This document shows, piece after piece, positions 1 through 64,000 of a DNA stretch of 64,000 bases. Within the stretch, counting starts at the first letter, position 1. The number at the start of each line of letters is the position of its first letter. This DNA is from an uncultured Candidatus Melainabacteria bacterium (GTDB taxonomy: Bacteria; Cyanobacteriota; Vampirovibrionia; Gastranaerophilales; Gastranaerophilaceae): positions 200,714 through 264,713 of the forward strand of contig CAKUZW010000001.1 in assembly GCA_934718135.1 (NCBI GenBank). The letters run 5' to 3'. Under the pieces are notes generated by a model that had not been told where the DNA came from, did no database searches, and saw only the letters and a list, made by a program, of their open reading frames with translations. The translations under genes and the position numbers were made by a program.

Positions 1-241
1 TTTTTAGTTCGGGATAAAATGACCCTGCGGTTTTATATTTGTTAGGATCTGTTGAAGTTCCGTTCGCGTCCATTTCTTGAACGGCTCTTGCAATTTGGGC
101 ATACGCAGTATTAAATTGAGCTTTTGCTTTGGCTGCTTTTTGTCCGATTACAACTGAAGGCATAACCAATACTGCAACTACACCAATTACTGATAGTGCT
201 ATTAATATTTCTCCAAGTGTGAATGCTAAAAACTTTTTCAT
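1..241 (-). CDS. prepilin-type N-terminal cleavage/methylation domain protein (N-terminal part only; gene runs off the window)
   Basis: ATG at 241-239 with GAGGAA upstream. Translation is MKKFLAFTLGEILIALSVIGVVAVLVMPSV..., a short basic leader plus hydrophobic pilin helix with Glu at +5. Same motif as the proteins at 1779-2444 and 57127-57846. Absent from the ORF track because it is truncated. Confidence 0.75.
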   Translation of the reverse strand, partial: MKKFLAFTLGEILIALSVIGVVAVLVMPSVVIGQKAAKAKAQFNTAYAQIARAVQEMDANGTSTDPNKYKTAGSFYPELK

Positions 242-398
242 ATCTTTAATTAATTTCCTCTTTTATCCTCTTTTTAATTATAACATATTTTTGCTCCTTC
301 CTCAATCCTTGAAGTTTGAAACATTTCGTAAACTTTTAGCAATTTTTAATATTCATCTGTTTTGTAGGTAGTGTACAAAATTTAGGAGTGTCTAATTT

Positions 399-917
399 AT
401 GTCAATGAATAGTGTGTCATCTAATCGTTCGCAAGCAATTGGAGCAGGTGCAGTTTTAGGTTTAGCAGGAATGAATGCTTACTTTTTGCCTGTTACAAAA
501 GATAGATTTGTGAGAAATTCTTTTGATATAACAAAAGAACTTACGGAAGATAAACTTGAATTGTTAAATGAATCAGCACTTCAGATTTCTAACAAAAAAT
601 TAAAGACAGAAAATAAAATGTTTCTTGCTCAACTCGGGGTAGATGAAACGATTGATGCAATTAACGCAAAGTGTTTGGAATTGAAAAAATCAATTACTGA
701 TCCCGATAAGGTCAAGGATTTGAAAAAATCTTTTGAAGATTGTTTTAAAGATTGTAAAAAGTCAGAAGCTTTCATGGATAATGTTTCCGCCAAAGCTTTT
801 AATAAAATTCGTTGGACAAACTTTACTTGGGGTGCAGTGATAGGTTTTATCTTGGGTAGTGTATTTGCGTCTGCTGCTTCGGCTTCCGCACCTAAAATGC
901 CTCCGCAACAAATGTAA
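399..917 (+). CDS. hypothetical membrane protein (Gly/Ala-rich N-terminal and C-terminal hydrophobic segments)
   Basis: AGGAG RBS before the ATG. Architecture and several blocks (AxGAGxGAV...; IRxTxF...GAVxG) resemble the ORF at 47525-48067. Confidence 0.6.
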   Translation: MSMNSVSSNRSQAIGAGAVLGLAGMNAYFLPVTKDRFVRNSFDITKELTEDKLELLNESALQISNKKLKTENKMFLAQLGVDETIDAINAKCLELKKSITDPDKVKDLKKSFEDCFKDCKKSEAFMDNVSAKAFNKIRWTNFTWGAVIGFILGSVFASAASASAPKMPPQQM

Positions 918-1151
918 TTATTTCCAATTGGAGCGAGGCTTGAATACAACATCATAGCCCAATTCGTTAGAAATTTCTATAACTTCCTTAAAAGAGATAG
1001 TTCCACGAGCCAACTTATGAGAAAGACCGCTAGTAGAAACCTTTTTGCCGGTCTTATCAAAGATTCGTCTTGCATATTCTTCATAGCTGATATCTCGCCA
1101 TGTGAATAGCATTTTAATCCGTTCCTTTATCTTTTTAGAATTTTCTTCCAT
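918..1151 (-). CDS. small HTH-type DNA-binding protein
   Basis: Strong AAGGAGG RBS. The C-terminal block HKLARGTISFKEVIEISNELGYDVVFKPR is paralogous to the island protein at 17365-17652 (NKLARASFKITELMDIAELFGYELKFVPK). Confidence 0.65.
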   Translation of the reverse strand: MEENSKKIKERIKMLFTWRDISYEEYARRIFDKTGKKVSTSGLSHKLARGTISFKEVIEISNELGYDVVFKPRSNWK

Positions 1152-1190
1152 AACTCCTCCTTATAATGCTATCAGGAGAATGATTAATCT

Positions 1191-1234
1191 TGACATATTA
1201 TGATAAATATGTCATTATCATGACGAATACGTCA
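1191..1234. promoter_or_regulatory. candidate operator palindromes upstream of the HTH gene
   Basis: TGACATAT-N8-ATATGTCA (1191-1214) and TGACG-AATA-CGTCA (1221-1234). A TTGACA-N17-CATTAT promoter-like motif overlaps on the + strand. Confidence 0.3.
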
Positions 1235-1255
1235 GTATGAAATTAAATAGGTAAA

Positions 1256-1778
1256 TATGTCATTCTGAAAACTTAGAAAATTTGTAAGGAAGTTTGAGTA
1301 TAAAATTTTCAAGTTATTCAGAATCTATCAATTTTGATTAAATAACAAATCAAATGGATAGACCCTGAATCACGCATTTCGCTGCCGCTTGTGCTGTTCA
1401 GGGTGACATGACCCTAATCCTATTTAGTAGTAACAAATAAGAAAGGATGTAAAAATGAAAGATAACAATAACAATGCGATTGTAGTACAAAGGGACGCAA
1501 CAACATGTGCCCCCCTTGTGGGGGAACCGAAATCTTTGATTTCGAAGGGGGGTAAAAATGTGTTGGACTATAATCAAGAACCCCCTCCCGAATTTGTAAG
1601 TGATAAAAATAGGCTGGATTGCTTCGCATTCGCTCGCAATGACGAAAAAACTGTAACGAACCTATTCCCTTATTTCCCTATTTCCTTGTCCCTTAAAAAG
1701 AAAGTAGATTCTTCGCCAAACGCACTCGCATTAAACGGATACGGCTTCGCCTTAATGCGTGAGCTCGTGCGGCTCAGA
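1256..1778. repeat. stack of short palindromic intergenic repeats (several families)
   Basis: 1256-1280 is a perfect inverted copy of 57080-57104. 1344-1408 matches 41923-41987 with a few mismatches. 1653-1692 belongs to the gtaacgaacttattccc...ccttgtccc family. GC-rich hairpins at 1613-1645 and 1715-1790. Confidence 0.7.
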
Positions 1779-2444
1779 ATGACGGCTTTCACTTTGGCTG
1801 AGGTATTAATCACCCTTGGCATCATCGGAATTGTGGCAGCAATGACAATTCCAACTCTTATGCAAAAGTATTACGAAAAACAGGTTATTGCCAAGGCTAA
1901 AGAAACTCAATCAATTATATCTCAAGCATTAAAGATTGCAGAAGAAGAATATGATACGCCTGAAAATTGGGGATTGGATTTAACCACAAGTATGTGGAAG
2001 AGAGAAAATGCTCAAAAAATTGCGGATGCACTAAGAAAAGGAATGAAGTTTTCTTTGGACTGTGGAACAAGTGATAGGGAGGGAAAATGTTGCTATAATA
2101 AACCAGTACATTATTTAAATGGAACCCTCTCACATAATTACGCAATTGAATCAGGATTTTATAAAGTTGTATTGATGAATGGCGTTTCGTTGTGGTTTGG
2201 AATTAGAGGAGATTTAAATCAAATAGACTTTTTCTTTGATGTTAATGGAAATAATTCTCCAAACACTATTGGAAAAGATATATTCGCCCTATCCTATAGA
2301 ATGGGACAAGGTTTGATGATTGACGGAGCCCCCGGGGATGACACTCCATACCAAACAAATTGCAAATTAGACGGTTTAGGCTGGGGTTGTTTGTATTATA
2401 TTACACAATTTGGTAATATGAATTATTTACATCCTCAAAAATAA
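1779..2444 (+). CDS. prepilin-type N-terminal cleavage/methylation domain protein
   Basis: MTAFTLAEVLITLGIIGIVAAMTIPTL pilin helix. The start is moved to the in-frame ATG at 1779 because the 108 upstream codons of the track ORF are read-through of repeat elements. Confidence 0.75.
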   Translation: MTAFTLAEVLITLGIIGIVAAMTIPTLMQKYYEKQVIAKAKETQSIISQALKIAEEEYDTPENWGLDLTTSMWKRENAQKIADALRKGMKFSLDCGTSDREGKCCYNKPVHYLNGTLSHNYAIESGFYKVVLMNGVSLWFGIRGDLNQIDFFFDVNGNNSPNTIGKDIFALSYRMGQGLMIDGAPGDDTPYQTNCKLDGLGWGCLYYITQFGNMNYLHPQK

Positions 2445-2451
2445 GTTATAA

Positions 2452-3324
2452 CTATTTAGAAGGTTCCAAATGGATTGAGGATACTACATCTCCAAGCTTT
2501 TTTTTCAACTCTTTTTCAACAGAATCACAAATGGTATGACAATTGTAAATGGTCATATCTTTTGGAAAAATAAGAGTTAGGGTTATACTTTTTTGAGGCC
2601 CCAATCTTCGTGCTCTCAAATCTTTATAGCCAACAATCCCTTGAGCTTTGGATGATTCCAGAATATCATCAATAGTTTTCAAATCGCTTTCAGGTAGTGA
2701 ACAATCTAATAAATTATTCATTGTACTTTTTGAGATTGAAAAACCGGCTCTAAAGATTATACAGGCAACGATTATGGCAATAATCGGATCTAAGAGATGT
2801 ATACCCGTTACTTTTATTAATAACAAACCTAAAAATACTCCAAGAGAGGACAAAATATCGGTTCTAAGGTGTTCGGCATCAGCATATAACGATATGGAGT
2901 CTGAAGTTTTAGCAACTTTAAATAACACAGAACTTACGATTACATTTGCAACAACAGAAATCCCCATTACATACAGACCTAATGTTGTATCAACATCCAT
3001 TGAGGTCGGAGCTAGGATTTTTTTTACAGCTTCGTAAATAATAAAACAGGCTGCAAAGATAATCAAACCACCTTCAATAAATCCTGACATATCTTCATAT
3101 TTGCCGTGCCCGAACGGGTGCGTTTTATCTGCGGGTTCAGATGATTTCATTACAGAGAAAAATGTTAATACAGAAGCTAAAAAATCGCTAAGTGAGTGGA
3201 TAGCTTCAGATATAATACTGATACTGCCCGAAATATGTCCTGCAATAAGTTTTAGAACAATTATTACAGAATTTGAAAATATTGATAATCCTGCTGCAAA
3301 TTTTTTCTGTGTTTCTATTTTCAT
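2452..3324 (-). CDS. cation diffusion facilitator (CDF) family metal efflux transporter
   Basis: Six TM segments. Motifs HSLSDFLAS and HPFGHGKYE, plus a C-terminal cytoplasmic domain typical of CDF/FieF-like proteins. Confidence 0.9.
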   Translation of the reverse strand: MKIETQKKFAAGLSIFSNSVIIVLKLIAGHISGSISIISEAIHSLSDFLASVLTFFSVMKSSEPADKTHPFGHGKYEDMSGFIEGGLIIFAACFIIYEAVKKILAPTSMDVDTTLGLYVMGISVVANVIVSSVLFKVAKTSDSISLYADAEHLRTDILSSLGVFLGLLLIKVTGIHLLDPIIAIIVACIIFRAGFSISKSTMNNLLDCSLPESDLKTIDDILESSKAQGIVGYKDLRARRLGPQKSITLTLIFPKDMTIYNCHTICDSVEKELKKKLGDVVSSIHLEPSK

Positions 3325-3453
3325 AACCTTTTTATTATACTCTTAGTTATGAAAAAATCAACAAATAATAAATCTTTTTTCTTCCTCGTAACAGCTATTT
3401 TCAAAACAATAAAAAACTGCTAAAATAGCATTTATAAAAGGAAAGGGTAAACA

Positions 3454-3885
3454 ATGAAAAAAGCTTTAATTTCGTTATTATTTATATCACTTGTTTCAAG
3501 TGCGGCAATTGCTGTTGGTGGAACATATTCTGACGCGTACATCAAAAACATGAAAACATGTACAGTTCATATTGAAAAATATGATGCGGAAATTCCGACA
3601 GATGACGTGAACACTCCATCTCTTCATTTGACTTCAACTGAAACTATTTCAGGTTGGCAAAACGGTAAATGTGTAACCAAAAGCGTTGTGTACAGTAAAG
3701 AATTGGGGCAAAATATCCTGACGACCCAATGTGAATTCAATGAAAAACAATTGGCTTCTGTTGTGAAGAAAATGGAAGACTCAAAAACAGGAGACGCCAA
3801 AGCTCGTCAAAAATTGCAAGAAGAATTGACAAATTATGTCAAAGATAACTCAATTTGTACGGTTAATAATTTGCTAGAAAAATAA
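3454..3885 (+). CDS. secreted hypothetical protein
   Basis: N-terminal signal peptide MKKALISLLFISLVSSAAIA. No recognisable domain. Confidence 0.6.
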   Translation: MKKALISLLFISLVSSAAIAVGGTYSDAYIKNMKTCTVHIEKYDAEIPTDDVNTPSLHLTSTETISGWQNGKCVTKSVVYSKELGQNILTTQCEFNEKQLASVVKKMEDSKTGDAKARQKLQEELTNYVKDNSICTVNNLLEK

Positions 3886-3900
3886 ATCTTTAATTATTTT

Positions 3901-5295
3901 CTAAAATGCATCAAAAGAATCATCTTTAATCGGGTTTTTGAATTTCGTAATATTGCCTTGGAACAATAATTTGATTGTACCGACAGGGCCGTTTCTGTGT
4001 TTTGCAATAATTACTTCTGACAAACCTTTTGAAGATGCTTTCACATTTTCTTCTTCCTCAGATTCACCTTTGTTGTAGTAATCTTCACGATAAATAAACA
4101 TTACGATATCGGCATCTTGTTCGATTGAACCTGATTCACGCAAGTCTGAAAGCATCGGACGTTTATCGTTACGGCCTTCAACTGCACGAGATAACTGAGA
4201 AAGAGTAATAATCGGAACATCGAGTTCTTTAGCCAAGATTTTCAAACCTCTTGATATTGCAGAGATTTGTTGCAAACGGTCATCTTTTCCGCCACCTTCC
4301 ATCAACTGCAAATAGTCGATTACAATTAGTCCTAAATCTTTTTGCTGAGTTTTTAAACGGCGACATTTTGTTCTGATATCAGTCAAAGTACAACCGCTTG
4401 TATCATCAATATAAATCGGAGCTTGGCTAAAATCATTCATTGCCATTGCAAGTTTGTCCAAATCTTGTTGAAGCATGTTTCCTGTTTTTAGTCTTTGAGC
4501 ATCAACTTCGGCATAAGAACACAACATTCTCTGTACCAACTGTGACGCTGACATTTCAAGAGAAAATATACAAACAGGAACTTGTTCTTTAATTGCAACA
4601 TTTTGAGCTATGTTCAATGCAAATGCGGTTTTCCCCATTGCTGGACGAGCTGCAAGAATTATCAAATCAGACTTATGCAACCCGCTCATCATTGTATCCA
4701 TCTCATAAAAACCTGTACTCAAACCAGACAATTCATCTTTATGATTAAATCTGTATTCAATATTATCCCAAGTATCAAGAACCAAATCTTTAACGTGTTT
4801 TAAATCGGCAGTAGCTTTGCTTGACCCGATATCAAAAATCAATTTTTCAGCTTGTTCCAAAGATCTGTCACTTGGTTCTAAATCGTAACCTTTACTAACA
4901 ATCTCAGAACCTGCATTTATCAAGGCTCTTTTTACGGCTTTTTCTTGAATAATTTTTGCATAATAAGAAATATTTGAAGTTGTAATAGTATTTTCAACAA
5001 GGTCGTTGATATAAGCTCTTCCTCCAACCGCTTCAAGTTTTCCGCTATAACTCAAAACGTCAGAAACAGACACGATATCAATGTTGTCATTATTGTTGAA
5101 TAGTTGAAGCATTGCTTCATAGATATATCTGTGAGCAGGTTTGTAAAAACTTTTCGGCAACAATGTATCAGAAACTTTGGCTAATGTTTCCGGATTAACT
5201 AAGATTGCTCCTAATACGGCTTCTTCTGCTTCGACATTTTGAGGGATAAGTGTTTCATCAACTTTTTTTCTGGTTTCTCTTGAAGTTACTGGCAT
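3901..5295 (-). CDS. dnaB: replicative DNA helicase DnaB
   Basis: N-terminal PQNVEAEEAVLGAIL motif, Walker A ARPAMGKT, IVIDYLQLM, LSQLSR. Confidence 0.95.
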   Translation of the reverse strand: MPVTSRETRKKVDETLIPQNVEAEEAVLGAILVNPETLAKVSDTLLPKSFYKPAHRYIYEAMLQLFNNNDNIDIVSVSDVLSYSGKLEAVGGRAYINDLVENTITTSNISYYAKIIQEKAVKRALINAGSEIVSKGYDLEPSDRSLEQAEKLIFDIGSSKATADLKHVKDLVLDTWDNIEYRFNHKDELSGLSTGFYEMDTMMSGLHKSDLIILAARPAMGKTAFALNIAQNVAIKEQVPVCIFSLEMSASQLVQRMLCSYAEVDAQRLKTGNMLQQDLDKLAMAMNDFSQAPIYIDDTSGCTLTDIRTKCRRLKTQQKDLGLIVIDYLQLMEGGGKDDRLQQISAISRGLKILAKELDVPIITLSQLSRAVEGRNDKRPMLSDLRESGSIEQDADIVMFIYREDYYNKGESEEEENVKASSKGLSEVIIAKHRNGPVGTIKLLFQGNITKFKNPIKDDSFDAF

Positions 5296-5484
5296 AATAA
5301 ATACTTCCTTTTATTAATAACAATTTTATTACATAAAAGAATTTATAGCTTTTAATTTTGAAAAATAGTTACACTAATTTTACAAACAAAATAATCCCCA
5401 ACTTTTATATGATGAAAAATGAACAAAAATATATTTTAATCGTTATATGTATGTTAATAGATTTGAGGATTAGCTAAAATATAA

Positions 5485-6936
5485 ATGATAAAGAAAATAG
5501 CACTGGTTCTAATTTGTATTGTTTCCATTTCAACATCCGCATTTGCATTGGAAGAAGTAAATGTTCAACAGGGTTCTGTTTTATCGTTGAATGATTGTAT
5601 TTCAATAGCTCTTAATCATAATCCCGCAATCAAAAATGCAAGATATAACTATGGAATTTCAAAATCAAATGTCGGGGTTGCAAGATCAGAATTTTTCCCG
5701 ACAATTGGAGTTGGAACTGGATACAAATACAATACAACAAGTTCTAAAAGAGTAACTTCTGATACTAATGCTTATACTGTTGAAGCAACGTTAAATCAAT
5801 TATTATGGAATTTCGGAAGAACTAATGCGAATATAAAAATGCAAAAGTTCTATCTGATTGCAGATGAATACAATTTTTATAATACAGTCAGAGAAACAAC
5901 TTTTGATGTTAAACAAAAATACTACAATGTATTAGCTGCACGAGCAACCGTTTTAATTAATAAAGCTTATGTTCAAATCAACGAGAGAAACTATCAACGA
6001 ACAAAAGCATATTTTGATGAAGGGATTAAATCTAAAATTGATTTAGTTAATGCGGAAGTTACTTGGAGTGATTCTAAAATTCAACTTGTTCAAGCTGAAA
6101 ATGCATATAAAAACGCCCTTGTAAACTTGAATAATGCAATGTATTTGGTTAATGCTCCCGCTTATTCAATATCAGGAACAGAAGTTTTTAATACCGGACT
6201 TAACGATAATGTGGCACCTGTTGATTTGACTAACATAACCAAGCCATCAGACAAAGAAATCAGCAAATTGCCTGTGAACGTTAAAGATGCAAGACTCACA
6301 AGTTCGGTTGAAACACTTGAACTTTTGACAGATTACAAAGTTGATGAATTTCCGTATTCCTTTGAAGAATGCATGAAAATGGCATACAAAAATCGTGCAG
6401 ATTTAAAGGCTTACAACTCAACACTTGATGCTGTTAAACAAAATTTGCTATTTGTTAAAAGGAATTATTACCCTGAATTATCAGCAAATGCCGGATATGG
6501 TTTTAGAAACACAAATACCACAAATTCTTTCAATGTGGGATTAAATTTATCAAGTTCATTAAACATAATGAACCAAAAATACAAAGTTGATGCGGCTAAA
6601 TATCAGGTTGACATCGCAGAAAACTCTCTAAATCAACTAAATCAAGACATATTTTTTGAAGTTCAAAACGCATATATAAATATGGTTGAACTTGAAAAAC
6701 AAATTCCGCTCCTTGCAGTAAAAGTTCGTCAAACTTTAGAAAACTACGAACTTGCAGAAGGCAGATACTATGTTGGTTTAGGTGATTATATTCAATTGCA
6801 GGACGCAAAAGTCAATTATAACAATGCTCAATGCTCTTATATTGAAACGATTTACAAATATAATGTTGCAAGAGCAAATTTAGAAAGCGTAATTGCAATG
6901 CCACAACAAGTTACAGTTACTTTAGAAGGAAAATAA
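5485..6936 (+). CDS. TolC-family outer membrane efflux protein
   Basis: Signal peptide and two OEP-type repeats. First gene of the exporter operon. Confidence 0.9.
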   Translation: MIKKIALVLICIVSISTSAFALEEVNVQQGSVLSLNDCISIALNHNPAIKNARYNYGISKSNVGVARSEFFPTIGVGTGYKYNTTSSKRVTSDTNAYTVEATLNQLLWNFGRTNANIKMQKFYLIADEYNFYNTVRETTFDVKQKYYNVLAARATVLINKAYVQINERNYQRTKAYFDEGIKSKIDLVNAEVTWSDSKIQLVQAENAYKNALVNLNNAMYLVNAPAYSISGTEVFNTGLNDNVAPVDLTNITKPSDKEISKLPVNVKDARLTSSVETLELLTDYKVDEFPYSFEECMKMAYKNRADLKAYNSTLDAVKQNLLFVKRNYYPELSANAGYGFRNTNTTNSFNVGLNLSSSLNIMNQKYKVDAAKYQVDIAENSLNQLNQDIFFEVQNAYINMVELEKQIPLLAVKVRQTLENYELAEGRYYVGLGDYIQLQDAKVNYNNAQCSYIETIYKYNVARANLESVIAMPQQVTVTLEGK

Positions 6937-6937
6937 A

Positions 6938-8140
6938 ATGCAGATAAAAGAAATCCTTAAAAAATGCCAAAAGAAAAGAGTCATAATTCCAATTGCAATA
7001 GCACTTGTAGTTGGGGTTGTCGGATTTAACAATATAAAAGCAAATCAAATTCACTATCAAACTCAAAAACTTGAAAGATGCACAATTACACAAGTTGTAG
7101 AAGCTTCAGGTACTATCAATCCTGTGAATACCGTAAGTGTTGGTTCTACAGTGTCAGGTTTGATGAAAGCTATTTATGTTGATTACAATTCAGAGGTTAA
7201 AAAAGGTCAACTCTTAGCACAAATTGATCCTGCAAATTTCCAAGCATCAGTTGACCAAAATAGAGCACAAATAAATAATGCTGAAGCTAACCTTGCAAAA
7301 TTAAATGCCGAAATGGTTATGGCTCAAAAAACTTATAACAGATATAAAAACTTGTACGCTAAAAACTTTGTTGCAAGAAGTGAACTTGACCAAGCTGAAA
7401 GTGATTATCTTGCTAAAAAAGCTGCAATCGGTGCTCAACAAGCATCTATAGCTCAAGCAAGAGCAACCTATAAAACGGCAATGACAAATTTAGGCTACAC
7501 AAAAATTATTGCACCTGTTGATGGAACAATTATCTCTCGTGATATTGACGTAGGACAACCGGTAGCAGCAAGTTTCCAAGCTCCGGAATTATTTACAATT
7601 GCTCAAGATTTGAAGAAAATGCAAATAGAAGTAAATGTTTCAGAAGCAGATATAGGACAGGTTAAAGAAGGGCAAGATGTTGAATACACACTTGACGGAT
7701 ATCCTGATAGCACATTTTATGGAAAAGTTACCCAAGTTCGACTTGATTCAACTACAACTTCTAACGTTGTAACCTATACCGTTATTGTAAGTGTAAGCAA
7801 TGAAGATTTAAAACTTAAACCTGGAATGACAGCTAATGTGTCTATAATCACAAACCGAAGTTCAAATGTTTTGTGTGCTCCAAGTATTGCCCTAAAATAT
7901 TCTCCTGAATCTAACGGACAAAAATACAAAAATCAAGGTCTTTGGATTTTAGAAAATGGCAAACCGAGAAGAATAGATATCAAAGAAGGTGCAAGTGACG
8001 ATTCTAATATAGAAATAATTTCTCAAAAATTGAAAGTTGGAGATGAAATTATTATCGGTTCTACAGGTGGAAAGAAAAAGCCTGCTCAAAATTCTGATGC
8101 TAATGGCAAAAAACGTGGCGGTCCTCCGGGAATGTTTTAA
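6938..8140 (+). CDS. periplasmic adaptor (membrane fusion protein, MacA/DevB/HlyD type)
   Basis: N-terminal TM, lipoyl/coiled-coil/beta-barrel pattern (GQLLAQIDP..., YTKIIAPVDGTI). Start is 2 nt after the TolC stop. Confidence 0.9.
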   Translation: MQIKEILKKCQKKRVIIPIAIALVVGVVGFNNIKANQIHYQTQKLERCTITQVVEASGTINPVNTVSVGSTVSGLMKAIYVDYNSEVKKGQLLAQIDPANFQASVDQNRAQINNAEANLAKLNAEMVMAQKTYNRYKNLYAKNFVARSELDQAESDYLAKKAAIGAQQASIAQARATYKTAMTNLGYTKIIAPVDGTIISRDIDVGQPVAASFQAPELFTIAQDLKKMQIEVNVSEADIGQVKEGQDVEYTLDGYPDSTFYGKVTQVRLDSTTTSNVVTYTVIVSVSNEDLKLKPGMTANVSIITNRSSNVLCAPSIALKYSPESNGQKYKNQGLWILENGKPRRIDIKEGASDDSNIEIISQKLKVGDEIIIGSTGGKKKPAQNSDANGKKRGGPPGMF

Positions 8141-8164
8141 AATTAACTAATAAAGGGCAATAAT

Positions 8165-9322
8165 ATGAATATAATAGAATATGATAAACAGAAATTTATA
8201 AATAACATTATAGCTAAAATCCAACCTTTTGAAGAAGAAAGAAAAAAAAGACTATTCAAATTGTTATGGTGGCAAATAGTTTTATTTTTAGTTACCTATG
8301 GATTATGCAAAGGTGTTGTGTTTTTCATGGAGAGTTATACCAATATCTCTGTAATATTTTCAATTTTAGCTTTTTTTAGCTTCGCTGCATTTATTTTTAA
8401 TTTTGGGGTTTATGACAAAGATTTTAAACAATATTTAAAACGAAAATGTAATGCTCTGATTTTAAAGAAATTTAATTTGGATACAATACGAGGTATCGCA
8501 TTTTCAAATGATATTCTAAGAAAAAGTAATTTGTTTTCCTCATATTCATATCAAGAACCCGATGATGTTATATGTGGGTGTTATGACGATGTAAATTATA
8601 AAATTGTTGAAACAAAACTTGTTGCAAAAACAAGTAAAAGTTCAATTGATGTTTTTAGTGGAGTAATTATATCTTTTCCTACAAATAAATTTTTTAAAAC
8701 AGAAACTTTAGTAACTTCAAAAGGGGATGAAAATATAAGAAATTATCAAACAAATTTAAAATTTGCGATAAAACTTATGCTTTTTGGATCTTTTATTCTC
8801 GCAGTACTTCTGGCTTTAGTTTTTCTATTTTTTGATGTCAAATCAATGCTTGATTCTGGAGCCTCAATTGAAAGTCTTATAATGAAATTTGCGAGTGACT
8901 ATGATCTTTGGATTGTGAGTACTTTAGAGATAGTTCTTCCTTTGATAATAATTTTGTGTATTGCTATTCCTTTGAATCGCCAAAGAAAAAAAATGCAAGA
9001 GGCTAAATTGGAAGATATAGATTTTGATAACAGATTTAATGTTTATACTAAAGATCAAGTTGAAGCAAGATATCTTCTTACTCCTTCATTTATGGAACGC
9101 TTAAAATCGGTAGAAACATCTTTTGGAACAAAAGGTATTAAATGTTCGTTTTTTGAAGATACTATAATGTTAGCAATTCCGACAAATAAAGATTTGTTTG
9201 AGTTGGGTAGTTTATATTGCCCAATTCAAAAATCTAAAGAAATTGCAAAAACTTATGACCAAATAAAATCAATTCAAAATATGATAAAGCATTTCAAGCT
9301 AAATGAAAAGGTGGGGTTATAA
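8165..9322 (+). CDS. DUF3137-like membrane protein (paralog 1)
   Basis: Coiled N-terminus, two TM hairpins, conserved block FDNRFNVYTKDQVEARYLLTPSFMERLK. Family assignment is from memory of DUF3137. Confidence 0.6.
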   Translation: MNIIEYDKQKFINNIIAKIQPFEEERKKRLFKLLWWQIVLFLVTYGLCKGVVFFMESYTNISVIFSILAFFSFAAFIFNFGVYDKDFKQYLKRKCNALILKKFNLDTIRGIAFSNDILRKSNLFSSYSYQEPDDVICGCYDDVNYKIVETKLVAKTSKSSIDVFSGVIISFPTNKFFKTETLVTSKGDENIRNYQTNLKFAIKLMLFGSFILAVLLALVFLFFDVKSMLDSGASIESLIMKFASDYDLWIVSTLEIVLPLIIILCIAIPLNRQRKKMQEAKLEDIDFDNRFNVYTKDQVEARYLLTPSFMERLKSVETSFGTKGIKCSFFEDTIMLAIPTNKDLFELGSLYCPIQKSKEIAKTYDQIKSIQNMIKHFKLNEKVGL

Positions 9323-9370
9323 TTATTACTATAAATAAGCATAACGAAATTTGTAAAAAGGAACGATAAA

Positions 9371-10579
9371 GTGGAAAATAATTATAAAATTCAAAAGATG
9401 AATGCGGCAATAAAATCATTAGAGGATAATGATAAAAAGCGTGTTGAAACAATACAGAAAATAAATACTGAACTTGAAGGCTTTGAATCCGAAAGAAAAA
9501 GTTATTTAGTAACAATGTTGTTGTTGGAACCTGTTTATCTTTTATTGTGCTTGGGTTTTGGCTATTTAGTATTTTATCTTTATCAACATAATAAAACTGA
9601 TATTTTACCTGCTTTGGGCGGTTTTCTTTGTGGAGCTATTTCCTTTTTCTCCCTAGGTTGCTTTTTACTTTCTCCATCAAGTTATGATAAAGCTTTTAAA
9701 AATAAATTAAAAGAGTCTGAATGTATAAAATCTATCTACAACCTTTTAAATATTCAAAAATTTGATGTAAATAAAGACGATTCTTGGCAAAAGCTTTTAG
9801 TGAGCAGTAAATTATTTGCCAAGTTCAACGAAACTGTTTTTGATGACGGTTTTAAAGGTTCTATTGATGGTGTTAACTATATCATGAGCGAGTGTGAGTT
9901 GATAAACCATACAAATAAAGGTAAAAAAAATGAGAGTACAACAACGGTTTTTAAAGGGCTTGTCGTGAGTTTTGATTTCAATAAGCCAATTAACGCAGAT
10001 ACTATAATTAAATCTAAAAAAGATGAGAATATTAACAATACCTTCTTAACATCAAATAAAATAATTTTATTGCTTCTTGCTTTTGTTTTAATTAATGTTT
10101 TGGTTTTCTCCTTCTTCACCTTTGGAATTTTATCTTCAGGTTTTTTCTCTTTAGGAGTTTTATCTTCTTCATTTTTAAATTTTACTGTTCCTTGTGCAAT
10201 TCCGATTATTTTATTGATAATTGCAATTGTATTTTCTAAGAAGAATAAAATGCAAAAGGTAAAATTAGAAGATTGGAAATTTGATAAACGCTTTGATGTT
10301 CTTTCAACAAATCAAGTTGAAGCAAGATATTTAATTACACCATCATTTATGGAAAGATTGAAGAATTTGGAAACTGAATTTGGGACAAAAAATTTAAAGT
10401 GTTCATTCTTCAAAGATAAAATAATGTTTGCGATTTCTACTGACGTTGATTTATTTGAGTTTGGAAGTATGTATCATTCAATGAATAATTCAAAAGAAGC
10501 AGAAACTACATATAACCAAATAAAATCAATTCAAAATATGATAAAGCATTTCAAGCTAAATGAAAAGGCAGGGTTGTAA
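9371..10579 (+). CDS. DUF3137-like membrane protein (paralog 2)
   Basis: Same architecture as 8165-9322, with FDKRFDVLSTNQVEARYLITPSFMERLK. GTG start in the track; an ATG alternative lies at 9398. Confidence 0.6.
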   Translation: MENNYKIQKMNAAIKSLEDNDKKRVETIQKINTELEGFESERKSYLVTMLLLEPVYLLLCLGFGYLVFYLYQHNKTDILPALGGFLCGAISFFSLGCFLLSPSSYDKAFKNKLKESECIKSIYNLLNIQKFDVNKDDSWQKLLVSSKLFAKFNETVFDDGFKGSIDGVNYIMSECELINHTNKGKKNESTTTVFKGLVVSFDFNKPINADTIIKSKKDENINNTFLTSNKIILLLLAFVLINVLVFSFFTFGILSSGFFSLGVLSSSFLNFTVPCAIPIILLIIAIVFSKKNKMQKVKLEDWKFDKRFDVLSTNQVEARYLITPSFMERLKNLETEFGTKNLKCSFFKDKIMFAISTDVDLFEFGSMYHSMNNSKEAETTYNQIKSIQNMIKHFKLNEKAGL

Positions 10580-10581
10580 TT

Positions 10582-11298
10582 ATGGACTTGATAGAAGTAA
10601 AGCATGCAATAAAGACATACCAAACTGGAGAAGATTCATTCAACGCATTGAATGATGTATCTTTGTCTGTCAAAAAAGGGGAATTTGTTGCAATTATGGG
10701 AACATCCGGTTCCGGCAAATCAACTTTTATGAATATGTTAGGAACTCTGGATAAACCAAATTCCGGTTCATATTTTCTTGATGGTGAGGATATGTTGCAT
10801 CTTGATTCAAACAGACTTGCAATGGTAAGATGCGAAAAAATGGGTTTTGTTTTTCAAGGATTTAACCTTATTTCTCGAACTTCCGCACTTGACAATGTTA
10901 TGCTCCCAATGATTTACAAAGGAATTCCGGAAGATGAACGAATTAAACGTGCCGAATGGGCACTCAAAATTGTCGGACTTCAAAATAGAGAAGACCACAT
11001 GCCAAACCAAATGTCCGGTGGTCAACAACAACGTGTGGCAATCGCACGTGCTATTGTTAATGATGCTCCTTTGATTTTGGCGGATGAACCAACAGGAAAC
11101 TTGGATACTAAAACAAGTATTGAGGTTATGGAATTCTTTGTGAGACTGAATGAAGAAATGGGGAAAACAATTGTTCTTGTTACCCACGAACCTGATATTG
11201 CTGAATACACAAAAAGGGTAGTAAAATTCAAAGATGGAAACATAATTCTTGATGAACCTAAAGACGTTTGGTTATCTCACAGAACAAGAGAAACATAA
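10582..11298 (+). CDS. ABC transporter ATP-binding protein (MacB/LolD/DevA type)
   Basis: Walker A GTSGSGKST, signature MSGGQQQRVAIARA, Walker B LILADEPTGNLD. Confidence 0.92.
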   Translation: MDLIEVKHAIKTYQTGEDSFNALNDVSLSVKKGEFVAIMGTSGSGKSTFMNMLGTLDKPNSGSYFLDGEDMLHLDSNRLAMVRCEKMGFVFQGFNLISRTSALDNVMLPMIYKGIPEDERIKRAEWALKIVGLQNREDHMPNQMSGGQQQRVAIARAIVNDAPLILADEPTGNLDTKTSIEVMEFFVRLNEEMGKTIVLVTHEPDIAEYTKRVVKFKDGNIILDEPKDVWLSHRTRET

Positions 11299-11305
11299 TT
11301 TTATT

Positions 11306-11422
11306 GATAAGGAAAAAGAAAATAAGGAAAAAGGTCTTTATAATTAAATTAACATATTTAAAATATCAAAATTCTTAATGAACTTATTCCTCTATTCCCC
11401 TATTCCTTGTCCCATATTACAA
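11306..11422. repeat. MITE-like element between the ATPase and permease genes
   Basis: Imperfect inverted ends (aaggaaaaagaaaataaggaaaaagg ... cttattcctctattcccctattccttgtccc) around an AT-rich core. The right end matches the repeat family seen at 1653, 12682, 13151, 57035, 57110 and 57901. Confidence 0.55.
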
Positions 11423-11435
11423 AAGAAAGGCTATT

Positions 11436-12665
11436 ATGCTAGATTTCAAATCAATACTAAAAATGGCAACAGTGTCATTAAAAATAAATAAAATGCGTTC
11501 AATGCTAACGAGTTTAGGTATAATTATTGGAGTTAGTGCCGTAATTATCATGCTTGCTGTCGGATCAGGTGCCAGTAAAAAAATTGCAAAAGATATGGAA
11601 TCAATGGGAAGTAACCTTTTGATGATACGTTCAGCTTCTGCAAAATCCGGAGGGGTTCGAATGGGTATGGGAACCCGACCGACTTTGACAATGAAAGACG
11701 CAGAAGTTATTGAAACTAAAGCACGAGGGGTTCTTGCACTTGCTCCATATTCAGCAGAATCAAAACAATTAACCTATGGCAACCAAAACTGGTCAACGAC
11801 AGTTGGCGGTACAACTCAACCATACTTTTTAATAAGAAATTATGAAATTGAAACAGGGCGTGGATTTTTACCGGAAGATAATAAAAACAGTACAAAAGTT
11901 GCAATTATTGGGCAAACCGTTTCAACTGAACTGTTTGGAGATGTTGATCCGATAGGTAAAACTATTAGAATCGGCAACGTCCCATTTAAAGTTATCGGTC
12001 TTTTGAAAACAAAAGGTTCAAGTGGTATGGGACAAGATCAAGATGATTTAGTGTTTATTCCAATTACGACAGCTCAAAGAAAAGTTTTTGGAACAGATTT
12101 CCCCGGAACGGTCAGCATGATTGCCGTAAAAGCTCAAAATGACGAAGTTATTTCAATGACCCAAGAAGATATAACCGAAATTCTTCAACACAGACACCAT
12201 ATCGGGAAAAATCAAGATGTCGATTTTGAGATAAGAAATTTAGCAGAAATGCAAGAAACAATAAAATCTACAACCAAAACAATGTCACTATTATTGGGTG
12301 CGATTGCAGGGGTATCTCTTGTTGTTGGTGGTATTGGGATTATGAATATTATGTTGGTTTCCGTAACGGAAAGAACAAAAGAAATCGGAATTCGTATGGC
12401 AATTGGAGCTAAAGCATCCGATATCAGAATTCAATTTCTGATAGAATCATTCCTTCTTTCAATGATTGGAGGACTTATTGGGGTTGCAATCGGAATATTT
12501 GGGGCATATCTGATGCACAAATTTGCAGGCATGAATATTGCGATAACAATGTCTTCAATACTGTTATCTCTTGGATTTTCCGCCGCAATTGGAGTTGGAT
12601 TTGGATATTATCCCGCATACAAAGCTTCATTGCTAAATCCGATTGATGCCTTAAGGTATGAGTAA
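11436..12665 (+). CDS. ABC transporter permease (MacB periplasmic core + FtsX domain)
   Basis: N-terminal TM, large periplasmic domain, C-terminal three-TM FtsX-like block (ERTKEIGIRMAIGA). Confidence 0.9.
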   Translation: MLDFKSILKMATVSLKINKMRSMLTSLGIIIGVSAVIIMLAVGSGASKKIAKDMESMGSNLLMIRSASAKSGGVRMGMGTRPTLTMKDAEVIETKARGVLALAPYSAESKQLTYGNQNWSTTVGGTTQPYFLIRNYEIETGRGFLPEDNKNSTKVAIIGQTVSTELFGDVDPIGKTIRIGNVPFKVIGLLKTKGSSGMGQDQDDLVFIPITTAQRKVFGTDFPGTVSMIAVKAQNDEVISMTQEDITEILQHRHHIGKNQDVDFEIRNLAEMQETIKSTTKTMSLLLGAIAGVSLVVGGIGIMNIMLVSVTERTKEIGIRMAIGAKASDIRIQFLIESFLLSMIGGLIGVAIGIFGAYLMHKFAGMNIAITMSSILLSLGFSAAIGVGFGYYPAYKASLLNPIDALRYE

Positions 12666-13190
12666 GACTCTTATTAAGAGGCAAGGAAATAGGGAAATAA
12701 GTTCGTTACAGAAGATATTATACATGTCATTACGAGGAAAACGAACCGAGCAGAGTGCGGAGCTGTCTGCCAAAATGATAGGCTGTCCGCAGGACATATT
12801 TGGCAGACACGGAGTCACGTTTATGGCGAGGTGAAGTGTCAGGCAGAAATACGAAGTGACGTAGTAATCCCTAACAAATTATGCAATGGCGAGACTTGTC
12901 AGGGATTGTTACGTCGCTTTGTGTGCAAAATTACCAATAATAACAAAATTTCTTATCAATGTTATTGTGAACGGGTTTTCAAAAATTGTTCTTCAAGGAA
13001 ACTGTGATGTCACCCTGAACTTGATTCAGGGTCTGTTCATTTGATTTTTATTATCCATACTATATTTTCTTATTTAAATGTTTGGCTAGAAAGCTCAACC
13101 TACTTTTTTATAATCAATGTTGTTGTGTTTTAAGGAATTAATATATTTTGTAATGAACTTATTCCCTTGTTCCTTTTTTCCTATAAAAAT
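12666..13190. repeat. 525-bp non-coding stack of palindromic repeats
   Basis: 12682-12709 (inverted gtaacgaac...family), GC-rich hairpins at 12760-12935, 13008-13046 (short inverted copy of the 1344/41923 element), 13082-13107 (matches 57873-57898), 13151-13184. Confidence 0.7.
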
Positions 13191-13191
13191 A

Positions 13192-13236
13192 TCGGGATGA
13201 CAGGATTTGAACCTGCGGCCCCTTCGTCCCGAACGA
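13192..13236 (-). repeat. island attachment-site direct repeat (orphan copy of the 3' 45 nt of tRNA-Pro)
   Basis: Perfect 45/45 identity to 29811-29855 (tcgggatgacaggatttgaacctgcggccccttcgtcccgaacga) in the same orientation. It lacks the CCA and the 5' half of the tRNA. Confidence 0.85.
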
Positions 13237-13351
13237 GATTTTTAGAGTTTTCATAATATCACTTAAACGTACTTAAATGCCCTATTTATAAATATTCCAG
13301 CTTATTTAATTCGTTTAATGATTTTTATGTTTCCTTACGTTTTTTCTTTGC

Positions 13352-13374
13352 AATTACATAATAATTACATAATG
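13352..13374. repeat. tandem 11-mers aattacataat x2 (candidate arm-type integrase sites, distal end)
   Basis: The same 22-bp string attacataataattacataatg recurs at 29738-29759. In the excised circle the two copies would flank the 45-bp core. Confidence 0.4.
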
Positions 13375-13383
13375 TACATTGTT

Positions 13384-14334
13384 TTATTTTTCTTCAATAT
13401 GAAAGCTTGAAATAGTTCCTTTGAAACCACATTCCAATAAAGTATCTGTAAAGTGTTTTCGTTTAAACTCATCATCATAGTCATTTATAAAAAAGCGAAT
13501 ATTGCTAGTATTAATGATACTGCAAATTTCTTTCAAATAATATTTATCAGCTCGGGAGAAAGAAAAACCATAAGAATAAATATCTAATGTAGAGTTGCAA
13601 GCAATAACACACAATTCATTAAAAAAGCCTTTATGTTTATTGAATGCTTCCTTTGCATTTTTTCTTAAATCAAAAAACAACCTTTTCAATGAATACTCAG
13701 CTCCAAACCAATATTTTTCATATTCTTCACTAGGACAATAGCTTTCACCATGCCCAAAATAGATTTTATCATTTACTGTTCCATGAATATGACAAACCTT
13801 TTTAATATTATATAAGTCTTGAAGAGTGCTTGTATAATTAAAATTCAAAAATAAATCATTCTGTGGGCTAATTAGCTCCATAAATTCTTTTTTGGGGGTT
13901 GTTGCTATTTTTATTGTTTTAACCCACTCTTGAAAATAATTGTTAATTTGGCAAATTGCACCACAAAGTTGCTTAGAGAAATCTTGGTTTCTGCAATATG
14001 TATCTCTTATATAATTATCATCTTCGGGATTGTACTCTCCGTAATCATCTAAAAAATGAGAATATTGTAAACATCCTAAAGAGTCTTCCACCTCATTCCA
14101 ATCAACACCCTCTGTGTCATCTAGAACCTTTAATATGCTTTTAACAACATCAACGTCATTATATTGTTCATCTCCATCAGGCATTAATGTTGCTTGAGGA
14201 ACATCACAAAATGTATATGGCATATATTCTCCATTTAAATAATTGTCTATAAGAAATTGCCTAAAATCAGAATATTTTGTTTCCATTCCATGGGCTAAAT
14301 CAAATCCGTTACCAATAATAAATAACTTTGCCAT
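13384..14334 (-). CDS. AbiH-family abortive-infection protein
   Basis: N-terminus MAKLFIIGNGFDLAHGMETKYSDF matches the AbiH signature (IIGNGFDL.HGL.T.Y.DF). Start moved from 14382 to the ATG at 14334 on homology grounds. No good RBS at either start. Confidence 0.8.
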   Translation of the reverse strand: MAKLFIIGNGFDLAHGMETKYSDFRQFLIDNYLNGEYMPYTFCDVPQATLMPDGDEQYNDVDVVKSILKVLDDTEGVDWNEVEDSLGCLQYSHFLDDYGEYNPEDDNYIRDTYCRNQDFSKQLCGAICQINNYFQEWVKTIKIATTPKKEFMELISPQNDLFLNFNYTSTLQDLYNIKKVCHIHGTVNDKIYFGHGESYCPSEEYEKYWFGAEYSLKRLFFDLRKNAKEAFNKHKGFFNELCVIACNSTLDIYSYGFSFSRADKYYLKEICSIINTSNIRFFINDYDDEFKRKHFTDTLLECGFKGTISSFHIEEK

Positions 14335-14452
14335 AATTATTATACTGCTCCATCTAGTGCATCGACCTAGGTATTTTATCATTATTATAAATCATAAATT
14401 AAAAATAATTATATAAATTCTCTTATGTACACAAACATAAGGAATTTAGAAC

Positions 14453-15019
14453 ATGAAAGAAAATATATTTAAAACCCTAGGAGCAAGTAACCATTCAAGA
14501 CATGAAAGACAGGCGGAGGATTATTATGCAACCGACCCTATTGCTGCAAAATTATTATTAGAAGTTGAACCCGAGTTAAACAATATTTGGGAATGTGCGT
14601 GTGGGGAGGGGCATTTAGCACGTGTTTTCGATAAAGAAGGCAAATTAAGGAAATCAACCGACCTTATAAATAGAGGTTATGGAGATATTGAAGATTTTTT
14701 ATTAAATACAGAACCATATCATAATGGTGATATAGTTACGAATCCTCCGTATAAATTTGCTCAAGAATTTATTGAACAGGCATTGCGTAAGGTTGATACA
14801 GGTAGAAAAGTATGTATGTTCTTAAAAGTCTTATTTCTTGAAACTCAAAAACGCAAACAACTTTTTACGAAGTATCCACCCATATATATTTCAAGTTATC
14901 GTATAAACTGTGCAAAAAACGGTGATTTCAAGACTTACAAACAAAGTGCAATTGCTTATACTTGGCTTGTTTGGGTAAAAGGGTATCAAGGTGAAACTAT
15001 TATAAAGTGGATTAACTAA
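14453..15019 (+). CDS. small SAM-dependent (probably N6-adenine DNA) methyltransferase
   Basis: Motif I-like WECACGEGHL followed by motif IV DIVTNPPY. 188 aa with no target-recognition partner. Divergent from AbiH. Confidence 0.7.
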   Translation: MKENIFKTLGASNHSRHERQAEDYYATDPIAAKLLLEVEPELNNIWECACGEGHLARVFDKEGKLRKSTDLINRGYGDIEDFLLNTEPYHNGDIVTNPPYKFAQEFIEQALRKVDTGRKVCMFLKVLFLETQKRKQLFTKYPPIYISSYRINCAKNGDFKTYKQSAIAYTWLVWVKGYQGETIIKWIN

Positions 15020-15044
15020 TCTAATGATAGATATTATACAATTC

Positions 15045-16130
15045 CTATAGGATATTTTCATACTTTTCATTTAAAAAATATTTGCGTTTACGCCCTTCGC
15101 CTTCATAATGAAGAAAACCAGAATTTACCCATTCTGAAACTAATAAACGTGCAGTTCTTGGAGCGAATTTAAAAAATTCTGCTACATCCTTTGTTGATAT
15201 ATATTTTTGAGATTCAAACAAATTCAAAATTTGTCGCTGCTTTGAGTCGAGCTCTCTTAATACTTTTACTTCATCTTTTGTATTCTTATTTTCTTCTGCT
15301 TTTTTATAAACAGAATTAAACGCAATAGTCATACCATTGACAAAGTATTCAATCCATTTTGTAATATCTGATTCTGCACGTCCTAAGTAGTAGTTGTGCG
15401 ATTTACCAATAGTTATGGCATCATAGTAGCCTTGTAAATCTTTTGCATAATATTCTTCTAGAGAATATATCCCTTTTAGGTCGTACCCTCCTTTATGTAG
15501 AGCTAATGTAGTTAAAAGCCTTGCAGTTCTGCCATTACCATCAAAATATGGGTGAATGGTAACAAATTGATAATGGATAATTGCAGCTTTAATTGGTACA
15601 GGAATATCATTTGTTGTATTTATCCAATTTACAAATTCTTTCATTAACATTGGAACATCTTTAGCCTCTGGAGGCATATATACAATATTCCCAGATAAAG
15701 AATCTGTTATTACATTTTGCCCCTCTCGATATTCAGTTGGTTTTACCTTTTTACTTCCCCCACCTTCAACAAGTGCATGAATTTGCTTTATGTGTTTTTC
15801 TGTAATAGTTGCTTTTTCTTTAGTTAATTTTTCTATATAATCTAAGGCAATATAATATCCTTTGATTTCTTTTTCATCTCTAATTCTTCCTGTATTAGAA
15901 ATTACTTTGTTCGGATTCTTTAGTACATTATATACTTCTTCTTGAGAAAGCCTGTTTCCTTCTATTTGAGTAGAATAGTGGATAGTTGTCATTTTAGCCG
16001 TTTCTCTAAGGGAAGTAAGGAGTTTGGGATTTATTGGTAAACTTTTAATACCCTCTTTAACCCTTTCAATTTGAATAAGATTATTAGCGATTGAATTTGT
16101 AATCTCGTATTTGGGTTCAAATTTTGCCAT
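15045..16130 (-). CDS. Fic-family protein (AMPylase-type) with N-terminal inhibitory motif and C-terminal winged helix
   Basis: Fic motif HPYFDGNGRTARLL, inhibitory helix motif STQIEGN ((S/T)xxxE(G/N)), AAGGAG RBS. Confidence 0.9.
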   Translation of the reverse strand: MAKFEPKYEITNSIANNLIQIERVKEGIKSLPINPKLLTSLRETAKMTTIHYSTQIEGNRLSQEEVYNVLKNPNKVISNTGRIRDEKEIKGYYIALDYIEKLTKEKATITEKHIKQIHALVEGGGSKKVKPTEYREGQNVITDSLSGNIVYMPPEAKDVPMLMKEFVNWINTTNDIPVPIKAAIIHYQFVTIHPYFDGNGRTARLLTTLALHKGGYDLKGIYSLEEYYAKDLQGYYDAITIGKSHNYYLGRAESDITKWIEYFVNGMTIAFNSVYKKAEENKNTKDEVKVLRELDSKQRQILNLFESQKYISTKDVAEFFKFAPRTARLLVSEWVNSGFLHYEGEGRKRKYFLNEKYENIL

Positions 16131-16248
16131 ATTAGCTCCTTATTTTTGCCACTATTTTGCCACATTCTTGCCACAAAGTCAAGGTTATGCTTATTATAAT
16201 GATTAATTCAAAAAATATTTATGTTACTATTTTTATGAGGTATATGAT

Positions 16249-16578
16249 ATGGGTATAAATTTTAGTTTTAATTCTTTTGGGAACAGTACACAAAATAATG
16301 CAATTACAGTAAATTATAACGATATTGATAAACTTTTAGAACACTTAAAAGAAGTTAATATTCCAAGTTCTGATATTTCCGAATTAAAAACCGCAATAGA
16401 ACTAGATAAAAAAGAAACTTCAAAAATGGATTCAGTAGGAAGAAATGTTCAAAAATGGTGTTTGTCTATTTTTGAAAAAGTTACATCTGGTTTGATAGTA
16501 AATACAACTTTACCAATAGTAAAAGAAAAAATCGCATCTATTTTATCTACTATTTATCAGTTTCCAGTTCAATTCTAG
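16249..16578 (+). CDS. hypothetical protein
   Basis: GAGGT RBS. No domain recognised. Its 3' end overlaps the convergent gene by 29 nt. Confidence 0.45.
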   Translation: MGINFSFNSFGNSTQNNAITVNYNDIDKLLEHLKEVNIPSSDISELKTAIELDKKETSKMDSVGRNVQKWCLSIFEKVTSGLIVNTTLPIVKEKIASILSTIYQFPVQF

Positions 16579-17224
16579 TATTTTGAGTACTTCCATCATA
16601 TGAATTAAAATTGTTTTGAATGAACTTATTAATGACAGGATTTATTGTGTCTTGCTGTTCCTTAGTTGGATTTTTAAACAAATTTTCCAACTCTGCACTA
16701 TTAAATTTATCCTCCATTTCAAACATTAAATCTAATAGTTTTGACCTTATTGTACTTAATACTCCTACGATAAAAGACTTTCCTATAGGTACGTATGCAT
16801 TAGTTACAACATAACCATTCACAATTGGCTCTGATAAAATTTGATATAATTCTGGAGGAATTGTTTTATAAATTTCTTCTTGCTTTGCAAGTTCTATTAA
16901 CTCTGAAATTTTTTCTGGAAATGCACAGAGAGTCAATTTTTCTAAACCGTGCTTTTTTAAATGACGCGTAGCAAGAGTAACATTAGCTCTTCTGCATTTC
17001 ATATTTTCAATTGTTCCCATTAAGCTACCCTTATATATTCGATAGGCTGGAACTTCGTTTTTATATCCATTAAGTTCAGAATTTACAAATGTGGCTAACT
17101 CTTTATTTTTAAGCTTATGTGCCAATACTTTTAATTTAAGTAAAATATCATTTAAAGGATATGAGGTTGTTGTCAAACCAGACAAGATTTCATTGTATAT
17201 ATCGCTCATAGCATTATTATACAA
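16550..17224 (-). CDS. AbiTii-like domain protein
   Basis: N-terminal LNDILLKLKVLAHKLKNKELATFVNSELNGYK resembles the AbiTii N-terminal helical domain (from memory). Start is ambiguous: TTG at 17224 or ATG at 17209. Confidence 0.6.
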   Translation of the reverse strand: MYNNAMSDIYNEILSGLTTTSYPLNDILLKLKVLAHKLKNKELATFVNSELNGYKNEVPAYRIYKGSLMGTIENMKCRRANVTLATRHLKKHGLEKLTLCAFPEKISELIELAKQEEIYKTIPPELYQILSEPIVNGYVVTNAYVPIGKSFIVGVLSTIRSKLLDLMFEMEDKFNSAELENLFKNPTKEQQDTINPVINKFIQNNFNSYDGSTQNTRIELETDK

Positions 17225-17364
17225 CTAGGAATTGATATGTCTAAAATTATTTAATAAAAAATTAATTATTTAAAATAAGAGCTCTTTTATTCTTACACAC
17301 ACAAACTCATTATGGTGCATAAGTTTATTGTGAGCAGGACACAATATATGTATCCTAGTTAGCC

Positions 17365-17652
17365 TTATTTAGAACTGTTTTCATGACCCTCTATCGGAGT
17401 TTTAGGAACAAATTTTAATTCATAACCAAATAATTCTGCTATATCCATTAGTTCTGTTATCTTAAATGATGCCCTTGCTAATTTGTTCTGTAAATTAGAA
17501 TCAGATGCTGAACGACCATACCGTCTATTAAGCTCTCGAGCTAGACGGTACACAGATGTATTATTCTCATCTAAAAACGTCCTTACAAGCGTCCTAGCCT
17601 GCTCTTTTCGTTCTTCTGTTGCTACATATTTGGGTGTTTCTGGATTACTCAT
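17365..17652 (-). CDS. small HTH-type DNA-binding protein (paralog of 918-1151)
   Basis: AGGAGG RBS. YRLARELNRRYG...NKLARASFKITELMDIAELFGYELKFVPK. Confidence 0.65.
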   Translation of the reverse strand: MSNPETPKYVATEERKEQARTLVRTFLDENNTSVYRLARELNRRYGRSASDSNLQNKLARASFKITELMDIAELFGYELKFVPKTPIEGHENSSK

Positions 17653-17799
17653 TTTGTCCTCCTATTTCTAGTATAACATCATATTTTTATAATTCACGTA
17701 AACGTAAAGTTTTATGTTGACAATTCCTCAAGACCGTTGACATTCCTAATAATTAGATACATCATGTTAACGTAACATATATAGTAAAAGGAGGTCAAA

Positions 17800-18090
17800 A
17801 TGACAAACGTAATTTACACAAACACAAACTTGGAAGACGAAATTAAAACTATCAAAGCTCTTGAAGCAAAATTACAAGAGTTAAAGGAATTAAAAGAAGA
17901 AAAAGAGAATCTTGTGAAAAAAGTTTTAGACGATGCAGGGATTGAAGAATTACAGGTTGGAACATTCACAGTCAGATTTACAAATGTTGTAAGAAATGGT
18001 TTCAACACATCCGCTTTCAAAAAGAAGTATTTAGAACTTTATAACGCTTTTATCAAACAAAGTTCTTACCGAAAATTCAGTATTTCATAG
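17800..18090 (+). CDS. hypothetical coiled-coil protein
   Basis: AAGGAGG RBS, followed by a terminator. No domain recognised. Confidence 0.5.
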   Translation: MTNVIYTNTNLEDEIKTIKALEAKLQELKELKEEKENLVKKVLDDAGIEELQVGTFTVRFTNVVRNGFNTSAFKKKYLELYNAFIKQSSYRKFSIS

Positions 18091-18092
18091 TT

Positions 18093-18117
18093 AAGTGGGG
18101 TAAATCCCCACTTTTAA
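18093..18117 (+). terminator. rho-independent terminator
   Basis: aagtgggg-taaat-ccccactt followed by a T-rich run, directly after the stop at 18090. Confidence 0.6.
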
Positions 18118-18186
18118 TATTAAATCTTTGGACTCCGCTGATAATAAGAGTTTGGGCAGATAATCATAAAATAAGGAAGTTAAAAA

Positions 18187-18780
18187 ATGAGTAAAATATT
18201 TGCATATATAAGGGTTTCTACTCGTGAACAAAACGAAAATAGACAACTTGATTCCCTTACAGGGTTCAAGGTTGATGAAATTTTTATAGAAAAAGCCAGT
18301 GGAAAGAATTTTGTAGGACGTGAAAAATATCAGCAAATGAAATCAAAACTTAGAAAAGGAGATTTGTTAGTTGTTAAAAGTATAGATAGGTTTGGTCGAA
18401 ATTATTCTCAGATTTGTAAAGAATGGGAGTCTATAATCAATATGGGGGTAGATATTCAAGTTCTTGATATGCCAATTTTAAATACTCGTAATAATCAAAA
18501 TGGATTGACAGGAAGATTGATTACCGATATTGTTTTGAAACTACTTGGATATGTTGCAGAGCGTGAAAGAGATAATATTAAAGTACGTCAAGCAGAAGGA
18601 ATCGCAAGTGCAAAATCAAGAGGAGTTAAATTTGGAAGACCGAATGCAGAAATTCCAAAAGATTTTATAAGGGCTTATGAATTATATAAGAATGGATTGA
18701 TAAAAGTTAAGGATGTAATGTCTATGTGTAATATTGCTAAAAGTACATTTTATAAATACCAAAAGTCTATAAAAGTATAA
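18187..18780 (+). CDS. serine recombinase (resolvase/invertase family)
   Basis: N-terminal IFAYIRVSTREQNENRQ with catalytic Ser, SIDRFGRN, C-terminal HTH. Confidence 0.9.
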   Translation: MSKIFAYIRVSTREQNENRQLDSLTGFKVDEIFIEKASGKNFVGREKYQQMKSKLRKGDLLVVKSIDRFGRNYSQICKEWESIINMGVDIQVLDMPILNTRNNQNGLTGRLITDIVLKLLGYVAERERDNIKVRQAEGIASAKSRGVKFGRPNAEIPKDFIRAYELYKNGLIKVKDVMSMCNIAKSTFYKYQKSIKV

Positions 18781-18883
18781 GTGCTTTTCATGTACCTTTT
18801 CTTTATAAAATAACAACTAAATTTCATTGATTTTACGTTGTACAAAATTGTCCACAAAAAGTACACTTTTTATAGACTGAAAT

Positions 18884-19042
18884 TTAATTAACAATATTGT
18901 TCAAATCTTCTCGTACTACTGGAACAGTTTTATTTATGCTTTGATTGGATTTAAAAATTGAAAATATTGCTATTATCCCTACAATAATAACAATTGCAAA
19001 TACCATAGTTAGGAAGGATTTATTATCAAAATGATTATTCAT
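18884..19042 (-). CDS. possible 52-aa single-TM protein
   Basis: Found by hand: MNNHFDNKSFLTMVFAIVIIVGIIAIFSIFKSNQ.... It starts 11 nt after the Mrr-like stop and has only a weak RBS. Below the ORF-track size cut-off. Confidence 0.3.
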   Translation of the reverse strand: MNNHFDNKSFLTMVFAIVIIVGIIAIFSIFKSNQSINKTVPVVREDLNNIVN

Positions 19043-19053
19043 ACTACGAACCC

Positions 19054-19797
19054 TTATATATCTAACCTTCTACCATGTTTCCCATTTGAAACATAATCCT
19101 CTTTATTTTGAGAATAGTTTATTTGTTGACTCATTCTTATTATGTCGTCAAGGTTTAGTACTTTAAAATTCGGTTTATTGCTTATAAAATCTGCTCCTGC
19201 TTGTGTAATGCCAGATGATGCAACTAATATTACTTCATTTGCATTAAAATCATCTTTACAACCCCATAATGCCCTAATTGGTTCTGGAGGTACAGGGTTT
19301 CTATAATGTTTGCATTGCACAATTCCTCTATATCCTTCTTGTTCAAGAATAATATCCACTCCACCGTCGCCAGAACCTTTTGTAACCGTAGCTTTATAAC
19401 CATTTAGAATAAAAATTTTTGCAACTTCTTCTTCAAATTGCCAACCGTCTAAATTCCACCACCATGAATTTTCAGCCCAGTAACTTGAATTACGTTTTAA
19501 TTGATTTTGAGAAAATTGTCTGTAAGGACTGTCATTAAACAGATGACTCCAATATACGCAAAAAGCAATAAAACTAATAACGCAACTCCAACCAAACACA
19601 GAAAACGGTAATATGTTTGTAGTCCCTAAATAGTAAAGGAAGTAGTTAAAACTACCGACAAAACCAACGGATAATATACATTCTTTCCATAATCCATGTT
19701 TATTTACTTCTATTAAAAATTTTGTTGCACCTAGAACACAGGCTACAAATAATAGCACTAAATTATATAAATCTCTGTTATCACTTTTTCTTGACAT
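19054..19797 (-). CDS. membrane-anchored Mrr-like restriction endonuclease domain protein
   Basis: N-terminal TM helices, then FEEEVAKIFILNGYKATVTKGSGDGGVDIILE...IVQCKHY (Mrr catalytic core D...QCK). AAGGTGA RBS. Ends in the tail GRRLDI. Confidence 0.8.
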   Translation of the reverse strand: MSRKSDNRDLYNLVLLFVACVLGATKFLIEVNKHGLWKECILSVGFVGSFNYFLYYLGTTNILPFSVFGWSCVISFIAFCVYWSHLFNDSPYRQFSQNQLKRNSSYWAENSWWWNLDGWQFEEEVAKIFILNGYKATVTKGSGDGGVDIILEQEGYRGIVQCKHYRNPVPPEPIRALWGCKDDFNANEVILVASSGITQAGADFISNKPNFKVLNLDDIIRMSQQINYSQNKEDYVSNGKHGRRLDI

Positions 19798-19909
19798 TTT
19801 TCACCTTCTTATATATCTATCTTTCCGCCTATTTTATAGGCTCTATCATAATATTTGTATTGTTGTATGCTCAATTATCAATTATTACTGTTTAGCGATA
19901 ATACAACTC

Positions 19910-20641
19910 CTAAACTCTTATAGTAAGCAATACCGAGTTATCCTCTAATACTTCTTCCTGTTCCAATTTCATAGAAGGATTTTTTGCAATTTTTGATTTA
20001 ATATTCTTACAAATATTAGATTGAACAACTCGTTCATATTCAGATTCGATTTTGGCAAAGTATCTGTGAATTTCTTTTAAATCTGCGTATCCTGTAGCTT
20101 TAAATTCGTAAGCCCCATTTTTACTTGACTTTAATTCAATTAAACAATTCGGAATTTCAAAACTTAATTTTCCTCTTTCTTCTATTGCTAAAATTTTTAG
20201 GTTCTTTAAAGTTTGTTTTAATACAGTCTTATCTGTATAAATAGTAGGAAAATTATATACAGGAGTTTTTGTTTCAGAAATACTATCAAAAAAACAAGGT
20301 CTGCCTGCTACATGTGCAATGGCATTAGTAAAATTATCCAATACCTTTTTATCTATATCAGCAGAAACAGAAGCTACCAAATTATTTTGTTCATAAATCC
20401 AATAAATAGGATATTCTTTAGTAATATGAGTTTTTACATATCTATATAGCATTGTATATGTTTCAGACCAATCATAACCAGCTTTTTTAATATATTTTTT
20501 CAATTCTGTTTCATCTTCAAAATTAGTATATTTTCTAATTTCTTGCGACCTCATCCATTCATCAAATTTTTTAGCTCCCATTTTTCTGCGTTGTTGAGCC
20601 ATCCATAATTCACCATTCATTAAATCCTGTTTTATAGACAT
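19910..20641 (-). CDS. hypothetical protein with DUF1257 (Ycf35)-like C-terminal half
   Basis: AAGGAG RBS. Residues ~130-243 (FPTIYTDKTVLKQTLKNL...EYERVVQS...EDNSVLLTIRV) follow the Ycf35/DUF1257 pattern as I remember it. The N-terminal 130 aa are unassigned. Confidence 0.55.
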   Translation of the reverse strand: MSIKQDLMNGELWMAQQRRKMGAKKFDEWMRSQEIRKYTNFEDETELKKYIKKAGYDWSETYTMLYRYVKTHITKEYPIYWIYEQNNLVASVSADIDKKVLDNFTNAIAHVAGRPCFFDSISETKTPVYNFPTIYTDKTVLKQTLKNLKILAIEERGKLSFEIPNCLIELKSSKNGAYEFKATGYADLKEIHRYFAKIESEYERVVQSNICKNIKSKIAKNPSMKLEQEEVLEDNSVLLTIRV

Positions 20642-20654
20642 TATCTATACTCCT

Positions 20655-21608
20655 TTACCAATCAATTTTTCTCCCAATTTTATTTTTAGGTTTTGATGGG
20701 AATATTAACCTATCTTGAATCTCTATCATTTGATGCGGCATTAATTCAAATTCTGCAACAAAGGATTCTATATCATAATAATATTTTCCGTTATTACGTT
20801 CTTGTAATAATTTATCTGCTTTTTCATCATCAAAACCGTCTATTGTAAGCAGGTCTTTTTTATTACAAGATTCAAGTTTTATTTTTTTATTTTTTGAAGA
20901 AATATGACTCTCTTTATTGTTTTTGGAGATATTTTGTAATGTTGTGCTTTCAAAATTATCATCAACAGAAGTCTTTATTGAAAAAATTTTATCTGCTATT
21001 TGTTCCTGTAAATTAAGATATTTTTTTTCTTTAACAATCTCAAGTGCTAAATTGATAAATTCTTCTGCGGATTTATAATCCCCTGCATTATAATCCGTAA
21101 GTGCATTTTTATAATAACTTTCTGCTTTATGGTATTCGTATGCTCTATCTTCTTTTTCTATTGCTTCTTGTTTATCTACAAATTTTATGTCTAAGCCAGT
21201 GGTTTTTGTTAACCATTTTTGAATAGTAGTTAAATCTGTGAAAGATATATTTATAGAAGAAAGGGCTCTACGTTTCAAGTTCCATCTTTTCATAATATCT
21301 TTTTGAATTTTATTGTCTGCATTTTGAAGTAAATAATATATAACGTCAAAAGTATAATCTATTTGTTTGTGTATCTTAAGTGTTATAATATATTTTTCGT
21401 GATAAGAACCATAAAAATCATAACTTTTATTTGTATAATATATTATATTATTTTGTTGTTTTATTATTGATAATAGCTCATTAGGGTCTATTAGTTTTTC
21501 TTTTTTATATTTTTTTATCTCTTTTATGTAGTAATCCTTAGTTTTCAAATTGAAAATACTTGAGAAAAAATATAATGTTAAAACTATAATTGTTTCTATA
21601 ATGTCCAT
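20655..21608 (-). CDS. membrane-tethered protein with a TPR-like repeat and a C-terminal ComEA-like helix-hairpin-helix
   Basis: N-terminal TM (IIETIIVLTLYFFSSIF) followed by a K-rich stretch. TPR-like AESYYKNALTDYNAGDYKSAEEFINLALEI. HhH-like DLLTIDGFDDEKADKLLQERNNG...FELMPHQMIEIQDRL. Ends in the tail GRKIDW. Confidence 0.6.
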   Translation of the reverse strand: MDIIETIIVLTLYFFSSIFNLKTKDYYIKEIKKYKKEKLIDPNELLSIIKQQNNIIYYTNKSYDFYGSYHEKYIITLKIHKQIDYTFDVIYYLLQNADNKIQKDIMKRWNLKRRALSSINISFTDLTTIQKWLTKTTGLDIKFVDKQEAIEKEDRAYEYHKAESYYKNALTDYNAGDYKSAEEFINLALEIVKEKKYLNLQEQIADKIFSIKTSVDDNFESTTLQNISKNNKESHISSKNKKIKLESCNKKDLLTIDGFDDEKADKLLQERNNGKYYYDIESFVAEFELMPHQMIEIQDRLIFPSKPKNKIGRKIDW

Positions 21609-21627
21609 ATCTAACTGTTATAACCCT

Positions 21628-23334
21628 CTAAAAATCAATAGTTCTACCACCACGACTACGTTTTATTGTTTCAGTAGTTTTCTTTGCTTTTTCTTTCTTT
21701 TTCGCTATTTCTTCCGTTTCCTCTGGAGTATAATTATAGTTTTCATCATGTGCGGTAGCGGATACGGCTCTTTCGTTAGCCCATTCTCTGATAGCTAAAA
21801 TCTGTCCAGATTGAGTTGTTGAAAGAGGAACTGTATTTCTAATAACTTTAAATAAATCCTCTGTTTTAAGCGTTCTATTTTCGGCAAAGGCTTCAAATAA
21901 TGCAGATATTACAACTTGTTCTATTTCAGAACCTCCAAATCCTTCTGTAGCATCTGCAAGTTTATTTAATAAATCATCAGTAATTGCAAAATCTTTAGAC
22001 TTACTTCCTTTTAGTCTCTTTTCTAGATGTAATTTAAAAATAATTTTACGTTCATTTATAGTTGGTAAATCAACAAAAAATATTTCATCAAATCTTCCTT
22101 TTCTTAACATCTCAGCGGGTAATCTTGAAATGTTGTTTGCGGTCGCAATAACAAATACCGGTTTTGTTTTCTCATTCATCCAAGTAAGGAATGTTCCAAA
22201 AACTCTGCTTGAAGTTCCTCCATCCATTTCACCTCCCGAATTGCCACCAAACCCTTTTTCAATTTCATCAATCCAAAGTATTGAAGGTGCAACCGCTTCT
22301 GCTGTTTGAATTGCTTTACGCATGTTTTCTTCACTACTTCCTACCAACCCTGAAAAAATTTTGCCTATATCAAGTCTTAATAACGGTAGTTGCCACATTG
22401 CACTCATCGCTTTAGCCGTCATTGATTTCCCACAACCTGCCACACCTGTTATCAATACACCCTTTGGAGATGGCAAATTATAATCTTTTTGTGCTATACC
22501 AAGCCACGAATTATTACGTTTTGCCAGCCACTTTTTCATATTTTCTAAGCCACCAACATCATCAATGTTTACGGTAGTATTTATAAATTCAAGTATGCCT
22601 GTTTTCTTGATAACTTGGCATTTTTCTTCAAGGATAATATCTAATTCATTAACGGTTAATTGTCCTTTTGTAACCATAGCATGTGCAAAGGCATTTTCAG
22701 CCTCTTGTAATGTTAAACCTTGAGCGGCTTTACATAATAATTCTTTTCCGTTTTCATCAAGGTCTATTAAGATACCAGAGCCCTCATTCATAGCAAGCAT
22801 TTCATTCAAAAGATTTTTAAGTTCTTCAAGTGTTGGTAAATCAAAATCAACAACGGTAATATCTTTTTGCAAGTCATTAGGCAATACAAGTGTCGGAGCA
22901 ATGATTACAACATTTTTTGAACACTCTGCATTTTTTAAAGAACCTGCAACATCTCTTATTTTTCTAATAAATCCGTAATCTGCATTTCTTCCTTGAATCC
23001 CAAGTAGGGGATGAACATCTTTTAATATCATTATTGCAGGTTTGTTATAACTATCAATATAATTCAATGCTTCTGTAGGTTTTTCGGCATTGTTAATATT
23101 AATGTGTTCTTGACCTGTTGTAAGTAATTTATTTAAGCCTTCTGTCGCACTCCATATAAAAACATCTCTTTTACTTTTAATAGCTTTAGTATTCTTAGCT
23201 ATTTTGGTAATTAGCTCAATAACTCTTATTTCTTCCCATGTAGGTATATATATAAAACTAAATCTTGCTTTAAATAGGTTTGTCAAATATTGTTCAGTCT
23301 TTTTTATTCCTTCTAATACAATAGTTTTTGCCAT
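21628..23334 (-). CDS. Ycf46-type AAA+ ATPase
   Basis: N-terminal FSFIYIPTWEEIRV...FIWSATEGL. AAA core NLPSPKGVLITGVAGCGKSMTAKAMSAMWQLPLLRLDIGKIFSGLVGSSE, Walker B ILWIDEIEK, RKGRFDE. Very close in pattern to cyanobacterial/plastid Ycf46. K/E-rich linker then the tail GGRTIDF. Confidence 0.88.
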   Translation of the reverse strand: MAKTIVLEGIKKTEQYLTNLFKARFSFIYIPTWEEIRVIELITKIAKNTKAIKSKRDVFIWSATEGLNKLLTTGQEHININNAEKPTEALNYIDSYNKPAIMILKDVHPLLGIQGRNADYGFIRKIRDVAGSLKNAECSKNVVIIAPTLVLPNDLQKDITVVDFDLPTLEELKNLLNEMLAMNEGSGILIDLDENGKELLCKAAQGLTLQEAENAFAHAMVTKGQLTVNELDIILEEKCQVIKKTGILEFINTTVNIDDVGGLENMKKWLAKRNNSWLGIAQKDYNLPSPKGVLITGVAGCGKSMTAKAMSAMWQLPLLRLDIGKIFSGLVGSSEENMRKAIQTAEAVAPSILWIDEIEKGFGGNSGGEMDGGTSSRVFGTFLTWMNEKTKPVFVIATANNISRLPAEMLRKGRFDEIFFVDLPTINERKIIFKLHLEKRLKGSKSKDFAITDDLLNKLADATEGFGGSEIEQVVISALFEAFAENRTLKTEDLFKVIRNTVPLSTTQSGQILAIREWANERAVSATAHDENYNYTPEETEEIAKKKEKAKKTTETIKRSRGGRTIDF

Positions 23335-23337
23335 ATA

Positions 23338-23916
23338 TCACCCCACTAACTTTGCTAATTCTTTAAAATTGCCCATACCTGTCATAATAATTTTGTTTTC
23401 TGATGTTATACGGACTTCAATTTTGTTTTTGTATTCTGAAATTACAGATTTACTATATCTATCAGTTAAAAAATAATAATTTTGATTACTTGAACCAACC
23501 CAAGCTCTTGAGTAATCTGTCTTTTCTTGTTCATATTCGCCATCTATCAAAATATCAACATATTTAATAAGTGTTTGAAAATCTTTGTTTTCTTTAAGAT
23601 TAGAATACTTATATCCAGTAAAAAGAATTACAGACAGCCCAATTTCTTGAACTGTCTTTGAAATTTCTGTTACGGCTTGTATTTGTTCTGTAGGTTCACC
23701 ACCTAACCAAGTAATACCTTCAATCCTATCTTTATAAGATTTAATTATTTCAATAAATTCACAAATTTTATAAGAAGTACCACCATCAAAGTTCCACATG
23801 TGAGAATTAGCACAACCTTCACATCTTATAGAACATCCTTGAACCCAAATTGCGAATCTAGCTCCAACACCTTCAACCTTTGTTATAGGAATATATGAAT
23901 TTATCCTAATGTTCAT
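23338..23916 (-). CDS. NrdG-like radical SAM activase (4Fe-4S single-cluster domain)
   Basis: GVGARFAIWVQGCSIRCEGCANSHMW (CxxxCxxC) and WLGGEPTEQ. Start set to the ATG at 23916 (GAGGA upstream) instead of 23934. Its stop lies 3 nt before the AAA+ start. Confidence 0.85.
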   Translation of the reverse strand: MNIRINSYIPITKVEGVGARFAIWVQGCSIRCEGCANSHMWNFDGGTSYKICEFIEIIKSYKDRIEGITWLGGEPTEQIQAVTEISKTVQEIGLSVILFTGYKYSNLKENKDFQTLIKYVDILIDGEYEQEKTDYSRAWVGSSNQNYYFLTDRYSKSVISEYKNKIEVRITSENKIIMTGMGNFKELAKLVG

Positions 23917-24118
23917 TTTGTTGATATTCCTCATTTGAAGTATATAGATACTGTTCTGTTTCGTTATACTCTTTTGTAAATTCTGATTTTATAGTTTTAG
24001 CACCTGTTAAATTTTCAACTTCTTTTATGTAATTAAGGCAAGATTTACCTTTGATTCCAACTGTTTCGGATTCAATTTTACCATTTGGATATACCCTGAT
24101 TTTAATTTGTTTGCTCAT
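23906..24118 (-). CDS. DUF2997-like mini-protein
   Basis: MSKQIKIRVYPNGKIESETVGIKGKSCLNYIKEVENLTGAK fits the remembered DUF2997 pattern (I.I.PDG.V..EV.G..G.sC...T..le..lG). GAGGT RBS before the ATG at 24118. Overlaps the rSAM start by 11 nt. Confidence 0.6.
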   Translation of the reverse strand: MSKQIKIRVYPNGKIESETVGIKGKSCLNYIKEVENLTGAKTIKSEFTKEYNETEQYLYTSNEEYQQNEH

Positions 24119-24308
24119 CAATAACCTCAATATCAAGTTGTTTTATTAGATTCGGAATTTGTTCCAGTCTGTCATTTTGTATTATATCTACTCTTCTACT
24201 AAAATGTCTTAAAGTCTTACTTTTGGGATTTTTAGCTATTAATTGACCAAACATATTTGCTAAAATTTTCTTTGGTAAAATATTTCTGTCTTTGTCCGTA
24301 TCAAACAC
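24102..24308 (-). CDS. possible 68-aa leader ORF of the operon
   Basis: GTG start with AAGTGGA upstream. Its 3' end overlaps the DUF2997 start by 17 nt. No domain recognised, so it may not be translated. Confidence 0.3.
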   Translation of the reverse strand: MFDTDKDRNILPKKILANMFGQLIAKNPKSKTLRHFSRRVDIIQNDRLEQIPNLIKQLDIEVIDEQTN

Positions 24309-24367
24309 TGTTAATTTCCACTTCCATTCTTTTTACATCATAATATCTATTTTGATGAATAAGTGAG

Positions 24368-24410
24368 AAAAACCGTATGTAATCTGGATTTAGATACATA
24401 CGGTTTTTTC
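24368..24410. terminator. strong symmetric hairpin (bidirectional terminator-like)
   Basis: aaaaaccgtatgt ... acatacggttttt, a 13-bp stem with A-run and T-run flanks. Lies between the small recombinase gene and the AAA+ operon. Confidence 0.55.
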
Positions 24411-24528
24411 TTAATTTTTATTTATACATCGTTTTTATTTCTAGATATTTATGTTATTATCTCTATAGATGAGTTATACATCCGTATAGATATTCTGTTG
24501 CATTATGAAATGGTGCAAAGTTGCAATT

Positions 24529-25092
24529 TTACAGTTCAAAGTTTTTATATGATTCGTCCAGTTCTTCTTGTGCGATGCCAATATAACGCATTGTTATTGA
24601 GGGCGAACTGTGATTAAAAATTTTCTGCAACAATGCTACATCATGAAATTTTTTGTAATGGTGATAGCCAAAACTCTTACGTCCGCTATGTGTTCCAAAA
24701 TTCCCTTGTAGTCCTACTTTTAAACAAGCATCATTAATAAATCTGTAAACTTGCGACCTATCTAATCTGCAATGTTTCTTACCAACAAAAAGTGGTTCAT
24801 CACTTGTAATAGAGTATGTTTTATCTCTTTCAACAAGGTATTTTTTAATAAGACTTTTCAACTTATTATTTAGTGGGAAACGTTTATACTTACCCGTTTT
24901 CTTTTCTATAACCTCAACATATTGTTTGTTTCTGACGTCTTCTACATTTAATCCAAGTACATCAGATATTCTAAGACCGCTGTTGCAAGTGAAGACAAAT
25001 ATTAACTGATTCCGCAGACTATGTTTTGCTAGATACTGTTCAACAGCCTCAATATCTCTCTTGTCTTTTATTGGTTCTACTAAGTTCTTCAT
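24529..25092 (-). CDS. small (187 aa) tyrosine recombinase
   Basis: GLRISDVLGLNVEDV (Arg I), HSGRKSFG (HxxR), SPSITMRYIG (catalytic Tyr). Similar in size to FimB/FimE-type recombinases and lacks an N-terminal arm-binding domain. Confidence 0.85.
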   Translation of the reverse strand: MKNLVEPIKDKRDIEAVEQYLAKHSLRNQLIFVFTCNSGLRISDVLGLNVEDVRNKQYVEVIEKKTGKYKRFPLNNKLKSLIKKYLVERDKTYSITSDEPLFVGKKHCRLDRSQVYRFINDACLKVGLQGNFGTHSGRKSFGYHHYKKFHDVALLQKIFNHSSPSITMRYIGIAQEELDESYKNFEL

Positions 25093-25434
25093 CTCTTTTA
25101 CACCCTTTCTGCTACATATTCCTCGTTTTGTAGCAAATTAGAATGTAACTTATTATTTTAGTTATATAAATAAATTAGCCTAAAAGAACATAATTTTAAA
25201 AAGGCAAAAGACCTATATAAAGCTAAAACCTAGAGCACTGTACAGATAAACTGTAGGTAGAAATCTCTAGGTTACACATATATATTATTTACTATAATTC
25301 GCTATTTGTCAAGTATTGAATCAATGTTAATTATTCATTTTAAGCCCGCTATGAGGCTCGTAAAAAGGTGTTTCATATTTAATGTAATAAATGGTAACCC
25401 CCAATTCAATGATTTTAGAAAAATCGGAGTTAAA

Positions 25435-26508
25435 TTAAGAATTTCTTCCTTCAATAACTTTTCTGTATAATTCAACATACAATTTATTTCTAGAATCAGT
25501 CATTTGTAACTTTTTTAAAACCCGTGATAAGGAATTTTTTTGCGAACCTTTATACATCCCAAGCAACCTTGTTGCTGAGATTTTATTAACCTTAATTAAT
25601 TCTGCTAATAATTTTTCATGTTTACTTAAATGAACCTCTTGGGTAATAGGTTTATTAAAAAATACACGATTTCTTAATTCATTTGTATAAAACCTTTCTA
25701 ATGTATTATATAAATTCCCTGTGTTCAGCAAATCCAACAATGTAGCAAGTCTTAAATCATGGCTATTTGTTGTATTAAAAATAAAGTCTGAAATATTTTT
25801 TAACTTTTTTGAATAAGCATACTGTAACTCACATCTTAATATATGAAGATTCTGTAAAGATAAATAAGGTGGAGAATTATGGTAAGCTCCTACTGGCAAT
25901 ATAATTCTATCTTTAGGTGATAATGGGCTTGGTAAAAATATATCATTAAGAGAAGCTTTGTCTCTGAGTTCTTGGACTTTATCATAGAATAGAATTACTT
26001 TGTCTCCTACAATGTTTTTATTCGTAGAATCTTTCTTTAGCGTGCTTAGAATAAGACTTGTATTTGTCGAATTAGAAGTATTTTGAATAGGATTAATCCC
26101 TGCTCTATATTTCCTCTTTTTTAGCATTTCAATATAACGAGGAACAGTGCCTTGTGTATAAAAATTCTTTGTAAGGTGAATTTTACTTATAATAAAACTA
26201 TTGTAAATGTTTTCTGACAAGTCATAAAATCCGAGATTTTCAAACAACTCAAATAAGGTTTGTTCTTCTGGCATAATAAGGTTAGTATCGGTTTGACCTT
26301 CATTTGTCCTATATCTTGTAGGTGTAAATTCAAGGCTTATTCTTTGTCTGCTTGTATTAAGCTTATATGCGTTATCTGGATAATGTGAAGACATAACATT
26401 TTCTATCTTTACAAGGAATGCAGCCCTATCGTTAATATTAAAATCCGTATCATCTATATAAAAACGTAACTTATCAATTAATAAGTCATTGAACAAATTA
26501 CCAACCAT
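25435..26508 (-). CDS. hypothetical protein (island maintenance or replication function possible)
   Basis: AAGGGGGG RBS. Overlaps the upstream gene by 11 nt. No domain confidently recognised. Confidence 0.6.
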   Translation of the reverse strand: MVGNLFNDLLIDKLRFYIDDTDFNINDRAAFLVKIENVMSSHYPDNAYKLNTSRQRISLEFTPTRYRTNEGQTDTNLIMPEEQTLFELFENLGFYDLSENIYNSFIISKIHLTKNFYTQGTVPRYIEMLKKRKYRAGINPIQNTSNSTNTSLILSTLKKDSTNKNIVGDKVILFYDKVQELRDKASLNDIFLPSPLSPKDRIILPVGAYHNSPPYLSLQNLHILRCELQYAYSKKLKNISDFIFNTTNSHDLRLATLLDLLNTGNLYNTLERFYTNELRNRVFFNKPITQEVHLSKHEKLLAELIKVNKISATRLLGMYKGSQKNSLSRVLKKLQMTDSRNKLYVELYRKVIEGRNS

Positions 26509-27880
26509 AATCCCCCCTTAAACCATTATAAAATCTAGCAGTTGCACAAAATTTATCTTGGTTTAAAATTTTATCTAAATTCTCTAAATCCTTGTAAATA
26601 TCATTTTTTACTCTGTAATCATCTTTTTTGAAACATTTATCAATTAATATTTTTCTTTTGCTGTTAGGTAACTTTGATAATAAAATAATTACTGCTGTTT
26701 TTAAAGCTGTATTCCTTTCTCCCTTGTAGCGAGTAATAAATTTGCTGTAAGTTGTATAATGTGATTTATCGAACTTGATAAGACTACTATTTTGTACGAT
26801 TGCTCGAAAATGAAAACTGATAATAAGGGAGATAAAAAATCCTCCTTTTTCAACAAAATTACGTAAATAAATTTTATTCAAAGGGTTACAATCTAAAGAG
26901 AGAATACGACTTATAGTTCTCATACCTGTTACATATAAAATAAGCTCAATAGAATTAGAAGTTTTGCCATGTTTTACATGCAGCTCACTCTCAGATTTTC
27001 TATCCAATACCTTGTCAAACTCGCTTTTAACTTTTTTATAACCTTCATTTTTAAAAGCATCAGCTAAGATAAAATTATTTTTTACTCTAAATAGAATAGT
27101 TTGCTTTTTGTCATTTACTGTTATGACGATATTCTTCTTATTGGAAGGAATAAATTGTGAGATTTCTTCAAATAATTCTTCATATAAAACATCTGTTTCA
27201 AATTCTACGGACATTTTCATTCCAGTAAGAATATTCAAACTGATAAAATTATGAAACTCGGACAGATTAAGTGTAATCGTTTCATTAGTATAGGTATTTA
27301 CATATTCAGTAAGTAAAATTAACATTACAAAATGCCAAAAAGCATTTGCATAAAATGGAATTTCATTTTCATCTTTAACATGTTCAAGGAATACCTTGCT
27401 ATTGAAAGTAAAGACAAGATTCCTATTTTTTATATTAGCATTGTTAATAGGAACAGACTTTCTGCCTCTACCACTTGCAATATAACTCAATTTTACTATT
27501 TGTCTTATTAAATCAGAAGAAGCAAATTTAATAAAATTATCAATGTACGCTGCAGGATAGTTGAAGAATTGGGAATTATATTCCCTTAATAATTGCCCAT
27601 ATTCTTCTATATTAGTTATTCTGTACCTATTTATACTCCCTAACCAGTCATTCAGTCCCCTATTACAGTTATTTAATAGATTATTATCTCTTATAGCCCT
27701 AGATAATACTTTTCTTATATTATGGGCTGATAAACAAGTAGATAACATAATATACTTCTCTGATAATCTTTTTATATCCATAAAATTTCCTTTCTCTTTA
27801 ATTTTCCTATTTTCCTTTTTTATTGTATATACTCCTTTTGCTGTTATATTGCGGTTCTTAGGTGTTTTCTTGTACTGCAT
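26498..27880 (-). CDS. hypothetical protein
   Basis: AAGGGGA RBS. In the same operon direction as int/xis. No domain recognised. Confidence 0.6.
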   Translation of the reverse strand: MQYKKTPKNRNITAKGVYTIKKENRKIKEKGNFMDIKRLSEKYIMLSTCLSAHNIRKVLSRAIRDNNLLNNCNRGLNDWLGSINRYRITNIEEYGQLLREYNSQFFNYPAAYIDNFIKFASSDLIRQIVKLSYIASGRGRKSVPINNANIKNRNLVFTFNSKVFLEHVKDENEIPFYANAFWHFVMLILLTEYVNTYTNETITLNLSEFHNFISLNILTGMKMSVEFETDVLYEELFEEISQFIPSNKKNIVITVNDKKQTILFRVKNNFILADAFKNEGYKKVKSEFDKVLDRKSESELHVKHGKTSNSIELILYVTGMRTISRILSLDCNPLNKIYLRNFVEKGGFFISLIISFHFRAIVQNSSLIKFDKSHYTTYSKFITRYKGERNTALKTAVIILLSKLPNSKRKILIDKCFKKDDYRVKNDIYKDLENLDKILNQDKFCATARFYNGLRGDYGW

Positions 27881-27936
27881 GTATCCCCTTTATTGAAATA
27901 TCTTATTTGTATTTACTCTGGTATATGCCTAGTCAT

Positions 27937-28923
27937 TTAATACTCATTCAGTAACTTAAAAGCATTTTCCATACTGGCACTTGGATTATGTGTATATCGC
28001 TGAGTTGTTTTTAAATCTGCATGACCTAGTATTTTTTGTATAGTTACAATGTCAACTCCAGCCTCATTAAGTCGAGATGCAGTTGTATGCCTTAGCTTAT
28101 GAAACGTTATTGGCGGAATTCCACTACGTCTCACCGCTCTTTTGAAACTTGTTTTTACGTCTTTATATCTAGTACCAGTAACAGGGGATGTAAAAACATA
28201 ATCACCTAACCTTGGAAGTTTCAATAATTCTTCTTTAAGAGTTTTGGTTAATCTAAGCTTACGAGGTTTGTTATTCTTAGTATTTAAGGCAATAAGATAA
28301 TCTTCTTCAAAGAATACGTCTTGCCATTTTAAACTCAGTATTTCATTTTGCCTCATGCCAGTATGCAAGGCTGTTATTATAATTGCTTTCATCGTAGGAT
28401 TGCATACTGCAAGTAATCTTACTTCTTCATCCTTTGTCAAATAACGCTCTGAAGGATTTTCTATACGTAGCTTTTTCAGTGTCGAACAAGGATTTACCGC
28501 TATACGTTTATTTTCAATGGCTAATGAAAATAAACGGCGGATATTGTCAACTTCTCGATTTATGCTAGAATTTTTTATTTTACCTAAACGAGAGTTAATA
28601 TATTTTTCAATATCTGAAACGGTTATCTGCTCTACATCTTTATTTCCTACTAACTTATAAAACTTATCTATAACATAATCAAATTCTTCTGGTCTGGTAT
28701 AGTGAGCCATTGCATATTCTCTGAAATCTGCAATTAAGTCTTCTAAGTAATAGACCTGTTTCTTTGTTATGTCGTAACCAGTTTTTATAAGTTCTGCCTT
28801 ATGTACAGTTTCAAGATAAGCAACTTCACTTTTTAGAAGCCCTTTAAAAGTTTTACAATATCTTTTGCCTTTGTACATAAAGTTGTAACCATAATAACCT
28901 GATTTGTGTTTATATACACTCAT
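27937..28923 (-). CDS. int: tyrosine integrase (phage-integrase family with N-terminal arm-type DNA-binding domain)
   Basis: MSVYKHKSGYYGYNFMYKGKRYCKTF arm-binding-like N-terminus. C-terminal HKLRHTTASRL...ILGHADLKTTQRYTH. Confidence 0.92.
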   Translation of the reverse strand: MSVYKHKSGYYGYNFMYKGKRYCKTFKGLLKSEVAYLETVHKAELIKTGYDITKKQVYYLEDLIADFREYAMAHYTRPEEFDYVIDKFYKLVGNKDVEQITVSDIEKYINSRLGKIKNSSINREVDNIRRLFSLAIENKRIAVNPCSTLKKLRIENPSERYLTKDEEVRLLAVCNPTMKAIIITALHTGMRQNEILSLKWQDVFFEEDYLIALNTKNNKPRKLRLTKTLKEELLKLPRLGDYVFTSPVTGTRYKDVKTSFKRAVRRSGIPPITFHKLRHTTASRLNEAGVDIVTIQKILGHADLKTTQRYTHNPSASMENAFKLLNEY

Positions 28924-28925
28924 TA

Positions 28926-29108
28926 TTACCCTCTTTCTACTGTTGGAGAAAAAATATATGCCAAAAGAGCATCCGCATTAAATAAATATTTTCTTCCAAC
29001 TCTTCCACAAACTTCAGCAGGGAATTTTCCTCCCTTGGCTTGTTTTTGTAATGTTCTGACATCCAATTTTAGTATTTTTGCTGCTTCCAATGTGCTTATT
29101 ATCTCCAT
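28926..29108 (-). CDS. excisionase-like (MerR/AlpA-type) HTH protein
   Basis: Start moved to the ATG at 29108, which is preceded by AAAGGAGGT. MEIISTLEAAKILKLDVRTLQKQAKGGKFPA. Stop is 2 nt before the integrase start. Confidence 0.7.
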   Translation of the reverse strand: MEIISTLEAAKILKLDVRTLQKQAKGGKFPAEVCGRVGRKYLFNADALLAYIFSPTVERG

Positions 29109-29182
29109 TTTACCTCCTTTTCTTTTGAAAATAATTTTCACTTAACTGAAATATAAAACAGAAGGGTTTACTTTTCAAGGTC

Positions 29183-29275
29183 TAACGAAAATTTCGCCGC
29201 AGTATTGTTACAATTCTTAATGTTTTAGCGAAAATTTTGTTTAAATGAATTTTTATTGTATAGTTATTTTAGCGA
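29183..29275. promoter_or_regulatory. candidate operator repeats in the xis/XRE divergent region
   Basis: taacgaaaatttcg (29183-29196), ttagcgaaaatttt (29225-29238), ttagcga (29269-29275). Confidence 0.3.
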
Positions 29276-29282
29276 GGTATAT

Positions 29283-29714
29283 ATGCGAAAATTAGACAAC
29301 GATAAAGATATAAGCCAAAATATTAGACAATTACAGGAAGAAGTAAAAACGATAATTAGAAGATTTGGAGCTATTGTCGCTAAAACAAGAAAAGATAAAG
29401 GAATGAAATTACAGGAACTATCTCAGAAATCTGGAGTTAGTATAGGGGTAATTTCAGATTTGGAAAATGGGAAAGACAAAATTCCAAACCTTTATACTTT
29501 AATCGCATTAGCTAAGACACTTGAAATAAAGAATGATGAGTTTTTGCAAACTATTTTTGGAGAAATCATACATAAAGACCCAAATAAAAAAGCCCCTAGT
29601 GATATGTTGGTAGAGGCTTTAGTTGCTTATGGTGTGCCTTCTGATACTGCCGCTAATATTTTAGTGGGTATTGACCTGTCTTTTGGAAAACATCCTATTA
29701 AAAAAGAAAACTAA
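29283..29714 (+). CDS. XRE-family HTH regulator (cI-like repressor of the island)
   Basis: MKLQELSQKSGVSIGVISDLENGK HTH. Start set to the ATG at 29283 after GAGGT. Divergent from xis/int. Confidence 0.8.
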   Translation: MRKLDNDKDISQNIRQLQEEVKTIIRRFGAIVAKTRKDKGMKLQELSQKSGVSIGVISDLENGKDKIPNLYTLIALAKTLEIKNDEFLQTIFGEIIHKDPNKKAPSDMLVEALVAYGVPSDTAANILVGIDLSFGKHPIKKEN

Positions 29715-29737
29715 CAGATTTTAACGAACAAATGTTC

Positions 29738-29759
29738 TATTACATAATAATTACATAAT
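29738..29759. repeat. attacataataattacataatg (candidate arm-type sites, tRNA-proximal end)
   Basis: Identical 22-mer to 13353-13374, in direct orientation. Confidence 0.4.
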
Positions 29760-29768
29760 GACATTAAA

Positions 29769-29799
29769 AAAGGCTTTCAGTAATTTGCTGAAAGCCTTT
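29769..29799. terminator. hairpin terminator downstream of tRNA-Pro and of the XRE gene
   Basis: aaaggctttcag-taatttg-ctgaaagccttt with A/T runs on both sides. Confidence 0.55.
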
Positions 29800-29807
29800 A
29801 GTTTAAA

Positions 29808-29884
29808 TGGTCGGGATGACAGGATTTGAACCTGCGGCCCCTTCGTCCCGAACGAAGTGCGCTACCAAGCTGCGCTACATCCCG
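29808..29884 (-). tRNA. tRNA-Pro (anticodon CGG), CCA encoded
   Basis: Hand-folded. Acceptor CGGGATG/CATCCCG, D stem GCGC/GCGC, anticodon stem CTTCG/CGAAG with loop TTCGGGA (CGG, G37), T arm GCAGG-TTCAAAT-CCTGT, discriminator A plus CCA. Confidence 0.9.
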
Positions 29885-29961
29885 ACAATTGCTCTAAAAT
29901 TTTTTAGAGCAAAAGCACACATTTATTCTACATCAAAAATGATTTATGAAACAAGTATTTT

Positions 29962-31434
29962 TTATTGAGCAGTTGTGATTTCACTCCACAATCTGTTCAA
30001 TGCTTGAAGTTCTGTTCTTGTTGCAGGGTCGTTTAGCATTTGTTTGATTGCAGAAGCGTTTACATCTGTCAATTTGTAAGAAAATGCTGCAGATTCATCT
30101 CCACCTGCTTTATGTGACAATTCGTGCAATGCCGTTTCTAGGACATTACTAAAGTTTGCATTATCAAGATAATTTTTATCAATCCAAAATCCTTTTGATG
30201 TTCCATTATCAACAATTGCTTCTGCTAGAGTTTCGGAATTCAATCCTGATTCGTTTAAACCGTTTTTATCAAACATAAAGATTTTTGAATTTAATTCTTC
30301 AGGTTTGAAGTGAGTTCCTTCTAAAGATGGAGCTAATTTTTGTAATGCTTCTTTCAGTACCAAAATCTTTTTAGTTTGATTTGCATCAGGAAGAATAACG
30401 TCATGTGCTCTAGCATCGCCTACAACATCTCTGATTGTTTGCATACCCCAATTGGCAAATCGTTCATTACATACGGTATAACCATTTATTTTTAAATCTC
30501 TTATCACATCGTCACTTGCGTTAGAATATGCTACACATTTTTCAGGAAATTTGAATGCGGTTTCCTTTATTTCAGAATTACATCTGCCTATCATTAAAAA
30601 CGTATCTAAAAATTCATGTATTGGAGTTTCATCTAAATATTTAACTTTACCCCAATACGGTTTTAAGGCGTCTAACAATTTTCCTTTATCTTCAAGGCTC
30701 ATTCTGCGGTCATTTGCTATCCAAAATGCAATCTCTTTTAACTGATCAGTTCCAAGAGAAGTTCTATCTCTAGATGGATCAAGTGTTTTCACCGGAGGTT
30801 TTTCTTTAATAAATAATGCAATGTTATCTAAGCCGTCATAATTGTTATCAAATTCAAATCTTTGTCCTGCGATATAAATGCCGCCTTTTTCTCCTGATTT
30901 TAAATTTTTGATACCAATTAAATCATTTTCAAAATCAGGGGCTTTGAAATGAGGGTTCCCTGAATGATAGAAACGATTGATACTTGTTCTGAATGTATCT
31001 AACAAGGCTCTATCTGATGTTTCAAATTCCATATAGTTGCCGTTAAGTTTATTCGGAACCTTGTCCAAACTGTATGACAAAACTCGTTTGTCTGACAAAT
31101 TACCTTTTGCAAGGGTATAAGTCAAATTCCAGTTATCTGAACCGATTTTTACGTCTGAAGCTCCGGCATCTTTCAACAATTTCAATACAGACATTTTTAA
31201 ACCTTCACCGTAATTACCTGCGGCTTTGGAATTGTTTCGTTTTGTTGATTCTCCGATATAAACAGCTTTGTCGGGAGTGTATGTGCTGTCTCCTTCAATT
31301 CTGATTTTGAATTTGCCGTTACCTGTTGGGGTAAAGCTCAAGTGAACACCATCTAATGTTTGACCATGACCATCAAAGAAGTTTTGTAAAACATCCCTTG
31401 CAATTTTGTCATTGTTCCATTGAACTGAATGCAT
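29962..31434 (-). CDS. hypothetical protein; possible GHKL-like ATPase N-terminus and HExxH motif near the C-terminus
   Basis: DVLQNFFDG (N-box-like), AAGNYGEGLKMSVL (G-box-like), C-terminal ALHELSHKAGGDE. All are weak by-eye matches. Confidence 0.55.
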   Translation of the reverse strand: MHSVQWNNDKIARDVLQNFFDGHGQTLDGVHLSFTPTGNGKFKIRIEGDSTYTPDKAVYIGESTKRNNSKAAGNYGEGLKMSVLKLLKDAGASDVKIGSDNWNLTYTLAKGNLSDKRVLSYSLDKVPNKLNGNYMEFETSDRALLDTFRTSINRFYHSGNPHFKAPDFENDLIGIKNLKSGEKGGIYIAGQRFEFDNNYDGLDNIALFIKEKPPVKTLDPSRDRTSLGTDQLKEIAFWIANDRRMSLEDKGKLLDALKPYWGKVKYLDETPIHEFLDTFLMIGRCNSEIKETAFKFPEKCVAYSNASDDVIRDLKINGYTVCNERFANWGMQTIRDVVGDARAHDVILPDANQTKKILVLKEALQKLAPSLEGTHFKPEELNSKIFMFDKNGLNESGLNSETLAEAIVDNGTSKGFWIDKNYLDNANFSNVLETALHELSHKAGGDESAAFSYKLTDVNASAIKQMLNDPATRTELQALNRLWSEITTAQ

Positions 31435-32200
31435 AACTTTCGGTGATATTTGTCATTTGATTTTTTAGAGGGGTGAAATTAACAGATTCCATGTGGCTAA
31501 CTTTCATTTCACCGTTAGGAAGTCTGAAATCAAAATGACCGTCAGTGGTGATTTCAGGAATATTCAAGGTTTGCATTCCTGCACGATTTACTGTTCCTGA
31601 TTTTGGTAATGGAATAGCTTTACCGCTAGTCATTTCAGCCCCTGATTTTTTACCTGTAACAGGAGGGGTTGAAGCGTCATAATCAAGTTTTCCATTTTCA
31701 ACTTTTGATTTTAGTCCGTTGTAAATTTTTTCACGAACATCTTTAGGTGCTATATCACCTTCAAAAATATCTTGAAATTTATCTTTGGCATCTTGGAGTT
31801 CTTTTTGAAGATTTGCGTTTGCTTCTTTGATTTTTTTATTTGCTTCATTTAGAGAGTCAATATTTTTCGTTTTTTCTTCTATGGTTTTTTCGAGCTTAGA
31901 AACATTTTCTTTCAAAGCTTTTTCTGCGGCTTGCAATTCTCTTTCAGAACTTTTCAATACGGAATTGTCGTGTAACAGAGCATTAATTTTGCTTTGTCCG
32001 CGTCCTCTCATAACAGCTCCGCCTAAAACTGCTGCTGCCATTGCGGTTGCAAGAACGGCACCTCCGACTTGTGCTCCTGAATAACCTTCATTATTGTTAA
32101 CTTGAGCAGTTGGGCTTACATTTTCTTTGGCTTTTACATTTCCTTTATTTGAGGCGAATTCCGGTTGAACTGAGTAGTTGTTAATTGCTTTTAAATCCAT
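31409..32200 (-). CDS. hypothetical protein with Gly/Ala-rich TM segment and coiled coil
   Basis: GAQVGGAVLATAMAAAVLGGAVM, then a long K/E-rich coiled coil. Its 3' end overlaps the next gene by 26 nt. Confidence 0.5.
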   Translation of the reverse strand: MDLKAINNYSVQPEFASNKGNVKAKENVSPTAQVNNNEGYSGAQVGGAVLATAMAAAVLGGAVMRGRGQSKINALLHDNSVLKSSERELQAAEKALKENVSKLEKTIEEKTKNIDSLNEANKKIKEANANLQKELQDAKDKFQDIFEGDIAPKDVREKIYNGLKSKVENGKLDYDASTPPVTGKKSGAEMTSGKAIPLPKSGTVNRAGMQTLNIPEITTDGHFDFRLPNGEMKVSHMESVNFTPLKNQMTNITESYAFSSMEQ

Positions 32201-32290
32201 AGACGCAAAAATCCTTTTACTTTTTCCTACATATATTTATAAAGGATGTTATTTAAAAATTTTTGCCTTTTTATTAAAATTTGTTAATTT

Positions 32291-33847
32291 CTATCTTTTT
32301 CTAGGTTTCGGAATTCTTTTAATCTTCAAAAACAATAACAGAGGAATAATTACGATACAAAGCATAGCAAGTAGAGCAAAGACATCATAAAAAGCAGCAA
32401 GTCTTGATTGTTGAAGAAGTTGTTTATAGAGTAATCCGTTTGCTTTTCTTGCAGCAACAACATGCGGATAATGGATTAAAAATTTATTAGTAAAAGCCAT
32501 CAATTTGTAGCGGAACATCATGTTGTGATATCCTAAATCGCCGACCAAATAGTTTTGATGAACTTGTGAAACTCGGGCTATAAAAGTTGCGGACATTGCA
32601 GTTGAAATAGCAGTGATTAAGTTTTTGAATAATGCGTGAAGAGCTGCTGCGTCAGCATTTTTAGACGGTGGCATTGTTCTAAAAGACAGAGCCGTAATAG
32701 GTACAAAAGCAATCGGAACTCCAATACACAACAAAAGATTTGGCAAAATAACACTGGACATTGAAGATGTTGTGTTCATTGAAGTTAAGAGTAAGGTTGA
32801 AATACCCATTACTATAAAACCGGTTGCTGTTAGAATTCTTGGTTCAATGTATTTTGAAATTGCACCAACAACCAGCAATCCTACAAAACATACAATTGCC
32901 CTTGGGAACATCGTAAGTCCTGACATTGAAGGGCTATAACCTAACAAACTTTGGATAAACATTGGAACAAGTAACAAGGTAGCATATAACATTACGTTAA
33001 TCAATGAACTAATTGTTGTACCGAATAAAAAGTTTCTATCTTTGAAAACTCTGATATCAATTACCGGATTGTCACATTCCAATTCCCAAACATAAAAGAA
33101 AATGAATGAGAAAATACAAATTCCTGTCAAATAGCAAATCCAAGGAGTATCAAACCAGTTATATTGCTGACCTCTATCCAAAACTATTTGCATACAAGCC
33201 ATTGCAATAACAATTGAAATATATCCGACTATATCAAATTTCTTTTTCTTAACAGTCTTAGGAGGTTTGTCGTCCGGAACAAACAGTTTCAACAAAAGAA
33301 ACGACAGCATACATAACGGAATATTTATAATAAATACCCATTGCCACGACCAGTTATCTGTCAAATACCCGCCCATAAAAGGCCCCGCAAGAGGTGAAAA
33401 CATTGCAGCAACCCCAAATAAACTCATAGCAATCCCTCGTTGTTCTTTTGGAAAAACATCCAATAAAATTGCTTGACACAATGGCAAAATACAACCGCTC
33501 CCTACCCCTTGGACAACACGAGCACCAATCAAAGCTTGAAGATTAGGAGCAAAAATACAAAGTAAACATCCTAACGCAAATACCCACAAACTATAAAAAA
33601 ACAAAAGTTTTTTCCCTATAAGCTGAACTAAATACCCTGTAACAGGAAGCATCAATCCAGCAGAAATAATATAACAAGTGATAACCGTATTTGCTTCATA
33701 CTGAGTTGCACCATAAAAACCTGCAATATTTGGTTGACAAACGTTTGTTGCAGATGATGCTGCAAGTGATAAAAATGATGGTAATAATACCGAAATTGCT
33801 ACTATATATGGGTTTATTGGGGTGTTTTTTACTTTCTCTTGAGTCAT
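32291..33847 (-). CDS. MFS transporter, DHA2 (EmrB/QacA, 14-TMS) family
   Basis: 518 aa with ~14 hydrophobic segments. N-terminal pattern as in EmrB-type pumps. Similar to the partial ORF at 63710. Confidence 0.9.
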   Translation of the reverse strand: MTQEKVKNTPINPYIVAISVLLPSFLSLAASSATNVCQPNIAGFYGATQYEANTVITCYIISAGLMLPVTGYLVQLIGKKLLFFYSLWVFALGCLLCIFAPNLQALIGARVVQGVGSGCILPLCQAILLDVFPKEQRGIAMSLFGVAAMFSPLAGPFMGGYLTDNWSWQWVFIINIPLCMLSFLLLKLFVPDDKPPKTVKKKKFDIVGYISIVIAMACMQIVLDRGQQYNWFDTPWICYLTGICIFSFIFFYVWELECDNPVIDIRVFKDRNFLFGTTISSLINVMLYATLLLVPMFIQSLLGYSPSMSGLTMFPRAIVCFVGLLVVGAISKYIEPRILTATGFIVMGISTLLLTSMNTTSSMSSVILPNLLLCIGVPIAFVPITALSFRTMPPSKNADAAALHALFKNLITAISTAMSATFIARVSQVHQNYLVGDLGYHNMMFRYKLMAFTNKFLIHYPHVVAARKANGLLYKQLLQQSRLAAFYDVFALLAMLCIVIIPLLLFLKIKRIPKPRKR

Positions 33848-33997
33848 AAATTCTTATTCCAAAGTTTGTTATTATGATAACACAATTTATATTACTAATA
33901 TATTACTTCATAAAAACAATTCAAGAAGTTTGTAATTATTATTAATATAAAATTTATTTTTTTAGCCCTACCAACAAAACAATTGTATAATATTTTT

Positions 33998-34813
33998 ATG
34001 AAAAAAGTTTTGTTCATGATTTTTATACTATTATCGTTTTCCACATTAGCCGTAAATGCTGATGATTTGGATGATTTTGGGGTTGTAGAAGAAACACCTG
34101 AAGTTCAAAATGATACGCAAATACAACCACAAACAGAAGAAAACGAAGAGCAATCAGAAGACATTTTGAATGATGATGACTCAGATGAAAATGACGAGGA
34201 TACAGATTATTCAGATTTTTTATACAATGAAAATGATGATGGGATATATTTGAACACAAGTTCAGAACCTAAAGCTCCATTAAAAAATAAACGCAGTAAA
34301 ATTAAGGGTGATGAAGTAAATTGTGACACTCAAAATGATTTTCATCTTTCTCCTCAAAACCTAAATCTATATGACCGTGATAATGAATATTCAAAAACAT
34401 CAACAAGTTTCAGCAGAGAAAAACAAGTTGGGAATATGTCATTTGGAGCTACTTATGACAGTTCAATAACTCCAAACGAGTTAAGCCAAACAAGAACATT
34501 ATTCACAAAATATCAAAAAGATAAATTAATGCTGAACACTTCTTACAAAAACAATACATTTGGCTCTTTCGGTCAACAATTCAGCGGAACTTTTTCATTT
34601 TCTCCGGAATACAAATTGAATAATCATCTGTCACTTCAAAGTATTTATTCTAGAAATATCTTAGATAAAAGTAATAAAAATGAAGTAGTATTTTCTCTAA
34701 AACTGTTCAATGACGATAGGATGAACTTTAATGTAGGAGCAAGTCAAATCAACTATGATAACGGTGCTCCGACACGTTCTCAGTTTAATTTTTCAACTAA
34801 AATTAATTTCTAG
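33998..34813 (+). CDS. secreted acidic protein, possible outer-membrane beta-barrel
   Basis: Signal peptide MKKVLFMIFILLSFSTLAVNA (the ATG at 33998 is preferred over the TTG at 33983). D/E-rich linker, alternating C-terminal half ending in ...STKINF (terminal Phe). Confidence 0.5.
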   Translation: MKKVLFMIFILLSFSTLAVNADDLDDFGVVEETPEVQNDTQIQPQTEENEEQSEDILNDDDSDENDEDTDYSDFLYNENDDGIYLNTSSEPKAPLKNKRSKIKGDEVNCDTQNDFHLSPQNLNLYDRDNEYSKTSTSFSREKQVGNMSFGATYDSSITPNELSQTRTLFTKYQKDKLMLNTSYKNNTFGSFGQQFSGTFSFSPEYKLNNHLSLQSIYSRNILDKSNKNEVVFSLKLFNDDRMNFNVGASQINYDNGAPTRSQFNFSTKINF

Positions 34814-35498
34814 TTTTTGACAGTTCTTTCTTCCAAGTATGTAAAAAATAGATTGAAAGCACGAAATACGCACCCCACATTAAAATGGTTGCAAAACAAT
34901 TTGAACCGTTCAAATATGCCCCAATCCACATAACAACGGACAAACCGTTTACAATGAACCAAACATACCACTGTTCAATACATCTTTTTACAGTCAAAAT
35001 TAGCCCTACAACGGACAGTACAGAAGTCAAAGAATCAATAGCAGGGCTTTGATCTTTAAGTAATACCAAAATTACATATCCAATTATTGAGAATAATATT
35101 GATAAAGTTAAATAAATAACTTTTTCTTTGTTAGATAAACAAGTTTTGACAATTTCTTGAGTATCTTTTTTTAAATGTTCTTTCCATTTAAAAATTCCGA
35201 AAACCTGCATTGGAAAGTAATACAAAAGATACAATGCTAAATTCCCATATAATGCGTTTTTAAATGAAAGATAACTGTAACATGCTGTTCCGGCAAGTCC
35301 CAAAAAGTAACAAGAAATTTTGCCTTTTCCTGCCAAAATTGAATAACTCACACCACAAATTGAAGAAATTAATGCAATTTTGCTATCATTCATAACAAAA
35401 GACAAAACAATAATGAATAAAATTCCTAAAGGGAAAATTACTCGCTCATACTTGCCCCAACCTTGTAATTCACCTTTAATAAACTCTAATAATTTCAT
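34803..35498 (-). CDS. pnuC: nicotinamide riboside transporter PnuC
   Basis: 7-8 TM segments. N-terminal WGKYERVIFP...LAGKGKISCYFLGL and FKWKEH pattern typical of PnuC. Confidence 0.85.
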   Translation of the reverse strand: MKLLEFIKGELQGWGKYERVIFPLGILFIIVLSFVMNDSKIALISSICGVSYSILAGKGKISCYFLGLAGTACYSYLSFKNALYGNLALYLLYYFPMQVFGIFKWKEHLKKDTQEIVKTCLSNKEKVIYLTLSILFSIIGYVILVLLKDQSPAIDSLTSVLSVVGLILTVKRCIEQWYVWFIVNGLSVVMWIGAYLNGSNCFATILMWGAYFVLSIYFLHTWKKELSKTRN

Positions 35499-35605
35499 TA
35501 AAATTATTGTATCTTAAAAATTTTAAATATTGAAATATTTTAAGATTTATCAAAAACATTTTACTTTTAACCTTGTGTGCGGTGTACTGATATTAGGGAT
35601 AACAA

Positions 35606-36625
35606 ATGACAATTCAAGGACTCACAAATAAAATATTTCAAAACAAAACAGTTCTAAAGAATTTGGCAAGGATTTCTGACCATGGAACCTCTTTTTCTGC
35701 CGGAACTTCTCTTGTTTTGTCATCTACAATCAGACCATTATCAATTTTTTCAACTCCGGATACTGAAAAAGAAAACAAACAATATGCAGCCGCAAATTCA
35801 ATCTGTTCAGGGCTTATTAAATTCGGGATAGTAGAATCTATCGCTCTTCCTATTGAAAATGCTGTGAAAAATATTGATAAAAATCCTGAAAAATTTCTAA
35901 ATCCTCAAACAATAAAAAATCTCAAAACTACAGGAGAAGAACTTGCAAAGTCTCAAAGTTACAATCTTCTTACTCAATTATTCAAATTAGGTGTCGGATT
36001 TTTTACTGCAATCCCGAAATCAATGCTAACACTTGCACTCATTCCTATTTTAATGGATAAATTATTTTTTAAGAAAAAATCCGTGCAAAATCCGCCTGAA
36101 CAAGTTCAAAATATGGACAAATTTTTGCAAAAAAATAACAAAAATTTAAATTTCACAGGACTGATACAAGATACTATCTCAACGGGTTTGGGACATATTA
36201 TAAATCTAAAATTTTTGCAAAATTTTGCAAAAAAATATCAAGATAAAGACAAGGATATTGCAAAACATATCACCGCAGTAACTGATATTTTATTAACAAC
36301 ATCTTTTGCAATTCAAACAAACAAAAGTAAAAAAATTAAAGAAAATCGTAAAAAAGCTTTGATTTATAACAACGTAATTTCAACCGCAATTACGCTATCC
36401 ATGGGCTATGGAATAGATAATTATTTAAAGAAAAAATCCGAAAAGTTTATTGAACGATTTAAACAATTAAATGCAAACGATCCAAAACTCTCCAAATATG
36501 TTGAAGGTATACATATTTTACGTCCGGCTCTAATTTTTGCCGGAATTTACTATGGAATTTTGCCACTATTCTCGACATTTATGGCTGAAAAAATTGATAA
36601 ATTTGTAGAAAAACATTCCAAATAA
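35606..36625 (+). CDS. hypothetical membrane protein
   Basis: Several hydrophobic segments. No domain recognised. Confidence 0.55.
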   Translation: MTIQGLTNKIFQNKTVLKNLARISDHGTSFSAGTSLVLSSTIRPLSIFSTPDTEKENKQYAAANSICSGLIKFGIVESIALPIENAVKNIDKNPEKFLNPQTIKNLKTTGEELAKSQSYNLLTQLFKLGVGFFTAIPKSMLTLALIPILMDKLFFKKKSVQNPPEQVQNMDKFLQKNNKNLNFTGLIQDTISTGLGHIINLKFLQNFAKKYQDKDKDIAKHITAVTDILLTTSFAIQTNKSKKIKENRKKALIYNNVISTAITLSMGYGIDNYLKKKSEKFIERFKQLNANDPKLSKYVEGIHILRPALIFAGIYYGILPLFSTFMAEKIDKFVEKHSK

Positions 36626-38092
36626 TTAAAGAATAACTTCCTTAATCATAGCTGGATTTTCAGTAGATATTGGAAGTTCTATTTTAAAAGTGTTGGTTGT
36701 ACCGTTTGCATCTAATGAAATTTTGCCGTTATGTGCTTCTACAATCTTTTTGCAGAAATATAAACCTAATCCAACACCGTTATTTTCGGTCAATTGATGT
36801 CCACAAACGTATTTGTCAAAAATTTGAGCTTTTAATTCGTCATCAATCTCATCACTTTGATTTTTGAATGTTAAAGAAAAAGTATGTTTATTTTTTATTA
36901 GTGAAATTTCTAAAACAGAATTTTCAAATGCGTAATTTATACCATTGTTTAGCATATTTCCAACTACTCGGCGAAGTTGAATTTCATCAGCATTAATTAC
37001 ATTTTCCTGTTCTGAAGCTTCAAAATTCAACACAATTTTCACATTTTTGGCTTCGCCTAAATCACGGATTGATTTTGCCATTTTCCTGATTAAGTTTTCA
37101 AAATTAAAATCAGTCGGAGCAAGTCTTATAATGCCATTACTTTCTTTGCTGACTTTTAATAGTGAAGACAACATTGTACGCATATATTTTGAAGACTCAA
37201 TAATCAATCCAAAAATTTCATCCTGTTGAGCATTCATTTTTCCTTGAAAATCTTTATACAACATTTCCAAAGAACTTATTTGAGCTTGTAGTGGATTTTT
37301 CAAGTCATGAGTTAATGTTGCAAGAAATAAATTTCTTTGCATATCAACATGTTTTTCAAAGTCGATATTTTTAGCGATAGTAACAAGTCCTTTGATATCA
37401 TTTTCACTTGTCAAAATCGGAACTTTATGAATTCTGTACCAATGAAGGGTTCCATTTGCATCAATAGCGGATTTTTCTTTTCTGAGGCTTTTCTTATTTT
37501 GTAGAACATAATTGTCTTCATTTGTAATTTCTTCTGCAGCTTCAACCATATCAATTTTTATATCATCCGCAAAACAATCAATCCCGTCATATACAAACTT
37601 TTTAACTCTTTCCGCCGCAATGATTAGATTTCTATATTCATCTTTCATATAGACCAACACGGGCAAGTTATCTAGCAAAGTATTTAATTGATAATTCTTT
37701 TCTAATAGTCTGGTGCGAAGATTGTCTTCTTTTGTAACATCAAAAGATACAGTTAAAACGCCTTCAACAATTCCATTTTTAATAATTGGAGTAATGGTTT
37801 GTTTAATTACTTTTCTAATTCCAAAAGATACAAATTTGAAAATAAATGTTTGAGATTCAAAACTTGTAATAGCTTTCAGAGATTTATCTACAATAATATC
37901 AACGCAATCCGGCGGAAGTAATTTTTCAATCGAATTTCCGATGATTAATCCCTTTTTGTCTTCCCCGACCAATCCTAAAAAAGCTTTATTATACGCAACA
38001 TAATTAAGGTTTAAATCCTTGACGGTCACAATATCTTCACAATACTCTAAAACCGCGTCTAATAAATGCTCTTTGCTTTTTACATTAATCAT
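36626..38092 (-). CDS. PAS-domain sensor histidine kinase
   Basis: H-box FLATLTHDLKNPLQ, N/G boxes (NMLNNGINYA, GVGLGLYFCKKIVEAHNG), two PAS-like N-terminal modules. No TM segment. Confidence 0.88.
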   Translation of the reverse strand: MINVKSKEHLLDAVLEYCEDIVTVKDLNLNYVAYNKAFLGLVGEDKKGLIIGNSIEKLLPPDCVDIIVDKSLKAITSFESQTFIFKFVSFGIRKVIKQTITPIIKNGIVEGVLTVSFDVTKEDNLRTRLLEKNYQLNTLLDNLPVLVYMKDEYRNLIIAAERVKKFVYDGIDCFADDIKIDMVEAAEEITNEDNYVLQNKKSLRKEKSAIDANGTLHWYRIHKVPILTSENDIKGLVTIAKNIDFEKHVDMQRNLFLATLTHDLKNPLQAQISSLEMLYKDFQGKMNAQQDEIFGLIIESSKYMRTMLSSLLKVSKESNGIIRLAPTDFNFENLIRKMAKSIRDLGEAKNVKIVLNFEASEQENVINADEIQLRRVVGNMLNNGINYAFENSVLEISLIKNKHTFSLTFKNQSDEIDDELKAQIFDKYVCGHQLTENNGVGLGLYFCKKIVEAHNGKISLDANGTTNTFKIELPISTENPAMIKEVIL

Positions 38093-38238
38093 AAAAATAA
38101 AAAATACTTACTTCTAACGCGTAAATACTACACCTATAAAAGTAACAGGGCAATTAGCCATGTGGCTAACATTTCTTATTTTTTTTGAAATCTATTCTCA
38201 GGTTGAAAGAATTGATTGTTAATAGTAGAATTAGACCG

Positions 38239-38874
38239 ATGAAAGAATTATTCGAATTTGACAAATCATTAAACAAATGTGTAATAGGGACAGATGAAGC
38301 AGGAAGAGGCCCTGCAGCAGGTGGTGTTTTTGCCGCTTGTGTGTATTTTCCTGAAGTTAAAGAGTCCCTAATTTCAGATTTAGAACGATTAAATGATTCA
38401 AAAAAGTTGTCTAAAGTTGCACGAGAAAAATTGTACGATGTCATTATTCGCAATTCAGTGAATTCAGTAGTTTGTGTTGAAGTTGAAGAAATTGAAAAAA
38501 TAAATATATTAAATGCGTCACTAAAAGCAATGAAACTTGCTTGCGAAAATGTTATCGCAGAAGCAAAGCTGAAAGATTTTATAACTCTCGTTGATGGAAA
38601 TAAATTGATAAAAAATTATACATATCCTCAAAAATTTATAATTAAAGGTGATGGAACATCTGCTTCAATTGCAGCAGCAAGTATTTTAGCCAAAGTTACA
38701 AGAGATAACTATATGGATGAACTTTCTTCAAAATTTCCGCAATACGGTTGGAATAGAAATGCAGGTTATTTGACACCGGAACATTTAAAGGCAATTGATA
38801 CATACGGTTTAACAAAGCACCACAGACCGTCATTTTTACAAAAACATTTTGAAAAACAATTAACCTTGTTTTAA
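38239..38874 (+). CDS. rnhB: ribonuclease HII
   Basis: VIGTDEAGRGPAAGGVFAA, DSKKLS, ASILAKV. Start set to the ATG at 38239. Confidence 0.92.
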   Translation: MKELFEFDKSLNKCVIGTDEAGRGPAAGGVFAACVYFPEVKESLISDLERLNDSKKLSKVAREKLYDVIIRNSVNSVVCVEVEEIEKINILNASLKAMKLACENVIAEAKLKDFITLVDGNKLIKNYTYPQKFIIKGDGTSASIAAASILAKVTRDNYMDELSSKFPQYGWNRNAGYLTPEHLKAIDTYGLTKHHRPSFLQKHFEKQLTLF

Positions 38875-38884
38875 TTAATTTTCT

Positions 38885-39676
38885 TTATTTATAGATAAAA
38901 TTACCAATTTGAACTTTTGTCACATACATTGTTTCGCAAGCGGATCCTTCCGTATCTGTTCGGGATAGGCTTGTGTGGGTGTATTGTGGGATTGCTCCTT
39001 GGTGTGATGTGAATTTCATATCCACAAGTTCTCCTTCAATTTTTACCTTGTCGTAAAGTTTTAATTTCAACATTGCAGCCATAACATTGTTGTTTGCAGG
39101 GATTATATGTGTGTGAGAAATATGAGATGTTATATATTGTTCTGTTAATGGCGTATCATATTTCCATTGCCAATATAAGATTCTAGAACCTGTCAATTCT
39201 ACTTTTTGACTATATATTTTAAAATACTTTTTGAAAAATTGAGGTTCACTCATGTCTTTTCCCCAAGTTGCTCCTAAATCGTATAATGCCGATTTATCAA
39301 AATATCCTTTGGTCAATAGAAAATCATGATTAAATGCAACAACTCGACCGGATAAAGTATAATGTGCTTGTGGAATAAGTTCTACCTTAGTTTTGCTAAT
39401 TAGTGATTTGTATGTAAAAGTTTTAGCTTTTTGCAAATCTTTAGAATAGTTTTTTTGAACGGGATCATTTATTAGTGAAATTTCGCTATTTGTAAATCCG
39501 CTCGGAATGGCAATCCCAAATTTTAACCAATAAGCAATCCAACCACGAAACATAAACATCAAAACAATTACACTAACAATAGTGATTTTTTCAAGTCTAT
39601 ATTGATAATTTAAGGTGTCTCTATAAAGTTTAGCATCAATTTGTGCTGTTGTAGAGCTGTTAAAAACACTATCCAT
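38885..39676 (-). CDS. hypothetical membrane-anchored protein
   Basis: One N-terminal TM segment. No domain recognised. Confidence 0.55.
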   Translation of the reverse strand: MDSVFNSSTTAQIDAKLYRDTLNYQYRLEKITIVSVIVLMFMFRGWIAYWLKFGIAIPSGFTNSEISLINDPVQKNYSKDLQKAKTFTYKSLISKTKVELIPQAHYTLSGRVVAFNHDFLLTKGYFDKSALYDLGATWGKDMSEPQFFKKYFKIYSQKVELTGSRILYWQWKYDTPLTEQYITSHISHTHIIPANNNVMAAMLKLKLYDKVKIEGELVDMKFTSHQGAIPQYTHTSLSRTDTEGSACETMYVTKVQIGNFIYK

Positions 39677-39820
39677 TCTGCTATTTTACATTGTATTTAA
39701 TTCAAAGTAAAGAATGTTATTGTGTTAATAATTGTTAACATTTTCGCCGAAAATTTAAAGATTATTCCTAATGATGTCGATAACACTTATGTAATCAGAA
39801 AGTCCAAGGAGTAAACAATA

Positions 39821-39976
39821 ATGCTAAAGAAGATAACAACACCATCAAATAACAGATGCGAATGTGTTGAATTAATATTAAGAGGAGCAAAGAAACGCAG
39901 AACATTAGCGTATTCAAATGCTGCAATGATAAATTCAGATGCAGGTATGAAGGCAAATTTGGTTGCTGTTAAGTAG
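39821..39976 (+). CDS. possible 51-aa protein
   Basis: Found by hand. AAGGAG sits 8 nt before the ATG: MLKKITTPSNNRCECVELILRGAKKRRTLAYSNAAM.... Followed by the terminator at 40029-40062. Competes with the track ORF at 39787-39981 (-). Confidence 0.35.
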   Translation: MLKKITTPSNNRCECVELILRGAKKRRTLAYSNAAMINSDAGMKANLVAVK

Positions 39977-40028
39977 CACAAAATTTGTTAAAACTTAAAA
40001 TAATAAGAAAAGAGAGTTTTTTAATAAA

Positions 40029-40062
40029 GCCGGTAAGCTGTGTGCTTCCGGCATTTTTATTT
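40029..40062 (+). terminator. rho-independent terminator
   Basis: gccggtaagc-tgtgt-gcttccggc followed by atttttattt. Confidence 0.5.
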
Positions 40063-40079
40063 ATGCTAGAATATTTGTT

Positions 40080-40730
40080 ATGAAATCTTTTTTATTAGAC
40101 CTGCTTGATTGGATTTACAAGAAAAAATGTTACTTTTGTAAACGTTCAAAAGAATCTGTAAAAATGTGTTCTGATTGTTTTGATGAACTGGAATTTTTGC
40201 CTGTTCAAGTAAATAGAAAATTTAAAGGGGTAAATATTTATTGTGCCGGTGTTTATTCTAAAAATCTTCAAAAACTTATCCGAGGTTTAAAATACCATGG
40301 CCAAAGAGAATTAGCCTATTATCTTGCAAAATTCATGTATGAATATTGGAAAAGGTTAGATTTAGGGGATGATTTTCAAATTGTACCCGTTCCAATTTTC
40401 CCAAAGCGTGAAAAGAAACGAAAATACAACCACATGGATCTTGTTGCGGGTGAACTTGCAAAACTTGGGGATTTTGTAGTAAATACCGATACAATCAAAC
40501 GAACTAAAGATACAAAACCGCAATATAAATTAAACAAATCCCAAAGAATTGAAAATTTGTCGAATGCTTTTTCTGTCGACAAATCAAAACTGATTGAAGG
40601 TAAAAAATTACTAATAATTGATGACATCTGCACAACCGGATCAACTTTTGAAGAAATGATAAAAGAGTTTAATAATGCAGGAATTTATGATATAGTTTGT
40701 TTTGCAGCAACGACTCCTTGGGGAGGTTAA
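40080..40730 (+). CDS. ComF-family protein (phosphoribosyltransferase domain with N-terminal zinc ribbon)
   Basis: CYFCKR...CSDC zinc ribbon and the PRTase loop LLIIDDICTTGSTF. Confidence 0.85.
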   Translation: MKSFLLDLLDWIYKKKCYFCKRSKESVKMCSDCFDELEFLPVQVNRKFKGVNIYCAGVYSKNLQKLIRGLKYHGQRELAYYLAKFMYEYWKRLDLGDDFQIVPVPIFPKREKKRKYNHMDLVAGELAKLGDFVVNTDTIKRTKDTKPQYKLNKSQRIENLSNAFSVDKSKLIEGKKLLIIDDICTTGSTFEEMIKEFNNAGIYDIVCFAATTPWGG

Positions 40731-41051
40731 ATGATTATTTCAGAATTTGCAAAATATTTACAAGAACATAACGATGATTTACTTACCCACAAAACCACTC
40801 CACTAAAACTTTTATACAAGTGGTTAAAAACCGTTATTAATAAAAATCCTAAAACGAATATTGACAAAATTGCCCACAAAGAAATTTTGTATTGCGAAAA
40901 TAAAAATGGAGACTACTTAATAGTTGGGAAATCCGATAGTGGAAGGGTTTTAGTTTCAGCATTAATTAAATTTGCCAAAAGTTATGAAAACTATAATCAT
41001 GCCAAATGGATTGAAATGACTGAAAAATCTCTTCGCAAAAAAGACGAGTAG
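40731..41051 (+). CDS. hypothetical protein
   Basis: Starts directly after the ComF stop. No domain recognised. Confidence 0.5.
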   Translation: MIISEFAKYLQEHNDDLLTHKTTPLKLLYKWLKTVINKNPKTNIDKIAHKEILYCENKNGDYLIVGKSDSGRVLVSALIKFAKSYENYNHAKWIEMTEKSLRKKDE

Positions 41052-41109
41052 TATTTGTAATCAAATTGAAAATATGATATATTTTACAAAGAATTGAGGG
41101 TTTATAAAA

Positions 41110-41775
41110 ATGGCAGAAAATCTAAAATATAAAATCAATGGTTACGGCAATGAAATAATTTTCAAAAAAGACGATCAAACCTTTACTGATATTGCGGTGA
41201 ACGGGCTTGGAATTACAATAAATGGGAATAACAACAAAGTAACTATTGAATTGCCTGCTAATTTTATAAATACCGCAATCGTTATAGACGGTGATAATAA
41301 CAAATTTTCTCTAAAAACGACCAAGCATAGAACAATCAGGCACACAACATTTGGACTCGAAGGCGGTTCAGAAATGACTGTCGGAAGTGGGCTTTCAGTT
41401 TATCGAGATGTTCATATTGTAGCCAAAAACGGTAAGAATATTTCAATTGGGGATGAGTGTATGTTTGCTCGAGAAATCATGATTAGAAATAATGACGGGC
41501 ATGTAATTCTTGACAAAACTACAGGAGAGGTTTTGAACCCTCCGGAGGATATTGTTATTGGGGATAATGTTTGGGTTGGGGCAAGAGTAATGATTTTGAA
41601 AGGTACTGTTGTCCCAAACGGTTCTGTAGTCGGAGCTATGGCAATGGTCAATAAAAAATTTGAAGAAGAAAATATTCTAATTGCCGGAGTTCCTGCCAAA
41701 AAAGTTCGTTCAAATATAGAATGGCGAAGAGAAGATTTTGCTAAATATATGAAGAATAACCCGTCATCTTTTTAA
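41110..41775 (+). CDS. hexapeptide-repeat (left-handed beta-helix) acyltransferase
   Basis: IGDNVWVGARVMILKGTVVPNGSVVGAMAMV hexapeptide repeats. Confidence 0.8.
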   Translation: MAENLKYKINGYGNEIIFKKDDQTFTDIAVNGLGITINGNNNKVTIELPANFINTAIVIDGDNNKFSLKTTKHRTIRHTTFGLEGGSEMTVGSGLSVYRDVHIVAKNGKNISIGDECMFAREIMIRNNDGHVILDKTTGEVLNPPEDIVIGDNVWVGARVMILKGTVVPNGSVVGAMAMVNKKFEEENILIAGVPAKKVRSNIEWRREDFAKYMKNNPSSF

Positions 41776-41922
41776 TAGAAATATTATAGCAAATTTTTTA
41801 ATATTGTATTAATTGTAGTTAACTTTGCCCTGTTAGACTTAATAATTTCAAGATTTTTTAAGATGTTTTGCTACAATTCTTCGTTTGTTTTAAATCCGCC
41901 AAAAGAAAAATGTTGATTTATT

Positions 41923-42024
41923 AACAAATCAAATGGATAGACCCTGAATCACGCACTTCGCTACCGCTCGTGCTGTTCAGGGTGACACCTCAATAGTCGT
42001 CATTCTGAGGGCACGCGAGCAAGA
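41923..42024. repeat. palindromic repeat elements (copy of the 1344-1408 element plus a gtcattctgagg module)
   Basis: 41923-41987 aligns with 1344-1408 with a few mismatches. 41996-42024 carries the gtcattctga motif also present at 1258, 1771 (rc), 12723 and 57090 (rc). Confidence 0.7.
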
Positions 42025-42147
42025 GGATGTAATAAAAACGCTACAACTTATGCTTATGGAATGGGACGACCTGGGGTTGGAACAGCATGTGCGGCTTTAA
42101 TATTCAAGGACGGGTGGAAAATTTCTAACGATTATCCTTGGAATTAA
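42025..42147 (+). pseudogene. 3' remnant of a prepilin-like gene
   Basis: This frame translates to ...GCNKNATTYAYGMGRPGVGTACAALIFKDGWKISNDYPWN*. Compare the C-terminus of 57127-57846, ...YCADYIRRSGWKIDKNYPWKVKK. No N-terminal part is present; the repeat element abuts it. Confidence 0.5.
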
Positions 42148-42203
42148 TTCCATTCAAAAATATTGCTTTTAATAACAATGAACTTGTGCTAAAATCTATT
42201 ATT

Positions 42204-43397
42204 ATGAAAAAGATTTTTATTATATTGGCATTATTATTAACTTCAGGATTAGGTGCATTCGCTCAAGATACCAATTTAACATTTTTATACATCAACGGCT
42301 CAAACAATAACGATACAAAAATGAAGGACTGGTATATAAATGGGGTAAATAAACTTCATCCTGTAATGAAAAAAAAGTTTGAAAAAAACTCTGCGATAAA
42401 AAAATGGACCAAAGATAATAAATTAACTATAGAGGATAAACCACAAATATTTTTCTGGGGTTACAACAGCAAAACCGATTTGGATTTTGTCAAAGACAGA
42501 TTAAATATTTCAAAAGCGTACAGTTCAACTCTTGCTTACGAAGTTCGTAGTTTACTTACTCAATTTATGCATGACGCAATTTGGGTACAAAAAACTCATA
42601 ATATGCTACCTATTTTAGATGAATTGAATGAAGAAGTTAAAATTCAAGCTAAAAACGGTCAAAATGTAATTCTGTTTGGATATTCAGCGGGTTCTTTTGT
42701 TACTTATCAATATTTAGTTTACAAAATCCCTTATATCAATTTGGAGAAACTTTTTGAAGCTCTTCAAGTTGATGAAGAGACATTGAATTTTGTCAAAGCA
42801 AATCCGCAAAAAGATACGTGCCTTTCTGCAATCTCTTATGACAAAGGCAACTTAGGGGTTTTAACAAATGGGGGGCATTTAGTTCTAAATCAAAATCCTG
42901 AAAAATTAAAAGAAAATTATTTAAAAATGGATGAAGCGACAGACAAATACTGTGCACCTAAGGGTTATGTTCGAGGAGTTGTGAATTTTGCAAGTCCTGT
43001 ACCTTTATTTTATTCAGATATTGCCGATCCGAATTATGATTTTAATTATTACAACAAATATTTAATCAAATATGTTTTGGAAAACGGGATTTATTTCTTG
43101 ACCGTAAACTTTAGAGAAGACCCGTTGGGATTTCCGTCCAGCAGAAATCTTACAAATGAACAAATTGCAGAAAAGTTAGGGCTTGATATTATCAACCCGA
43201 CAGGTGTAATTTATGACCATTCAAGTGTTTGGTCAAGACGCTCCGCTCTTTTTGCTCACACTTCTTATTGGACAGCAAGAGGAACTTTTACAAACGGAGT
43301 TGTTAAAAGTTTTGTCAATGGAACAAAATTTCAATATGATACAAAATATCAAAACAAAGTGTTAAAAAAGAAAAGTAAGAAATCAGAGGTATTATAA
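42204..43397 (+). CDS. secreted alpha/beta-hydrolase-like protein (putative lipase/esterase)
   Basis: Signal peptide MKKIFIILALLLTSGLGAFA at the ATG at 42204. GxSxG-type motif FGYSAGSF. Confidence 0.55.
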   Translation: MKKIFIILALLLTSGLGAFAQDTNLTFLYINGSNNNDTKMKDWYINGVNKLHPVMKKKFEKNSAIKKWTKDNKLTIEDKPQIFFWGYNSKTDLDFVKDRLNISKAYSSTLAYEVRSLLTQFMHDAIWVQKTHNMLPILDELNEEVKIQAKNGQNVILFGYSAGSFVTYQYLVYKIPYINLEKLFEALQVDEETLNFVKANPQKDTCLSAISYDKGNLGVLTNGGHLVLNQNPEKLKENYLKMDEATDKYCAPKGYVRGVVNFASPVPLFYSDIADPNYDFNYYNKYLIKYVLENGIYFLTVNFREDPLGFPSSRNLTNEQIAEKLGLDIINPTGVIYDHSSVWSRRSALFAHTSYWTARGTFTNGVVKSFVNGTKFQYDTKYQNKVLKKKSKKSEVL

Positions 43398-43996
43398 TGA
43401 CACAAACAAAAGTAAATTCAGTATTATTTGACCCCGGGTATGCCCAACATACAACAATTTTATCTATAGGTTCAGAATATTTATATGCTCAAATTAATCA
43501 ATTCAAAAATTTGGGTCAGAGAAAAATGAAATTCAAAATGCTTTATCCGCAAATTTTAAAAATGGCTGATAATAATGTTGGATTTTGCTTAGGAAGCTTG
43601 CTTTGGGCGGTTTATATAAAATCTTTAGGGGATAATATCGAAATTGAAGGGAACCCATGTTTAGGCGGAACTTATGACGAAGCAGAAACTGTTGAGGAAG
43701 CCGATTTTTCTATAGAATTCTTTACTCAAATAAAAAAAGATACAAAATATTACCTTGGAAAAGATTACCAAATTAACCCGACATATATCAAAATTCTTGA
43801 ATTATATAAAGAATTTTTGACCTTGAATTTCAGTTTTGTTAACACAAAAACGACCGGAGAGGTAAAACTTCCACAAGGTTTTAAAATTCCAAATGAAGAA
43901 GATTTGAACAAAATTCATTCTAAAATTCAAGAAGTAATTTCAAACGGACAATTATTAGAAATGTTGCCATTACTTGATTTGGTATACGAAGGATAA
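43397..43996 (+). CDS. hypothetical protein
   Basis: ATG overlaps the preceding stop. No domain recognised. Confidence 0.5.
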   Translation: MTQTKVNSVLFDPGYAQHTTILSIGSEYLYAQINQFKNLGQRKMKFKMLYPQILKMADNNVGFCLGSLLWAVYIKSLGDNIEIEGNPCLGGTYDEAETVEEADFSIEFFTQIKKDTKYYLGKDYQINPTYIKILELYKEFLTLNFSFVNTKTTGEVKLPQGFKIPNEEDLNKIHSKIQEVISNGQLLEMLPLLDLVYEG

Positions 43997-43997
43997 G

Positions 43998-44972
43998 ATG
44001 GATAATTTAAAAGAAAAACTTAACCAAATGTTCATTCTCGGAACAGAGGGCGGATACTATAAAGAGTTGCTAAAACAAGGTTTAGGGGGAATTATATTTT
44101 TTACAAAAGATATTCAAACCCCTGAACAATTTAAGGCTCTTATATCTGATATAAAAGCGGAAGCGAAAATTCCACCTTTTTTATCAATTGACCAAGAAGG
44201 CGGAAGGGTAGAACGAACCGAAAATATTCATAATGGGAAGAAATATTTATCTGCCAAATTTGCATTTGAAAAAGGAGAAGATTTTTTAAAACAGCAAACA
44301 GAGGATATTGCAAAAGAACTAAAATCATACGGGATAAATTTAAATTTCTCGCCATGCATTGATACAAACACAAATCCCAATAATCCTATAATCGGTGTTA
44401 GAGCATTTTCTTCTAATCCGGATGAAGTTATTGTAGGAGAAAAAATTGTATCAAAAACCTATGAAAAAAATGACATAATTCCTTGTGTGAAACATTTCCC
44501 CGGGCATGGAGATGCCAATTCGGACAGCCATTTAACTTTACCTAAAATAGACTTACCATTAGAAGAGATGGAGAAAACTCACATCAAACCATTCAAATCT
44601 GCAATAGAAAACGGGATTGATATGGTTATGGTTGCACATCTTTTCTGTACCTGTTTTGAGAAAGAAGAAATACCAACATCTTTAAGCAAAAATGCCATTA
44701 CATATTTAAGAAATGCCCTGCATTTTAATGGAGTTGCGGTTTCAGACGATATGGTTATGAAAGGGGTTGCAAAATTTGGAGATGTTGAAGCTTGTGAAAT
44801 TGGAATAAGAGCAGGTTTAAACCTATTCATCTATAGATATTCAGACGAAAAAACTCTTAATATAATCCAATCAATTTATGAAAAAGCCAAAACAGATATG
44901 GATTTGCAAACAAAAATTGAAGAGTCTTATAACAAAATAATTCAGCTTAAAAATAAATACAATTTTACATAA
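43998..44972 (+). CDS. nagZ: beta-N-acetylhexosaminidase (GH3, NagZ-like)
   Basis: SIDQEGGRV, KHFPGHGD, DDMVMKG. Start set to the ATG at 43998. Confidence 0.88.
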   Translation: MDNLKEKLNQMFILGTEGGYYKELLKQGLGGIIFFTKDIQTPEQFKALISDIKAEAKIPPFLSIDQEGGRVERTENIHNGKKYLSAKFAFEKGEDFLKQQTEDIAKELKSYGINLNFSPCIDTNTNPNNPIIGVRAFSSNPDEVIVGEKIVSKTYEKNDIIPCVKHFPGHGDANSDSHLTLPKIDLPLEEMEKTHIKPFKSAIENGIDMVMVAHLFCTCFEKEEIPTSLSKNAITYLRNALHFNGVAVSDDMVMKGVAKFGDVEACEIGIRAGLNLFIYRYSDEKTLNIIQSIYEKAKTDMDLQTKIEESYNKIIQLKNKYNFT

Positions 44973-45039
44973 AAATTTTTCACAAACTTGCGTAAAATAT
45001 TTCTCTTAGTTATAATTAAATTTAATAAAGGGAGAGTGT

Positions 45040-46281
45040 ATGAATTTAGAGAATATAAAAAAAGTTGATCCGCAAGTTGCACAGCAAATCGAATTGGAAT
45101 TACAAAGACAACAAGAAACAATTGAACTTATTGCGAGTGAAAATTGTACGTCTTTAGCTGTTATGGAAGCATGCGGAAGCGTTTTGACAAATAAATACGC
45201 AGAAGGCAAACCTCATAAAAGGTACTACAACGGATGTGAGCATATTGATGTAATTGAAGAAATTGCACAAAAAAGAGCATGTGAACTTTTCCACATGGAG
45301 CATGCCAATGTTCAACCTCATAGTGGTGCTCAAGCAAATATGGCAGTGTTTATGGCTACAATGAAACCCGGAGATAGGGTTTTGAGCATGGATTTGTCAA
45401 ATGGTGGACACCTTTCTCATGGTTCTCCTGTAAACTTTTCCGGCATGTATTTTGATGTAAAAAGTTATGGAATAAATGAAAACGGTGAAATTGATTACGA
45501 TGATGTTCGCAAGATGGCAATCGAACATAAACCGAAATTAATAATTTGTGGTGCAAGTAATTATTCTAAAATTATCGACTTCAAAAAATTTAGAGAAATT
45601 GCTGATGAAGTTGGAGCATTATTGCTTGCTGATATTGCACACATCGCAGGACTTGTTGTCGCTGGAGTTCATCCATCTCCTGCTCCGTATTGTGATTTTG
45701 TTACAACAACAACTCACAAATCCCTAAGAGGTCCACGTGGCGGAATTATTATGTGCAAAGAAAAATTTGCAAAAGATATTGATAAAGCCGTATTCCCTGG
45801 AATGCAAGGCGGACCGCTTGAACATATTATTGCAGGAAAAGCTGTTGCACTTTTGGAAGCTTCTAAGCTTGAATTTATTGACTATGCAAAACAGATTGTA
45901 AAAAATGCTAAAGCCTTGGCACAAGGATTGATGGATAACGGACTTGATATTGTTGGCGGAATGACAGAAAATCACCTTATGACTCTTGATTTGAGAAAAA
46001 CAGGTAAGACAGGTAAAGATATGGCAAATGTATTAGAAAGAGTAGGAATTACCGCAAATAAAAATACCGTACCAAATGATCCGCAAAGCCCGTTTGTTAC
46101 AAGCGGAATAAGACTAGGTACACCTGCTGTAACAACAAGAGGATTTAAAGAGGACGATATGAAAGAAGTTGCAAAAATTATTGCATCTGCGATATTTTCG
46201 TCAGATAATGAAGAAGAATTGAACAAATTGAGAGAAAAATCTCTTCAACTTTGTAAAAAATATCCACTATACAGTAAGTAA
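45040..46281 (+). CDS. glyA: serine hydroxymethyltransferase
   Basis: [38 protein letters not shown] (PLP Lys). Confidence 0.97.
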
Positions 46282-46353
46282 AAATTAAGGAGAAAAATTA
46301 TAATTATCAAGTTAACACACGCACATATAATCGGAACAATAATAGCCTATATT

Positions 46354-47337
46354 TTGGGGGTATTTTTAGTTCCTATGGTTATAAATTTTTCAAAAAAAGA
46401 AGGTCTTGTTGATTTGCCTAATGCAAGAAAAATTCATACAAAACCGATTTCAAGAATTGGTGGAGTTGCAATTTGGGCAAGTACAATGCTTACCTTCCTT
46501 TGCTTGGTAATTCTAAGCTATTATCCTTACGGAAAACTATTATCAGGGATTTTGCTTGGTGGTTCATTGATGTTCCTACTTGGATTGATTGATGATGTGT
46601 ATTGCCTTGGTGCAAAATTCAAATTATTAATTCAAGTCGCAATTGCAACAATAGTGTACCTTTTAGGGGTTCAAATCAACAGCGTCCCGTTTTTTGGCGG
46701 AATAGATTTGGGATTATTTTCATACCCGATTACATTATTGTGGATTGTCGGAATTTCAAACGCAATGAACTTTATTGACGGAGTTGACGGGCTTGCAGGT
46801 TCTGTGGTAACTGTTAACGCTATCACTTTAGCTATTTTAGCAATCACTTTAACTCCTCCAAATCCGATTAGTGCATTGATTGGATTTATTTTGGCAGGTT
46901 CAATGCTTGCATTTTTAACATTCAACTTTAATCCTGCAAAAATCTTTATGGGAGATAGCGGTTCATTATTTTCAGGATTTTTGCTTGCTGCAATATCAAT
47001 TACAGGAGTAATGAAAGTTGCAACTTTAGCAATCTTGTTGCCGTTTGTAGTTTTGGCAGTACCGATTATTGATATTACTTACGCAAGTGTTCGTAGAATA
47101 TGCAAGGGTCAATCACCATTTGTGGCTGATGCAGAACATATTCATCACAAATTGTTACATGCAGGTTTTTCACAAAAGAAAACTGTTTGTATCTTAACAT
47201 CTGTTGCTATCGTCGCAGGTGGATTAGCTTGTTTATTTGCAAGCCACAACGCAATTAAATACGATTTCTTTTTGACTCTTATTTTAGTTGGCGTAATGCT
47301 TTTACTAAACTTAATACGAGTATTGACAAAGAAATAG
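46354..47337 (+). CDS. glycosyltransferase family 4 (MraY/WecA-type undecaprenyl-phosphate sugar-1-phosphate transferase)
   Basis: NARKIHTKPISRIGG, NAMNFIDGVDGLA, FMGDSGS. TTG start in the track. The reading frame stays open upstream to an AAGGAG at ~46290, so the true N-terminus may use a non-canonical start. Confidence 0.88.
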   Translation: MGVFLVPMVINFSKKEGLVDLPNARKIHTKPISRIGGVAIWASTMLTFLCLVILSYYPYGKLLSGILLGGSLMFLLGLIDDVYCLGAKFKLLIQVAIATIVYLLGVQINSVPFFGGIDLGLFSYPITLLWIVGISNAMNFIDGVDGLAGSVVTVNAITLAILAITLTPPNPISALIGFILAGSMLAFLTFNFNPAKIFMGDSGSLFSGFLLAAISITGVMKVATLAILLPFVVLAVPIIDITYASVRRICKGQSPFVADAEHIHHKLLHAGFSQKKTVCILTSVAIVAGGLACLFASHNAIKYDFFLTLILVGVMLLLNLIRVLTKK

Positions 47338-47524
47338 AACTATCTTATAATACAACATGGAAAAACGAGAACTTGATTACTCAGTTTTAAACAGGTTTTA
47401 TTTTCTGCAACCTGAATAAAATATTTAAGTGCAGGTTCTTCTATAAAATGTAAGTTAAGCAAGCCAAATAGGCGAACTTAACTGAAGGTTGCATAAAATA
47501 AACCGGATAGAAGGATTTAGTAAG

Positions 47525-48067
47525 ATGAAAGTAGACGCAATCGACAGTAACGACAGAAGACGCAGTTGTTTATTACCAATGGCTCAAGGGGCAGGAATTG
47601 GTGCTGTTACAGGTTATGTGGCAAAATATGCTCAACCGTTAACACCACAAGAAAAAAGCGGACATTATCCAAAAGTGATTGACAGTATTAACGCTCAAGC
47701 AAAGGCTTTTGGTCCAAAAACAGAAGAATATCTTAGAAATATCAAGTCTAATAATAATATGAGTTTAGCCGAAGATACTTTTGTAAAAATGTTTGACGGC
47801 TTAAAAGAAGGGGATCACGTAAGCAAAGGTACAATTAGAAGTGCATTAAAATCATTGAAAAAGCCTAGTGACATTTCTGCATTCAAAAGACTTTGCAAAG
47901 AGTCAGAAGAAGTAGCTGCAAAAACAGCAAAACAATGTATTAGTGCTTACAATTTGGTGACAAAACACATTCGTCCAACTTCATTCTATGTTTTGGCAGG
48001 TGCCGTAGTTGGTGCTGTTGTTGCACTGGTTAAAGATATTTTAAAAACAGATGTAAAACATAGTTAA
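47525..48067 (+). CDS. hypothetical membrane protein (distant paralog of 399-917)
   Basis: The ATG at 47525 is preferred. MAQGAGIGAVTGY... and C-terminal IRPTSFYVLAGAVVGAVVA. Confidence 0.55.
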   Translation: MKVDAIDSNDRRRSCLLPMAQGAGIGAVTGYVAKYAQPLTPQEKSGHYPKVIDSINAQAKAFGPKTEEYLRNIKSNNNMSLAEDTFVKMFDGLKEGDHVSKGTIRSALKSLKKPSDISAFKRLCKESEEVAAKTAKQCISAYNLVTKHIRPTSFYVLAGAVVGAVVALVKDILKTDVKHS

Positions 48068-48103
48068 AAAGTATTTTTATTAATTGAGTCTAATAAAAAT
48101 AAA

Positions 48104-48131
48104 GACAGGTTCACCACCTGTCATTTTTTTT
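48104..48131 (+). terminator. rho-independent terminator
   Basis: gacaggt-tcacc-acctgtc followed by an 8-T run. Confidence 0.65.
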
Positions 48132-48151
48132 ACAAAATAAGTTGTTTTTAC

Positions 48152-48346
48152 CTAAAAAGCACAATATTCGTTGTCAAATTCACTGTCATAACCGAAATCT
48201 GCAAATAATTTCATTCGGTTTTTTGCCATATCTTCTTGTGCCTTTTGCTCGTAATCAAGAATTTTTTGTCTTAATTCTTTGTTTTCTTTCGGAAACAATT
48301 TTAACAATTGCTTCAAATCAAACAAGCATAAACTAATTTCAGGCAT
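48152..48346 (-). CDS. small hypothetical protein (64 aa)
   Basis: GAGGAG RBS ~8 nt upstream. Coiled-coil-like. No domain recognised. Confidence 0.45.
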   Translation of the reverse strand: MPEISLCLFDLKQLLKLFPKENKELRQKILDYEQKAQEDMAKNRMKLFADFGYDSEFDNEYCAF

Positions 48347-48446
48347 TCTTAAATCTCCTCATATAGCTTCACATCTATATAAAAAATTTTTGGAAGTCGA
48401 AATTGCTCAAAATAGTCCAAATATAAATTTATGTAAAGAATATATA

Positions 48447-49253
48447 CTATTTATTTAAGTTATAGTTTTCGATAAATATTGCTAAAACACCGACAAAACC
48501 AATGGCAAACAAGCAAATTGAAATAATTTCGGCAATCGGAACGGAGGCAACATTCAGTGCACTATCAACTCGAATTTGCTCAATAAAAAATCGAATGACA
48601 GAATATAGCATTAAGTATGCAAAAAATGGTAGTCCTCTGAAATTTTTTCCGAATTTTAAATAAATTAAAAGCAAAATTCCAAACCCAAACAAATCCAAAA
48701 CACTTTCATACAAAAAAGTCGGGTGGAACAATCTGTAATCACTATATATCGAAACTCTTTTGCTAATTGGGACAAATAATCCCCACTTTTGACTTGCAAC
48801 CGGAAGTCCGTAAGCTTCTGAATTAAAATAATTTCCCCAACGACCGATAGCTTGACCTAAAATAGTTGTGCAAGAAAGAGCGTCAACAATACTCATCACA
48901 GGGATTTTAAGTTTTTTAGCAATAATTGTCATGCTCAAAACACCACCTAATATTGCCCCATGGATTGATAAACCTCCCTGACGGATATCTAAAATCTGCA
49001 GGGGATGTTGAACTAAATAATAATGCGGATTTAATAAACAAAAATACAATCTGGCACCAAGAATCCCTGCAAAAATAATATATGGAGCATACTCAATAAT
49101 AACATCTTTAGGCAAATTTTTGTTTATTCTGTTGTAAATAATATTTGCACTAATCATAGCCACAAATATAGCGGTTGCCATAGTTATTCCATACCAATAA
49201 ATCGGCAATCCGAACAAATTAAACGCAACATCATTTGGAGCAGTTATAATCAT
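48447..49253 (-). CDS. lgt: prolipoprotein diacylglyceryl transferase
   Basis: GLPIYWYG, GGLSIHGAILGG, GRWGNYFNSEAYG. Confidence 0.92.
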   Translation of the reverse strand: MIITAPNDVAFNLFGLPIYWYGITMATAIFVAMISANIIYNRINKNLPKDVIIEYAPYIIFAGILGARLYFCLLNPHYYLVQHPLQILDIRQGGLSIHGAILGGVLSMTIIAKKLKIPVMSIVDALSCTTILGQAIGRWGNYFNSEAYGLPVASQKWGLFVPISKRVSIYSDYRLFHPTFLYESVLDLFGFGILLLIYLKFGKNFRGLPFFAYLMLYSVIRFFIEQIRVDSALNVASVPIAEIISICLFAIGFVGVLAIFIENYNLNK

Positions 49254-49259
49254 TTTGTT

Positions 49260-49844
49260 TTATTCCACAACAGTTTTAGGGGTTTGAGGTTCTTGGATTT
49301 TCTTGATTTGCTCTTCAACATCAGTTCTATCCTGAGCGTTAGGGCTTAATTCAAGATATTTTTCATAATTTTTAACAGCAGAATCATAAAGTTCTGCAAC
49401 TAATTTTTTCTCTTTATCAGACATTTTATATTCTTGAAGTGTATCAATTTCGTCCGCTTTTGGTGAATATAGAGAGTCATCAACATCATTCATTCTTACT
49501 CTTCCTTGCTCCATATCGACAGCAAGGTTATTTTCAGCCGTTGCTAGTGAATAATAAACATCAGGAACATTAGATTTTATTTTCAAAGCCTTTTTATATT
49601 CTTCAACAGCATTGGTATAATCTTCTGCTTTAGTGTATGCAACAGCAAGGTTGTAATGTGTTTCAAAAATTGAAGGATCAAGATCAATACTTGATTTCAG
49701 ACGTTCAATCGCTTGGGTATAATCACCTTTTTCCATATAACTTTGAGCTTTGTTATTCAAATCTTGAACGGCTAAATTGTTGATACAAGCGGTTGATGCG
49801 ACGGCAACAAATAAAATACTTGCAATTAAAAGAACCTTTTTCAT
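49260..49844 (-). CDS. TPR-repeat lipoprotein
   Basis: Lipobox-like VASTAC. TPR repeats (GDYTQAIERLKSSIDLDP..., YNLAVAYTKAEDYTNAVEEYKKAL). Confidence 0.75.
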   Translation of the reverse strand: MKKVLLIASILFVAVASTACINNLAVQDLNNKAQSYMEKGDYTQAIERLKSSIDLDPSIFETHYNLAVAYTKAEDYTNAVEEYKKALKIKSNVPDVYYSLATAENNLAVDMEQGRVRMNDVDDSLYSPKADEIDTLQEYKMSDKEKKLVAELYDSAVKNYEKYLELSPNAQDRTDVEEQIKKIQEPQTPKTVVE

Positions 49845-49961
49845 ATCTATCCCTCTTCTAAAACATGTTAAGCTGTTGTTAAACTAATTATAATTTAATA
49901 ATAAAAATATGGCAAATTTAATTAATTTAAGTTACAATAAAGGGGTAAAAAGGAGAATTAT

Positions 49962-50240
49962 ATGTCAGATGATAAAGTAGTAAGCCTTGGGGAAAAGAAA
50001 AAGCATCTTGAAGGCGAAAAACTACATAGCCATAATGAAGAGAATAAAAATGAAGATTTAGTATATTGCAGTTTTTGCGGACGTCCTAACACTCAAGTAA
50101 TTAAAATGATACAAGGCCCTGGTGTTAATATTTGTTCTGAGTGTACGATGATTGCCGTTCAATACTTGATATTGCAAGACAGAATGCCATCTGCTGAGGC
50201 TCAACATATTTTAGACGCATTTTGGGGAAAGGCAAGATAG
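49962..50240 (+). CDS. ClpX-type C4 zinc-finger domain protein (stand-alone)
   Basis: [30 protein letters not shown]. No AAA module follows. Confidence 0.75.
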
Positions 50241-50250
50241 AACAAAAGTT

Positions 50251-51852
50251 ATGACTAGCTCAAAATTCAAACAACTTAATCCTTTTGAACTAAAATCAGC
50301 TCTTACAAATTTACTATCAAAAGTAAATTCAGTACAAGATGTTCAAAATTGTGTTGCTGACTTTGAAATGTTTGAAGCCCAAAATGACAAAACAGTTTTA
50401 ACAAAACTTCTTTTTAAAGAATTAGCAAATTCAAAAGTGGAAAAAATTCCGCTGGTTTGTTTTATGCTCGAAAAATATACGCCAAAAGATGAACTTATCA
50501 ATGGACTTTGGGAAACATTGAAAAATAAAAGTCTTGATAGCGAAGTAAAAATCACTATCCTAAATTTGCTTAGAGAGCTTGATGCTGATTGGTCTTATGA
50601 GTCTTGTGAGGAAATTTTAGGCGATGATGGAGATATTCTTGACGCTAATACGAAGCAAATGCTAAATTCTGCAATTATCAATCCCGAAGTTCAAATTGAT
50701 TTTATGGACTTTTTAGCATCAATAAAAGTTCAAGATAAAATTACTCTCCTGAATTCATTTGCAGAAGATTTCACTGATGATGTTTTAGCAAATATTCTAA
50801 TCCCTGTTTTTGAATCCGAACCTAATAGCCCGCAAGGGATTGAAGCTCTTAAACTTTTAGGATCTACAAAATCTCAATTGGCATTACACGTTTTAGAAGA
50901 AATGTCAAAAGTTGCCAAAGGGGAACTTGCTCAACACATTAGAAAAAGCCTTTCTACATTGAAAATTTCAGGTATTAGAGAAGATAATACTAAAGAATTT
51001 TATGCAAAAATTTTGTCAAACAGTAAACCTCATAAGTTTTACTTAACCTACCCTGACGGTCATGGCGATATGGCAATGATTTTCACCAGACTTACAGATG
51101 AAGAAAAAATTCGATTTGTATCTATCGTAATAAACCTTGAAACAGGAATTAAAGATTGTTTTGGATTTTTTGAAATATCTCAATTTGAATGTGACAAAAT
51201 TTTAGAACGATTTTTGAGAGATGAAAAAACTGTAGACATAGCACCTGATGCGTTTAAAACAATTTTGTATAATGCAGAACTCAAAACAATTGAGCGAAAT
51301 CACAATGATTGGAAACTCCCATACGAGTACGTTTGTTGGAAAAATTTATTGATTGACATTGATTTTGATATTGAACCGATTGAGCAAATATTGAAAGAAC
51401 AAATTTTGCCAACAAAGCCGGATAATTCAATTGTTGACAAACTTGCTAAAATGAAAATTTTATCACATTGGTTTTTGGATGCTGATTACAGTGATGAGTT
51501 TGAAAATTTAATAAAAGAACTAAAATCAACCGATAATCTTGATGAATTAGTTGCTCAAAACATTGAAAAAGTTTTTTATGAGGAAGAAAAACTTTCTTGG
51601 ATAGACAAGCTTAAAATGGCAGCATTTATCAAATACTCAATAGGAAAAGATGATGAAAGCTCATTGATTTTAGGATTGACTCAGGATGAAAATCTTATGA
51701 GCAAATTGTTTGAGAATACCTTAAAACGTAGTATTTATGAATATTTAATGACTATTAAATATAATAAAGATTTAAATACCGAAAACTTTTCACCTGACGA
51801 AATTGACGATAAAATCAAGTATATTGAAGAAAAGTGGGTGCAAAATGTATAA
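50251..51852 (+). CDS. hypothetical protein
   Basis: 533 aa, acidic. No domain recognised. Confidence 0.6.
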   Translation: MTSSKFKQLNPFELKSALTNLLSKVNSVQDVQNCVADFEMFEAQNDKTVLTKLLFKELANSKVEKIPLVCFMLEKYTPKDELINGLWETLKNKSLDSEVKITILNLLRELDADWSYESCEEILGDDGDILDANTKQMLNSAIINPEVQIDFMDFLASIKVQDKITLLNSFAEDFTDDVLANILIPVFESEPNSPQGIEALKLLGSTKSQLALHVLEEMSKVAKGELAQHIRKSLSTLKISGIREDNTKEFYAKILSNSKPHKFYLTYPDGHGDMAMIFTRLTDEEKIRFVSIVINLETGIKDCFGFFEISQFECDKILERFLRDEKTVDIAPDAFKTILYNAELKTIERNHNDWKLPYEYVCWKNLLIDIDFDIEPIEQILKEQILPTKPDNSIVDKLAKMKILSHWFLDADYSDEFENLIKELKSTDNLDELVAQNIEKVFYEEEKLSWIDKLKMAAFIKYSIGKDDESSLILGLTQDENLMSKLFENTLKRSIYEYLMTIKYNKDLNTENFSPDEIDDKIKYIEEKWVQNV

Positions 51853-52252
51853 AGTAATGGCTCTTGATATTGGAACAAAAAGAATTGGTATTGCACTGAG
51901 CGATTACCTTTTGATGCTATCTAACGGTCATTCTTATATTGCAAGAGAACCTGAGGATAAAGCAATTGAGACAATTTATAAAATAGCAAAAGAAAATAAT
52001 GTCAAAAAAATTGTTGTCGGAATTCCTCTAAATATGGACGGAACAAAAGGATTTCAGGCTCAAAATTGTGAGGAATTTGCATCTAAAATCGAAGGTTATG
52101 AAATAATTAAAGAGGACGAAAGACTCACATCTGACACTGCAGAAGAAAATCTTCGTAACAAAAAAATTGATTTCAGAAAAGATAAAGGATTAGTTGATAT
52201 TGAAAGTGCTTGTATTATACTGGAACAATACCTTGCACGAAACGAAAAGTAA
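51845..52252 (+). CDS. ruvX: Holliday-junction resolvase-like RuvX/YqgF
   Basis: MYKVMALDIGTKRIGIALSD, GIPLNMDGT, DERLTS. The ATG at 51845 overlaps the preceding stop. Confidence 0.88.
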   Translation: MYKVMALDIGTKRIGIALSDYLLMLSNGHSYIAREPEDKAIETIYKIAKENNVKKIVVGIPLNMDGTKGFQAQNCEEFASKIEGYEIIKEDERLTSDTAEENLRNKKIDFRKDKGLVDIESACIILEQYLARNEK

Positions 52253-52284
52253 AAGTCTTAAAAATAAACATAAGGAGAAAAAAA

Positions 52285-52569
52285 ATGGCAGAAGAAAATG
52301 AAAATTTAATCGAAATTACTGATGATGACGGTACAGTAATCAAATGCGAACTATATGATATAATCGAATTTGAGGACAAACAATACGCACTACTTGTTGA
52401 AGTTAACGATGAAGATGAAGAAGTTGACCCGGAAGTTGTATTGATGAAATATATTGAAGAAGGCGAAGAAAGCTACTTTGAAACAATTGATGATGATGAC
52501 GAATTTGAAAGAGTTTCAGACTATATTGAAAGTCTAAGCCCAGAAGATGATGACGAAACAGAAGAATAA
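52285..52569 (+). CDS. DUF1292-family acidic protein
   Basis: IEITDDDGTVIKCELYDIIEFEDKQYALL pattern. Commonly found next to ruvX. Start at the ATG at 52285 after AAGGAG. Confidence 0.75.
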   Translation: MAEENENLIEITDDDGTVIKCELYDIIEFEDKQYALLVEVNDEDEEVDPEVVLMKYIEEGEESYFETIDDDDEFERVSDYIESLSPEDDDETEE

Positions 52570-52580
52570 GGACTAATATT

Positions 52581-53930
52581 TTGTTTGAAAAATTCACTGA
52601 AAAAGCACTTAACGTAATAGTAGAAGCACAAAATATTGCGATATATGACCATTCCGACAAGGTTTTGGCAGAATATTTGCTGCTTGCAATAGTTAAAGAA
52701 ACAAGAGGATTTTGTGCAAAAATATTCAAATCGTATAATGTAACTTACGAGCGATTGGCAGAAGAAATTTACCTGTCTTTGAATATCGAAGAATCGGACA
52801 TGAATTCTTCAATACCTTTCAGTGATGACTGCAAACGCATTTTGCAAGAGACAATGCAACTTGCAGGCAACCAAACTGTCCACTATGAACATATTGTTCT
52901 TGCGGCAATTAATGATAAACAATCAAAAATTCCGCAATATCTTGAAAATGTCGGATTTGATATTGAAAAATCACTTCCGCTAATTCAGAAACTTGTTCAA
53001 AGAAAAGAAAAGAAAACTTTTCACCCTGAAATGGATGAAAATAAAGAGCCTGAAATCAATTTGGCAAGAGAAACAGACTCGTTATTTGATAATGAAGAAT
53101 CTGCAAAAGTCTTTAAAAGGGCGGTTGCAAAGCTTTCTGCATCTAACTACGAAATTTTAGGGACAGAACAAATTATTTCATCAGTTTTGGAAGATAAAGA
53201 GTCCCCACTTGTCAAAATCTTGGCTCAATTTGGAGTGACTGAAGAACTTTTTGAAGAAAAATTATCCAAAATTCAATCTAGAAAAGCCGAATACGAAGGA
53301 AGACAAATTGTCTTTACTCCAAATGCGTTTATAGCAATGAATTTGGCACTCCAAACGGCAAAAGAATTGGGATCATCAGAGGTTCTACCGGAGCACATGA
53401 TTTTAGGTCTTTTGAAAACCAAAAAAGGTATTGCATATAATATTTTCAAAGAACTACACATCAATGATGACGATTTGGCTCATGGAATTATCAAACCAAT
53501 TGAAAAACAAATGCCTGAAACTCTTACTATTCTAAGACTTGCAAAACAAGAAGCAAGAAGAATGGGGCGTGGTGTTGTCGGAACCGAAATGATTTTACTC
53601 GGAATAATCGGAGAAGCAACCGGGGTTGGTGCAATTGTACTAAACGAATTAGAAATAAATATTCGAGATGCAAGACTGATTGTATCTCGACTCGTTGGCA
53701 GTGATAATGAGTATTCTGATGATATTGTTTATACCAAACGTGCAAAACGAATTCTCGAAACTGCTTGGGATTATGCTAAAAAAGCTAACAAAACCAAAAT
53801 TGAATCATCTGACTTGTTATGGGCAATTACGACTGAACCGGAATCCCTTGCTATGCAATCACTTGAACAACTTGGAACTGATGTCGTTGAAATTAGGGAA
53901 GGCATCAAAAAACACAGTTCAAATTTATAA
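52581..53930 (+). CDS. Clp N-terminal (Clp R) repeat protein without an ATPase module
   Basis: Six Clp_N-type repeats (FTEKALNVIVEAQNIA..., FSDDCKRILQETMQLA..., YTKRAKRILETAWDYA...). TTG start. Confidence 0.8.
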   Translation: MFEKFTEKALNVIVEAQNIAIYDHSDKVLAEYLLLAIVKETRGFCAKIFKSYNVTYERLAEEIYLSLNIEESDMNSSIPFSDDCKRILQETMQLAGNQTVHYEHIVLAAINDKQSKIPQYLENVGFDIEKSLPLIQKLVQRKEKKTFHPEMDENKEPEINLARETDSLFDNEESAKVFKRAVAKLSASNYEILGTEQIISSVLEDKESPLVKILAQFGVTEELFEEKLSKIQSRKAEYEGRQIVFTPNAFIAMNLALQTAKELGSSEVLPEHMILGLLKTKKGIAYNIFKELHINDDDLAHGIIKPIEKQMPETLTILRLAKQEARRMGRGVVGTEMILLGIIGEATGVGAIVLNELEINIRDARLIVSRLVGSDNEYSDDIVYTKRAKRILETAWDYAKKANKTKIESSDLLWAITTEPESLAMQSLEQLGTDVVEIREGIKKHSSNL

Positions 53931-53932
53931 TT

Positions 53933-55285
53933 ATGAATAAAATTCATCACACAATTGAATTATTCTTGAAAAAATATCAACTTGATAAACCAGAAAAGGT
54001 ATATTTGTGTGCTTTTTCAGGTGGTTACGATTCAATGTGTCTGTTGAACTCTTTAAAAATAGTTGCACCTCAAAATAAAATCATTGCAATACACCTGAAC
54101 CACAATTGGCGAGGAGAAGAGAGCGATTTAGAAGAACAAAATTGCAAGGATTTTTGTAATAGAATTAGGGTCGAATTTTATTGTGAAAAATTACCATCAA
54201 CTGTTCCGCACACCGAAACCGCCGCAAGAGATGCACGATACAATTTTTTTGAAAAATGCAAAGAAAAATTTGAAAGTGAAATTATTTTTACGGCACACAA
54301 CCAAAATGACAATGCAGAAACCCTTATTTATCGAATTTGTAAAGGCACAGGAATTCCAGGACTTTGCGGGATTGCAGAAAAACGGGGCTTTTACTACCGA
54401 CCGCTTTTACACACAAAAAGAGAAGAAATTGAAAAATACTGCAAAGATTTCAATTTAAACCCTAACAATGACAGCTCTAATACTGATACCACCTACAAAA
54501 GAAACTTTATTCGAGCTGAAATTTTACCAAAATTACAAAAAATAAACCCAAATTCTACTGTGATGATAAATTCGCTATCAGAAGCCGCAAAAGAAGATTG
54601 CGAAATAGTAGAAGAGTATTTGAATTTAATTTTAAACAAAATCTCAATCAAAAATAAACTAAAAACTCAAGATTTTTTGCAGCTTTCTACCCCTGTACAA
54701 AAACGAATTATTTATAATATTTTTATTCAAAATAATTTGGATTACGATAGCAAAAAAATAACAAATATTTTAGAAAAAATTAAAGAAAATTCCACATCAA
54801 AATCAGGTAAAACCTGTTCTCTAACAACAAATTTATGGATTTTTGTTAATTATGATTTTATTGAAATTATCAGAAAAAAATCTCAAAATTTTTCTAAAAT
54901 TTTAATAAATAAAACAGGAAATTTTGAACAAAACGGAACTGTTTTTTCAGTGGAAAAATGTACAGAAAAACCTGAAATTTTTCCAAAAGAAAATGCAAAT
55001 ATCGCTTATGTAAATTTAGAAAATTTTGATTTTAATTTTGAACTTAGACCACGCCAAGAAGGAGATATAATAACGCCTTTCGGAATGAATGGAACTCAAA
55101 AAATAAAAAAATATTTGAACTCAAAAAAAATTCCAAAACATGAAAAAGAAAATCTTTTATTTTTTGCCAAAAAAAATGAAATACTATGGGCAATTAATGT
55201 CGGATTGAGTAATAAAGTAAAGGTGACAACAAAACCAACACACAAATTGACTATAACACGAAGAGAGGATAAAAATGAATATTGA
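53933..55285 (+). CDS. tilS: tRNA(Ile)-lysidine synthetase
   Basis: PP-loop CAFSGGYDSMCLL, then the HLNHNWRGEES region. Confidence 0.9.
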   Translation: MNKIHHTIELFLKKYQLDKPEKVYLCAFSGGYDSMCLLNSLKIVAPQNKIIAIHLNHNWRGEESDLEEQNCKDFCNRIRVEFYCEKLPSTVPHTETAARDARYNFFEKCKEKFESEIIFTAHNQNDNAETLIYRICKGTGIPGLCGIAEKRGFYYRPLLHTKREEIEKYCKDFNLNPNNDSSNTDTTYKRNFIRAEILPKLQKINPNSTVMINSLSEAAKEDCEIVEEYLNLILNKISIKNKLKTQDFLQLSTPVQKRIIYNIFIQNNLDYDSKKITNILEKIKENSTSKSGKTCSLTTNLWIFVNYDFIEIIRKKSQNFSKILINKTGNFEQNGTVFSVEKCTEKPEIFPKENANIAYVNLENFDFNFELRPRQEGDIITPFGMNGTQKIKKYLNSKKIPKHEKENLLFFAKKNEILWAINVGLSNKVKVTTKPTHKLTITRREDKNEY

Positions 55286-55817
55286 TATTAAAGAAAGTGA
55301 TTTGAAAGTATTATTTAGCGAAGAACAACTCCAAACAAGAATAAAAGAGCTTGCTCAGGAAATGAACAAATTTTATAATGGCGAAGAAGTAATTGCCATT
55401 TGCGTTTTGAAGGGTGCAGTTATGTTTGCAGTTGATCTTGTTAAACATCTCAACATGCCACTTCAAATGGAATTTATAAGACTTTCAAGTTATGGCTCTG
55501 CGATGTCGACCTCAGGAAAAGTGAATGCTGTTGATATCAAATTACCGGATTTGAACGGCAAAAATGTTCTAATTATCGAGGATATTGTGGATACAGGACT
55601 TACCGCAAGATTTTTGACTGATTTTATGCAATGTAATTTCAATGCAAAATCAATAAAATTCTGCTCTCTTTTAGATAAAAAAATCACACGAAAAATTGAC
55701 ATCGAACCGGATTACTACGGATTTGAAGTTGATGACAAATTTGTGGTTGGTTATGGGCTTGATTATGAAGGATATTACAGAAATTTAAGGTACATCGGAT
55801 ACGTAGAAAAGGCTTAA
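55275..55817 (+). CDS. hpt: hypoxanthine phosphoribosyltransferase
   Basis: VLIIEDIVDTGLT PRPP loop and FVVGYGLDY. Overlaps tilS by 11 nt. Confidence 0.92.
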   Translation: MNIDIKESDLKVLFSEEQLQTRIKELAQEMNKFYNGEEVIAICVLKGAVMFAVDLVKHLNMPLQMEFIRLSSYGSAMSTSGKVNAVDIKLPDLNGKNVLIIEDIVDTGLTARFLTDFMQCNFNAKSIKFCSLLDKKITRKIDIEPDYYGFEVDDKFVVGYGLDYEGYYRNLRYIGYVEKA

Positions 55818-55819
55818 TT

Positions 55820-57034
55820 TTGTACAAAAATGCAATCGAAAAAATAAATAAATTCTACAAAATTGACTTGAATAATGAACCGCAAAAAATGTTTGATATT
55901 TTAGGTGAAATTATCCAAGTCGATGCCTGTGGAATTTTTTATTTAAGCCCAAATAATTTGTCTCTTGAATTTAAAAAAAATCTGAATATTGAAAAAAATA
56001 TTCAAATTTCTGAAGATTTTTCAAACGAAATATTTGAAAATAAAACTATAAATTTAGAAGAAAAAATCTCAAAAATTTTAAAAATAAATACAAATATTTT
56101 AGTTCAAAAATTAACCGCAAAAGACGCAGTATTCGGGCTTTTACTAATTGAAAGATGCCAAAATTTTACCAAAGATGAATCTATAATTTTTCAAACTTGT
56201 TCCTCAATTATTTCAAATTTGATAAAAGATTTGGAACTGTCAAAAGTTTTGAAGATGCAAGTCGAAGCACTCCAAAATGGAATAGTTGAAACGCATAGAG
56301 CTTTCGATACAATCAAAAAACAAAACAAAAAAATTAAAGAGAACGAAAAACTTCAAAACGAATTTATTGCAAATATTTCTCACGATTTGCGAAGCCCGTT
56401 GAATTCAATTATTGGTTTTTCGGAGGCTCTTTCTAATAAAATTTTTGGAGATTTGACTGAAAAACAAAGTGAATACATTGAGGATATCAGGCTTTCCGGA
56501 ATTCGACTTTTAGGAATGATTAATGAAGTTCTTGATATAGCCAAAATAAATTCACACACAATCAAATTAAATTTATCTCAAGTTGACCTGAATTTGGCAA
56601 TTGATGAGGTTTGCAATATCCTCACCCCCGCACTCAACAAAAAGCATATCACAATTGAAAAGCACGTTGAACAAATCACGTTTGTTGCAGATTACATCAA
56701 AATTCAACAAATTTTATTTAATTTAATTGGGAATGCAATAAAATTTTCACACCCAAATGGAAAAATCGTAATTTTTACCCAATCAACGGACAAAGATATT
56801 TTGATAAAAATACAAGATTTTGGAATTGGGATTGATAAAAAATTCCACAAAAAAATCTTCAATAAATTTTACCAAGTAGAAAATCCGATGTCCAAAACAG
56901 AAACCTCAACCGGATTAGGACTTACAATTGCAAAGGAATTTATTAAACTTCACAACGGAAAAATCAAACTGGAAAGTGAGTCCAATAAAGGTTCAACTTT
57001 TACAATCATAATTCCTAAAGTGGATAATTATTAA
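55820..57034 (+). CDS. sensor histidine kinase (GAF-like N-terminus, cytoplasmic)
   Basis: H-box FIANISHDLRSPLNSI, NLIGNAIKFS, GTGLGLTIAKEFIKLHNG. TTG start. Confidence 0.88.
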   Translation: MYKNAIEKINKFYKIDLNNEPQKMFDILGEIIQVDACGIFYLSPNNLSLEFKKNLNIEKNIQISEDFSNEIFENKTINLEEKISKILKINTNILVQKLTAKDAVFGLLLIERCQNFTKDESIIFQTCSSIISNLIKDLELSKVLKMQVEALQNGIVETHRAFDTIKKQNKKIKENEKLQNEFIANISHDLRSPLNSIIGFSEALSNKIFGDLTEKQSEYIEDIRLSGIRLLGMINEVLDIAKINSHTIKLNLSQVDLNLAIDEVCNILTPALNKKHITIEKHVEQITFVADYIKIQQILFNLIGNAIKFSHPNGKIVIFTQSTDKDILIKIQDFGIGIDKKFHKKIFNKFYQVENPMSKTETSTGLGLTIAKEFIKLHNGKIKLESESNKGSTFTIIIPKVDNY

Positions 57035-57134
57035 GGGACAAGGAAATAGGCTCATTACATACTCATTCTTCGCAAAAATTTTTCTAAGTTTTCAGAATGA
57101 CATAAAAATGTAACGAACTTGTTCCCCTATTTTT
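57035..57134. repeat. palindromic repeat modules downstream of the prepilin gene
   Basis: 57035-57058 (inverted ccttgtccc family), 57080-57104 (perfect inverted copy of 1256-1280), 57110-57134 (gtaacgaacttgttcccc). The last module supplies the final codons and stop of the gene at 57127-57846. Confidence 0.65.
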
Positions 57135-57846
57135 TAACCTTCCAAGGGTAGTTCTTATCAATTTTCCAACCAGAACGTCTTATGTAATCAGCACAATATT
57201 GACCTCTATTTAAACAATTATCCCTAACTCCATTCATAGATTTATCATATCCTTGAGGTTGAACTCCTCCTCCATCTGTTTGGGTTCGAGTCAAGAAAAA
57301 CAAATCTCTGCCGGCTCTATTGGGTTCGGCACCTCCGTTTATATCGACCAAAATCAAATTATATGGTGCTAGTGTGTAACCGTCTTGGGTAGTTTTATAA
57401 AATGCGGTATAAATAATATAAAAGAACCCGTCTGCAGTTAAAAATGATACTTTCGTGTTAGGGTCATATACAGAATTTGTTGTATTAGAATTATCTATAA
57501 AAGTAAAAGGATGATTGTTTTTGTACCCGCAAACTGTATACCCTGAACAATAAGTCAAAACTTTTAAATATGGTGCCCAATATGTTTTGAAATATTTTTC
57601 AGCTCCCATATCAAAAGATTCCTGAACACTTGGCTCTCCAACATCATCATAAGACAATTTATAAGCCTGATTAATTACAGAAATTGCACGTTGAAGTTTT
57701 GTTACCGTTTGGTTCTTTTGGTAATTTTCAATAAGTGTCGGAATTGTCATTGCTGCCACCACTCCAATTATGCCAAGGGTGATTAGAACTTCCGCCAAAG
57801 TGAAGGCAAGTTCCTTTTTTTTTATTCCCTTAAAAATTTTCTTCAT
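57127..57846 (-). CDS. prepilin-type N-terminal cleavage/methylation domain protein
   Basis: MKKIFKGIKKKELAFTLAEVLITLGIIGVVAAMTIPTL. Two Cys near the C-terminus. Confidence 0.8.
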   Translation of the reverse strand: MKKIFKGIKKKELAFTLAEVLITLGIIGVVAAMTIPTLIENYQKNQTVTKLQRAISVINQAYKLSYDDVGEPSVQESFDMGAEKYFKTYWAPYLKVLTYCSGYTVCGYKNNHPFTFIDNSNTTNSVYDPNTKVSFLTADGFFYIIYTAFYKTTQDGYTLAPYNLILVDINGGAEPNRAGRDLFFLTRTQTDGGGVQPQGYDKSMNGVRDNCLNRGQYCADYIRRSGWKIDKNYPWKVKK

Positions 57847-57872
57847 ATTTATATCCTTTCTTAATTTTAATG

Positions 57873-57923
57873 TTGGGCTAGAAAGCCCAACCTACTTTAT
57901 GTAACCCTTGTCCCATATTACAA
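57873..57923. repeat. repeat modules upstream of the prepilin gene
   Basis: 57873-57898 ttgggctagaaagcccaacctacttt matches 13082-13107 with two mismatches. 57901-57923 gtaacccttgtcccatattacaa matches the end of 11376-11422. Confidence 0.6.
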
Positions 57924-58007
57924 GTGGCAATCAGTTCCTCTTTTAAAAACAGACATCTGTTTTATGTATGCAATACAATAAAGATATTACATTATAAGAT
58001 TGCATGT

Positions 58008-58283
58008 ATGCAATACAAAAATGAAAAAACTTTACAATTAATAAAAAATTTAGGGAAAGTAATCAAAAATTTTCGGGTTGCAAAAACAGGGAAAAGCTTG
58101 AATACTTTTTCTTATGAATACGAACTTAGCCCCGGAAATGTCAGTCGAATTGAAAACGGGCAAATTGAACCTAAAATTGTAATGTTGTGGAGGATTGCGG
58201 AAGCTCTTGATGTGCCTTTGTCTAAAATTATTGAACAATTGGAAATTGAGATGACTAAAAATTTTTCAATTTCAGATAAATAA
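58008..58283 (+). CDS. XRE-family HTH protein
   Basis: LNTFSYEYELSPGNVSRIENGQ...MLWRIAEALDVPL. The ATG at 58008 is preferred over the TTG-type start at 57924. Confidence 0.65.
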   Translation: MQYKNEKTLQLIKNLGKVIKNFRVAKTGKSLNTFSYEYELSPGNVSRIENGQIEPKIVMLWRIAEALDVPLSKIIEQLEIEMTKNFSISDK

Positions 58284-58375
58284 TTATTTAATTTGAATTC
58301 AATCACCTATATGATGAAAAATTGTCATAAAATGCTAGATTGGATTTGTAGAACTATTTATGAAAGGTTTTAAAA

Positions 58376-58891
58376 ATGGCTGATACTCTTAAAACATTAA
58401 AATGTCCGGCTTGTGGCTGTGAAATGGAAAAAGTTTTTATTCCCAGTGCAGGAATTAATCTAGATATATGTACTGCCGGTTGTGGTGGAATTTATTTTGA
58501 CAACAGAGAATTTGAAAATTTTGATGAAAAAGATGAAGATATTTCTAAAATTATAGAAAAAATCTCAGGAAAGAATTTTGCTGATGTGGATGAATCCGCA
58601 ACAAGATTTTGCCCAAATTGCGGTGCTAAAATGCTTAAAAATCACTCAAGTGTTAGCCAAAAAATTGAAGTTGATGATTGCTATTCATGTGGTGGCAAGT
58701 TTTTAGATAGAGGCGAACTTCTAAAAATTCGTGATGAATATGATACAGTTGAAGAACGTGATGAAGATATTTTACGCTACGTATATAAAGAAGTTGGGCA
58801 AGAACTTGCTGAAACTGATAAAAGATATTCTAAGTCAATTAGCAACCGTTCTAAGTTGCAATCACTATTCTATAAAATAATTGGGCAATAG
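58376..58891 (+). CDS. protein with two TFIIB-type zinc-ribbon modules
   Basis: CPACGCEM...LDICTAGCGGIYFDNREF and CPNCGAKM...VDDCYSCGGKFLDRGEL. Confidence 0.65.
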   Translation: MADTLKTLKCPACGCEMEKVFIPSAGINLDICTAGCGGIYFDNREFENFDEKDEDISKIIEKISGKNFADVDESATRFCPNCGAKMLKNHSSVSQKIEVDDCYSCGGKFLDRGELLKIRDEYDTVEERDEDILRYVYKEVGQELAETDKRYSKSISNRSKLQSLFYKIIGQ

Positions 58892-59718
58892 ATGTATTTT
58901 TTGAGATTTGACAATTCTCTATAATAACCGGACTCTAAAAGTTCGTAAAATCTGGAACAAGTTTGAGGGGCTAAATTTTGAACCGTTTGTGGGGCAAGAT
59001 ATAGCCCTTCGATTAATCTTGCGAATAATTCTGTCGGTTTTTTGTAATATTTTTGAAGTTTGTTAATCCTTGAACTTACCCGTGCTTGCCTTTTTTGGAG
59101 AGATTTCAATCTGATATAGGCTGCAAATTCTTTTGGCATATCGCAAAAATCTTGTTCAAGTGTATCAATCGTAAAGGTTTCGACTTTTTTGAAGAAAACT
59201 CCGGTTACTAATTTTACCCTATCGTATTTGAGTAAATATTTTGCTTTGGATTTTTTAATGTATTTGTCAAATTCTTTGAACTTTTTAGAACGAAGGAATT
59301 TCGGGTATTTGTTTTTGATAATTTTTTCTTGTTCTATGATTTTAGACTTGATTATGTTTTTATGTGCTTTAAGTTTTTCGCACTTTGAATGAGCATCAAC
59401 AAAATTTGTTACTCGTAATAACTCTTTTTCATAAATTGGAGAAATTTCCTTTTCATCAAATAAAATTCCCAGTGTTCCACCCGTTCTTTCCATATAAGGC
59501 TCAATTTGAGCATGGATATAGTGTGCAAATTCATGTAAAAGAGTCGGAATTATTCTTTCTTGGGGAATATTTTTGGAAATATCAATACGTTTTTTCATAT
59601 AAAACCCTTGATGACCACGGGCTTTAGTTGTGGTATGAATTTCCAGTCCCAAGCTTTTAAAATATCTGATAAGTTCTTTTTCATTCCCTTGCATATTGAT
59701 ATTATATGGAAAAATCAA
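58870..59718 (-). CDS. hypothetical protein with HExxH motif
   Basis: PTLLHEFAHYIH. No other domain recognised. Its 3' end overlaps the convergent gene by 22 nt. Confidence 0.5.
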   Translation of the reverse strand: MIFPYNINMQGNEKELIRYFKSLGLEIHTTTKARGHQGFYMKKRIDISKNIPQERIIPTLLHEFAHYIHAQIEPYMERTGGTLGILFDEKEISPIYEKELLRVTNFVDAHSKCEKLKAHKNIIKSKIIEQEKIIKNKYPKFLRSKKFKEFDKYIKKSKAKYLLKYDRVKLVTGVFFKKVETFTIDTLEQDFCDMPKEFAAYIRLKSLQKRQARVSSRINKLQKYYKKPTELFARLIEGLYLAPQTVQNLAPQTCSRFYELLESGYYRELSNLKKYIYCPIIL

Positions 59719-59742
59719 AAGATTTAAAAGAAAATTAAAGAG

Positions 59743-60885
<1,143 letters not shown>

Positions 60886-60930
60886 TTAACATGAAAAATA
60901 TTAAAATTTGTCAATTTAATTTGCAATTAT

Positions 60931-63030
60931 TTAGTTGAACATTGTGAATGTTTTTTCTATGTTTTTAGAAATCAATTTTTGAACTGTTTCGTATTCTGTT
61001 GATAGAGTAGAAATTTCAGCATCAAGTTTTTTTGATTTCAAATCCATTGAATCTTCTTTATAAGTTAATTCAGATTTCATTCTTTGATATTCAGCTTCGG
61101 CTCTAGCTATGGCATCATCATCGGTTACTTCTTCGATGTAGCCTGTTTCATTGTATCTTGTTTGGTAATAGTAGCCGTCATTATTTAGAGAACTCATTGA
61201 ATATCTTCCGTCTTTTATTGCACTTTCAAGATATTCTTCATCATCAATTGTAGAATCTTCTCTCCAACCGTGTTCGCAGATGTTGTTGTAAATTTCGTCA
61301 AAGAAATCGGCAAGTTTTTCTTCTTGGGAAATTGTTGTACCTGATGATTTCCCGATGTAAACATAAGAACTGTCATCAGTTACAAATGCAGAAGTTTCAA
61401 CACTTTTACCGACAACATAGTTTGAATCTGAACCTCTCAAACTGTTGTCATAAAAAGTTAAGAATGATGACAACATGTTAGATAAGCTTATTGCGGTGTA
61501 TGTATTTTTGACAGAAGACAACATGTCAGATAAGCTGCCTGTATTTGTATTATTATCATTTTGACCGATTCTGTTATATGTGGTTGCATTGATATACGCA
61601 TTGTTATCTGTCATTGAAGTGTCAGACCTTTTTCCACCGTTTTTAATAGCATTACCCGGTTTTAGATATGTATTTACAACCATTTTGTAAGCATATTCAA
61701 GAGCTTTTGCTGAAGCATCATCAACATTCAAACCTGTTCCTGTTGATTGACCATACCCAAAAACTTTTGTAATTGAATCTAATATTCCTTTAGCCAAATT
61801 TGACATTGCAGATGCAGATTGTTCCGCATTAGAGTTTTGAATCATTATTGTAATATTGCCTGATAACAAATCTCCGATTGTCAAATCTTTGATTTCTGAA
61901 CCGTATCTGTCAATGTTTCCATTTTTTATAACTGTTATACCGTCAGAAACTTCATAGCTTGTAACATTGTTACTATTACTTCCGCTATATTTAGGAACGA
62001 TTGTAGAATCTTTAACTTCAGATTTGTCGGTTTGGAATTTGCTTGATATTGTATCAAATTTTATGATTTTGCTGGTATCTGAATATTTATTTTTGAACGC
62101 ATCTAAGTCATATTTTGCAGCTTTAATCGGATTGTTTTTGATTAAAGTTTCTTTTTCTCTTACTTTTTCATTATAAGAATTTTCATTGCCTGCTTCTTTA
62201 GCTGCTGCAATATCTTTATCAAGTTGTTCTATTTGGTTATTATAATCAGTTTGTGAGTCAATATCAACTTTTTCGGAATTTGAAATATCAGCTTTTTGAG
62301 CTTTTTTTAATGTATCATTCAGTTCTTTAATATTTTTATCATATTCAGTTTCTGAAATTTCACCCTTAGAAGAGTCCACAAACATAGAAGTCCAGTCAAT
62401 TTTTTGTTGACCGATTGATTCACTCAAAATCAATCCTGACAAATCCATTATGTCAGTGTTTCCTTTGTCTTTTGGCTTAGCACCCATGCCTGCAGAAGCA
62501 TTCCAATCAACAAATTGAGTGTTTGCAACAGGGCCGCTTTTATCAACGTTTGAAGCCGGAATTTCTTCAATTTCTCCGCTATCATTTACATAATAGTCAG
62601 TTTTGGTAATTTTTGCTGCGGTTTCTTGAGTTACAATTCCACCTTTTACTAAAGATGCAATAAATTTGTCACGGCTGTCTTGCGAACCAAAACCACCTGC
62701 TTTAGAAATTCCTGCTGCTTTAGCTGCTGCTGCGTATTCGGAATTTAATACAATAGCACCTGACGGTGTTGTGATTAAATACGGGTTGTAGTCATTTAAT
62801 GCTGATGGAGACATCAACATGCTGTATGTAACATTTGTAATTTTGTTTGTTGCATCATTTTGCCAAACTAATTTTGTTGAATTCAAGGCATTTGAGTAGT
62901 CTGCAGAAACTTGTGACAATTGGTTTGTAATTTCAAGTTTTTGCTGAGCAATTTCAGTTGACTTATATTCACAATCAGCTTTTCTTGCCGTTATTCCTAA
63001 AAATCTAGCTTGTGCTGTTGCCAATCCCAT
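60931..63030 (-). CDS. large hypothetical protein with helical termini and a Ser/Asn/Thr-rich centre
   Basis: 699 aa. N-terminal MGLATAQARFLGITARKADCEYKSTEIAQQKLEITNQL and C-terminal coiled-coil heptads. No signal peptide. Confidence 0.6.
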   Translation of the reverse strand: MGLATAQARFLGITARKADCEYKSTEIAQQKLEITNQLSQVSADYSNALNSTKLVWQNDATNKITNVTYSMLMSPSALNDYNPYLITTPSGAIVLNSEYAAAAKAAGISKAGGFGSQDSRDKFIASLVKGGIVTQETAAKITKTDYYVNDSGEIEEIPASNVDKSGPVANTQFVDWNASAGMGAKPKDKGNTDIMDLSGLILSESIGQQKIDWTSMFVDSSKGEISETEYDKNIKELNDTLKKAQKADISNSEKVDIDSQTDYNNQIEQLDKDIAAAKEAGNENSYNEKVREKETLIKNNPIKAAKYDLDAFKNKYSDTSKIIKFDTISSKFQTDKSEVKDSTIVPKYSGSNSNNVTSYEVSDGITVIKNGNIDRYGSEIKDLTIGDLLSGNITIMIQNSNAEQSASAMSNLAKGILDSITKVFGYGQSTGTGLNVDDASAKALEYAYKMVVNTYLKPGNAIKNGGKRSDTSMTDNNAYINATTYNRIGQNDNNTNTGSLSDMLSSVKNTYTAISLSNMLSSFLTFYDNSLRGSDSNYVVGKSVETSAFVTDDSSYVYIGKSSGTTISQEEKLADFFDEIYNNICEHGWREDSTIDDEEYLESAIKDGRYSMSSLNNDGYYYQTRYNETGYIEEVTDDDAIARAEAEYQRMKSELTYKEDSMDLKSKKLDAEISTLSTEYETVQKLISKNIEKTFTMFN

Positions 63031-63227
63031 TGTTTTCTCAAATCCTTTCGAACTTATATTATTCCTTTAATCTGTATATCGGCATTCTGTATTGAAAACT
63101 TTAAGGTATCGGTTTTTGTTTGTAATATATTGTTACATTTATTTGCTCAAAATCTTTTCCTTGACAAGTAGATAAATCTATGCAAAGATAATTATAGTTT
63201 AAGAATATTCTACGTTGGAGGGATATA

Positions 63228-63689
63228 ATGGAACCAAGATTTTATATAGATAGTTTTCCGTATGAAATTGAGCTTACTGCAAGACTTTGTCATGAAAATG
63301 CAAAAAAACTCTTGGAATCTTGTACAAATGAAGTTTCAATTGATGAATTTACGGTTTTAGATACTTTGATTGCTCGTCCGGGGTTATCGCAAGCGGATTT
63401 GGCAAGATTGATTTTGAAAGGGAAAGCTCATACAGGAAGATTTTTAATGGCTTTAGAAGATAAGGGATTGGTTGAACGTCATATTGAAGAACGTAACGGA
63501 AAACTTATCAAGGTTTCTGATGTAACAAAAAAAGGTAAGGCTTTATATGATGTGATAATTACAAAATTCAGACCTGCAATAGAAAAGTTTGACAGTGTTG
63601 TGTCGAAAGAAGAATGTCAAAAAATTATTGAACGATTACAACGTTTTCGTTCGGAGATTGAAAAAGTTAGCAAAATAGTATTTGAATAG
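63228..63689 (+). CDS. MarR-family transcriptional regulator
   Basis: Winged-helix block FTVLDTLIARPGLSQADLARLILKGKAHTGRFLMALEDKGLVER. Lies upstream of an MFS pump gene. Confidence 0.85.
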   Translation: MEPRFYIDSFPYEIELTARLCHENAKKLLESCTNEVSIDEFTVLDTLIARPGLSQADLARLILKGKAHTGRFLMALEDKGLVERHIEERNGKLIKVSDVTKKGKALYDVIITKFRPAIEKFDSVVSKEECQKIIERLQRFRSEIEKVSKIVFE

Positions 63690-63709
63690 ATTGGAAATAT
63701 AAGTAGAAA

Positions 63710-64000
63710 ATGAGTGATGAAGTTATAGAACAAACTACCCCAACACAAGTTGAATGGCGACCGAAGAAAAACCCGTGGTTAATATCAGTTCCTCTAATGG
63801 CATCTGTTTTTATGTATGCGTTAGATGAAACAATTTCAAACGTTGCACTTCCTTATATGGCAGGGTCTTTTTCTTGTAGCCATAATGAAGCGACTTGGGT
63901 TGTTACTTTTTATTTGATTGCCAGTGGGATTATCATTCCTGCTGTTGATTTTTTCTGTAAATTGTTAGGAAGAAATAATTTCTTTTTACTAAGTATTATT
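63710..64000 (+). CDS. MFS transporter, DHA2 family (N-terminal part; runs off the window)
   Basis: NPWLISVPLMASVFMYALDETISNVALPYMAGSF, a typical EmrB-type TM1/motif. Confidence 0.85.
   Translation, partial: MSDEVIEQTTPTQVEWRPKKNPWLISVPLMASVFMYALDETISNVALPYMAGSFSCSHNEATWVVTFYLIASGIIIPAVDFFCKLLGRNNFFLLSII

Follow-up and report, generated by a model that had tools for sequence, protein, structure and literature searches.

A C-terminal tail shared by an AAA+ ATPase and its operon partners in Melainabacteria as a possible docking motif

Ycf46, Ycf35 (DUF1257) and DUF2997 are encoded by conserved genes of cyanobacteria and plastids, and their function is not established. A DUF2997-ycf35-fed7 cluster has been noted (PMC4284462). 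The locus described here lies in a window of 64,000 nucleotides from an uncultured Candidatus Melainabacteria bacterium and resembles this set in that the ATPases are homologous, their C-terminal tails are related (QRMEF in Ycf46), and DUF1257 and DUF2997 genes are adjacent. It differs in having an additional radical SAM activase, HhH/TPR membrane proteins and a nuclease, in its position on a mobile island of a cyanobacterial relative that is not photosynthetic, and in the tail itself, which carries G-R and Asp instead of Q-R-M-E-F.

The Cdc48/p97-type and proteasomal tails, namely HbYX of PAN, Rpt and archaeal Cdc48, GQYL of Mpa and the p97 tail (PUB/PUL), are likewise disordered C-terminal peptides on Cdc48-like AAA+ proteins, where they follow a flexible linker and dock the ring to a partner. 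In contrast to the hydrophobic-Tyr-X of HbYX, the tail here reads hydrophobic-[DE]-hydrophobic after G-R, and the operon has no 20S proteasome, peptidase or PUB/PUL domain. The motor's partner proteins also bear the same tail, whereas we know of no HbYX or p97 tail on the partners of those motors. SspB is an adaptor that is tethered to ClpX by its C-terminal XB peptide. Both this pair (XB and the ClpX N-domain) and that of ESCRT-III MIM motifs with the Vps4 MIT domain share with our locus a single short terminal motif placed after a flexible linker on several proteins, and these motifs bring their carriers to one AAA+ machine. However, the motor there lacks the motif, and the ATPase here has neither a zinc-binding ClpX N-domain nor an MIT domain, its N-terminal half being a degenerate AAA D1. 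In the case of EEVD-COOH (Hsp70/Hsp90 with TPR co-chaperones) and PTS1 SKL-COOH (PEX5 TPR), one receptor reads an identical C-terminal peptide and requires the free carboxylate. While the functionally different carriers and the TPR repeats in some partner proteins are reminiscent of these systems, the sequences differ, most tailed systems are TPR-less, and the TPR proteins here are tailed themselves. Our literature search found no account of the shared tail, its receptor or a link to radical SAM.

Three neighbouring genes on the minus strand, where all features described below lie, encode proteins whose last six residues are GRTIDF (AAA+ ATPase), GRKIDW (TM/TPR/HhH protein) and GRRLDI (TM-Mrr nuclease). 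On translation, the proteins terminated in KRSRGGRTIDF, PKNKIGRKIDW and NGKHGRRLDI, and the tail codons were found at 21631-21648, 20658-20675 and 19057-19074, exactly where an earlier sequence-only reading of this DNA had placed them. That reading had also claimed that no other protein in the window ends this way, which held when we examined all six frames, with 128 ORFs of 60 aa or more: an [ILVM]-D-[hydrophobic] ending occurred only in these three, each with the full G-R-x-[IL]-D-x, and none of the other ORFs had even a loosely similar ending. Based on amino-acid composition, a given protein ends in [RK]x[ILVM][DE][hydrophobic] by chance with a probability of 1.6e-3, which falls to 7.7e-5 when Gly is required as well. 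The three-tail match is real and far beyond chance. Since codon use differed among the three tails and no DNA repeat linking them was found, the similarity lies at the protein level.

In about 25 related Melainabacteria loci, the tail was present in 44 of the 65 genes inside the AAA+-to-Mrr stretch and in 0 of the 179 genes outside it, with a chance expectation of 0.41 per 256 genes; the tail is thus restricted to the operon. Besides the AAA+ ATPase, the number of tail-bearing partners varied from 1 to 4 per locus and their size from 150 to 927 aa, and they included HHH_3 proteins, TM-Mrr, rhomboid and a DnaJ_C-like protein. Among representatives of less than 50% identity, a tail-type ending was seen in about 23 of 150. 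Conservation of the tail extends across bacterial phyla, and on a B. cereus megaplasmid (L117) it is found on the AAA+ ATPase and also on an HhH protein. In the radical SAM-bearing branch, the tail has a conserved Gly and the ComEA-like HhH proteins are also tailed, that of the B. cereus megaplasmid among them; a second tail-bearing protein occurred almost only in loci with a radical SAM gene. These comparisons indicate that the tail is a conserved, selected feature common to functionally different operon partners, which supports this part of the sequence-only reading.

An opposite explanation is that the match is a functionless product of coincidence, low-complexity convergence, or recent DNA duplication or gene conversion. 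Among the TPR-HhH paralogues, the tail does come with a homologous C-terminal module of about 80 aa, so that in these paralogues it is in part a product of duplication. However, ahead of the tail AAA+ and Mrr have nothing in common with the HhH proteins, the codons differ without any DNA repeat, the tail is kept across phyla and down to 45% identity behind variable linkers, and all 179 flanking genes are tail-less. The comparative data refute this explanation, which we consider almost certainly wrong.

The Ycf46-family AAA+ ATPase of 568 aa (21628..23334; Pfam AAA and AAA_lid_3) has a degenerate D1-like domain and an active AAA domain resembling Cdc48 D2, behind which a linker rich in K and E leads to the tail GGRTIDF. 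Its PDB sequence matches were the D2 domains of VAT/Cdc48/p97, and Foldseek aligned about 550-590 columns to D1-D2 of p97/Cdc48/Drg1. The AlphaFold2 model had a mean pLDDT of 91, and values below 50 were noted for residues 557-568. As such, the tail is predicted to be a disordered appendix behind a complete fold, in keeping with the earlier description of a tail attached to an otherwise complete domain, and motifs that fold on a partner in trans typically show disorder of this kind in a monomer model. The ending RGGRTI[DE]x was found in 120 of 120 close homologues among the matches listed. Furthermore, Nostocales Ycf46 is a full-length homologue with about 43% identity over residues 17-534; its ending, QRMEF, is related to the tail, and a DUF1257 gene adjoins it. 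The tail is a long-standing feature of the Ycf46-type AAA+ ATPases, a point absent from the sequence-only reading. Presence of the tail was labile and flipped between near relatives, and no column of the AAA+ body was specifically conserved in tail-bearing compared with tail-less members.

These data bear on the possibility that the AAA+ ring itself is the receptor. The partner tails would then be tethers or degrons that deliver membrane clients (HhH, Mrr, rhomboid) to a Cdc48-like unfoldase, and clients would displace the tail of the motor itself, which would serve as an autoinhibitory pseudo-substrate or as a latch between subunits. No component other than the AAA+ ATPase is present in every tail-bearing locus, and it is there also in the three (L032, L033 and L044) without DUF1257/DUF2997 considered below; its p97/Cdc48-like fold is that of a family whose members thread substrates and bind linear motifs, and the tail-bearing partners are mostly membrane proteins. 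However, no body column tracks the tail even though the tail state flips among near relatives, so the AAA+ candidate of the sequence-only reading gains no support from tail-specific conservation. Moreover, the monomer model shows no docking in cis (tail pLDDT below 50), and the association with DUF1257/DUF2997 would be left unexplained. We therefore regard the ring as an unlikely receptor.

The membrane-anchored TM/TPR/HhH protein of 317 aa (20655..21608) combines a TM helix at its N-terminus with a single TPR-like repeat and a ComEA-like HhH domain, and its translation ends in FPSKPKNKIGRKIDW. While the Pfam matches of this protein were sub-threshold (TPR_2, E=0.031; HHH_6, E=0.073), its paralogues and orthologues of 212-927 aa gave significant TPR and HHH_3 matches and had the common ending FP.K[PQ]..K.GR.[IVL][DE]x. 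The TPR/HhH label, like the DUF1257 label discussed below, thus holds by way of homologues. TPRs classically bind C-terminal peptides, and it is conceivable that the TPR arrays of the HhH proteins are the receptors, in the manner of Hop for EEVD or PEX5 for PTS1, and form head-to-tail assemblies that also catch the AAA+ and Mrr tails. Large TPR arrays are present in the tailed HhH proteins of Melainabacteria, and in L044 a TPR protein follows the tail-bearing AAA+ gene. However, most tailed systems outside Melainabacteria are TPR-less (B. cereus L117, L019, L036, L037, L090, L109 and L034), the window protein has a single sub-threshold repeat, and the tail remains constant while the number of TPRs ranges from 0 to many. 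Considering that AAA+ and HhH proteins are tailed in TPR-less systems such as those of B. cereus, L019, L036, L090 and L109, the TPR repeat suggested earlier is disfavoured as a general receptor, and we judge this explanation very improbable.

The TM-Mrr nuclease of 247 aa (19054..19797; Pfam Mrr_cat, 1.8e-20), which is likely the effector, comprises a multi-TM N-terminus, an Mrr_cat restriction-endonuclease domain and the tail HGRRLDI. The ending G-R-[KR]-[LIV]-D-[IMVLF] was found in 97 of 120 homologues, at identities down to 45%. The entropy was 0-1.5 bits at positions -6 to -1 and about 3 bits at -16 to -7, and the 10-residue linker before the tail was unconserved across the 97 homologues. 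Gly, which was not in the search pattern, was present in 95 of the 97 tails. About 19% of the homologues are tail-less yet still in the operon, which counts against a docking tag. In the window, a gap of 112 nt precedes the Mrr gene, and in relatives the gene directly follows the preceding one with zero gap; together with the tail in its homologues, this bears out the claim that the tail ties the nuclease to the operon. The gap also contains, directly upstream of the Mrr ribosome-binding site, a relic of a tail-coding 3' end (19809..19844; RAYKIGGKIDI before the stop). By blastn-short, the relic matched the 3' end of a 458-aa TPR-HhH gene at the same locus position in L007 (29 nt, 89.7% identity, E 0.001). 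The match indicates that the gap was left by the deletion of a second TPR-HhH cassette, whose relic tail is still encoded.

The operon also encodes an NrdG/PFL-AE-like radical SAM activase of 198 aa (23338..23934; Pfam Fer4_12, 1.7e-35, and Radical_SAM). Its motifs CSIRCEGC, GGEP and the EGVGAR loop are all kept in the family consensus, the NrdG equivalog TIGR02491 of NCBIfam scored 123.3 bits against a cut-off of 126.1, and the nearest PDB entry was PFL-AE 3c8f (E 4e-7). The locus is similar to PFL/PFL-AE, NrdD/NrdG and GrcA in that it contains an NrdG-like activase and that a C-terminal Gly of its neighbours tracks the activase, but it has no RVxG[FYW], GRE barrel or Gly_radical domain, the Gly lies in a disordered tail, and tails also occur without the activase. 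That the enzyme might use the conserved Gly of the tail is an idea absent from the sequence-only reading. The tail would be its substrate peptide, and H abstraction from Gly at -6 would lead to a glycyl radical, to loss of the last five residues by backbone cleavage, or to a cross-link, any of which would switch docking or effector activity. Structural work on PFL-AE places the [DE]GxGxR loop of glycyl-radical activases in contact with the substrate peptide, and here this loop is kept along with CX3CX2C and GGE. No glycyl-radical enzyme or conserved RVxG[FYW] motif was found in the operon, so the activase has no other obvious protein substrate there. Furthermore, the presence of Gly at position -6 in the tail of the AAA+ ATPase follows that of the radical SAM gene (18/0/2/8, Fisher p 1.4e-5), a correlation that is largely one clade and phylogenetically confounded; Gly is nearly invariant in the Mrr tails, and second tailed proteins are almost confined to radical SAM loci. 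However, L030 and L031 have a tail with Gly and no radical SAM gene in the available sequence, and partner tails without Gly (SERIIDI, STRILDL) occur in radical SAM loci. The K-x-G-R context is unlike the glycyl-radical fingerprint, and a disordered tail would not shield a glycyl radical as a GRE barrel does. Conserved Gly-less tails also exist (Ycf46), which argues for a basic motif role independent of the enzyme. We consider a substrate role of the tail quite doubtful.

For a common partner of the tails, which is the most economical reading, the DUF1257/DUF2997 proteins are the favoured candidates. The tail-less protein p243 (19910..20641) is a two-domain alpha/beta protein with a C-terminal DUF1257 (Ycf35)-like domain and a conserved end strand, LEDNSVLLTIRV. 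Pfam DUF1257 was below threshold on p243, and the label comes from its conserved position beside the AAA+ gene and from hhalign against an L030 protein that Pfam annotates as DUF1257 (probability 65%, E 6e-5, 106 columns). Its AlphaFold2 model had a mean pLDDT of 89, and the best Foldseek matches were TBP-like folds (4rod_B, E 1.6e-4, probability 1.0) with a low TM of 0.3-0.38. The DUF2997 protein of 76 aa (23906..24136; Pfam DUF2997, 2.3e-13) has an invariant Gly and Cys in G.KG..C in the paired alignment. In L029, DUF2997 is fused to a DUF1257-like N-terminal part, which suggests that the two act together, and p243 with DUF2997 is a candidate tail receptor or hub. In the reduced set, DUF1257/DUF2997 neighboured the AAA+ gene in 13 of 16 loci with the AAA+ tail and in 4 of 24 without it (Fisher p 7e-5), a co-occurrence confounded by shared ancestry. 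This favours DUF1257/DUF2997 among the receptors named by the sequence-only reading; against it, neither gene was found within 8 kb of the tail-bearing AAA+ gene at L032, L033 and L044. Other possible peptide binders adjoin there, namely a weak PDZ_6 match in L033 and the TPR protein of L044, so that different lineages may use different receptors, or the AAA+ ATPase itself may be the receptor. On balance, the DUF1257/DUF2997 module appears to be the most likely receptor.

A small tyrosine recombinase of 187 aa (24529..25092; Pfam Phage_integrase, 1.5e-27; NCBIfam invertase and Xer-like matches) lies at the 5' edge of the locus, a position conserved among the Melainabacteria relatives (synteny, L002-L018). 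Between it and the operon lies p68 (24102..24308), an upstream, overlapping ORF of 68 aa with no family match, which by BLAST label occurs only in L017, the closest relative, and whose membership of the system is uncertain. In PADLOC, the AAA domain matched IetA models of IetAS at 1e-22, and the Mrr domain was similar to the nuclease domains of PDC-S02 and ZorD. However, IetS protease is absent, the match of the AAA domain to NCBIfam IteA_antiphage (4e-17) was far below the model cut-off, no PADLOC model matched DUF2997, p243 or the HhH protein, and the gene set corresponds to no listed system. The location of the operon on an integrative element makes defence its probable setting.

Taken together, the interpretation given by the sequence-only reading stands in part, and we put at even chances that Ycf46-type AAA+ systems use the tail as a portable short linear motif for docking, with the DUF1257/DUF2997 module as its most likely receptor. 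The motif core would be [G]-R-x-[ILV]-[DE]-hydrophobic-COOH after a basic flexible linker. We infer that the tail began as the free C-terminus of the AAA+ motor and was copied onto proteins that needed to work with this ATPase: ComEA-like HhH DNA-binding membrane proteins in the radical SAM branch, multiple TPR-HhH paralogues and the TM-Mrr nuclease in gut Melainabacteria, and occasionally a rhomboid or DnaJ_C-like protein. The near restriction of second tailed proteins to radical SAM loci is not predicted by this hub model. All tails would bind one receptor, most likely the co-inherited module of DUF1257 (TBP-like fold) and DUF2997, with contacts made by the terminal carboxylate and by the hydrophobic-acidic-hydrophobic end. 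The motor, a DNA sensor and a nuclease effector would thereby be tethered to one hub at the membrane, where the Cdc48-like ATPase may remodel or release the tethered proteins.

Translation of the window confirmed the endings quoted in the sequence-only reading, residue for residue. On the minus strand, the AAA+ ATPase (21628-23334) ends in KRSRGGRTIDF, the TM/TPR/HhH protein (20655-21608) in PKNKIGRKIDW and the TM-Mrr nuclease (19054-19797) in NGKHGRRLDI. That no other protein of the window ends in this way also held, since among the 128 ORFs of 60 aa or more, read in six frames, just these three terminate in [ILVM]-D-hydrophobic. The codons of the three tails differ and a repeat search of the window found no DNA repeat joining the three gene ends, so the tails match at the protein level, and a DNA repeat or gene conversion was ruled out as the source of their likeness. 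The only related DNA found was a relic of tail codons in the 112-nt gap that precedes the Mrr gene. Under a loosened tail pattern the small tyrosine recombinase Int187, which ends in KNFEL (24529-24546), also fitted, and it was rejected as it lacks the G-R and Asp signature. In this recombinase and its orthologues the ending is always Y-[KN]-N-F-E-L, and its resemblance to the tail is probably a coincidence.

From the window translation and Pfam matches, the three genes belong to a compact minus-strand row that runs from the recombinase at its 5' edge to the TM-Mrr gene. The row begins with Int187 (24529-25092; 187 aa, invertase-/Xer-like), the 68-aa ORF p68 (24102-24308), the DUF2997 protein (23906-24136) and a radical SAM protein (23338-23934), and continues through the ATPase and the TM/TPR/HhH protein to p243 (19910-20641), a tail-less DUF1257 (Ycf35)-like protein of 243 aa, and, after the 112-nt gap, TM-Mrr. 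The flanks of the island lie at 27937-29884 and 13384-18780. On one side, a tRNA-Pro gene (29808-29884) adjoins a tyrosine integrase (27937-28923) together with an excisionase-like ORF (28926-29141); the opposite flank has a resolvase (18187-18780), a DUF6471 protein (17365-17652), a Fic-domain-like protein recognized by sequence inspection (15045-16130) and a small methyltransferase-like protein (14453-15019). Considering that tRNA-Pro, integrase and excisionase-like ORF stand together and that related loci have these flanking genes too, the operon is the cargo of an integrative element, a setting with which a defence or conflict role fits. PADLOC-DB v2 lists no system with this full gene set; its matches were at the domain level only (IetA, TRIP13, PDC-S02, ZorD and pVip), with none for DUF2997, p243 or the HhH protein, and neither PADLOC, NCBIfam nor Pfam gave a system-level assignment for the operon.

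Close homologues of this ATPase were found in gut and rumen metagenomes, in Candidatus Gastranaerophilales (Melainabacteria). R-G-G-R-T-I-[DE]-x is retained by the ATPase in 26 genome loci, where one to four more tail-bearing genes (212-927 aa) follow it, and then the TM-Mrr gene with a tail of its own. The variable downstream proteins are laid out as an N-terminal TM helix, TPR arrays of differing size, a ComEA-like HHH_3 domain and the tail, and they end in FP.K[PQ]..K.G-R-x-[IVL]-[DE]-hydrophobic; p243-like genes, which end in LEDNSxxLTIxx and carry no tail, are interleaved with them. Between ATPase and Mrr the tail was present on 44 of 65 genes (at least 100 aa), and on 0 of 179 genes outside that stretch, where composition alone would predict 0.41 such endings per 256 genes.

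For TM-Mrr, 97 of 120 homologues (down to 45% identity) end in G-R-[KR]-[LIV]-D-[IMVLF]. The entropies at positions -6 to -1 were 0.2, 0, 1.0, 1.3, 0 and 1.5 bits, compared with about 3 bits at -16 to -7, and Gly occupied -6 in 95 of the 97 tails even though it lay outside the selection pattern. The other 23 homologues carry different C-terminal extensions in place of the tail, and the two of these that were looked up still stand at the end of the same operon; thus, the tail on Mrr is usual, not obligatory. The 112-nt gap (19798-19909) encodes RAYKIGGKIDI followed by a stop codon (19809-19844, minus strand) just before the Mrr ribosome-binding site, and it matches over 29 nt (89.7% identity, E 0.001) the 3' end of a 458-aa TPR-HhH gene that occupies the same position in the related locus L007. 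Because of the match to L007, the gap is taken to be the scar of a deleted cassette in which relic tail codons were kept, a scar also present in L017, a relative with 98% identity. In relatives Mrr starts about 10 nt after its upstream gene, and the assignment of the nuclease to the operon despite the gap is thereby supported.

A tyrosine recombinase of about 187 aa is kept at the 5' edge of the locus, and in some relatives a paralogue with 48% identity lies on the opposite strand beyond Mrr (L005, 8591-9139; L006, 17066-17614; L016, 16525-17073). The recombinase, its paralogue and the variable number of TPR-HhH/DUF1257 cassettes together hint at recombinase-driven cassette turnover. In the window itself, no clear recombination, invertible or cassette repeats were found around the variable region.

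The ATPase is of the Ycf46 type. It matched PF00004 (3.3e-29) with AAA_lid_3, placing it in the classic AAA clade, and the Nostocales Ycf46 covers its residues 17-534 with an E-value of 2e-131; near homologues are labelled "SpoVK/Ycf46/Vps4 family" in their sources, and the proximity of DUF2997 and the DUF1257-like p243 is an association that recurs across phyla. Its AAA domain is nearest to D2 of VAT, Cdc48 and p97. The AlphaFold2 model (mean pLDDT 91) aligns with the D1-D2 tandems of p97, Cdc48, Drg1 and Rix7 over about 550-590 columns, and the N-terminal half is therefore modelled as a degenerate D1-like domain with no p97-type N-domain. The tail (residues 557-568) had pLDDT below 50 and was disordered, with no cis docking in the monomer model.

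The radical SAM protein scored 123.3 bits against TIGR02491 (NrdG), just under the NCBI equivalog cut-off of 126.1, so it is NrdG-like rather than NrdG. It also matched PFL-AE models (PFLA, 1.6e-19), PFL-AE is its nearest solved structure, and 48 family members keep CX3CX2C, GGEP and an EGxGxR loop, the latter of the DGxGxR type seen in activases. In p243, the model (mean pLDDT 89) shows two alpha/beta domains, the C-terminal of which matches a Pfam-annotated DUF1257 protein (hhalign, E 6e-5). Its best structural matches were folds of the TATA-box-binding-protein (TBP) type, with probability 1.0 and E 1.6e-4 at a TM of only 0.3-0.38. A TBP-like saddle in p243 would suit DNA or peptide binding, but the domain arrangement is unlike that of TBP. 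In DUF2997, G.KG..C (Gly...Gly-x-x-Cys) is invariant in all lineages, with or without a radical SAM gene. In cyanobacteria its gene is clustered with that of the ferredoxin Fed7, and a review of Synechocystis ferredoxins (PMC4284462) names the DUF2997-ycf35-fed7 cluster. DUF2997 may have a role that involves redox chemistry or a metal.

The tail extends well beyond Melainabacteria. A search of 1.84 billion representatives found 150 Ycf46-like ATPases, each representing one cluster at 50% identity, about 23 of which end in [RK]-x-[ILVMA]-[DE]-hydrophobic, e.g., RGGRLIDF, AAGRAIEF, RRRIEF, SGRALEL and RRRLEF. The Nostocales "stress-responsive protein Ycf46", whose gene adjoins a DUF1257 gene, ends in YQRMEF in all 15 cluster members read. 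On the megaplasmid NZ_CP106676.1 of B. cereus SRCM116293 (L117, 397052-400861) the set is reduced to five genes, in the order radical SAM, DUF1257-like, TM-HhH (SGRMIDF), AAA+ (GGRTIDF) and DUF2997. This minimal version is also present on B. thuringiensis NZ_CP016589.1, and the Bacillus megaplasmids make experiments in a culturable host practicable. Some members of the AAA+ family (representatives P0130, P0166, P0227, P0199 and P0143) are fused to TerD, a trypsin-like peptidase, SIR2_2 or the effector-associated EAD7, and one is split by an intein; these fusions suggest that the ATPase family is widely used in conflict systems. Remoter homologues with 32-40% identity occur in a phage collection (matches H16-H30), carried by Streptococcus satellite phage Javan368, Agrobacterium phage JP1 and many cluster-mates of Mycobacterium phage Catdawg.

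Tail-bearing proteins other than the ATPase were diverse. In the branch with radical SAM genes, the partner is nearly always an HHH_3 protein of 150-320 aa (L019, L034, L036, L037, L090 and L109). In L050 (6274-9536) a rhomboid protease with the tail RINRLEL stands beside a different, longer radical SAM gene, and in L033 (6472-10768) a DnaJ_C-like protein carries RRFLEF. In the latter locus the gene directly after the ATPase gave a weak PDZ_6 match (24.2 bits, cut-off 27), and a CBASS HORMA/TRIP13 pair lies alongside. In L044 (7992-10494) the tail-bearing ATPase is followed by a TPR protein, inside a T2SS/T4P-like gene group. Carried as it is by AAA+, HHH_3, Mrr, rhomboid and DnaJ_C-like proteins, the tail is portable between unrelated proteins; being also short, disordered and conserved against a variable flank, it has the properties of a short linear motif (SLiM).

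To determine which genes accompany the tail, we assembled 80 metagenome loci and several contigs from an exact protein look-up, applied local HMMs for DUF2997, DUF1257 and radical SAM, counted loci flanked on both sides by 2.5 kb or more, and collapsed near-identical gut relatives; for the high-GC metagenome loci L039, L040, L066 and L107, family matches were taken from all six-frame ORFs. DUF1257 or DUF2997 was nearby in 13 of 16 loci with a tail-bearing ATPase versus 4 of 24 with a tail-less one (Fisher p 7e-5). In the other 3 of the 16 tail-bearing loci neither was nearby. DUF1257 and DUF2997 are fused in L029, and the radical SAM gene is optional, being absent from seven loci that have the tail and these core genes. 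Because of this co-occurrence, a genomic association, we rank the DUF1257/DUF2997 module first as the common receptor of all tails, and give this assignment about an even chance of being right.

Other readers of the tail were considered against the same loci. The TPR repeat, suggested previously as one candidate for the common docking partner, does not serve as a general receptor, because most tail-bearing systems have no TPR: TPRs were found only in the HhH proteins of Melainabacteria, and are absent from the tail-bearing systems of B. cereus L117 and of L019, L034, L036, L037, L090 and L109, so the repeat is not present wherever the peptide is. Near relatives of the ATPase can differ in tail state (for 12 of the 33 tail-bearing sequences the nearest neighbour has no tail), and among 176 sequences reduced to below 70% identity the only column conserved solely in tail-bearing members was the tail's own Arg. 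The lack of any tail-specific body column despite these differences argues against a dedicated, co-evolved pocket in the ATPase; this argument leaves universally conserved sites, such as the pore, which may read the tail. By inspection the tails also fit the PDZ class II pattern, hydrophobic-x-hydrophobic-COOH, and Pfam found no PDZ domain in the operon of the window.

A DUF1257/DUF2997 receptor in its simple form leaves one set of observations unexplained. Gly at -6 of the ATPase tail tracked the NrdG-like gene, with both present in 18 loci, Gly only in 0, the enzyme only in 2 and neither in 8 (Fisher p 1.4e-5); a second tail-bearing protein was nearly confined to loci that have a radical SAM gene; and for the activase no conventional glycyl-radical substrate is encoded in the operon. 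It is conceivable, if improbable, that the Gly of the tail is the substrate of the operon's NrdG-like activase, in which case the tail would be a portable "glycyl-radical tag" common to the motor, the nuclease and the DNA-binding proteins. Such a radical could then trigger an oxygen- or signal-dependent backbone scission by which the docking end is clipped off or, alternatively, a cross-linking that switches the system on. Against this, the correlation is largely that of one clade and is confounded by ancestry, and in L030/L031 the tail has the Gly although the available sequence shows no radical SAM gene. The Gly in the tail stands in the context K-x-G-R, which differs from the fingerprint RVxG[FYW], which was not found within a GRE barrel in the operon; none of the operon proteins gave a Gly_radical or PFL-like Pfam match, and none conserves [RK]x(1,2)G[YFW], the two matches in p243 not being conserved in its family. 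If the tag were true, glycyl-radical chemistry would for the first time be seen outside a GRE barrel on a disordered peptide, and a glycyl radical would be used for regulation or immunity, not metabolism.

Returning to docking, the tail is similar in kind to the C-terminal docking peptides of Cdc48 and proteasomal ATPases (HbYX, and the tail of p97 to which PUB/PUL domains bind), to the tethering peptides SspB-XB and ESCRT-III MIMs, and to the terminal peptides EEVD and PTS1. However, the features of sequence and partner that define each of these were not found here, and, unlike in any of them, one tail is shared by the motor and its partners. HbYX, which requires hydrophobic-Tyr-X, was rejected because the tails end in I-D-F, I-D-W and L-D-I, with no penultimate Tyr in any tail class; nor did Pfam, PADLOC or NCBIfam reveal a peptidase family among the operon proteins that could stand for a 20S proteasome or compartmental peptidase partner. 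The SSB C-terminal tip is DDDIPF with an acidic flank and the beta-clamp motif is QL[SD]LF; the former was rejected because the flank of the tail is basic and the latter because its hydrophobic and acidic residues do not line up with those of the tail. An AT-hook was likewise rejected, since K-K-G-R-P occurs in few paralogues only and such a hook need not be C-terminal. Literature searches on DUF2997, DUF1257, Ycf35, Ycf46 and on radical SAM with AAA or glycyl radical with anti-phage turned up nothing that describes either the tail or the system, and a survey of NTPase conflict systems (eLife, 2020) deals with other ATPases. We infer that an AAA+ machine uses the tail as a terminal docking motif, and that motif and gene set are new to the literature searched.

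Lying on mobile islands and plasmids, the set of Ycf46-like AAA+, DUF1257 and DUF2997 possibly serves in defence. Should the tail prove to be a docking tag common to these proteins, it would provide the first mechanistic handle on this widespread set, with or without NrdG-like radical SAM and HhH proteins, and six added residues would suffice to plug variable sensors and effectors into one motor. The link between the tail Gly and the activase points to a possible new radical chemistry on proteins. Ycf46, Ycf35 and DUF2997 have long been annotated in cyanobacteria and algal plastids as conserved proteins of unknown function. The tail bears directly on the question of what they do, and a shared tag predicts that the R-M-E-F at the C-terminus of Ycf46 would bind the Ycf35/DUF2997 module.

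Follow-up and report, generated by a model that had tools for sequence, protein, structure and literature searches.

Background

A gene pair encoding the AAA+ protein Ycf46 and a DUF1257 protein is vertically conserved in cyanobacteria and is also encoded in plastids. A cluster of DUF2997, ycf35 and fed7, the last a ferredoxin gene, has been described in the literature, and the ycf46 operon of S. elongatus is known to be induced by severe oxidative stress and by (p)ppGpp. In the cyanobacterial loci that we sampled, ycf46 is followed immediately by the DUF1257 gene, and together with the published cluster this agrees with the statement, in an initial annotation of the locus analyzed here, that the three families tend to be neighbours in cyanobacteria.

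Docking through a C-terminal tail is well established for machines of this general type, with the HbYX motif engaging the 20S proteasome, the C-terminal peptide of p97 engaging PUB/PUL cofactors, and archaeal Cdc48 as a further case. IetAS, too, is an ATPase paired with an effector and carried on mobile elements. Here we show that an operon on an island in the Gastranaerophilales represents, in expanded form, a conserved module of five genes that consists of a Ycf46-family AAA+ protein, a DUF1257 protein, a DUF2997 protein, an activase-like radical-SAM protein and at least one membrane-anchored HhH protein. What is new is this module, found in 43 loci, together with a C-terminal tail shared by its ATPase and accessory proteins; the module is widespread and apparently undescribed.

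Results

The window, by which we mean the whole 64-kb stretch of DNA analyzed, contains one tight minus-strand operon, 24118-18884, as judged from its reading frames and their spacing. The initial annotation had described genes packed with overlaps or gaps of 3-19 nt and a TM-Mrr nuclease gene following after 112 nt; all of these reading frames were recovered in place on the minus strand, the nuclease gene at 19797-19054. From the upstream end, the operon encodes a small DUF2997 protein of about 70 residues (23906-24118), a radical-SAM protein of 192-198 residues (23338-23934, with an alternative start at 23916; Fer4_12, E = 1.7e-35), a Ycf46-type AAA+ ATPase of 568 residues (21628-23334; AAA, E = 3.3e-29), a first accessory protein of 317 residues with predicted TM, TPR and HhH elements (20655-21608), a divergent DUF1257-like protein of 243 residues (19910-20641) and a second accessory protein, the TM-Mrr nuclease, of 247 residues (19054-19797). 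The mechanical DUF2997 reading frame begins at 24136, and 24118 is preferred as the start because homologs begin at MSKQIK.

At the downstream end, a 52-aa reading frame with one TM helix (18884-19042, minus strand) is the final one ahead of a terminator-like stem-loop (18850-18877, minus strand) that probably marks the end of the operon. This reading frame, which loci L005-L008 (99% identical) also contain, had no family match in the Pfam search, and its membership in the operon is uncertain; since the terminator-like site follows it, the transcription unit probably includes both the Mrr gene and the 52-aa reading frame. At the upstream end, folding confirmed the strong hairpin that had been reported (24368-24410; -19.4 kcal/mol, z = -7.0, with none of 200 shuffles folding equally well), which marks the boundary of the operon. 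On the minus strand a U-run comes after this hairpin, which therefore probably terminates transcription of the small integrase gene upstream. The 68-aa reading frame at 24102-24308 (minus strand) had been put forward as a possible leading gene of the operon, a suggestion that we do not retain: profile searches gave no family match, the reading frame is unlike the upstream reading frames of relatives, even 80%-identical ones, and a promoter-like site (24210-24181) lies inside it. It probably falls outside the system and is possibly no gene at all.

The operon is part of an integrative island of 16.6 kb (13192-29855) with an integrase gene (27937-28923) inside. A direct repeat of 45 nt, identical in its two copies, delimits the island: one copy lies at 13192-13236, and the other, at 29811-29855, is the 3' part of a tRNA-Pro. 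The remaining cargo comprises AbiH, Fic, AbiTii, DUF6471, a resolvase and two unknown genes. The mobile island with AbiH, AbiTii, Fic and recombinase genes that had been recognized at the outset is therefore confirmed, and its limits are sharpened by the repeats at tRNA-Pro. In relatives the island occupies several different chromosomal sites. A small tyrosine recombinase of 187 residues (24529-25092, minus strand; Phage_integrase, E = 1.5e-27) lies immediately upstream of the operon, as it does throughout loci L001-L008, L242 and L244, and in the Gastranaerophilales the operon is always paired with this small recombinase and the resolvase.

When loci were sampled from two anchors, the AAA+ protein and the radical-SAM protein, all five genes were recovered in 43 loci, within 3.6-8 kb and in shuffled order; the gene-neighbourhood comparison suggested earlier as a check on synteny thus returned the full gene set, and the synteny is much stronger than the sequence by itself could have revealed. 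The hosts belong to the Bacillota, Actinomycetota, Bacteroidota, Gastranaerophilales and possibly the archaea, and include, by name, B. cereus and B. thuringiensis, where the module resides on megaplasmids, C. beijerinckii, C. botulinum and P. megaterium. The full module is also found on predicted viral or proviral contigs. Around 25 further loci the neighbouring genes are chiefly housekeeping ones (EPSP synthase, transporters, regulators), with only a handful of PADLOC matches, and in C. beijerinckii over 20 assemblies carry the module at the same position in the chromosome; the association with defence islands that had been proposed does not extend beyond the Gastranaerophilales. Outside that order the module comes with neither a nuclease nor any other obvious effector. 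The module matches no named system in PADLOC, in family profile searches or in the literature as far as it is searchable, in keeping with the initial statement that no named system of this composition is known.

The AAA+ protein is 42-46% identical to cyanobacterial Ycf46 over residues ~10-534, the N-terminal half included, which bears out its assignment to the Ycf46 type; homologs are named 'SpoVK/Ycf46/Vps4' and 'AAA domain-containing protein ycf46' in their sources. It matches phrog_8638 with E = 6.5e-143 and the D2 domain of VAT/p97 with E = 7.8e-86. Its architecture comprises an N-terminal half that resembles a degenerate D1 and lacks a P-loop, a Cdc48-D2-like ATPase domain, a K/E-rich linker and a C-terminal tail, and the AlphaFold2 (AF2) model superposes on the D1-D2 region of p97, Cdc48 and Drg1 over ~570 columns (TM 0.57-0.60). 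Walker A (GVAGCGKS) and Walker B (WIDEIEK) are intact in the C-terminal domain and invariant in both alignments examined (A7 and A10), and the D2-like domain is predicted to be an active ATPase. The IetA models match this domain only (residues 284-548; E = 1e-22, and E = 4e-17 for NF042959). Identity with IetAS was rejected on account of this partial match and the absence of any protease from the operon in Pfam and defence-profile searches.

The DUF2997 assignment was upheld by Pfam (PF11211, E = 2.3e-13; 50.2 bits against a gathering threshold of 24.1). The gene is present in 43/43 full loci, and G13, G24 and C27 are invariant in alignments of the family. The DUF1257 assignment of the 243-aa protein failed in the direct search, with no Pfam match to PF06868 at E <= 0.1, and stood in profile-profile comparison: hhalign matched its C-terminal 82 residues to the DUF1257-matching subgroup of its homologs with 96% probability (E = 3e-9). 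DUF1257 is matched by 7 of the 24 aligned positional equivalents of this protein (best E = 2e-19), and one homolog, P0391, is named DUF1257 domain-containing by NCBI. The AF2 model (pLDDT 89) has an internally duplicated beta-alpha-beta4-alpha fold, for which the best PDB match is TBP, with a TM score of only 0.26-0.39.

The radical-SAM protein retains an intact CxxxCxxC motif (GCSIRCEGC) and GGEP, both invariant in the alignment (A6), and its clade is set apart by the motifs SRPWVGSxNQ and NGMG and by a C-terminal extension. With E = 7.9e-36 against the NrdG model TIGR02491 and no NrdD nearby, the protein is indeed NrdG-like and orphan, as first described; its 123.3 bits fall below the curated cut-off of 126.1 for this equivalog, and other NrdG models score far under theirs. 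Among its homologs, structures have been solved for PFL-activating enzymes only (E = 1.4e-19). Neither the operon nor any of the 43 compact loci contains an NrdD-like gene, and, as far as this survey for NrdD covers, no glycyl-radical enzyme is linked to the radical-SAM gene. Prokaryotic viperin was considered and rejected: E = 1.6e-5 for pVip and 17.9 bits for the NCBIfam viperin model, whose cut-off is 180, amount to generic radical-SAM similarity.

The 317-aa protein has one predicted N-terminal TM helix, flanked on the cytoplasmic side by a K-rich stretch, followed by a degenerate TPR region and a putative ComEA-type HhH module. The TPR and HhH assignments are marginal for this copy (TPR_2, E = 0.031; HHH_6, E = 0.073; comEA, E = 0.039) and are secure at the level of the family, in which 31/38 accessory members match HHH_3 (best E = 2e-19). 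Its C-terminal 70 residues align with a 540-aa TPR homolog from locus L002, and we take the protein as the putative membrane-anchored ComEA-type HhH component of the module. Topology was predicted with a simple hydropathy and charge rule, under which the charge flanks of the N-terminal TM helices place the C-terminus of the accessory proteins in the cytoplasm. In the second accessory protein 2-3 TM helices are predicted, followed by a nuclease domain that confirms the Mrr assignment (Mrr_cat, E = 1.8e-20; 73.6 bits against 21) and has a PD-(D/E)xK-type core, GVDII...VQCK. A tailed TM-Mrr is also present in L002, L242 and L244 and is absent from module loci of other lineages; the nuclease gene, which the initial annotation had joined to the set and which probably belongs to this transcription unit, is not a conserved component of the module but an add-on specific to the Gastranaerophilales.

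The initial annotation missed the most informative feature of the module. The AAA+ protein and every accessory protein, TM-Mrr included, end in a common motif, [G/E]-R-x-[ILV]-D-hydrophobic-COOH, which in the window reads RGGRTIDF in the ATPase (codons ~21631-21654), IGRKIDW in the 317-aa protein (~20658-20678) and HGRRLDI in TM-Mrr (~19057-19077). In all three proteins the tail is preceded by a short non-domain stretch, and exactly three reading frames of the window, all within the operon, bear the motif. In its strict form it terminates 52/395 reading frames neighbouring the AAA+ gene, compared with 2/723 elsewhere in the same loci and 0/2517 in other loci. Among 38 otherwise unalignable accessory proteins, no column except R and D is invariant, and position-by-position profiles show that ~40% of accessory tails have no Gly. 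The RGGR form is confined to the subtype that has the radical-SAM enzyme, in whose ATPase it is invariant. Loci L242 and L244 encode 3-5 different accessory proteins, all tailed, while their DUF1257, DUF2997 and radical-SAM proteins never are. DUF1257/DUF2997 neighbours accompany 37/39 loci with a tailed AAA+ protein and 5/19 with a tail-less one (Fisher p = 1e-7, uncorrected for phylogeny). In the AF2 monomer model the ATPase tail is disordered (pLDDT < 35) and so does not dock in cis.

Discussion

From these patterns we infer that the shared tail is a docking tag around which a membrane-proximal, DNA-bound, p97-like machine would be assembled. The tail would bring the ATPase together with the tailed clients or effectors on one shared receptor. 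The DUF1257/DUF2997 pair is the most likely candidate for this role, given that the ATPase tail co-occurs with these genes across the Ycf46 family, in counts that are confounded by phylogeny. The complex would sit on the cytoplasmic side of the membrane, bound to DNA via the HhH domains, where the p97-like ATPase would spend ATP to remodel, release or activate tagged proteins, and the radical-SAM enzyme would contribute a control or chemical step, for which it may take hydrogen from the Gly-Gly of the ATPase tail. On the island, the recruited Mrr nuclease, presumably under the control of the module and not acting by itself, would cleave DNA as the output; such cleavage would exclude incoming foreign DNA and would amount to defence or abortive infection for the host of the island. 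As the whole explanation, a docking-tag machine with radical-SAM control and, on this island, Mrr output has in our estimate a probability of roughly one half. A defence role on this island is plausible in the conflict context of the Gastranaerophilales, with AbiH, Fic and AbiTii on the island and a hypervariable accessory region that in one locus holds seven tandem accessory paralogs. Given the housekeeping flanks and the fixed site in C. beijerinckii, a general defence role is not supported.

A more specific proposal, which we consider unlikely, is that the radical-SAM enzyme acts on the shared tail itself by abstracting the C-alpha hydrogen of its glycine(s). Since many accessory tails lack Gly, such a step cannot cover all tagged proteins. 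If it did occur, it could yield a protein radical, a cut in the backbone or an S-C-alpha bond that joins the tail covalently to the invariant DUF2997 cysteine. It would then constitute a new way of tagging or switching proteins by radical chemistry, used to arm a p97-like machine and its DNA-targeting effectors, as well as providing the first biochemical function for Ycf46/Ycf35/DUF2997 of cyanobacteria and plastids. The shared tail offers a way to test the role of the Ycf46/Ycf35 genes in these lineages, which have long lacked an explanation.

A tentative alternative is that the module serves a non-immune, stress-related or housekeeping form of protein remodelling, switched on by stress like the cyanobacterial ycf46 operon. 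The ATPase would then extract or remodel membrane-tethered DNA-binding proteins, for example to alter how the nucleoid is attached to the membrane in dormant, sporulating or growth-arrested cells, and Mrr on the island would be an opportunistic passenger with a copied tail. The mostly housekeeping surroundings of the 25 loci, the constant position in C. beijerinckii, the vertical retention of Ycf46 and DUF1257 in cyanobacteria and their plastid encoding, the response of the S. elongatus operon to severe oxidative stress and (p)ppGpp, and the many spore-formers among the hosts all speak for this explanation. It sits less well with the patchy occurrence across phyla, the shuffled gene order, the presence of the module on IS-flanked megaplasmids, predicted viral contigs and an integrative island, and the accessory expansion, hypervariability and nuclease recruitment that are typical of conflict systems.

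We judge it quite unlikely that the module serves mobile elements and DNA traffic, in which ComEA-like proteins would tether DNA and the ATPase would recycle them during capture at the membrane in uptake, transfer or segregation of an island, plasmid or prophage. The ComEA-type HhH domain, the location on islands, megaplasmids and proviral contigs, and the constant company of a small tyrosine recombinase and a resolvase in the Gastranaerophilales would fit, but the HhH domain is predicted to be cytoplasmic, unlike that of ComEA, many copies are in plain chromosomal settings without mobility genes, the substrates of classical AAA+ proteins of the Cdc48 type are proteins, not DNA, and an Mrr nuclease suits the destruction of DNA more than its transfer. 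That the radical-SAM protein is an ordinary NrdG, the activase of class III ribonucleotide reductase, clustered by chance with unrelated genes, is effectively refuted by synteny, the linkage to the other four genes persisting despite the shuffled order: NrdG is its top family match, 3 bits short of the curated cut-off, and phrog_626 is annotated as anaerobic-RNR, but NrdD is absent from the operon and the 43 compact loci, the AAA+ and DUF2997 genes are missing from 63 phage NrdG loci, and the clade, with its own invariant motifs and C-terminal extension, is found in the aerobic genera Bacillus, Priestia, Micromonospora and Microbacterium.

The module can be compared with several described systems. 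Cyanobacterial and plastid Ycf46 is homologous to the ATPase over its full length and has a related tail (..QRMEF) without Gly-Gly, and an Fe-S protein is associated in both cases; the sampled cyanobacterial loci have no activase-like radical-SAM gene beside ycf46 and no HhH proteins with the tail, and these vertically inherited, stress-induced genes name the family without explaining it. The NrdG and PflA activases have in common with the radical-SAM protein a minimal radical-SAM fold, CxxxCxxC and GGE, whereas the module's protein scores below the NrdG cut-off, has an additional C-terminal region and has no linked glycyl-radical enzyme. ComEA, like most accessory proteins of the family, carries an HHH_3 module behind an N-terminal membrane anchor, but its DNA-binding domain is external, whereas that of the accessory proteins is predicted to be cytoplasmic, follows varied N-terminal regions (YxeC-like, TPR, GYF) and precedes a C-terminal tail, and the genes of these proteins are neighbours of those for an ATPase and a radical-SAM enzyme. 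Restriction endonucleases of the Mrr type (type IV) share the Mrr_cat domain and the D...QxK core with TM-Mrr, which differs in being membrane-anchored and tailed and in lacking the N-terminal winged-helix DNA-recognition domain. IetAS and the sgiAT pair of SGI1, an AAA+ protein with an S8 protease in a defence or toxin-antitoxin pair, have a similar AAA+ domain; IetA has no D1-like half, no DUF1257/DUF2997 or radical-SAM partners and no shared tail, and the module here has no IetS-type protease. Finally, p97, Cdc48 and VAT have the same two-domain D1-D2 build, according to the model, and a similar D2 sequence, and in the ATPase described here, too, the disordered C-terminal peptide is likely a docking element. 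The D1 of this ATPase is degenerate, without a P-loop, the N-terminal double-psi barrel domain is missing, and the module is not linked to a proteasome or ubiquitin-like partner. Its tail has a different sequence from that of p97, and, uniquely, the presumed clients or effectors of the ATPase bear the same tail.

Operon organization and its integrative island

The six minus-strand reading frames that the initial annotation had grouped into one operon are all present, with the overlaps and short gaps claimed for them. The first encodes a DUF2997 protein (24118-23906), an assignment that holds at a Pfam E-value of 2.3e-13, with G13, G24 and C27 invariant in the family. The adjoining radical-SAM gene (23934-23338; Fer4_12, E = 1.7e-35; Radical_SAM, E = 4.5e-7) had been described as NrdG-like; the NrdG model TIGR02491 is its top NCBIfam model (E = 7.9e-36), but the score of 123.3 bits falls under the 126.1 cut-off. 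The radical-SAM protein retains CxxxCxxC and GGEP, has invariant motifs of its own (SRPWVGSxNQ and NGMG), and has pyruvate formate-lyase activases as its sole homologs of solved structure (E = 1.4e-19). The AAA+ ATPase (23334-21628; AAA, E = 3.3e-29, plus AAA_lid_3) is matched over its full length by phrog_8638 (E = 6.5e-143). The 317-aa protein (21608-20655) yields only marginal hits to TPR_2 (0.031) and HHH_6 (0.073), the 243-aa protein (20641-19910) gave zero matches in the profile search, and the TM-Mrr protein (19797-19054) matches Mrr_cat with E = 1.8e-20.

The upstream hairpin at 24368-24410 is as strong as had been proposed (-19.4 kcal/mol, z = -7) and, because it is accompanied by a U-run, reads as the putative terminator of the gene for the 187-aa integrase upstream. 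A 68-aa ORF that had been considered a possible operon member is excluded, since it is not conserved in relatives and contains a promoter-like site. At the other end, a terminator-like site (18877-18850) lies 3' of a 52-aa ORF, and the transcription unit therefore probably spans ~24200 to 18850. This ORF (18884-19042, minus strand), located between Mrr and the terminator-like site, encodes a single TM helix, does not end in the C-terminal tail described below, and is kept in 99%-identical loci, with a 109-aa ORF in its place in the 80%-identical lineage.

ATPase homologs at 80–99% identity are found in human-gut Gastranaerophilales (Melainabacteria), which are non-photosynthetic and form the sister group to cyanobacteria. 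The operon is carried on a 16.6-kb element with a perfect 45-nt direct repeat at its two ends (13192-13236 and 29811-29855); the copy at 29811-29855 is the 3' part of a tRNA-Pro gene. Further genes on the element are those for AbiH, Fic, AbiTii, DUF6471, a resolvase, two tyrosine recombinases (one small, one full-size) and two unknown proteins, and related islands occupy various chromosomal sites with a constant order of small integrase, operon and resolvase. A second perfect repeat of 22 nt (ATTACATAATAATTACATAATG; 13353-13374 and 29739-29760) lies near each island end at a different offset and may represent recombinase arm sites. Adjoining the island integrase are two overlapping minus-strand genes (25435-26508 and 26498-27880; 357 and 460 aa) that have no Pfam match, recur in seven related islands (L004-L008, L242, L244) and may provide replication or excision functions of the element.

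A conserved five-gene module

The ATPase, of the Ycf46 type, belongs to a large family, with 4672 members at E ≤ 1e-30 in a search space of 1.84 billion representative proteins; some of these members have the C-terminal tail described below. Eighty genomic loci around family members were fetched, and their ORFs were scanned with phmmer and HMMs. The synteny anticipated from the window is borne out: the closest clade shows a recurring set in which an AAA+ protein ending in RGGRxhD-hydrophobic is joined by DUF2997, the radical-SAM protein, a 243-aa-protein homolog and between one and seven accessory proteins that bear such a C-terminal tail. All five components are found within 3.6–8 kb in 43 loci, with a gene order that varies by lineage, and sampling of metagenomes anchored on the radical-SAM protein returned the identical gene set; 63 phage NrdG loci are without the other components. 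The hosts include Bacillota (Paenibacillus, Neobacillus, Aneurinibacillus, Clostridium, Ruminococcus), Micromonospora, Dactylosporangium, Phycicoccus, Microbacterium, Tenacibaculum, other Gastranaerophilales and some archaeal MAGs. Transfer of the module between domains of life is not relied upon, since the archaeal contig L016 ('Candidatus Methanomethylophilaceae') may be mis-binned: its components hardly differ from those encoded on Gastranaerophilales contigs L013 and L017, and its upstream gene is probably the same as in that group. Two further archaeal-labelled MAG loci, L025 (Methanosphaera) and L026, also carry the module.

The DUF1257 assignment of the 243-aa protein stands at the level of profile-profile comparison (96% probability, E = 3e-9, against the DUF1257-matching subgroup) but not as a direct profile match. 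Some of its positional equivalents match DUF1257, with a best E-value of 2e-19, and one homolog, P0391, is named a DUF1257 protein by NCBI. The AF2 model (pLDDT 89) has two beta-alpha-beta4-alpha repeats and its top PDB fold matches are TATA-binding proteins; as the TM-scores are low (0.26–0.39), a TBP-like fold of DUF1257 is kept as a weak lead, and a DUF1257 sequence search of the PDB returned nothing meaningful.

The helix-hairpin-helix (HhH) call is marginal for the 317-aa copy (0.073), but 31 of 38 accessory proteins match HHH_3, the ComEA-type domain, and the 317-aa protein is therefore taken as the window's version of the fifth core component; Mrr is an addition outside the core. Most accessory proteins have one to three N-terminal TM helices, and a simple charge-flank rule predicts that the HhH domain and tail are cytoplasmic. 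An unusual accessory expansion is seen at L023 (4305-9347): upstream of the radical-SAM gene are seven tandem paralogs of ~230 aa, all of which contain a TM helix, a variable region and an HhH domain and end in an ER-N-h-D-h tail. On a 487-kb B. cereus megaplasmid (NZ_CP106676.1), the module adjoins TetR and MFS genes and is placed between two IS4-family (DDE) transposase genes; it may constitute a composite-transposon-like unit.

A C-terminal tail shared by the ATPase and the accessory proteins

Direct reading of the C-termini shows that the ATPase ends in ..RGGRTIDF, the 317-aa protein in ..IGRKIDW and TM-Mrr in ..HGRRLDI. These are the only ORFs of at least 60 aa in the 64-kb window with the strict motif. 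The pattern recurs in the 80%-identical relative, whose accessory proteins otherwise differ greatly (one is a 540-aa TPR protein), and at L242 and L244, where a hypervariable region downstream of the ATPase encodes three to five TPR, unknown TM or Mrr proteins, all ending in G-R-x-h-D-hydrophobic; at these two loci DUF2997, the radical-SAM protein and DUF1257 never carry it. Only the ATPase and accessory proteins bear the tail. The strict motif is present in 52/395 ORFs beside the ATPase, compared with 2/723 elsewhere in the same loci and 0/2517 in other-subfamily loci. Mean identity across 38 accessory proteins is 12%, and the R and D of the tail are their sole invariant columns. The tail profile is R38 G37 G40 R40 x [ILV]40 D36 F29 for ATPases (n = 43) and [G33/E11] R51 x [ILV]52 D50 [L/F/I] for accessory proteins (n = 55). 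Across all sampled Ycf46-family loci, DUF1257 or DUF2997 is encoded within 6 kb of the ATPase in 37/39 cases with a tail-like ending versus 5/19 tail-less ones (Fisher p = 1e-7, uncorrected for phylogeny). The tail also offers a simple screen for new effectors: candidates are neighbouring ORFs with a GRxhD-hydrophobic C-terminus.

By sequence, the C-terminal half of the ATPase most resembles the VAT/p97/Cdc48 D2 domain (E = 7.8e-86). In structure comparison, the AF2 model of the whole protein gives an alignment of ~570 columns with D1-D2 of p97, Cdc48, Drg1 and Rix7 (TM 0.57–0.60). The N-terminal half has no P-loop in its sequence and is therefore a degenerate D1. The last 20 residues have a pLDDT below 35, and the tail is modelled as a free peptide in the monomer. 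Docking of this disordered tail in cis was accordingly rejected.

Other members of the ATPase family occur in related but distinct contexts. Cyanobacterial ycf46 (ending ..QRMEF) has a DUF1257 gene directly downstream, and the published DUF2997-ycf35-fed7 cluster brings in an Fe-S partner. In a Planctomycetota/Verrucomicrobiota subtype (seven loci: L039, L042, L049, L055, L063, L085, L087), an AAA+ gene ending ..RRK[IM]E[FL] is followed by DUF1257 and then DUF2997. At several of the seven, a protein of ~290 aa with weak radical-SAM similarity is encoded upstream and/or a zinc-ribbon protein of ~330 aa (MQCPSCxFxNxPG) downstream, and none has HhH-tail proteins. A third subtype (L044, L180, L189) combines a larger radical-SAM protein (~340 aa or fused), DUF2997 and DUF1257 with a tail-less AAA+ protein ending in ..SRFG or ..SRFS. 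Full-length Ycf46-like ATPases are also encoded by the Streptococcus satellite Javan368 (36% identity) and Mycobacterium phage Catdawg (gp97, 32%), the latter with a tail-like C-terminus (..VRVLDL). Javan368, the cluster-O mycobacteriophages and Agrobacterium phage JP1 were rejected as instances of the same system because their neighbours have no DUF2997, DUF1257 or radical-SAM matches; they share the ATPase family only, plus the tail-like ending in Catdawg.

Possible functions of the module

C-terminal peptides of p97 and archaeal Cdc48 are docking elements. By analogy, the tail could act as a docking tag, for which the DUF1257/DUF2997 pair would be the receptor. The resulting complex would be membrane-proximal and DNA-binding, with the ATPase remodelling or releasing tagged proteins and the radical-SAM enzyme providing a regulatory or chemical step; on the window's island, DNA would be cut by Mrr. 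In the boldest reading that the data allow, and an improbable one, the activase-like enzyme acts on the tail glycines themselves. Gly-Gly ahead of the tail arginine in the ATPase is restricted to the subtype that possesses this enzyme. A classical glycyl-radical-enzyme mechanism for all tails is unlikely, since the RVxG[FY] motif is absent from them and ~40% of accessory tails have no Gly.

The initial annotation placed the operon on a defence island and envisaged a conflict role. Such a role is plausible where the module sits on the island with a recruited nuclease and three Abi-type genes; for the module in general it is not established. The hypervariable accessory repertoire, the seven tandem paralogs at one locus, and the presence of the full module on predicted viral contigs and between IS elements on megaplasmids of B. 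cereus and B. thuringiensis are in keeping with conflict. However, flanks elsewhere are mostly housekeeping. In a set of 150 proteins encoded beside 25 low-GC loci, EPSP synthase, TPR, GNAT, MFS and response regulators are the most frequent families, and only a handful match PADLOC models; the five EPSP-synthase matches are probably the matching upstream ORFs of the L016/Gastranaerophilales group. In more than 20 C. beijerinckii assemblies, the module lies between sugar-PTS and chemotaxis or molybdenum-cofactor genes, and cyanobacterial ycf46 has been reported in a stress-induced operon. Raw flank tallies, made without a formal background control, showed no defence-island enrichment outside the Gastranaerophilales lineage.

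The association of Ycf46/Ycf35 and DUF2997 with a wider module, together with the hypothesis that a C-terminal peptide tag assembles a p97-like ATPase with its partners, makes testable the function of Ycf46/Ycf35, a decades-old puzzle of cyanobacteria and algal plastids. The radical-SAM/HhH version exists in tractable bacteria, including B. cereus (on megaplasmids), Priestia megaterium, Clostridium beijerinckii and C. botulinum.

Comparison with known systems

The suggestion that the operon matches no named system is upheld by PADLOC and NCBIfam searches of all its proteins, which gave generic matches only (IetA, pVip, TRIP13). PADLOC v2 contains models for neither DUF2997 nor DUF1257 proteins and gives partial generic matches for the ATPase and the radical-SAM protein; the B. 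cereus module genes have generic names in RefSeq. A full-text literature search, with most subscription journals outside its reach, found no account of the gene combination. The evidence to date points to a previously undescribed type of system, assembled from known but uncharacterised families. If the island version is an immune system, the recruitment of effectors via a shared tail would be a new design principle, and a glycyl-radical-type activase that operates without a glycyl-radical enzyme would likewise be new in design.
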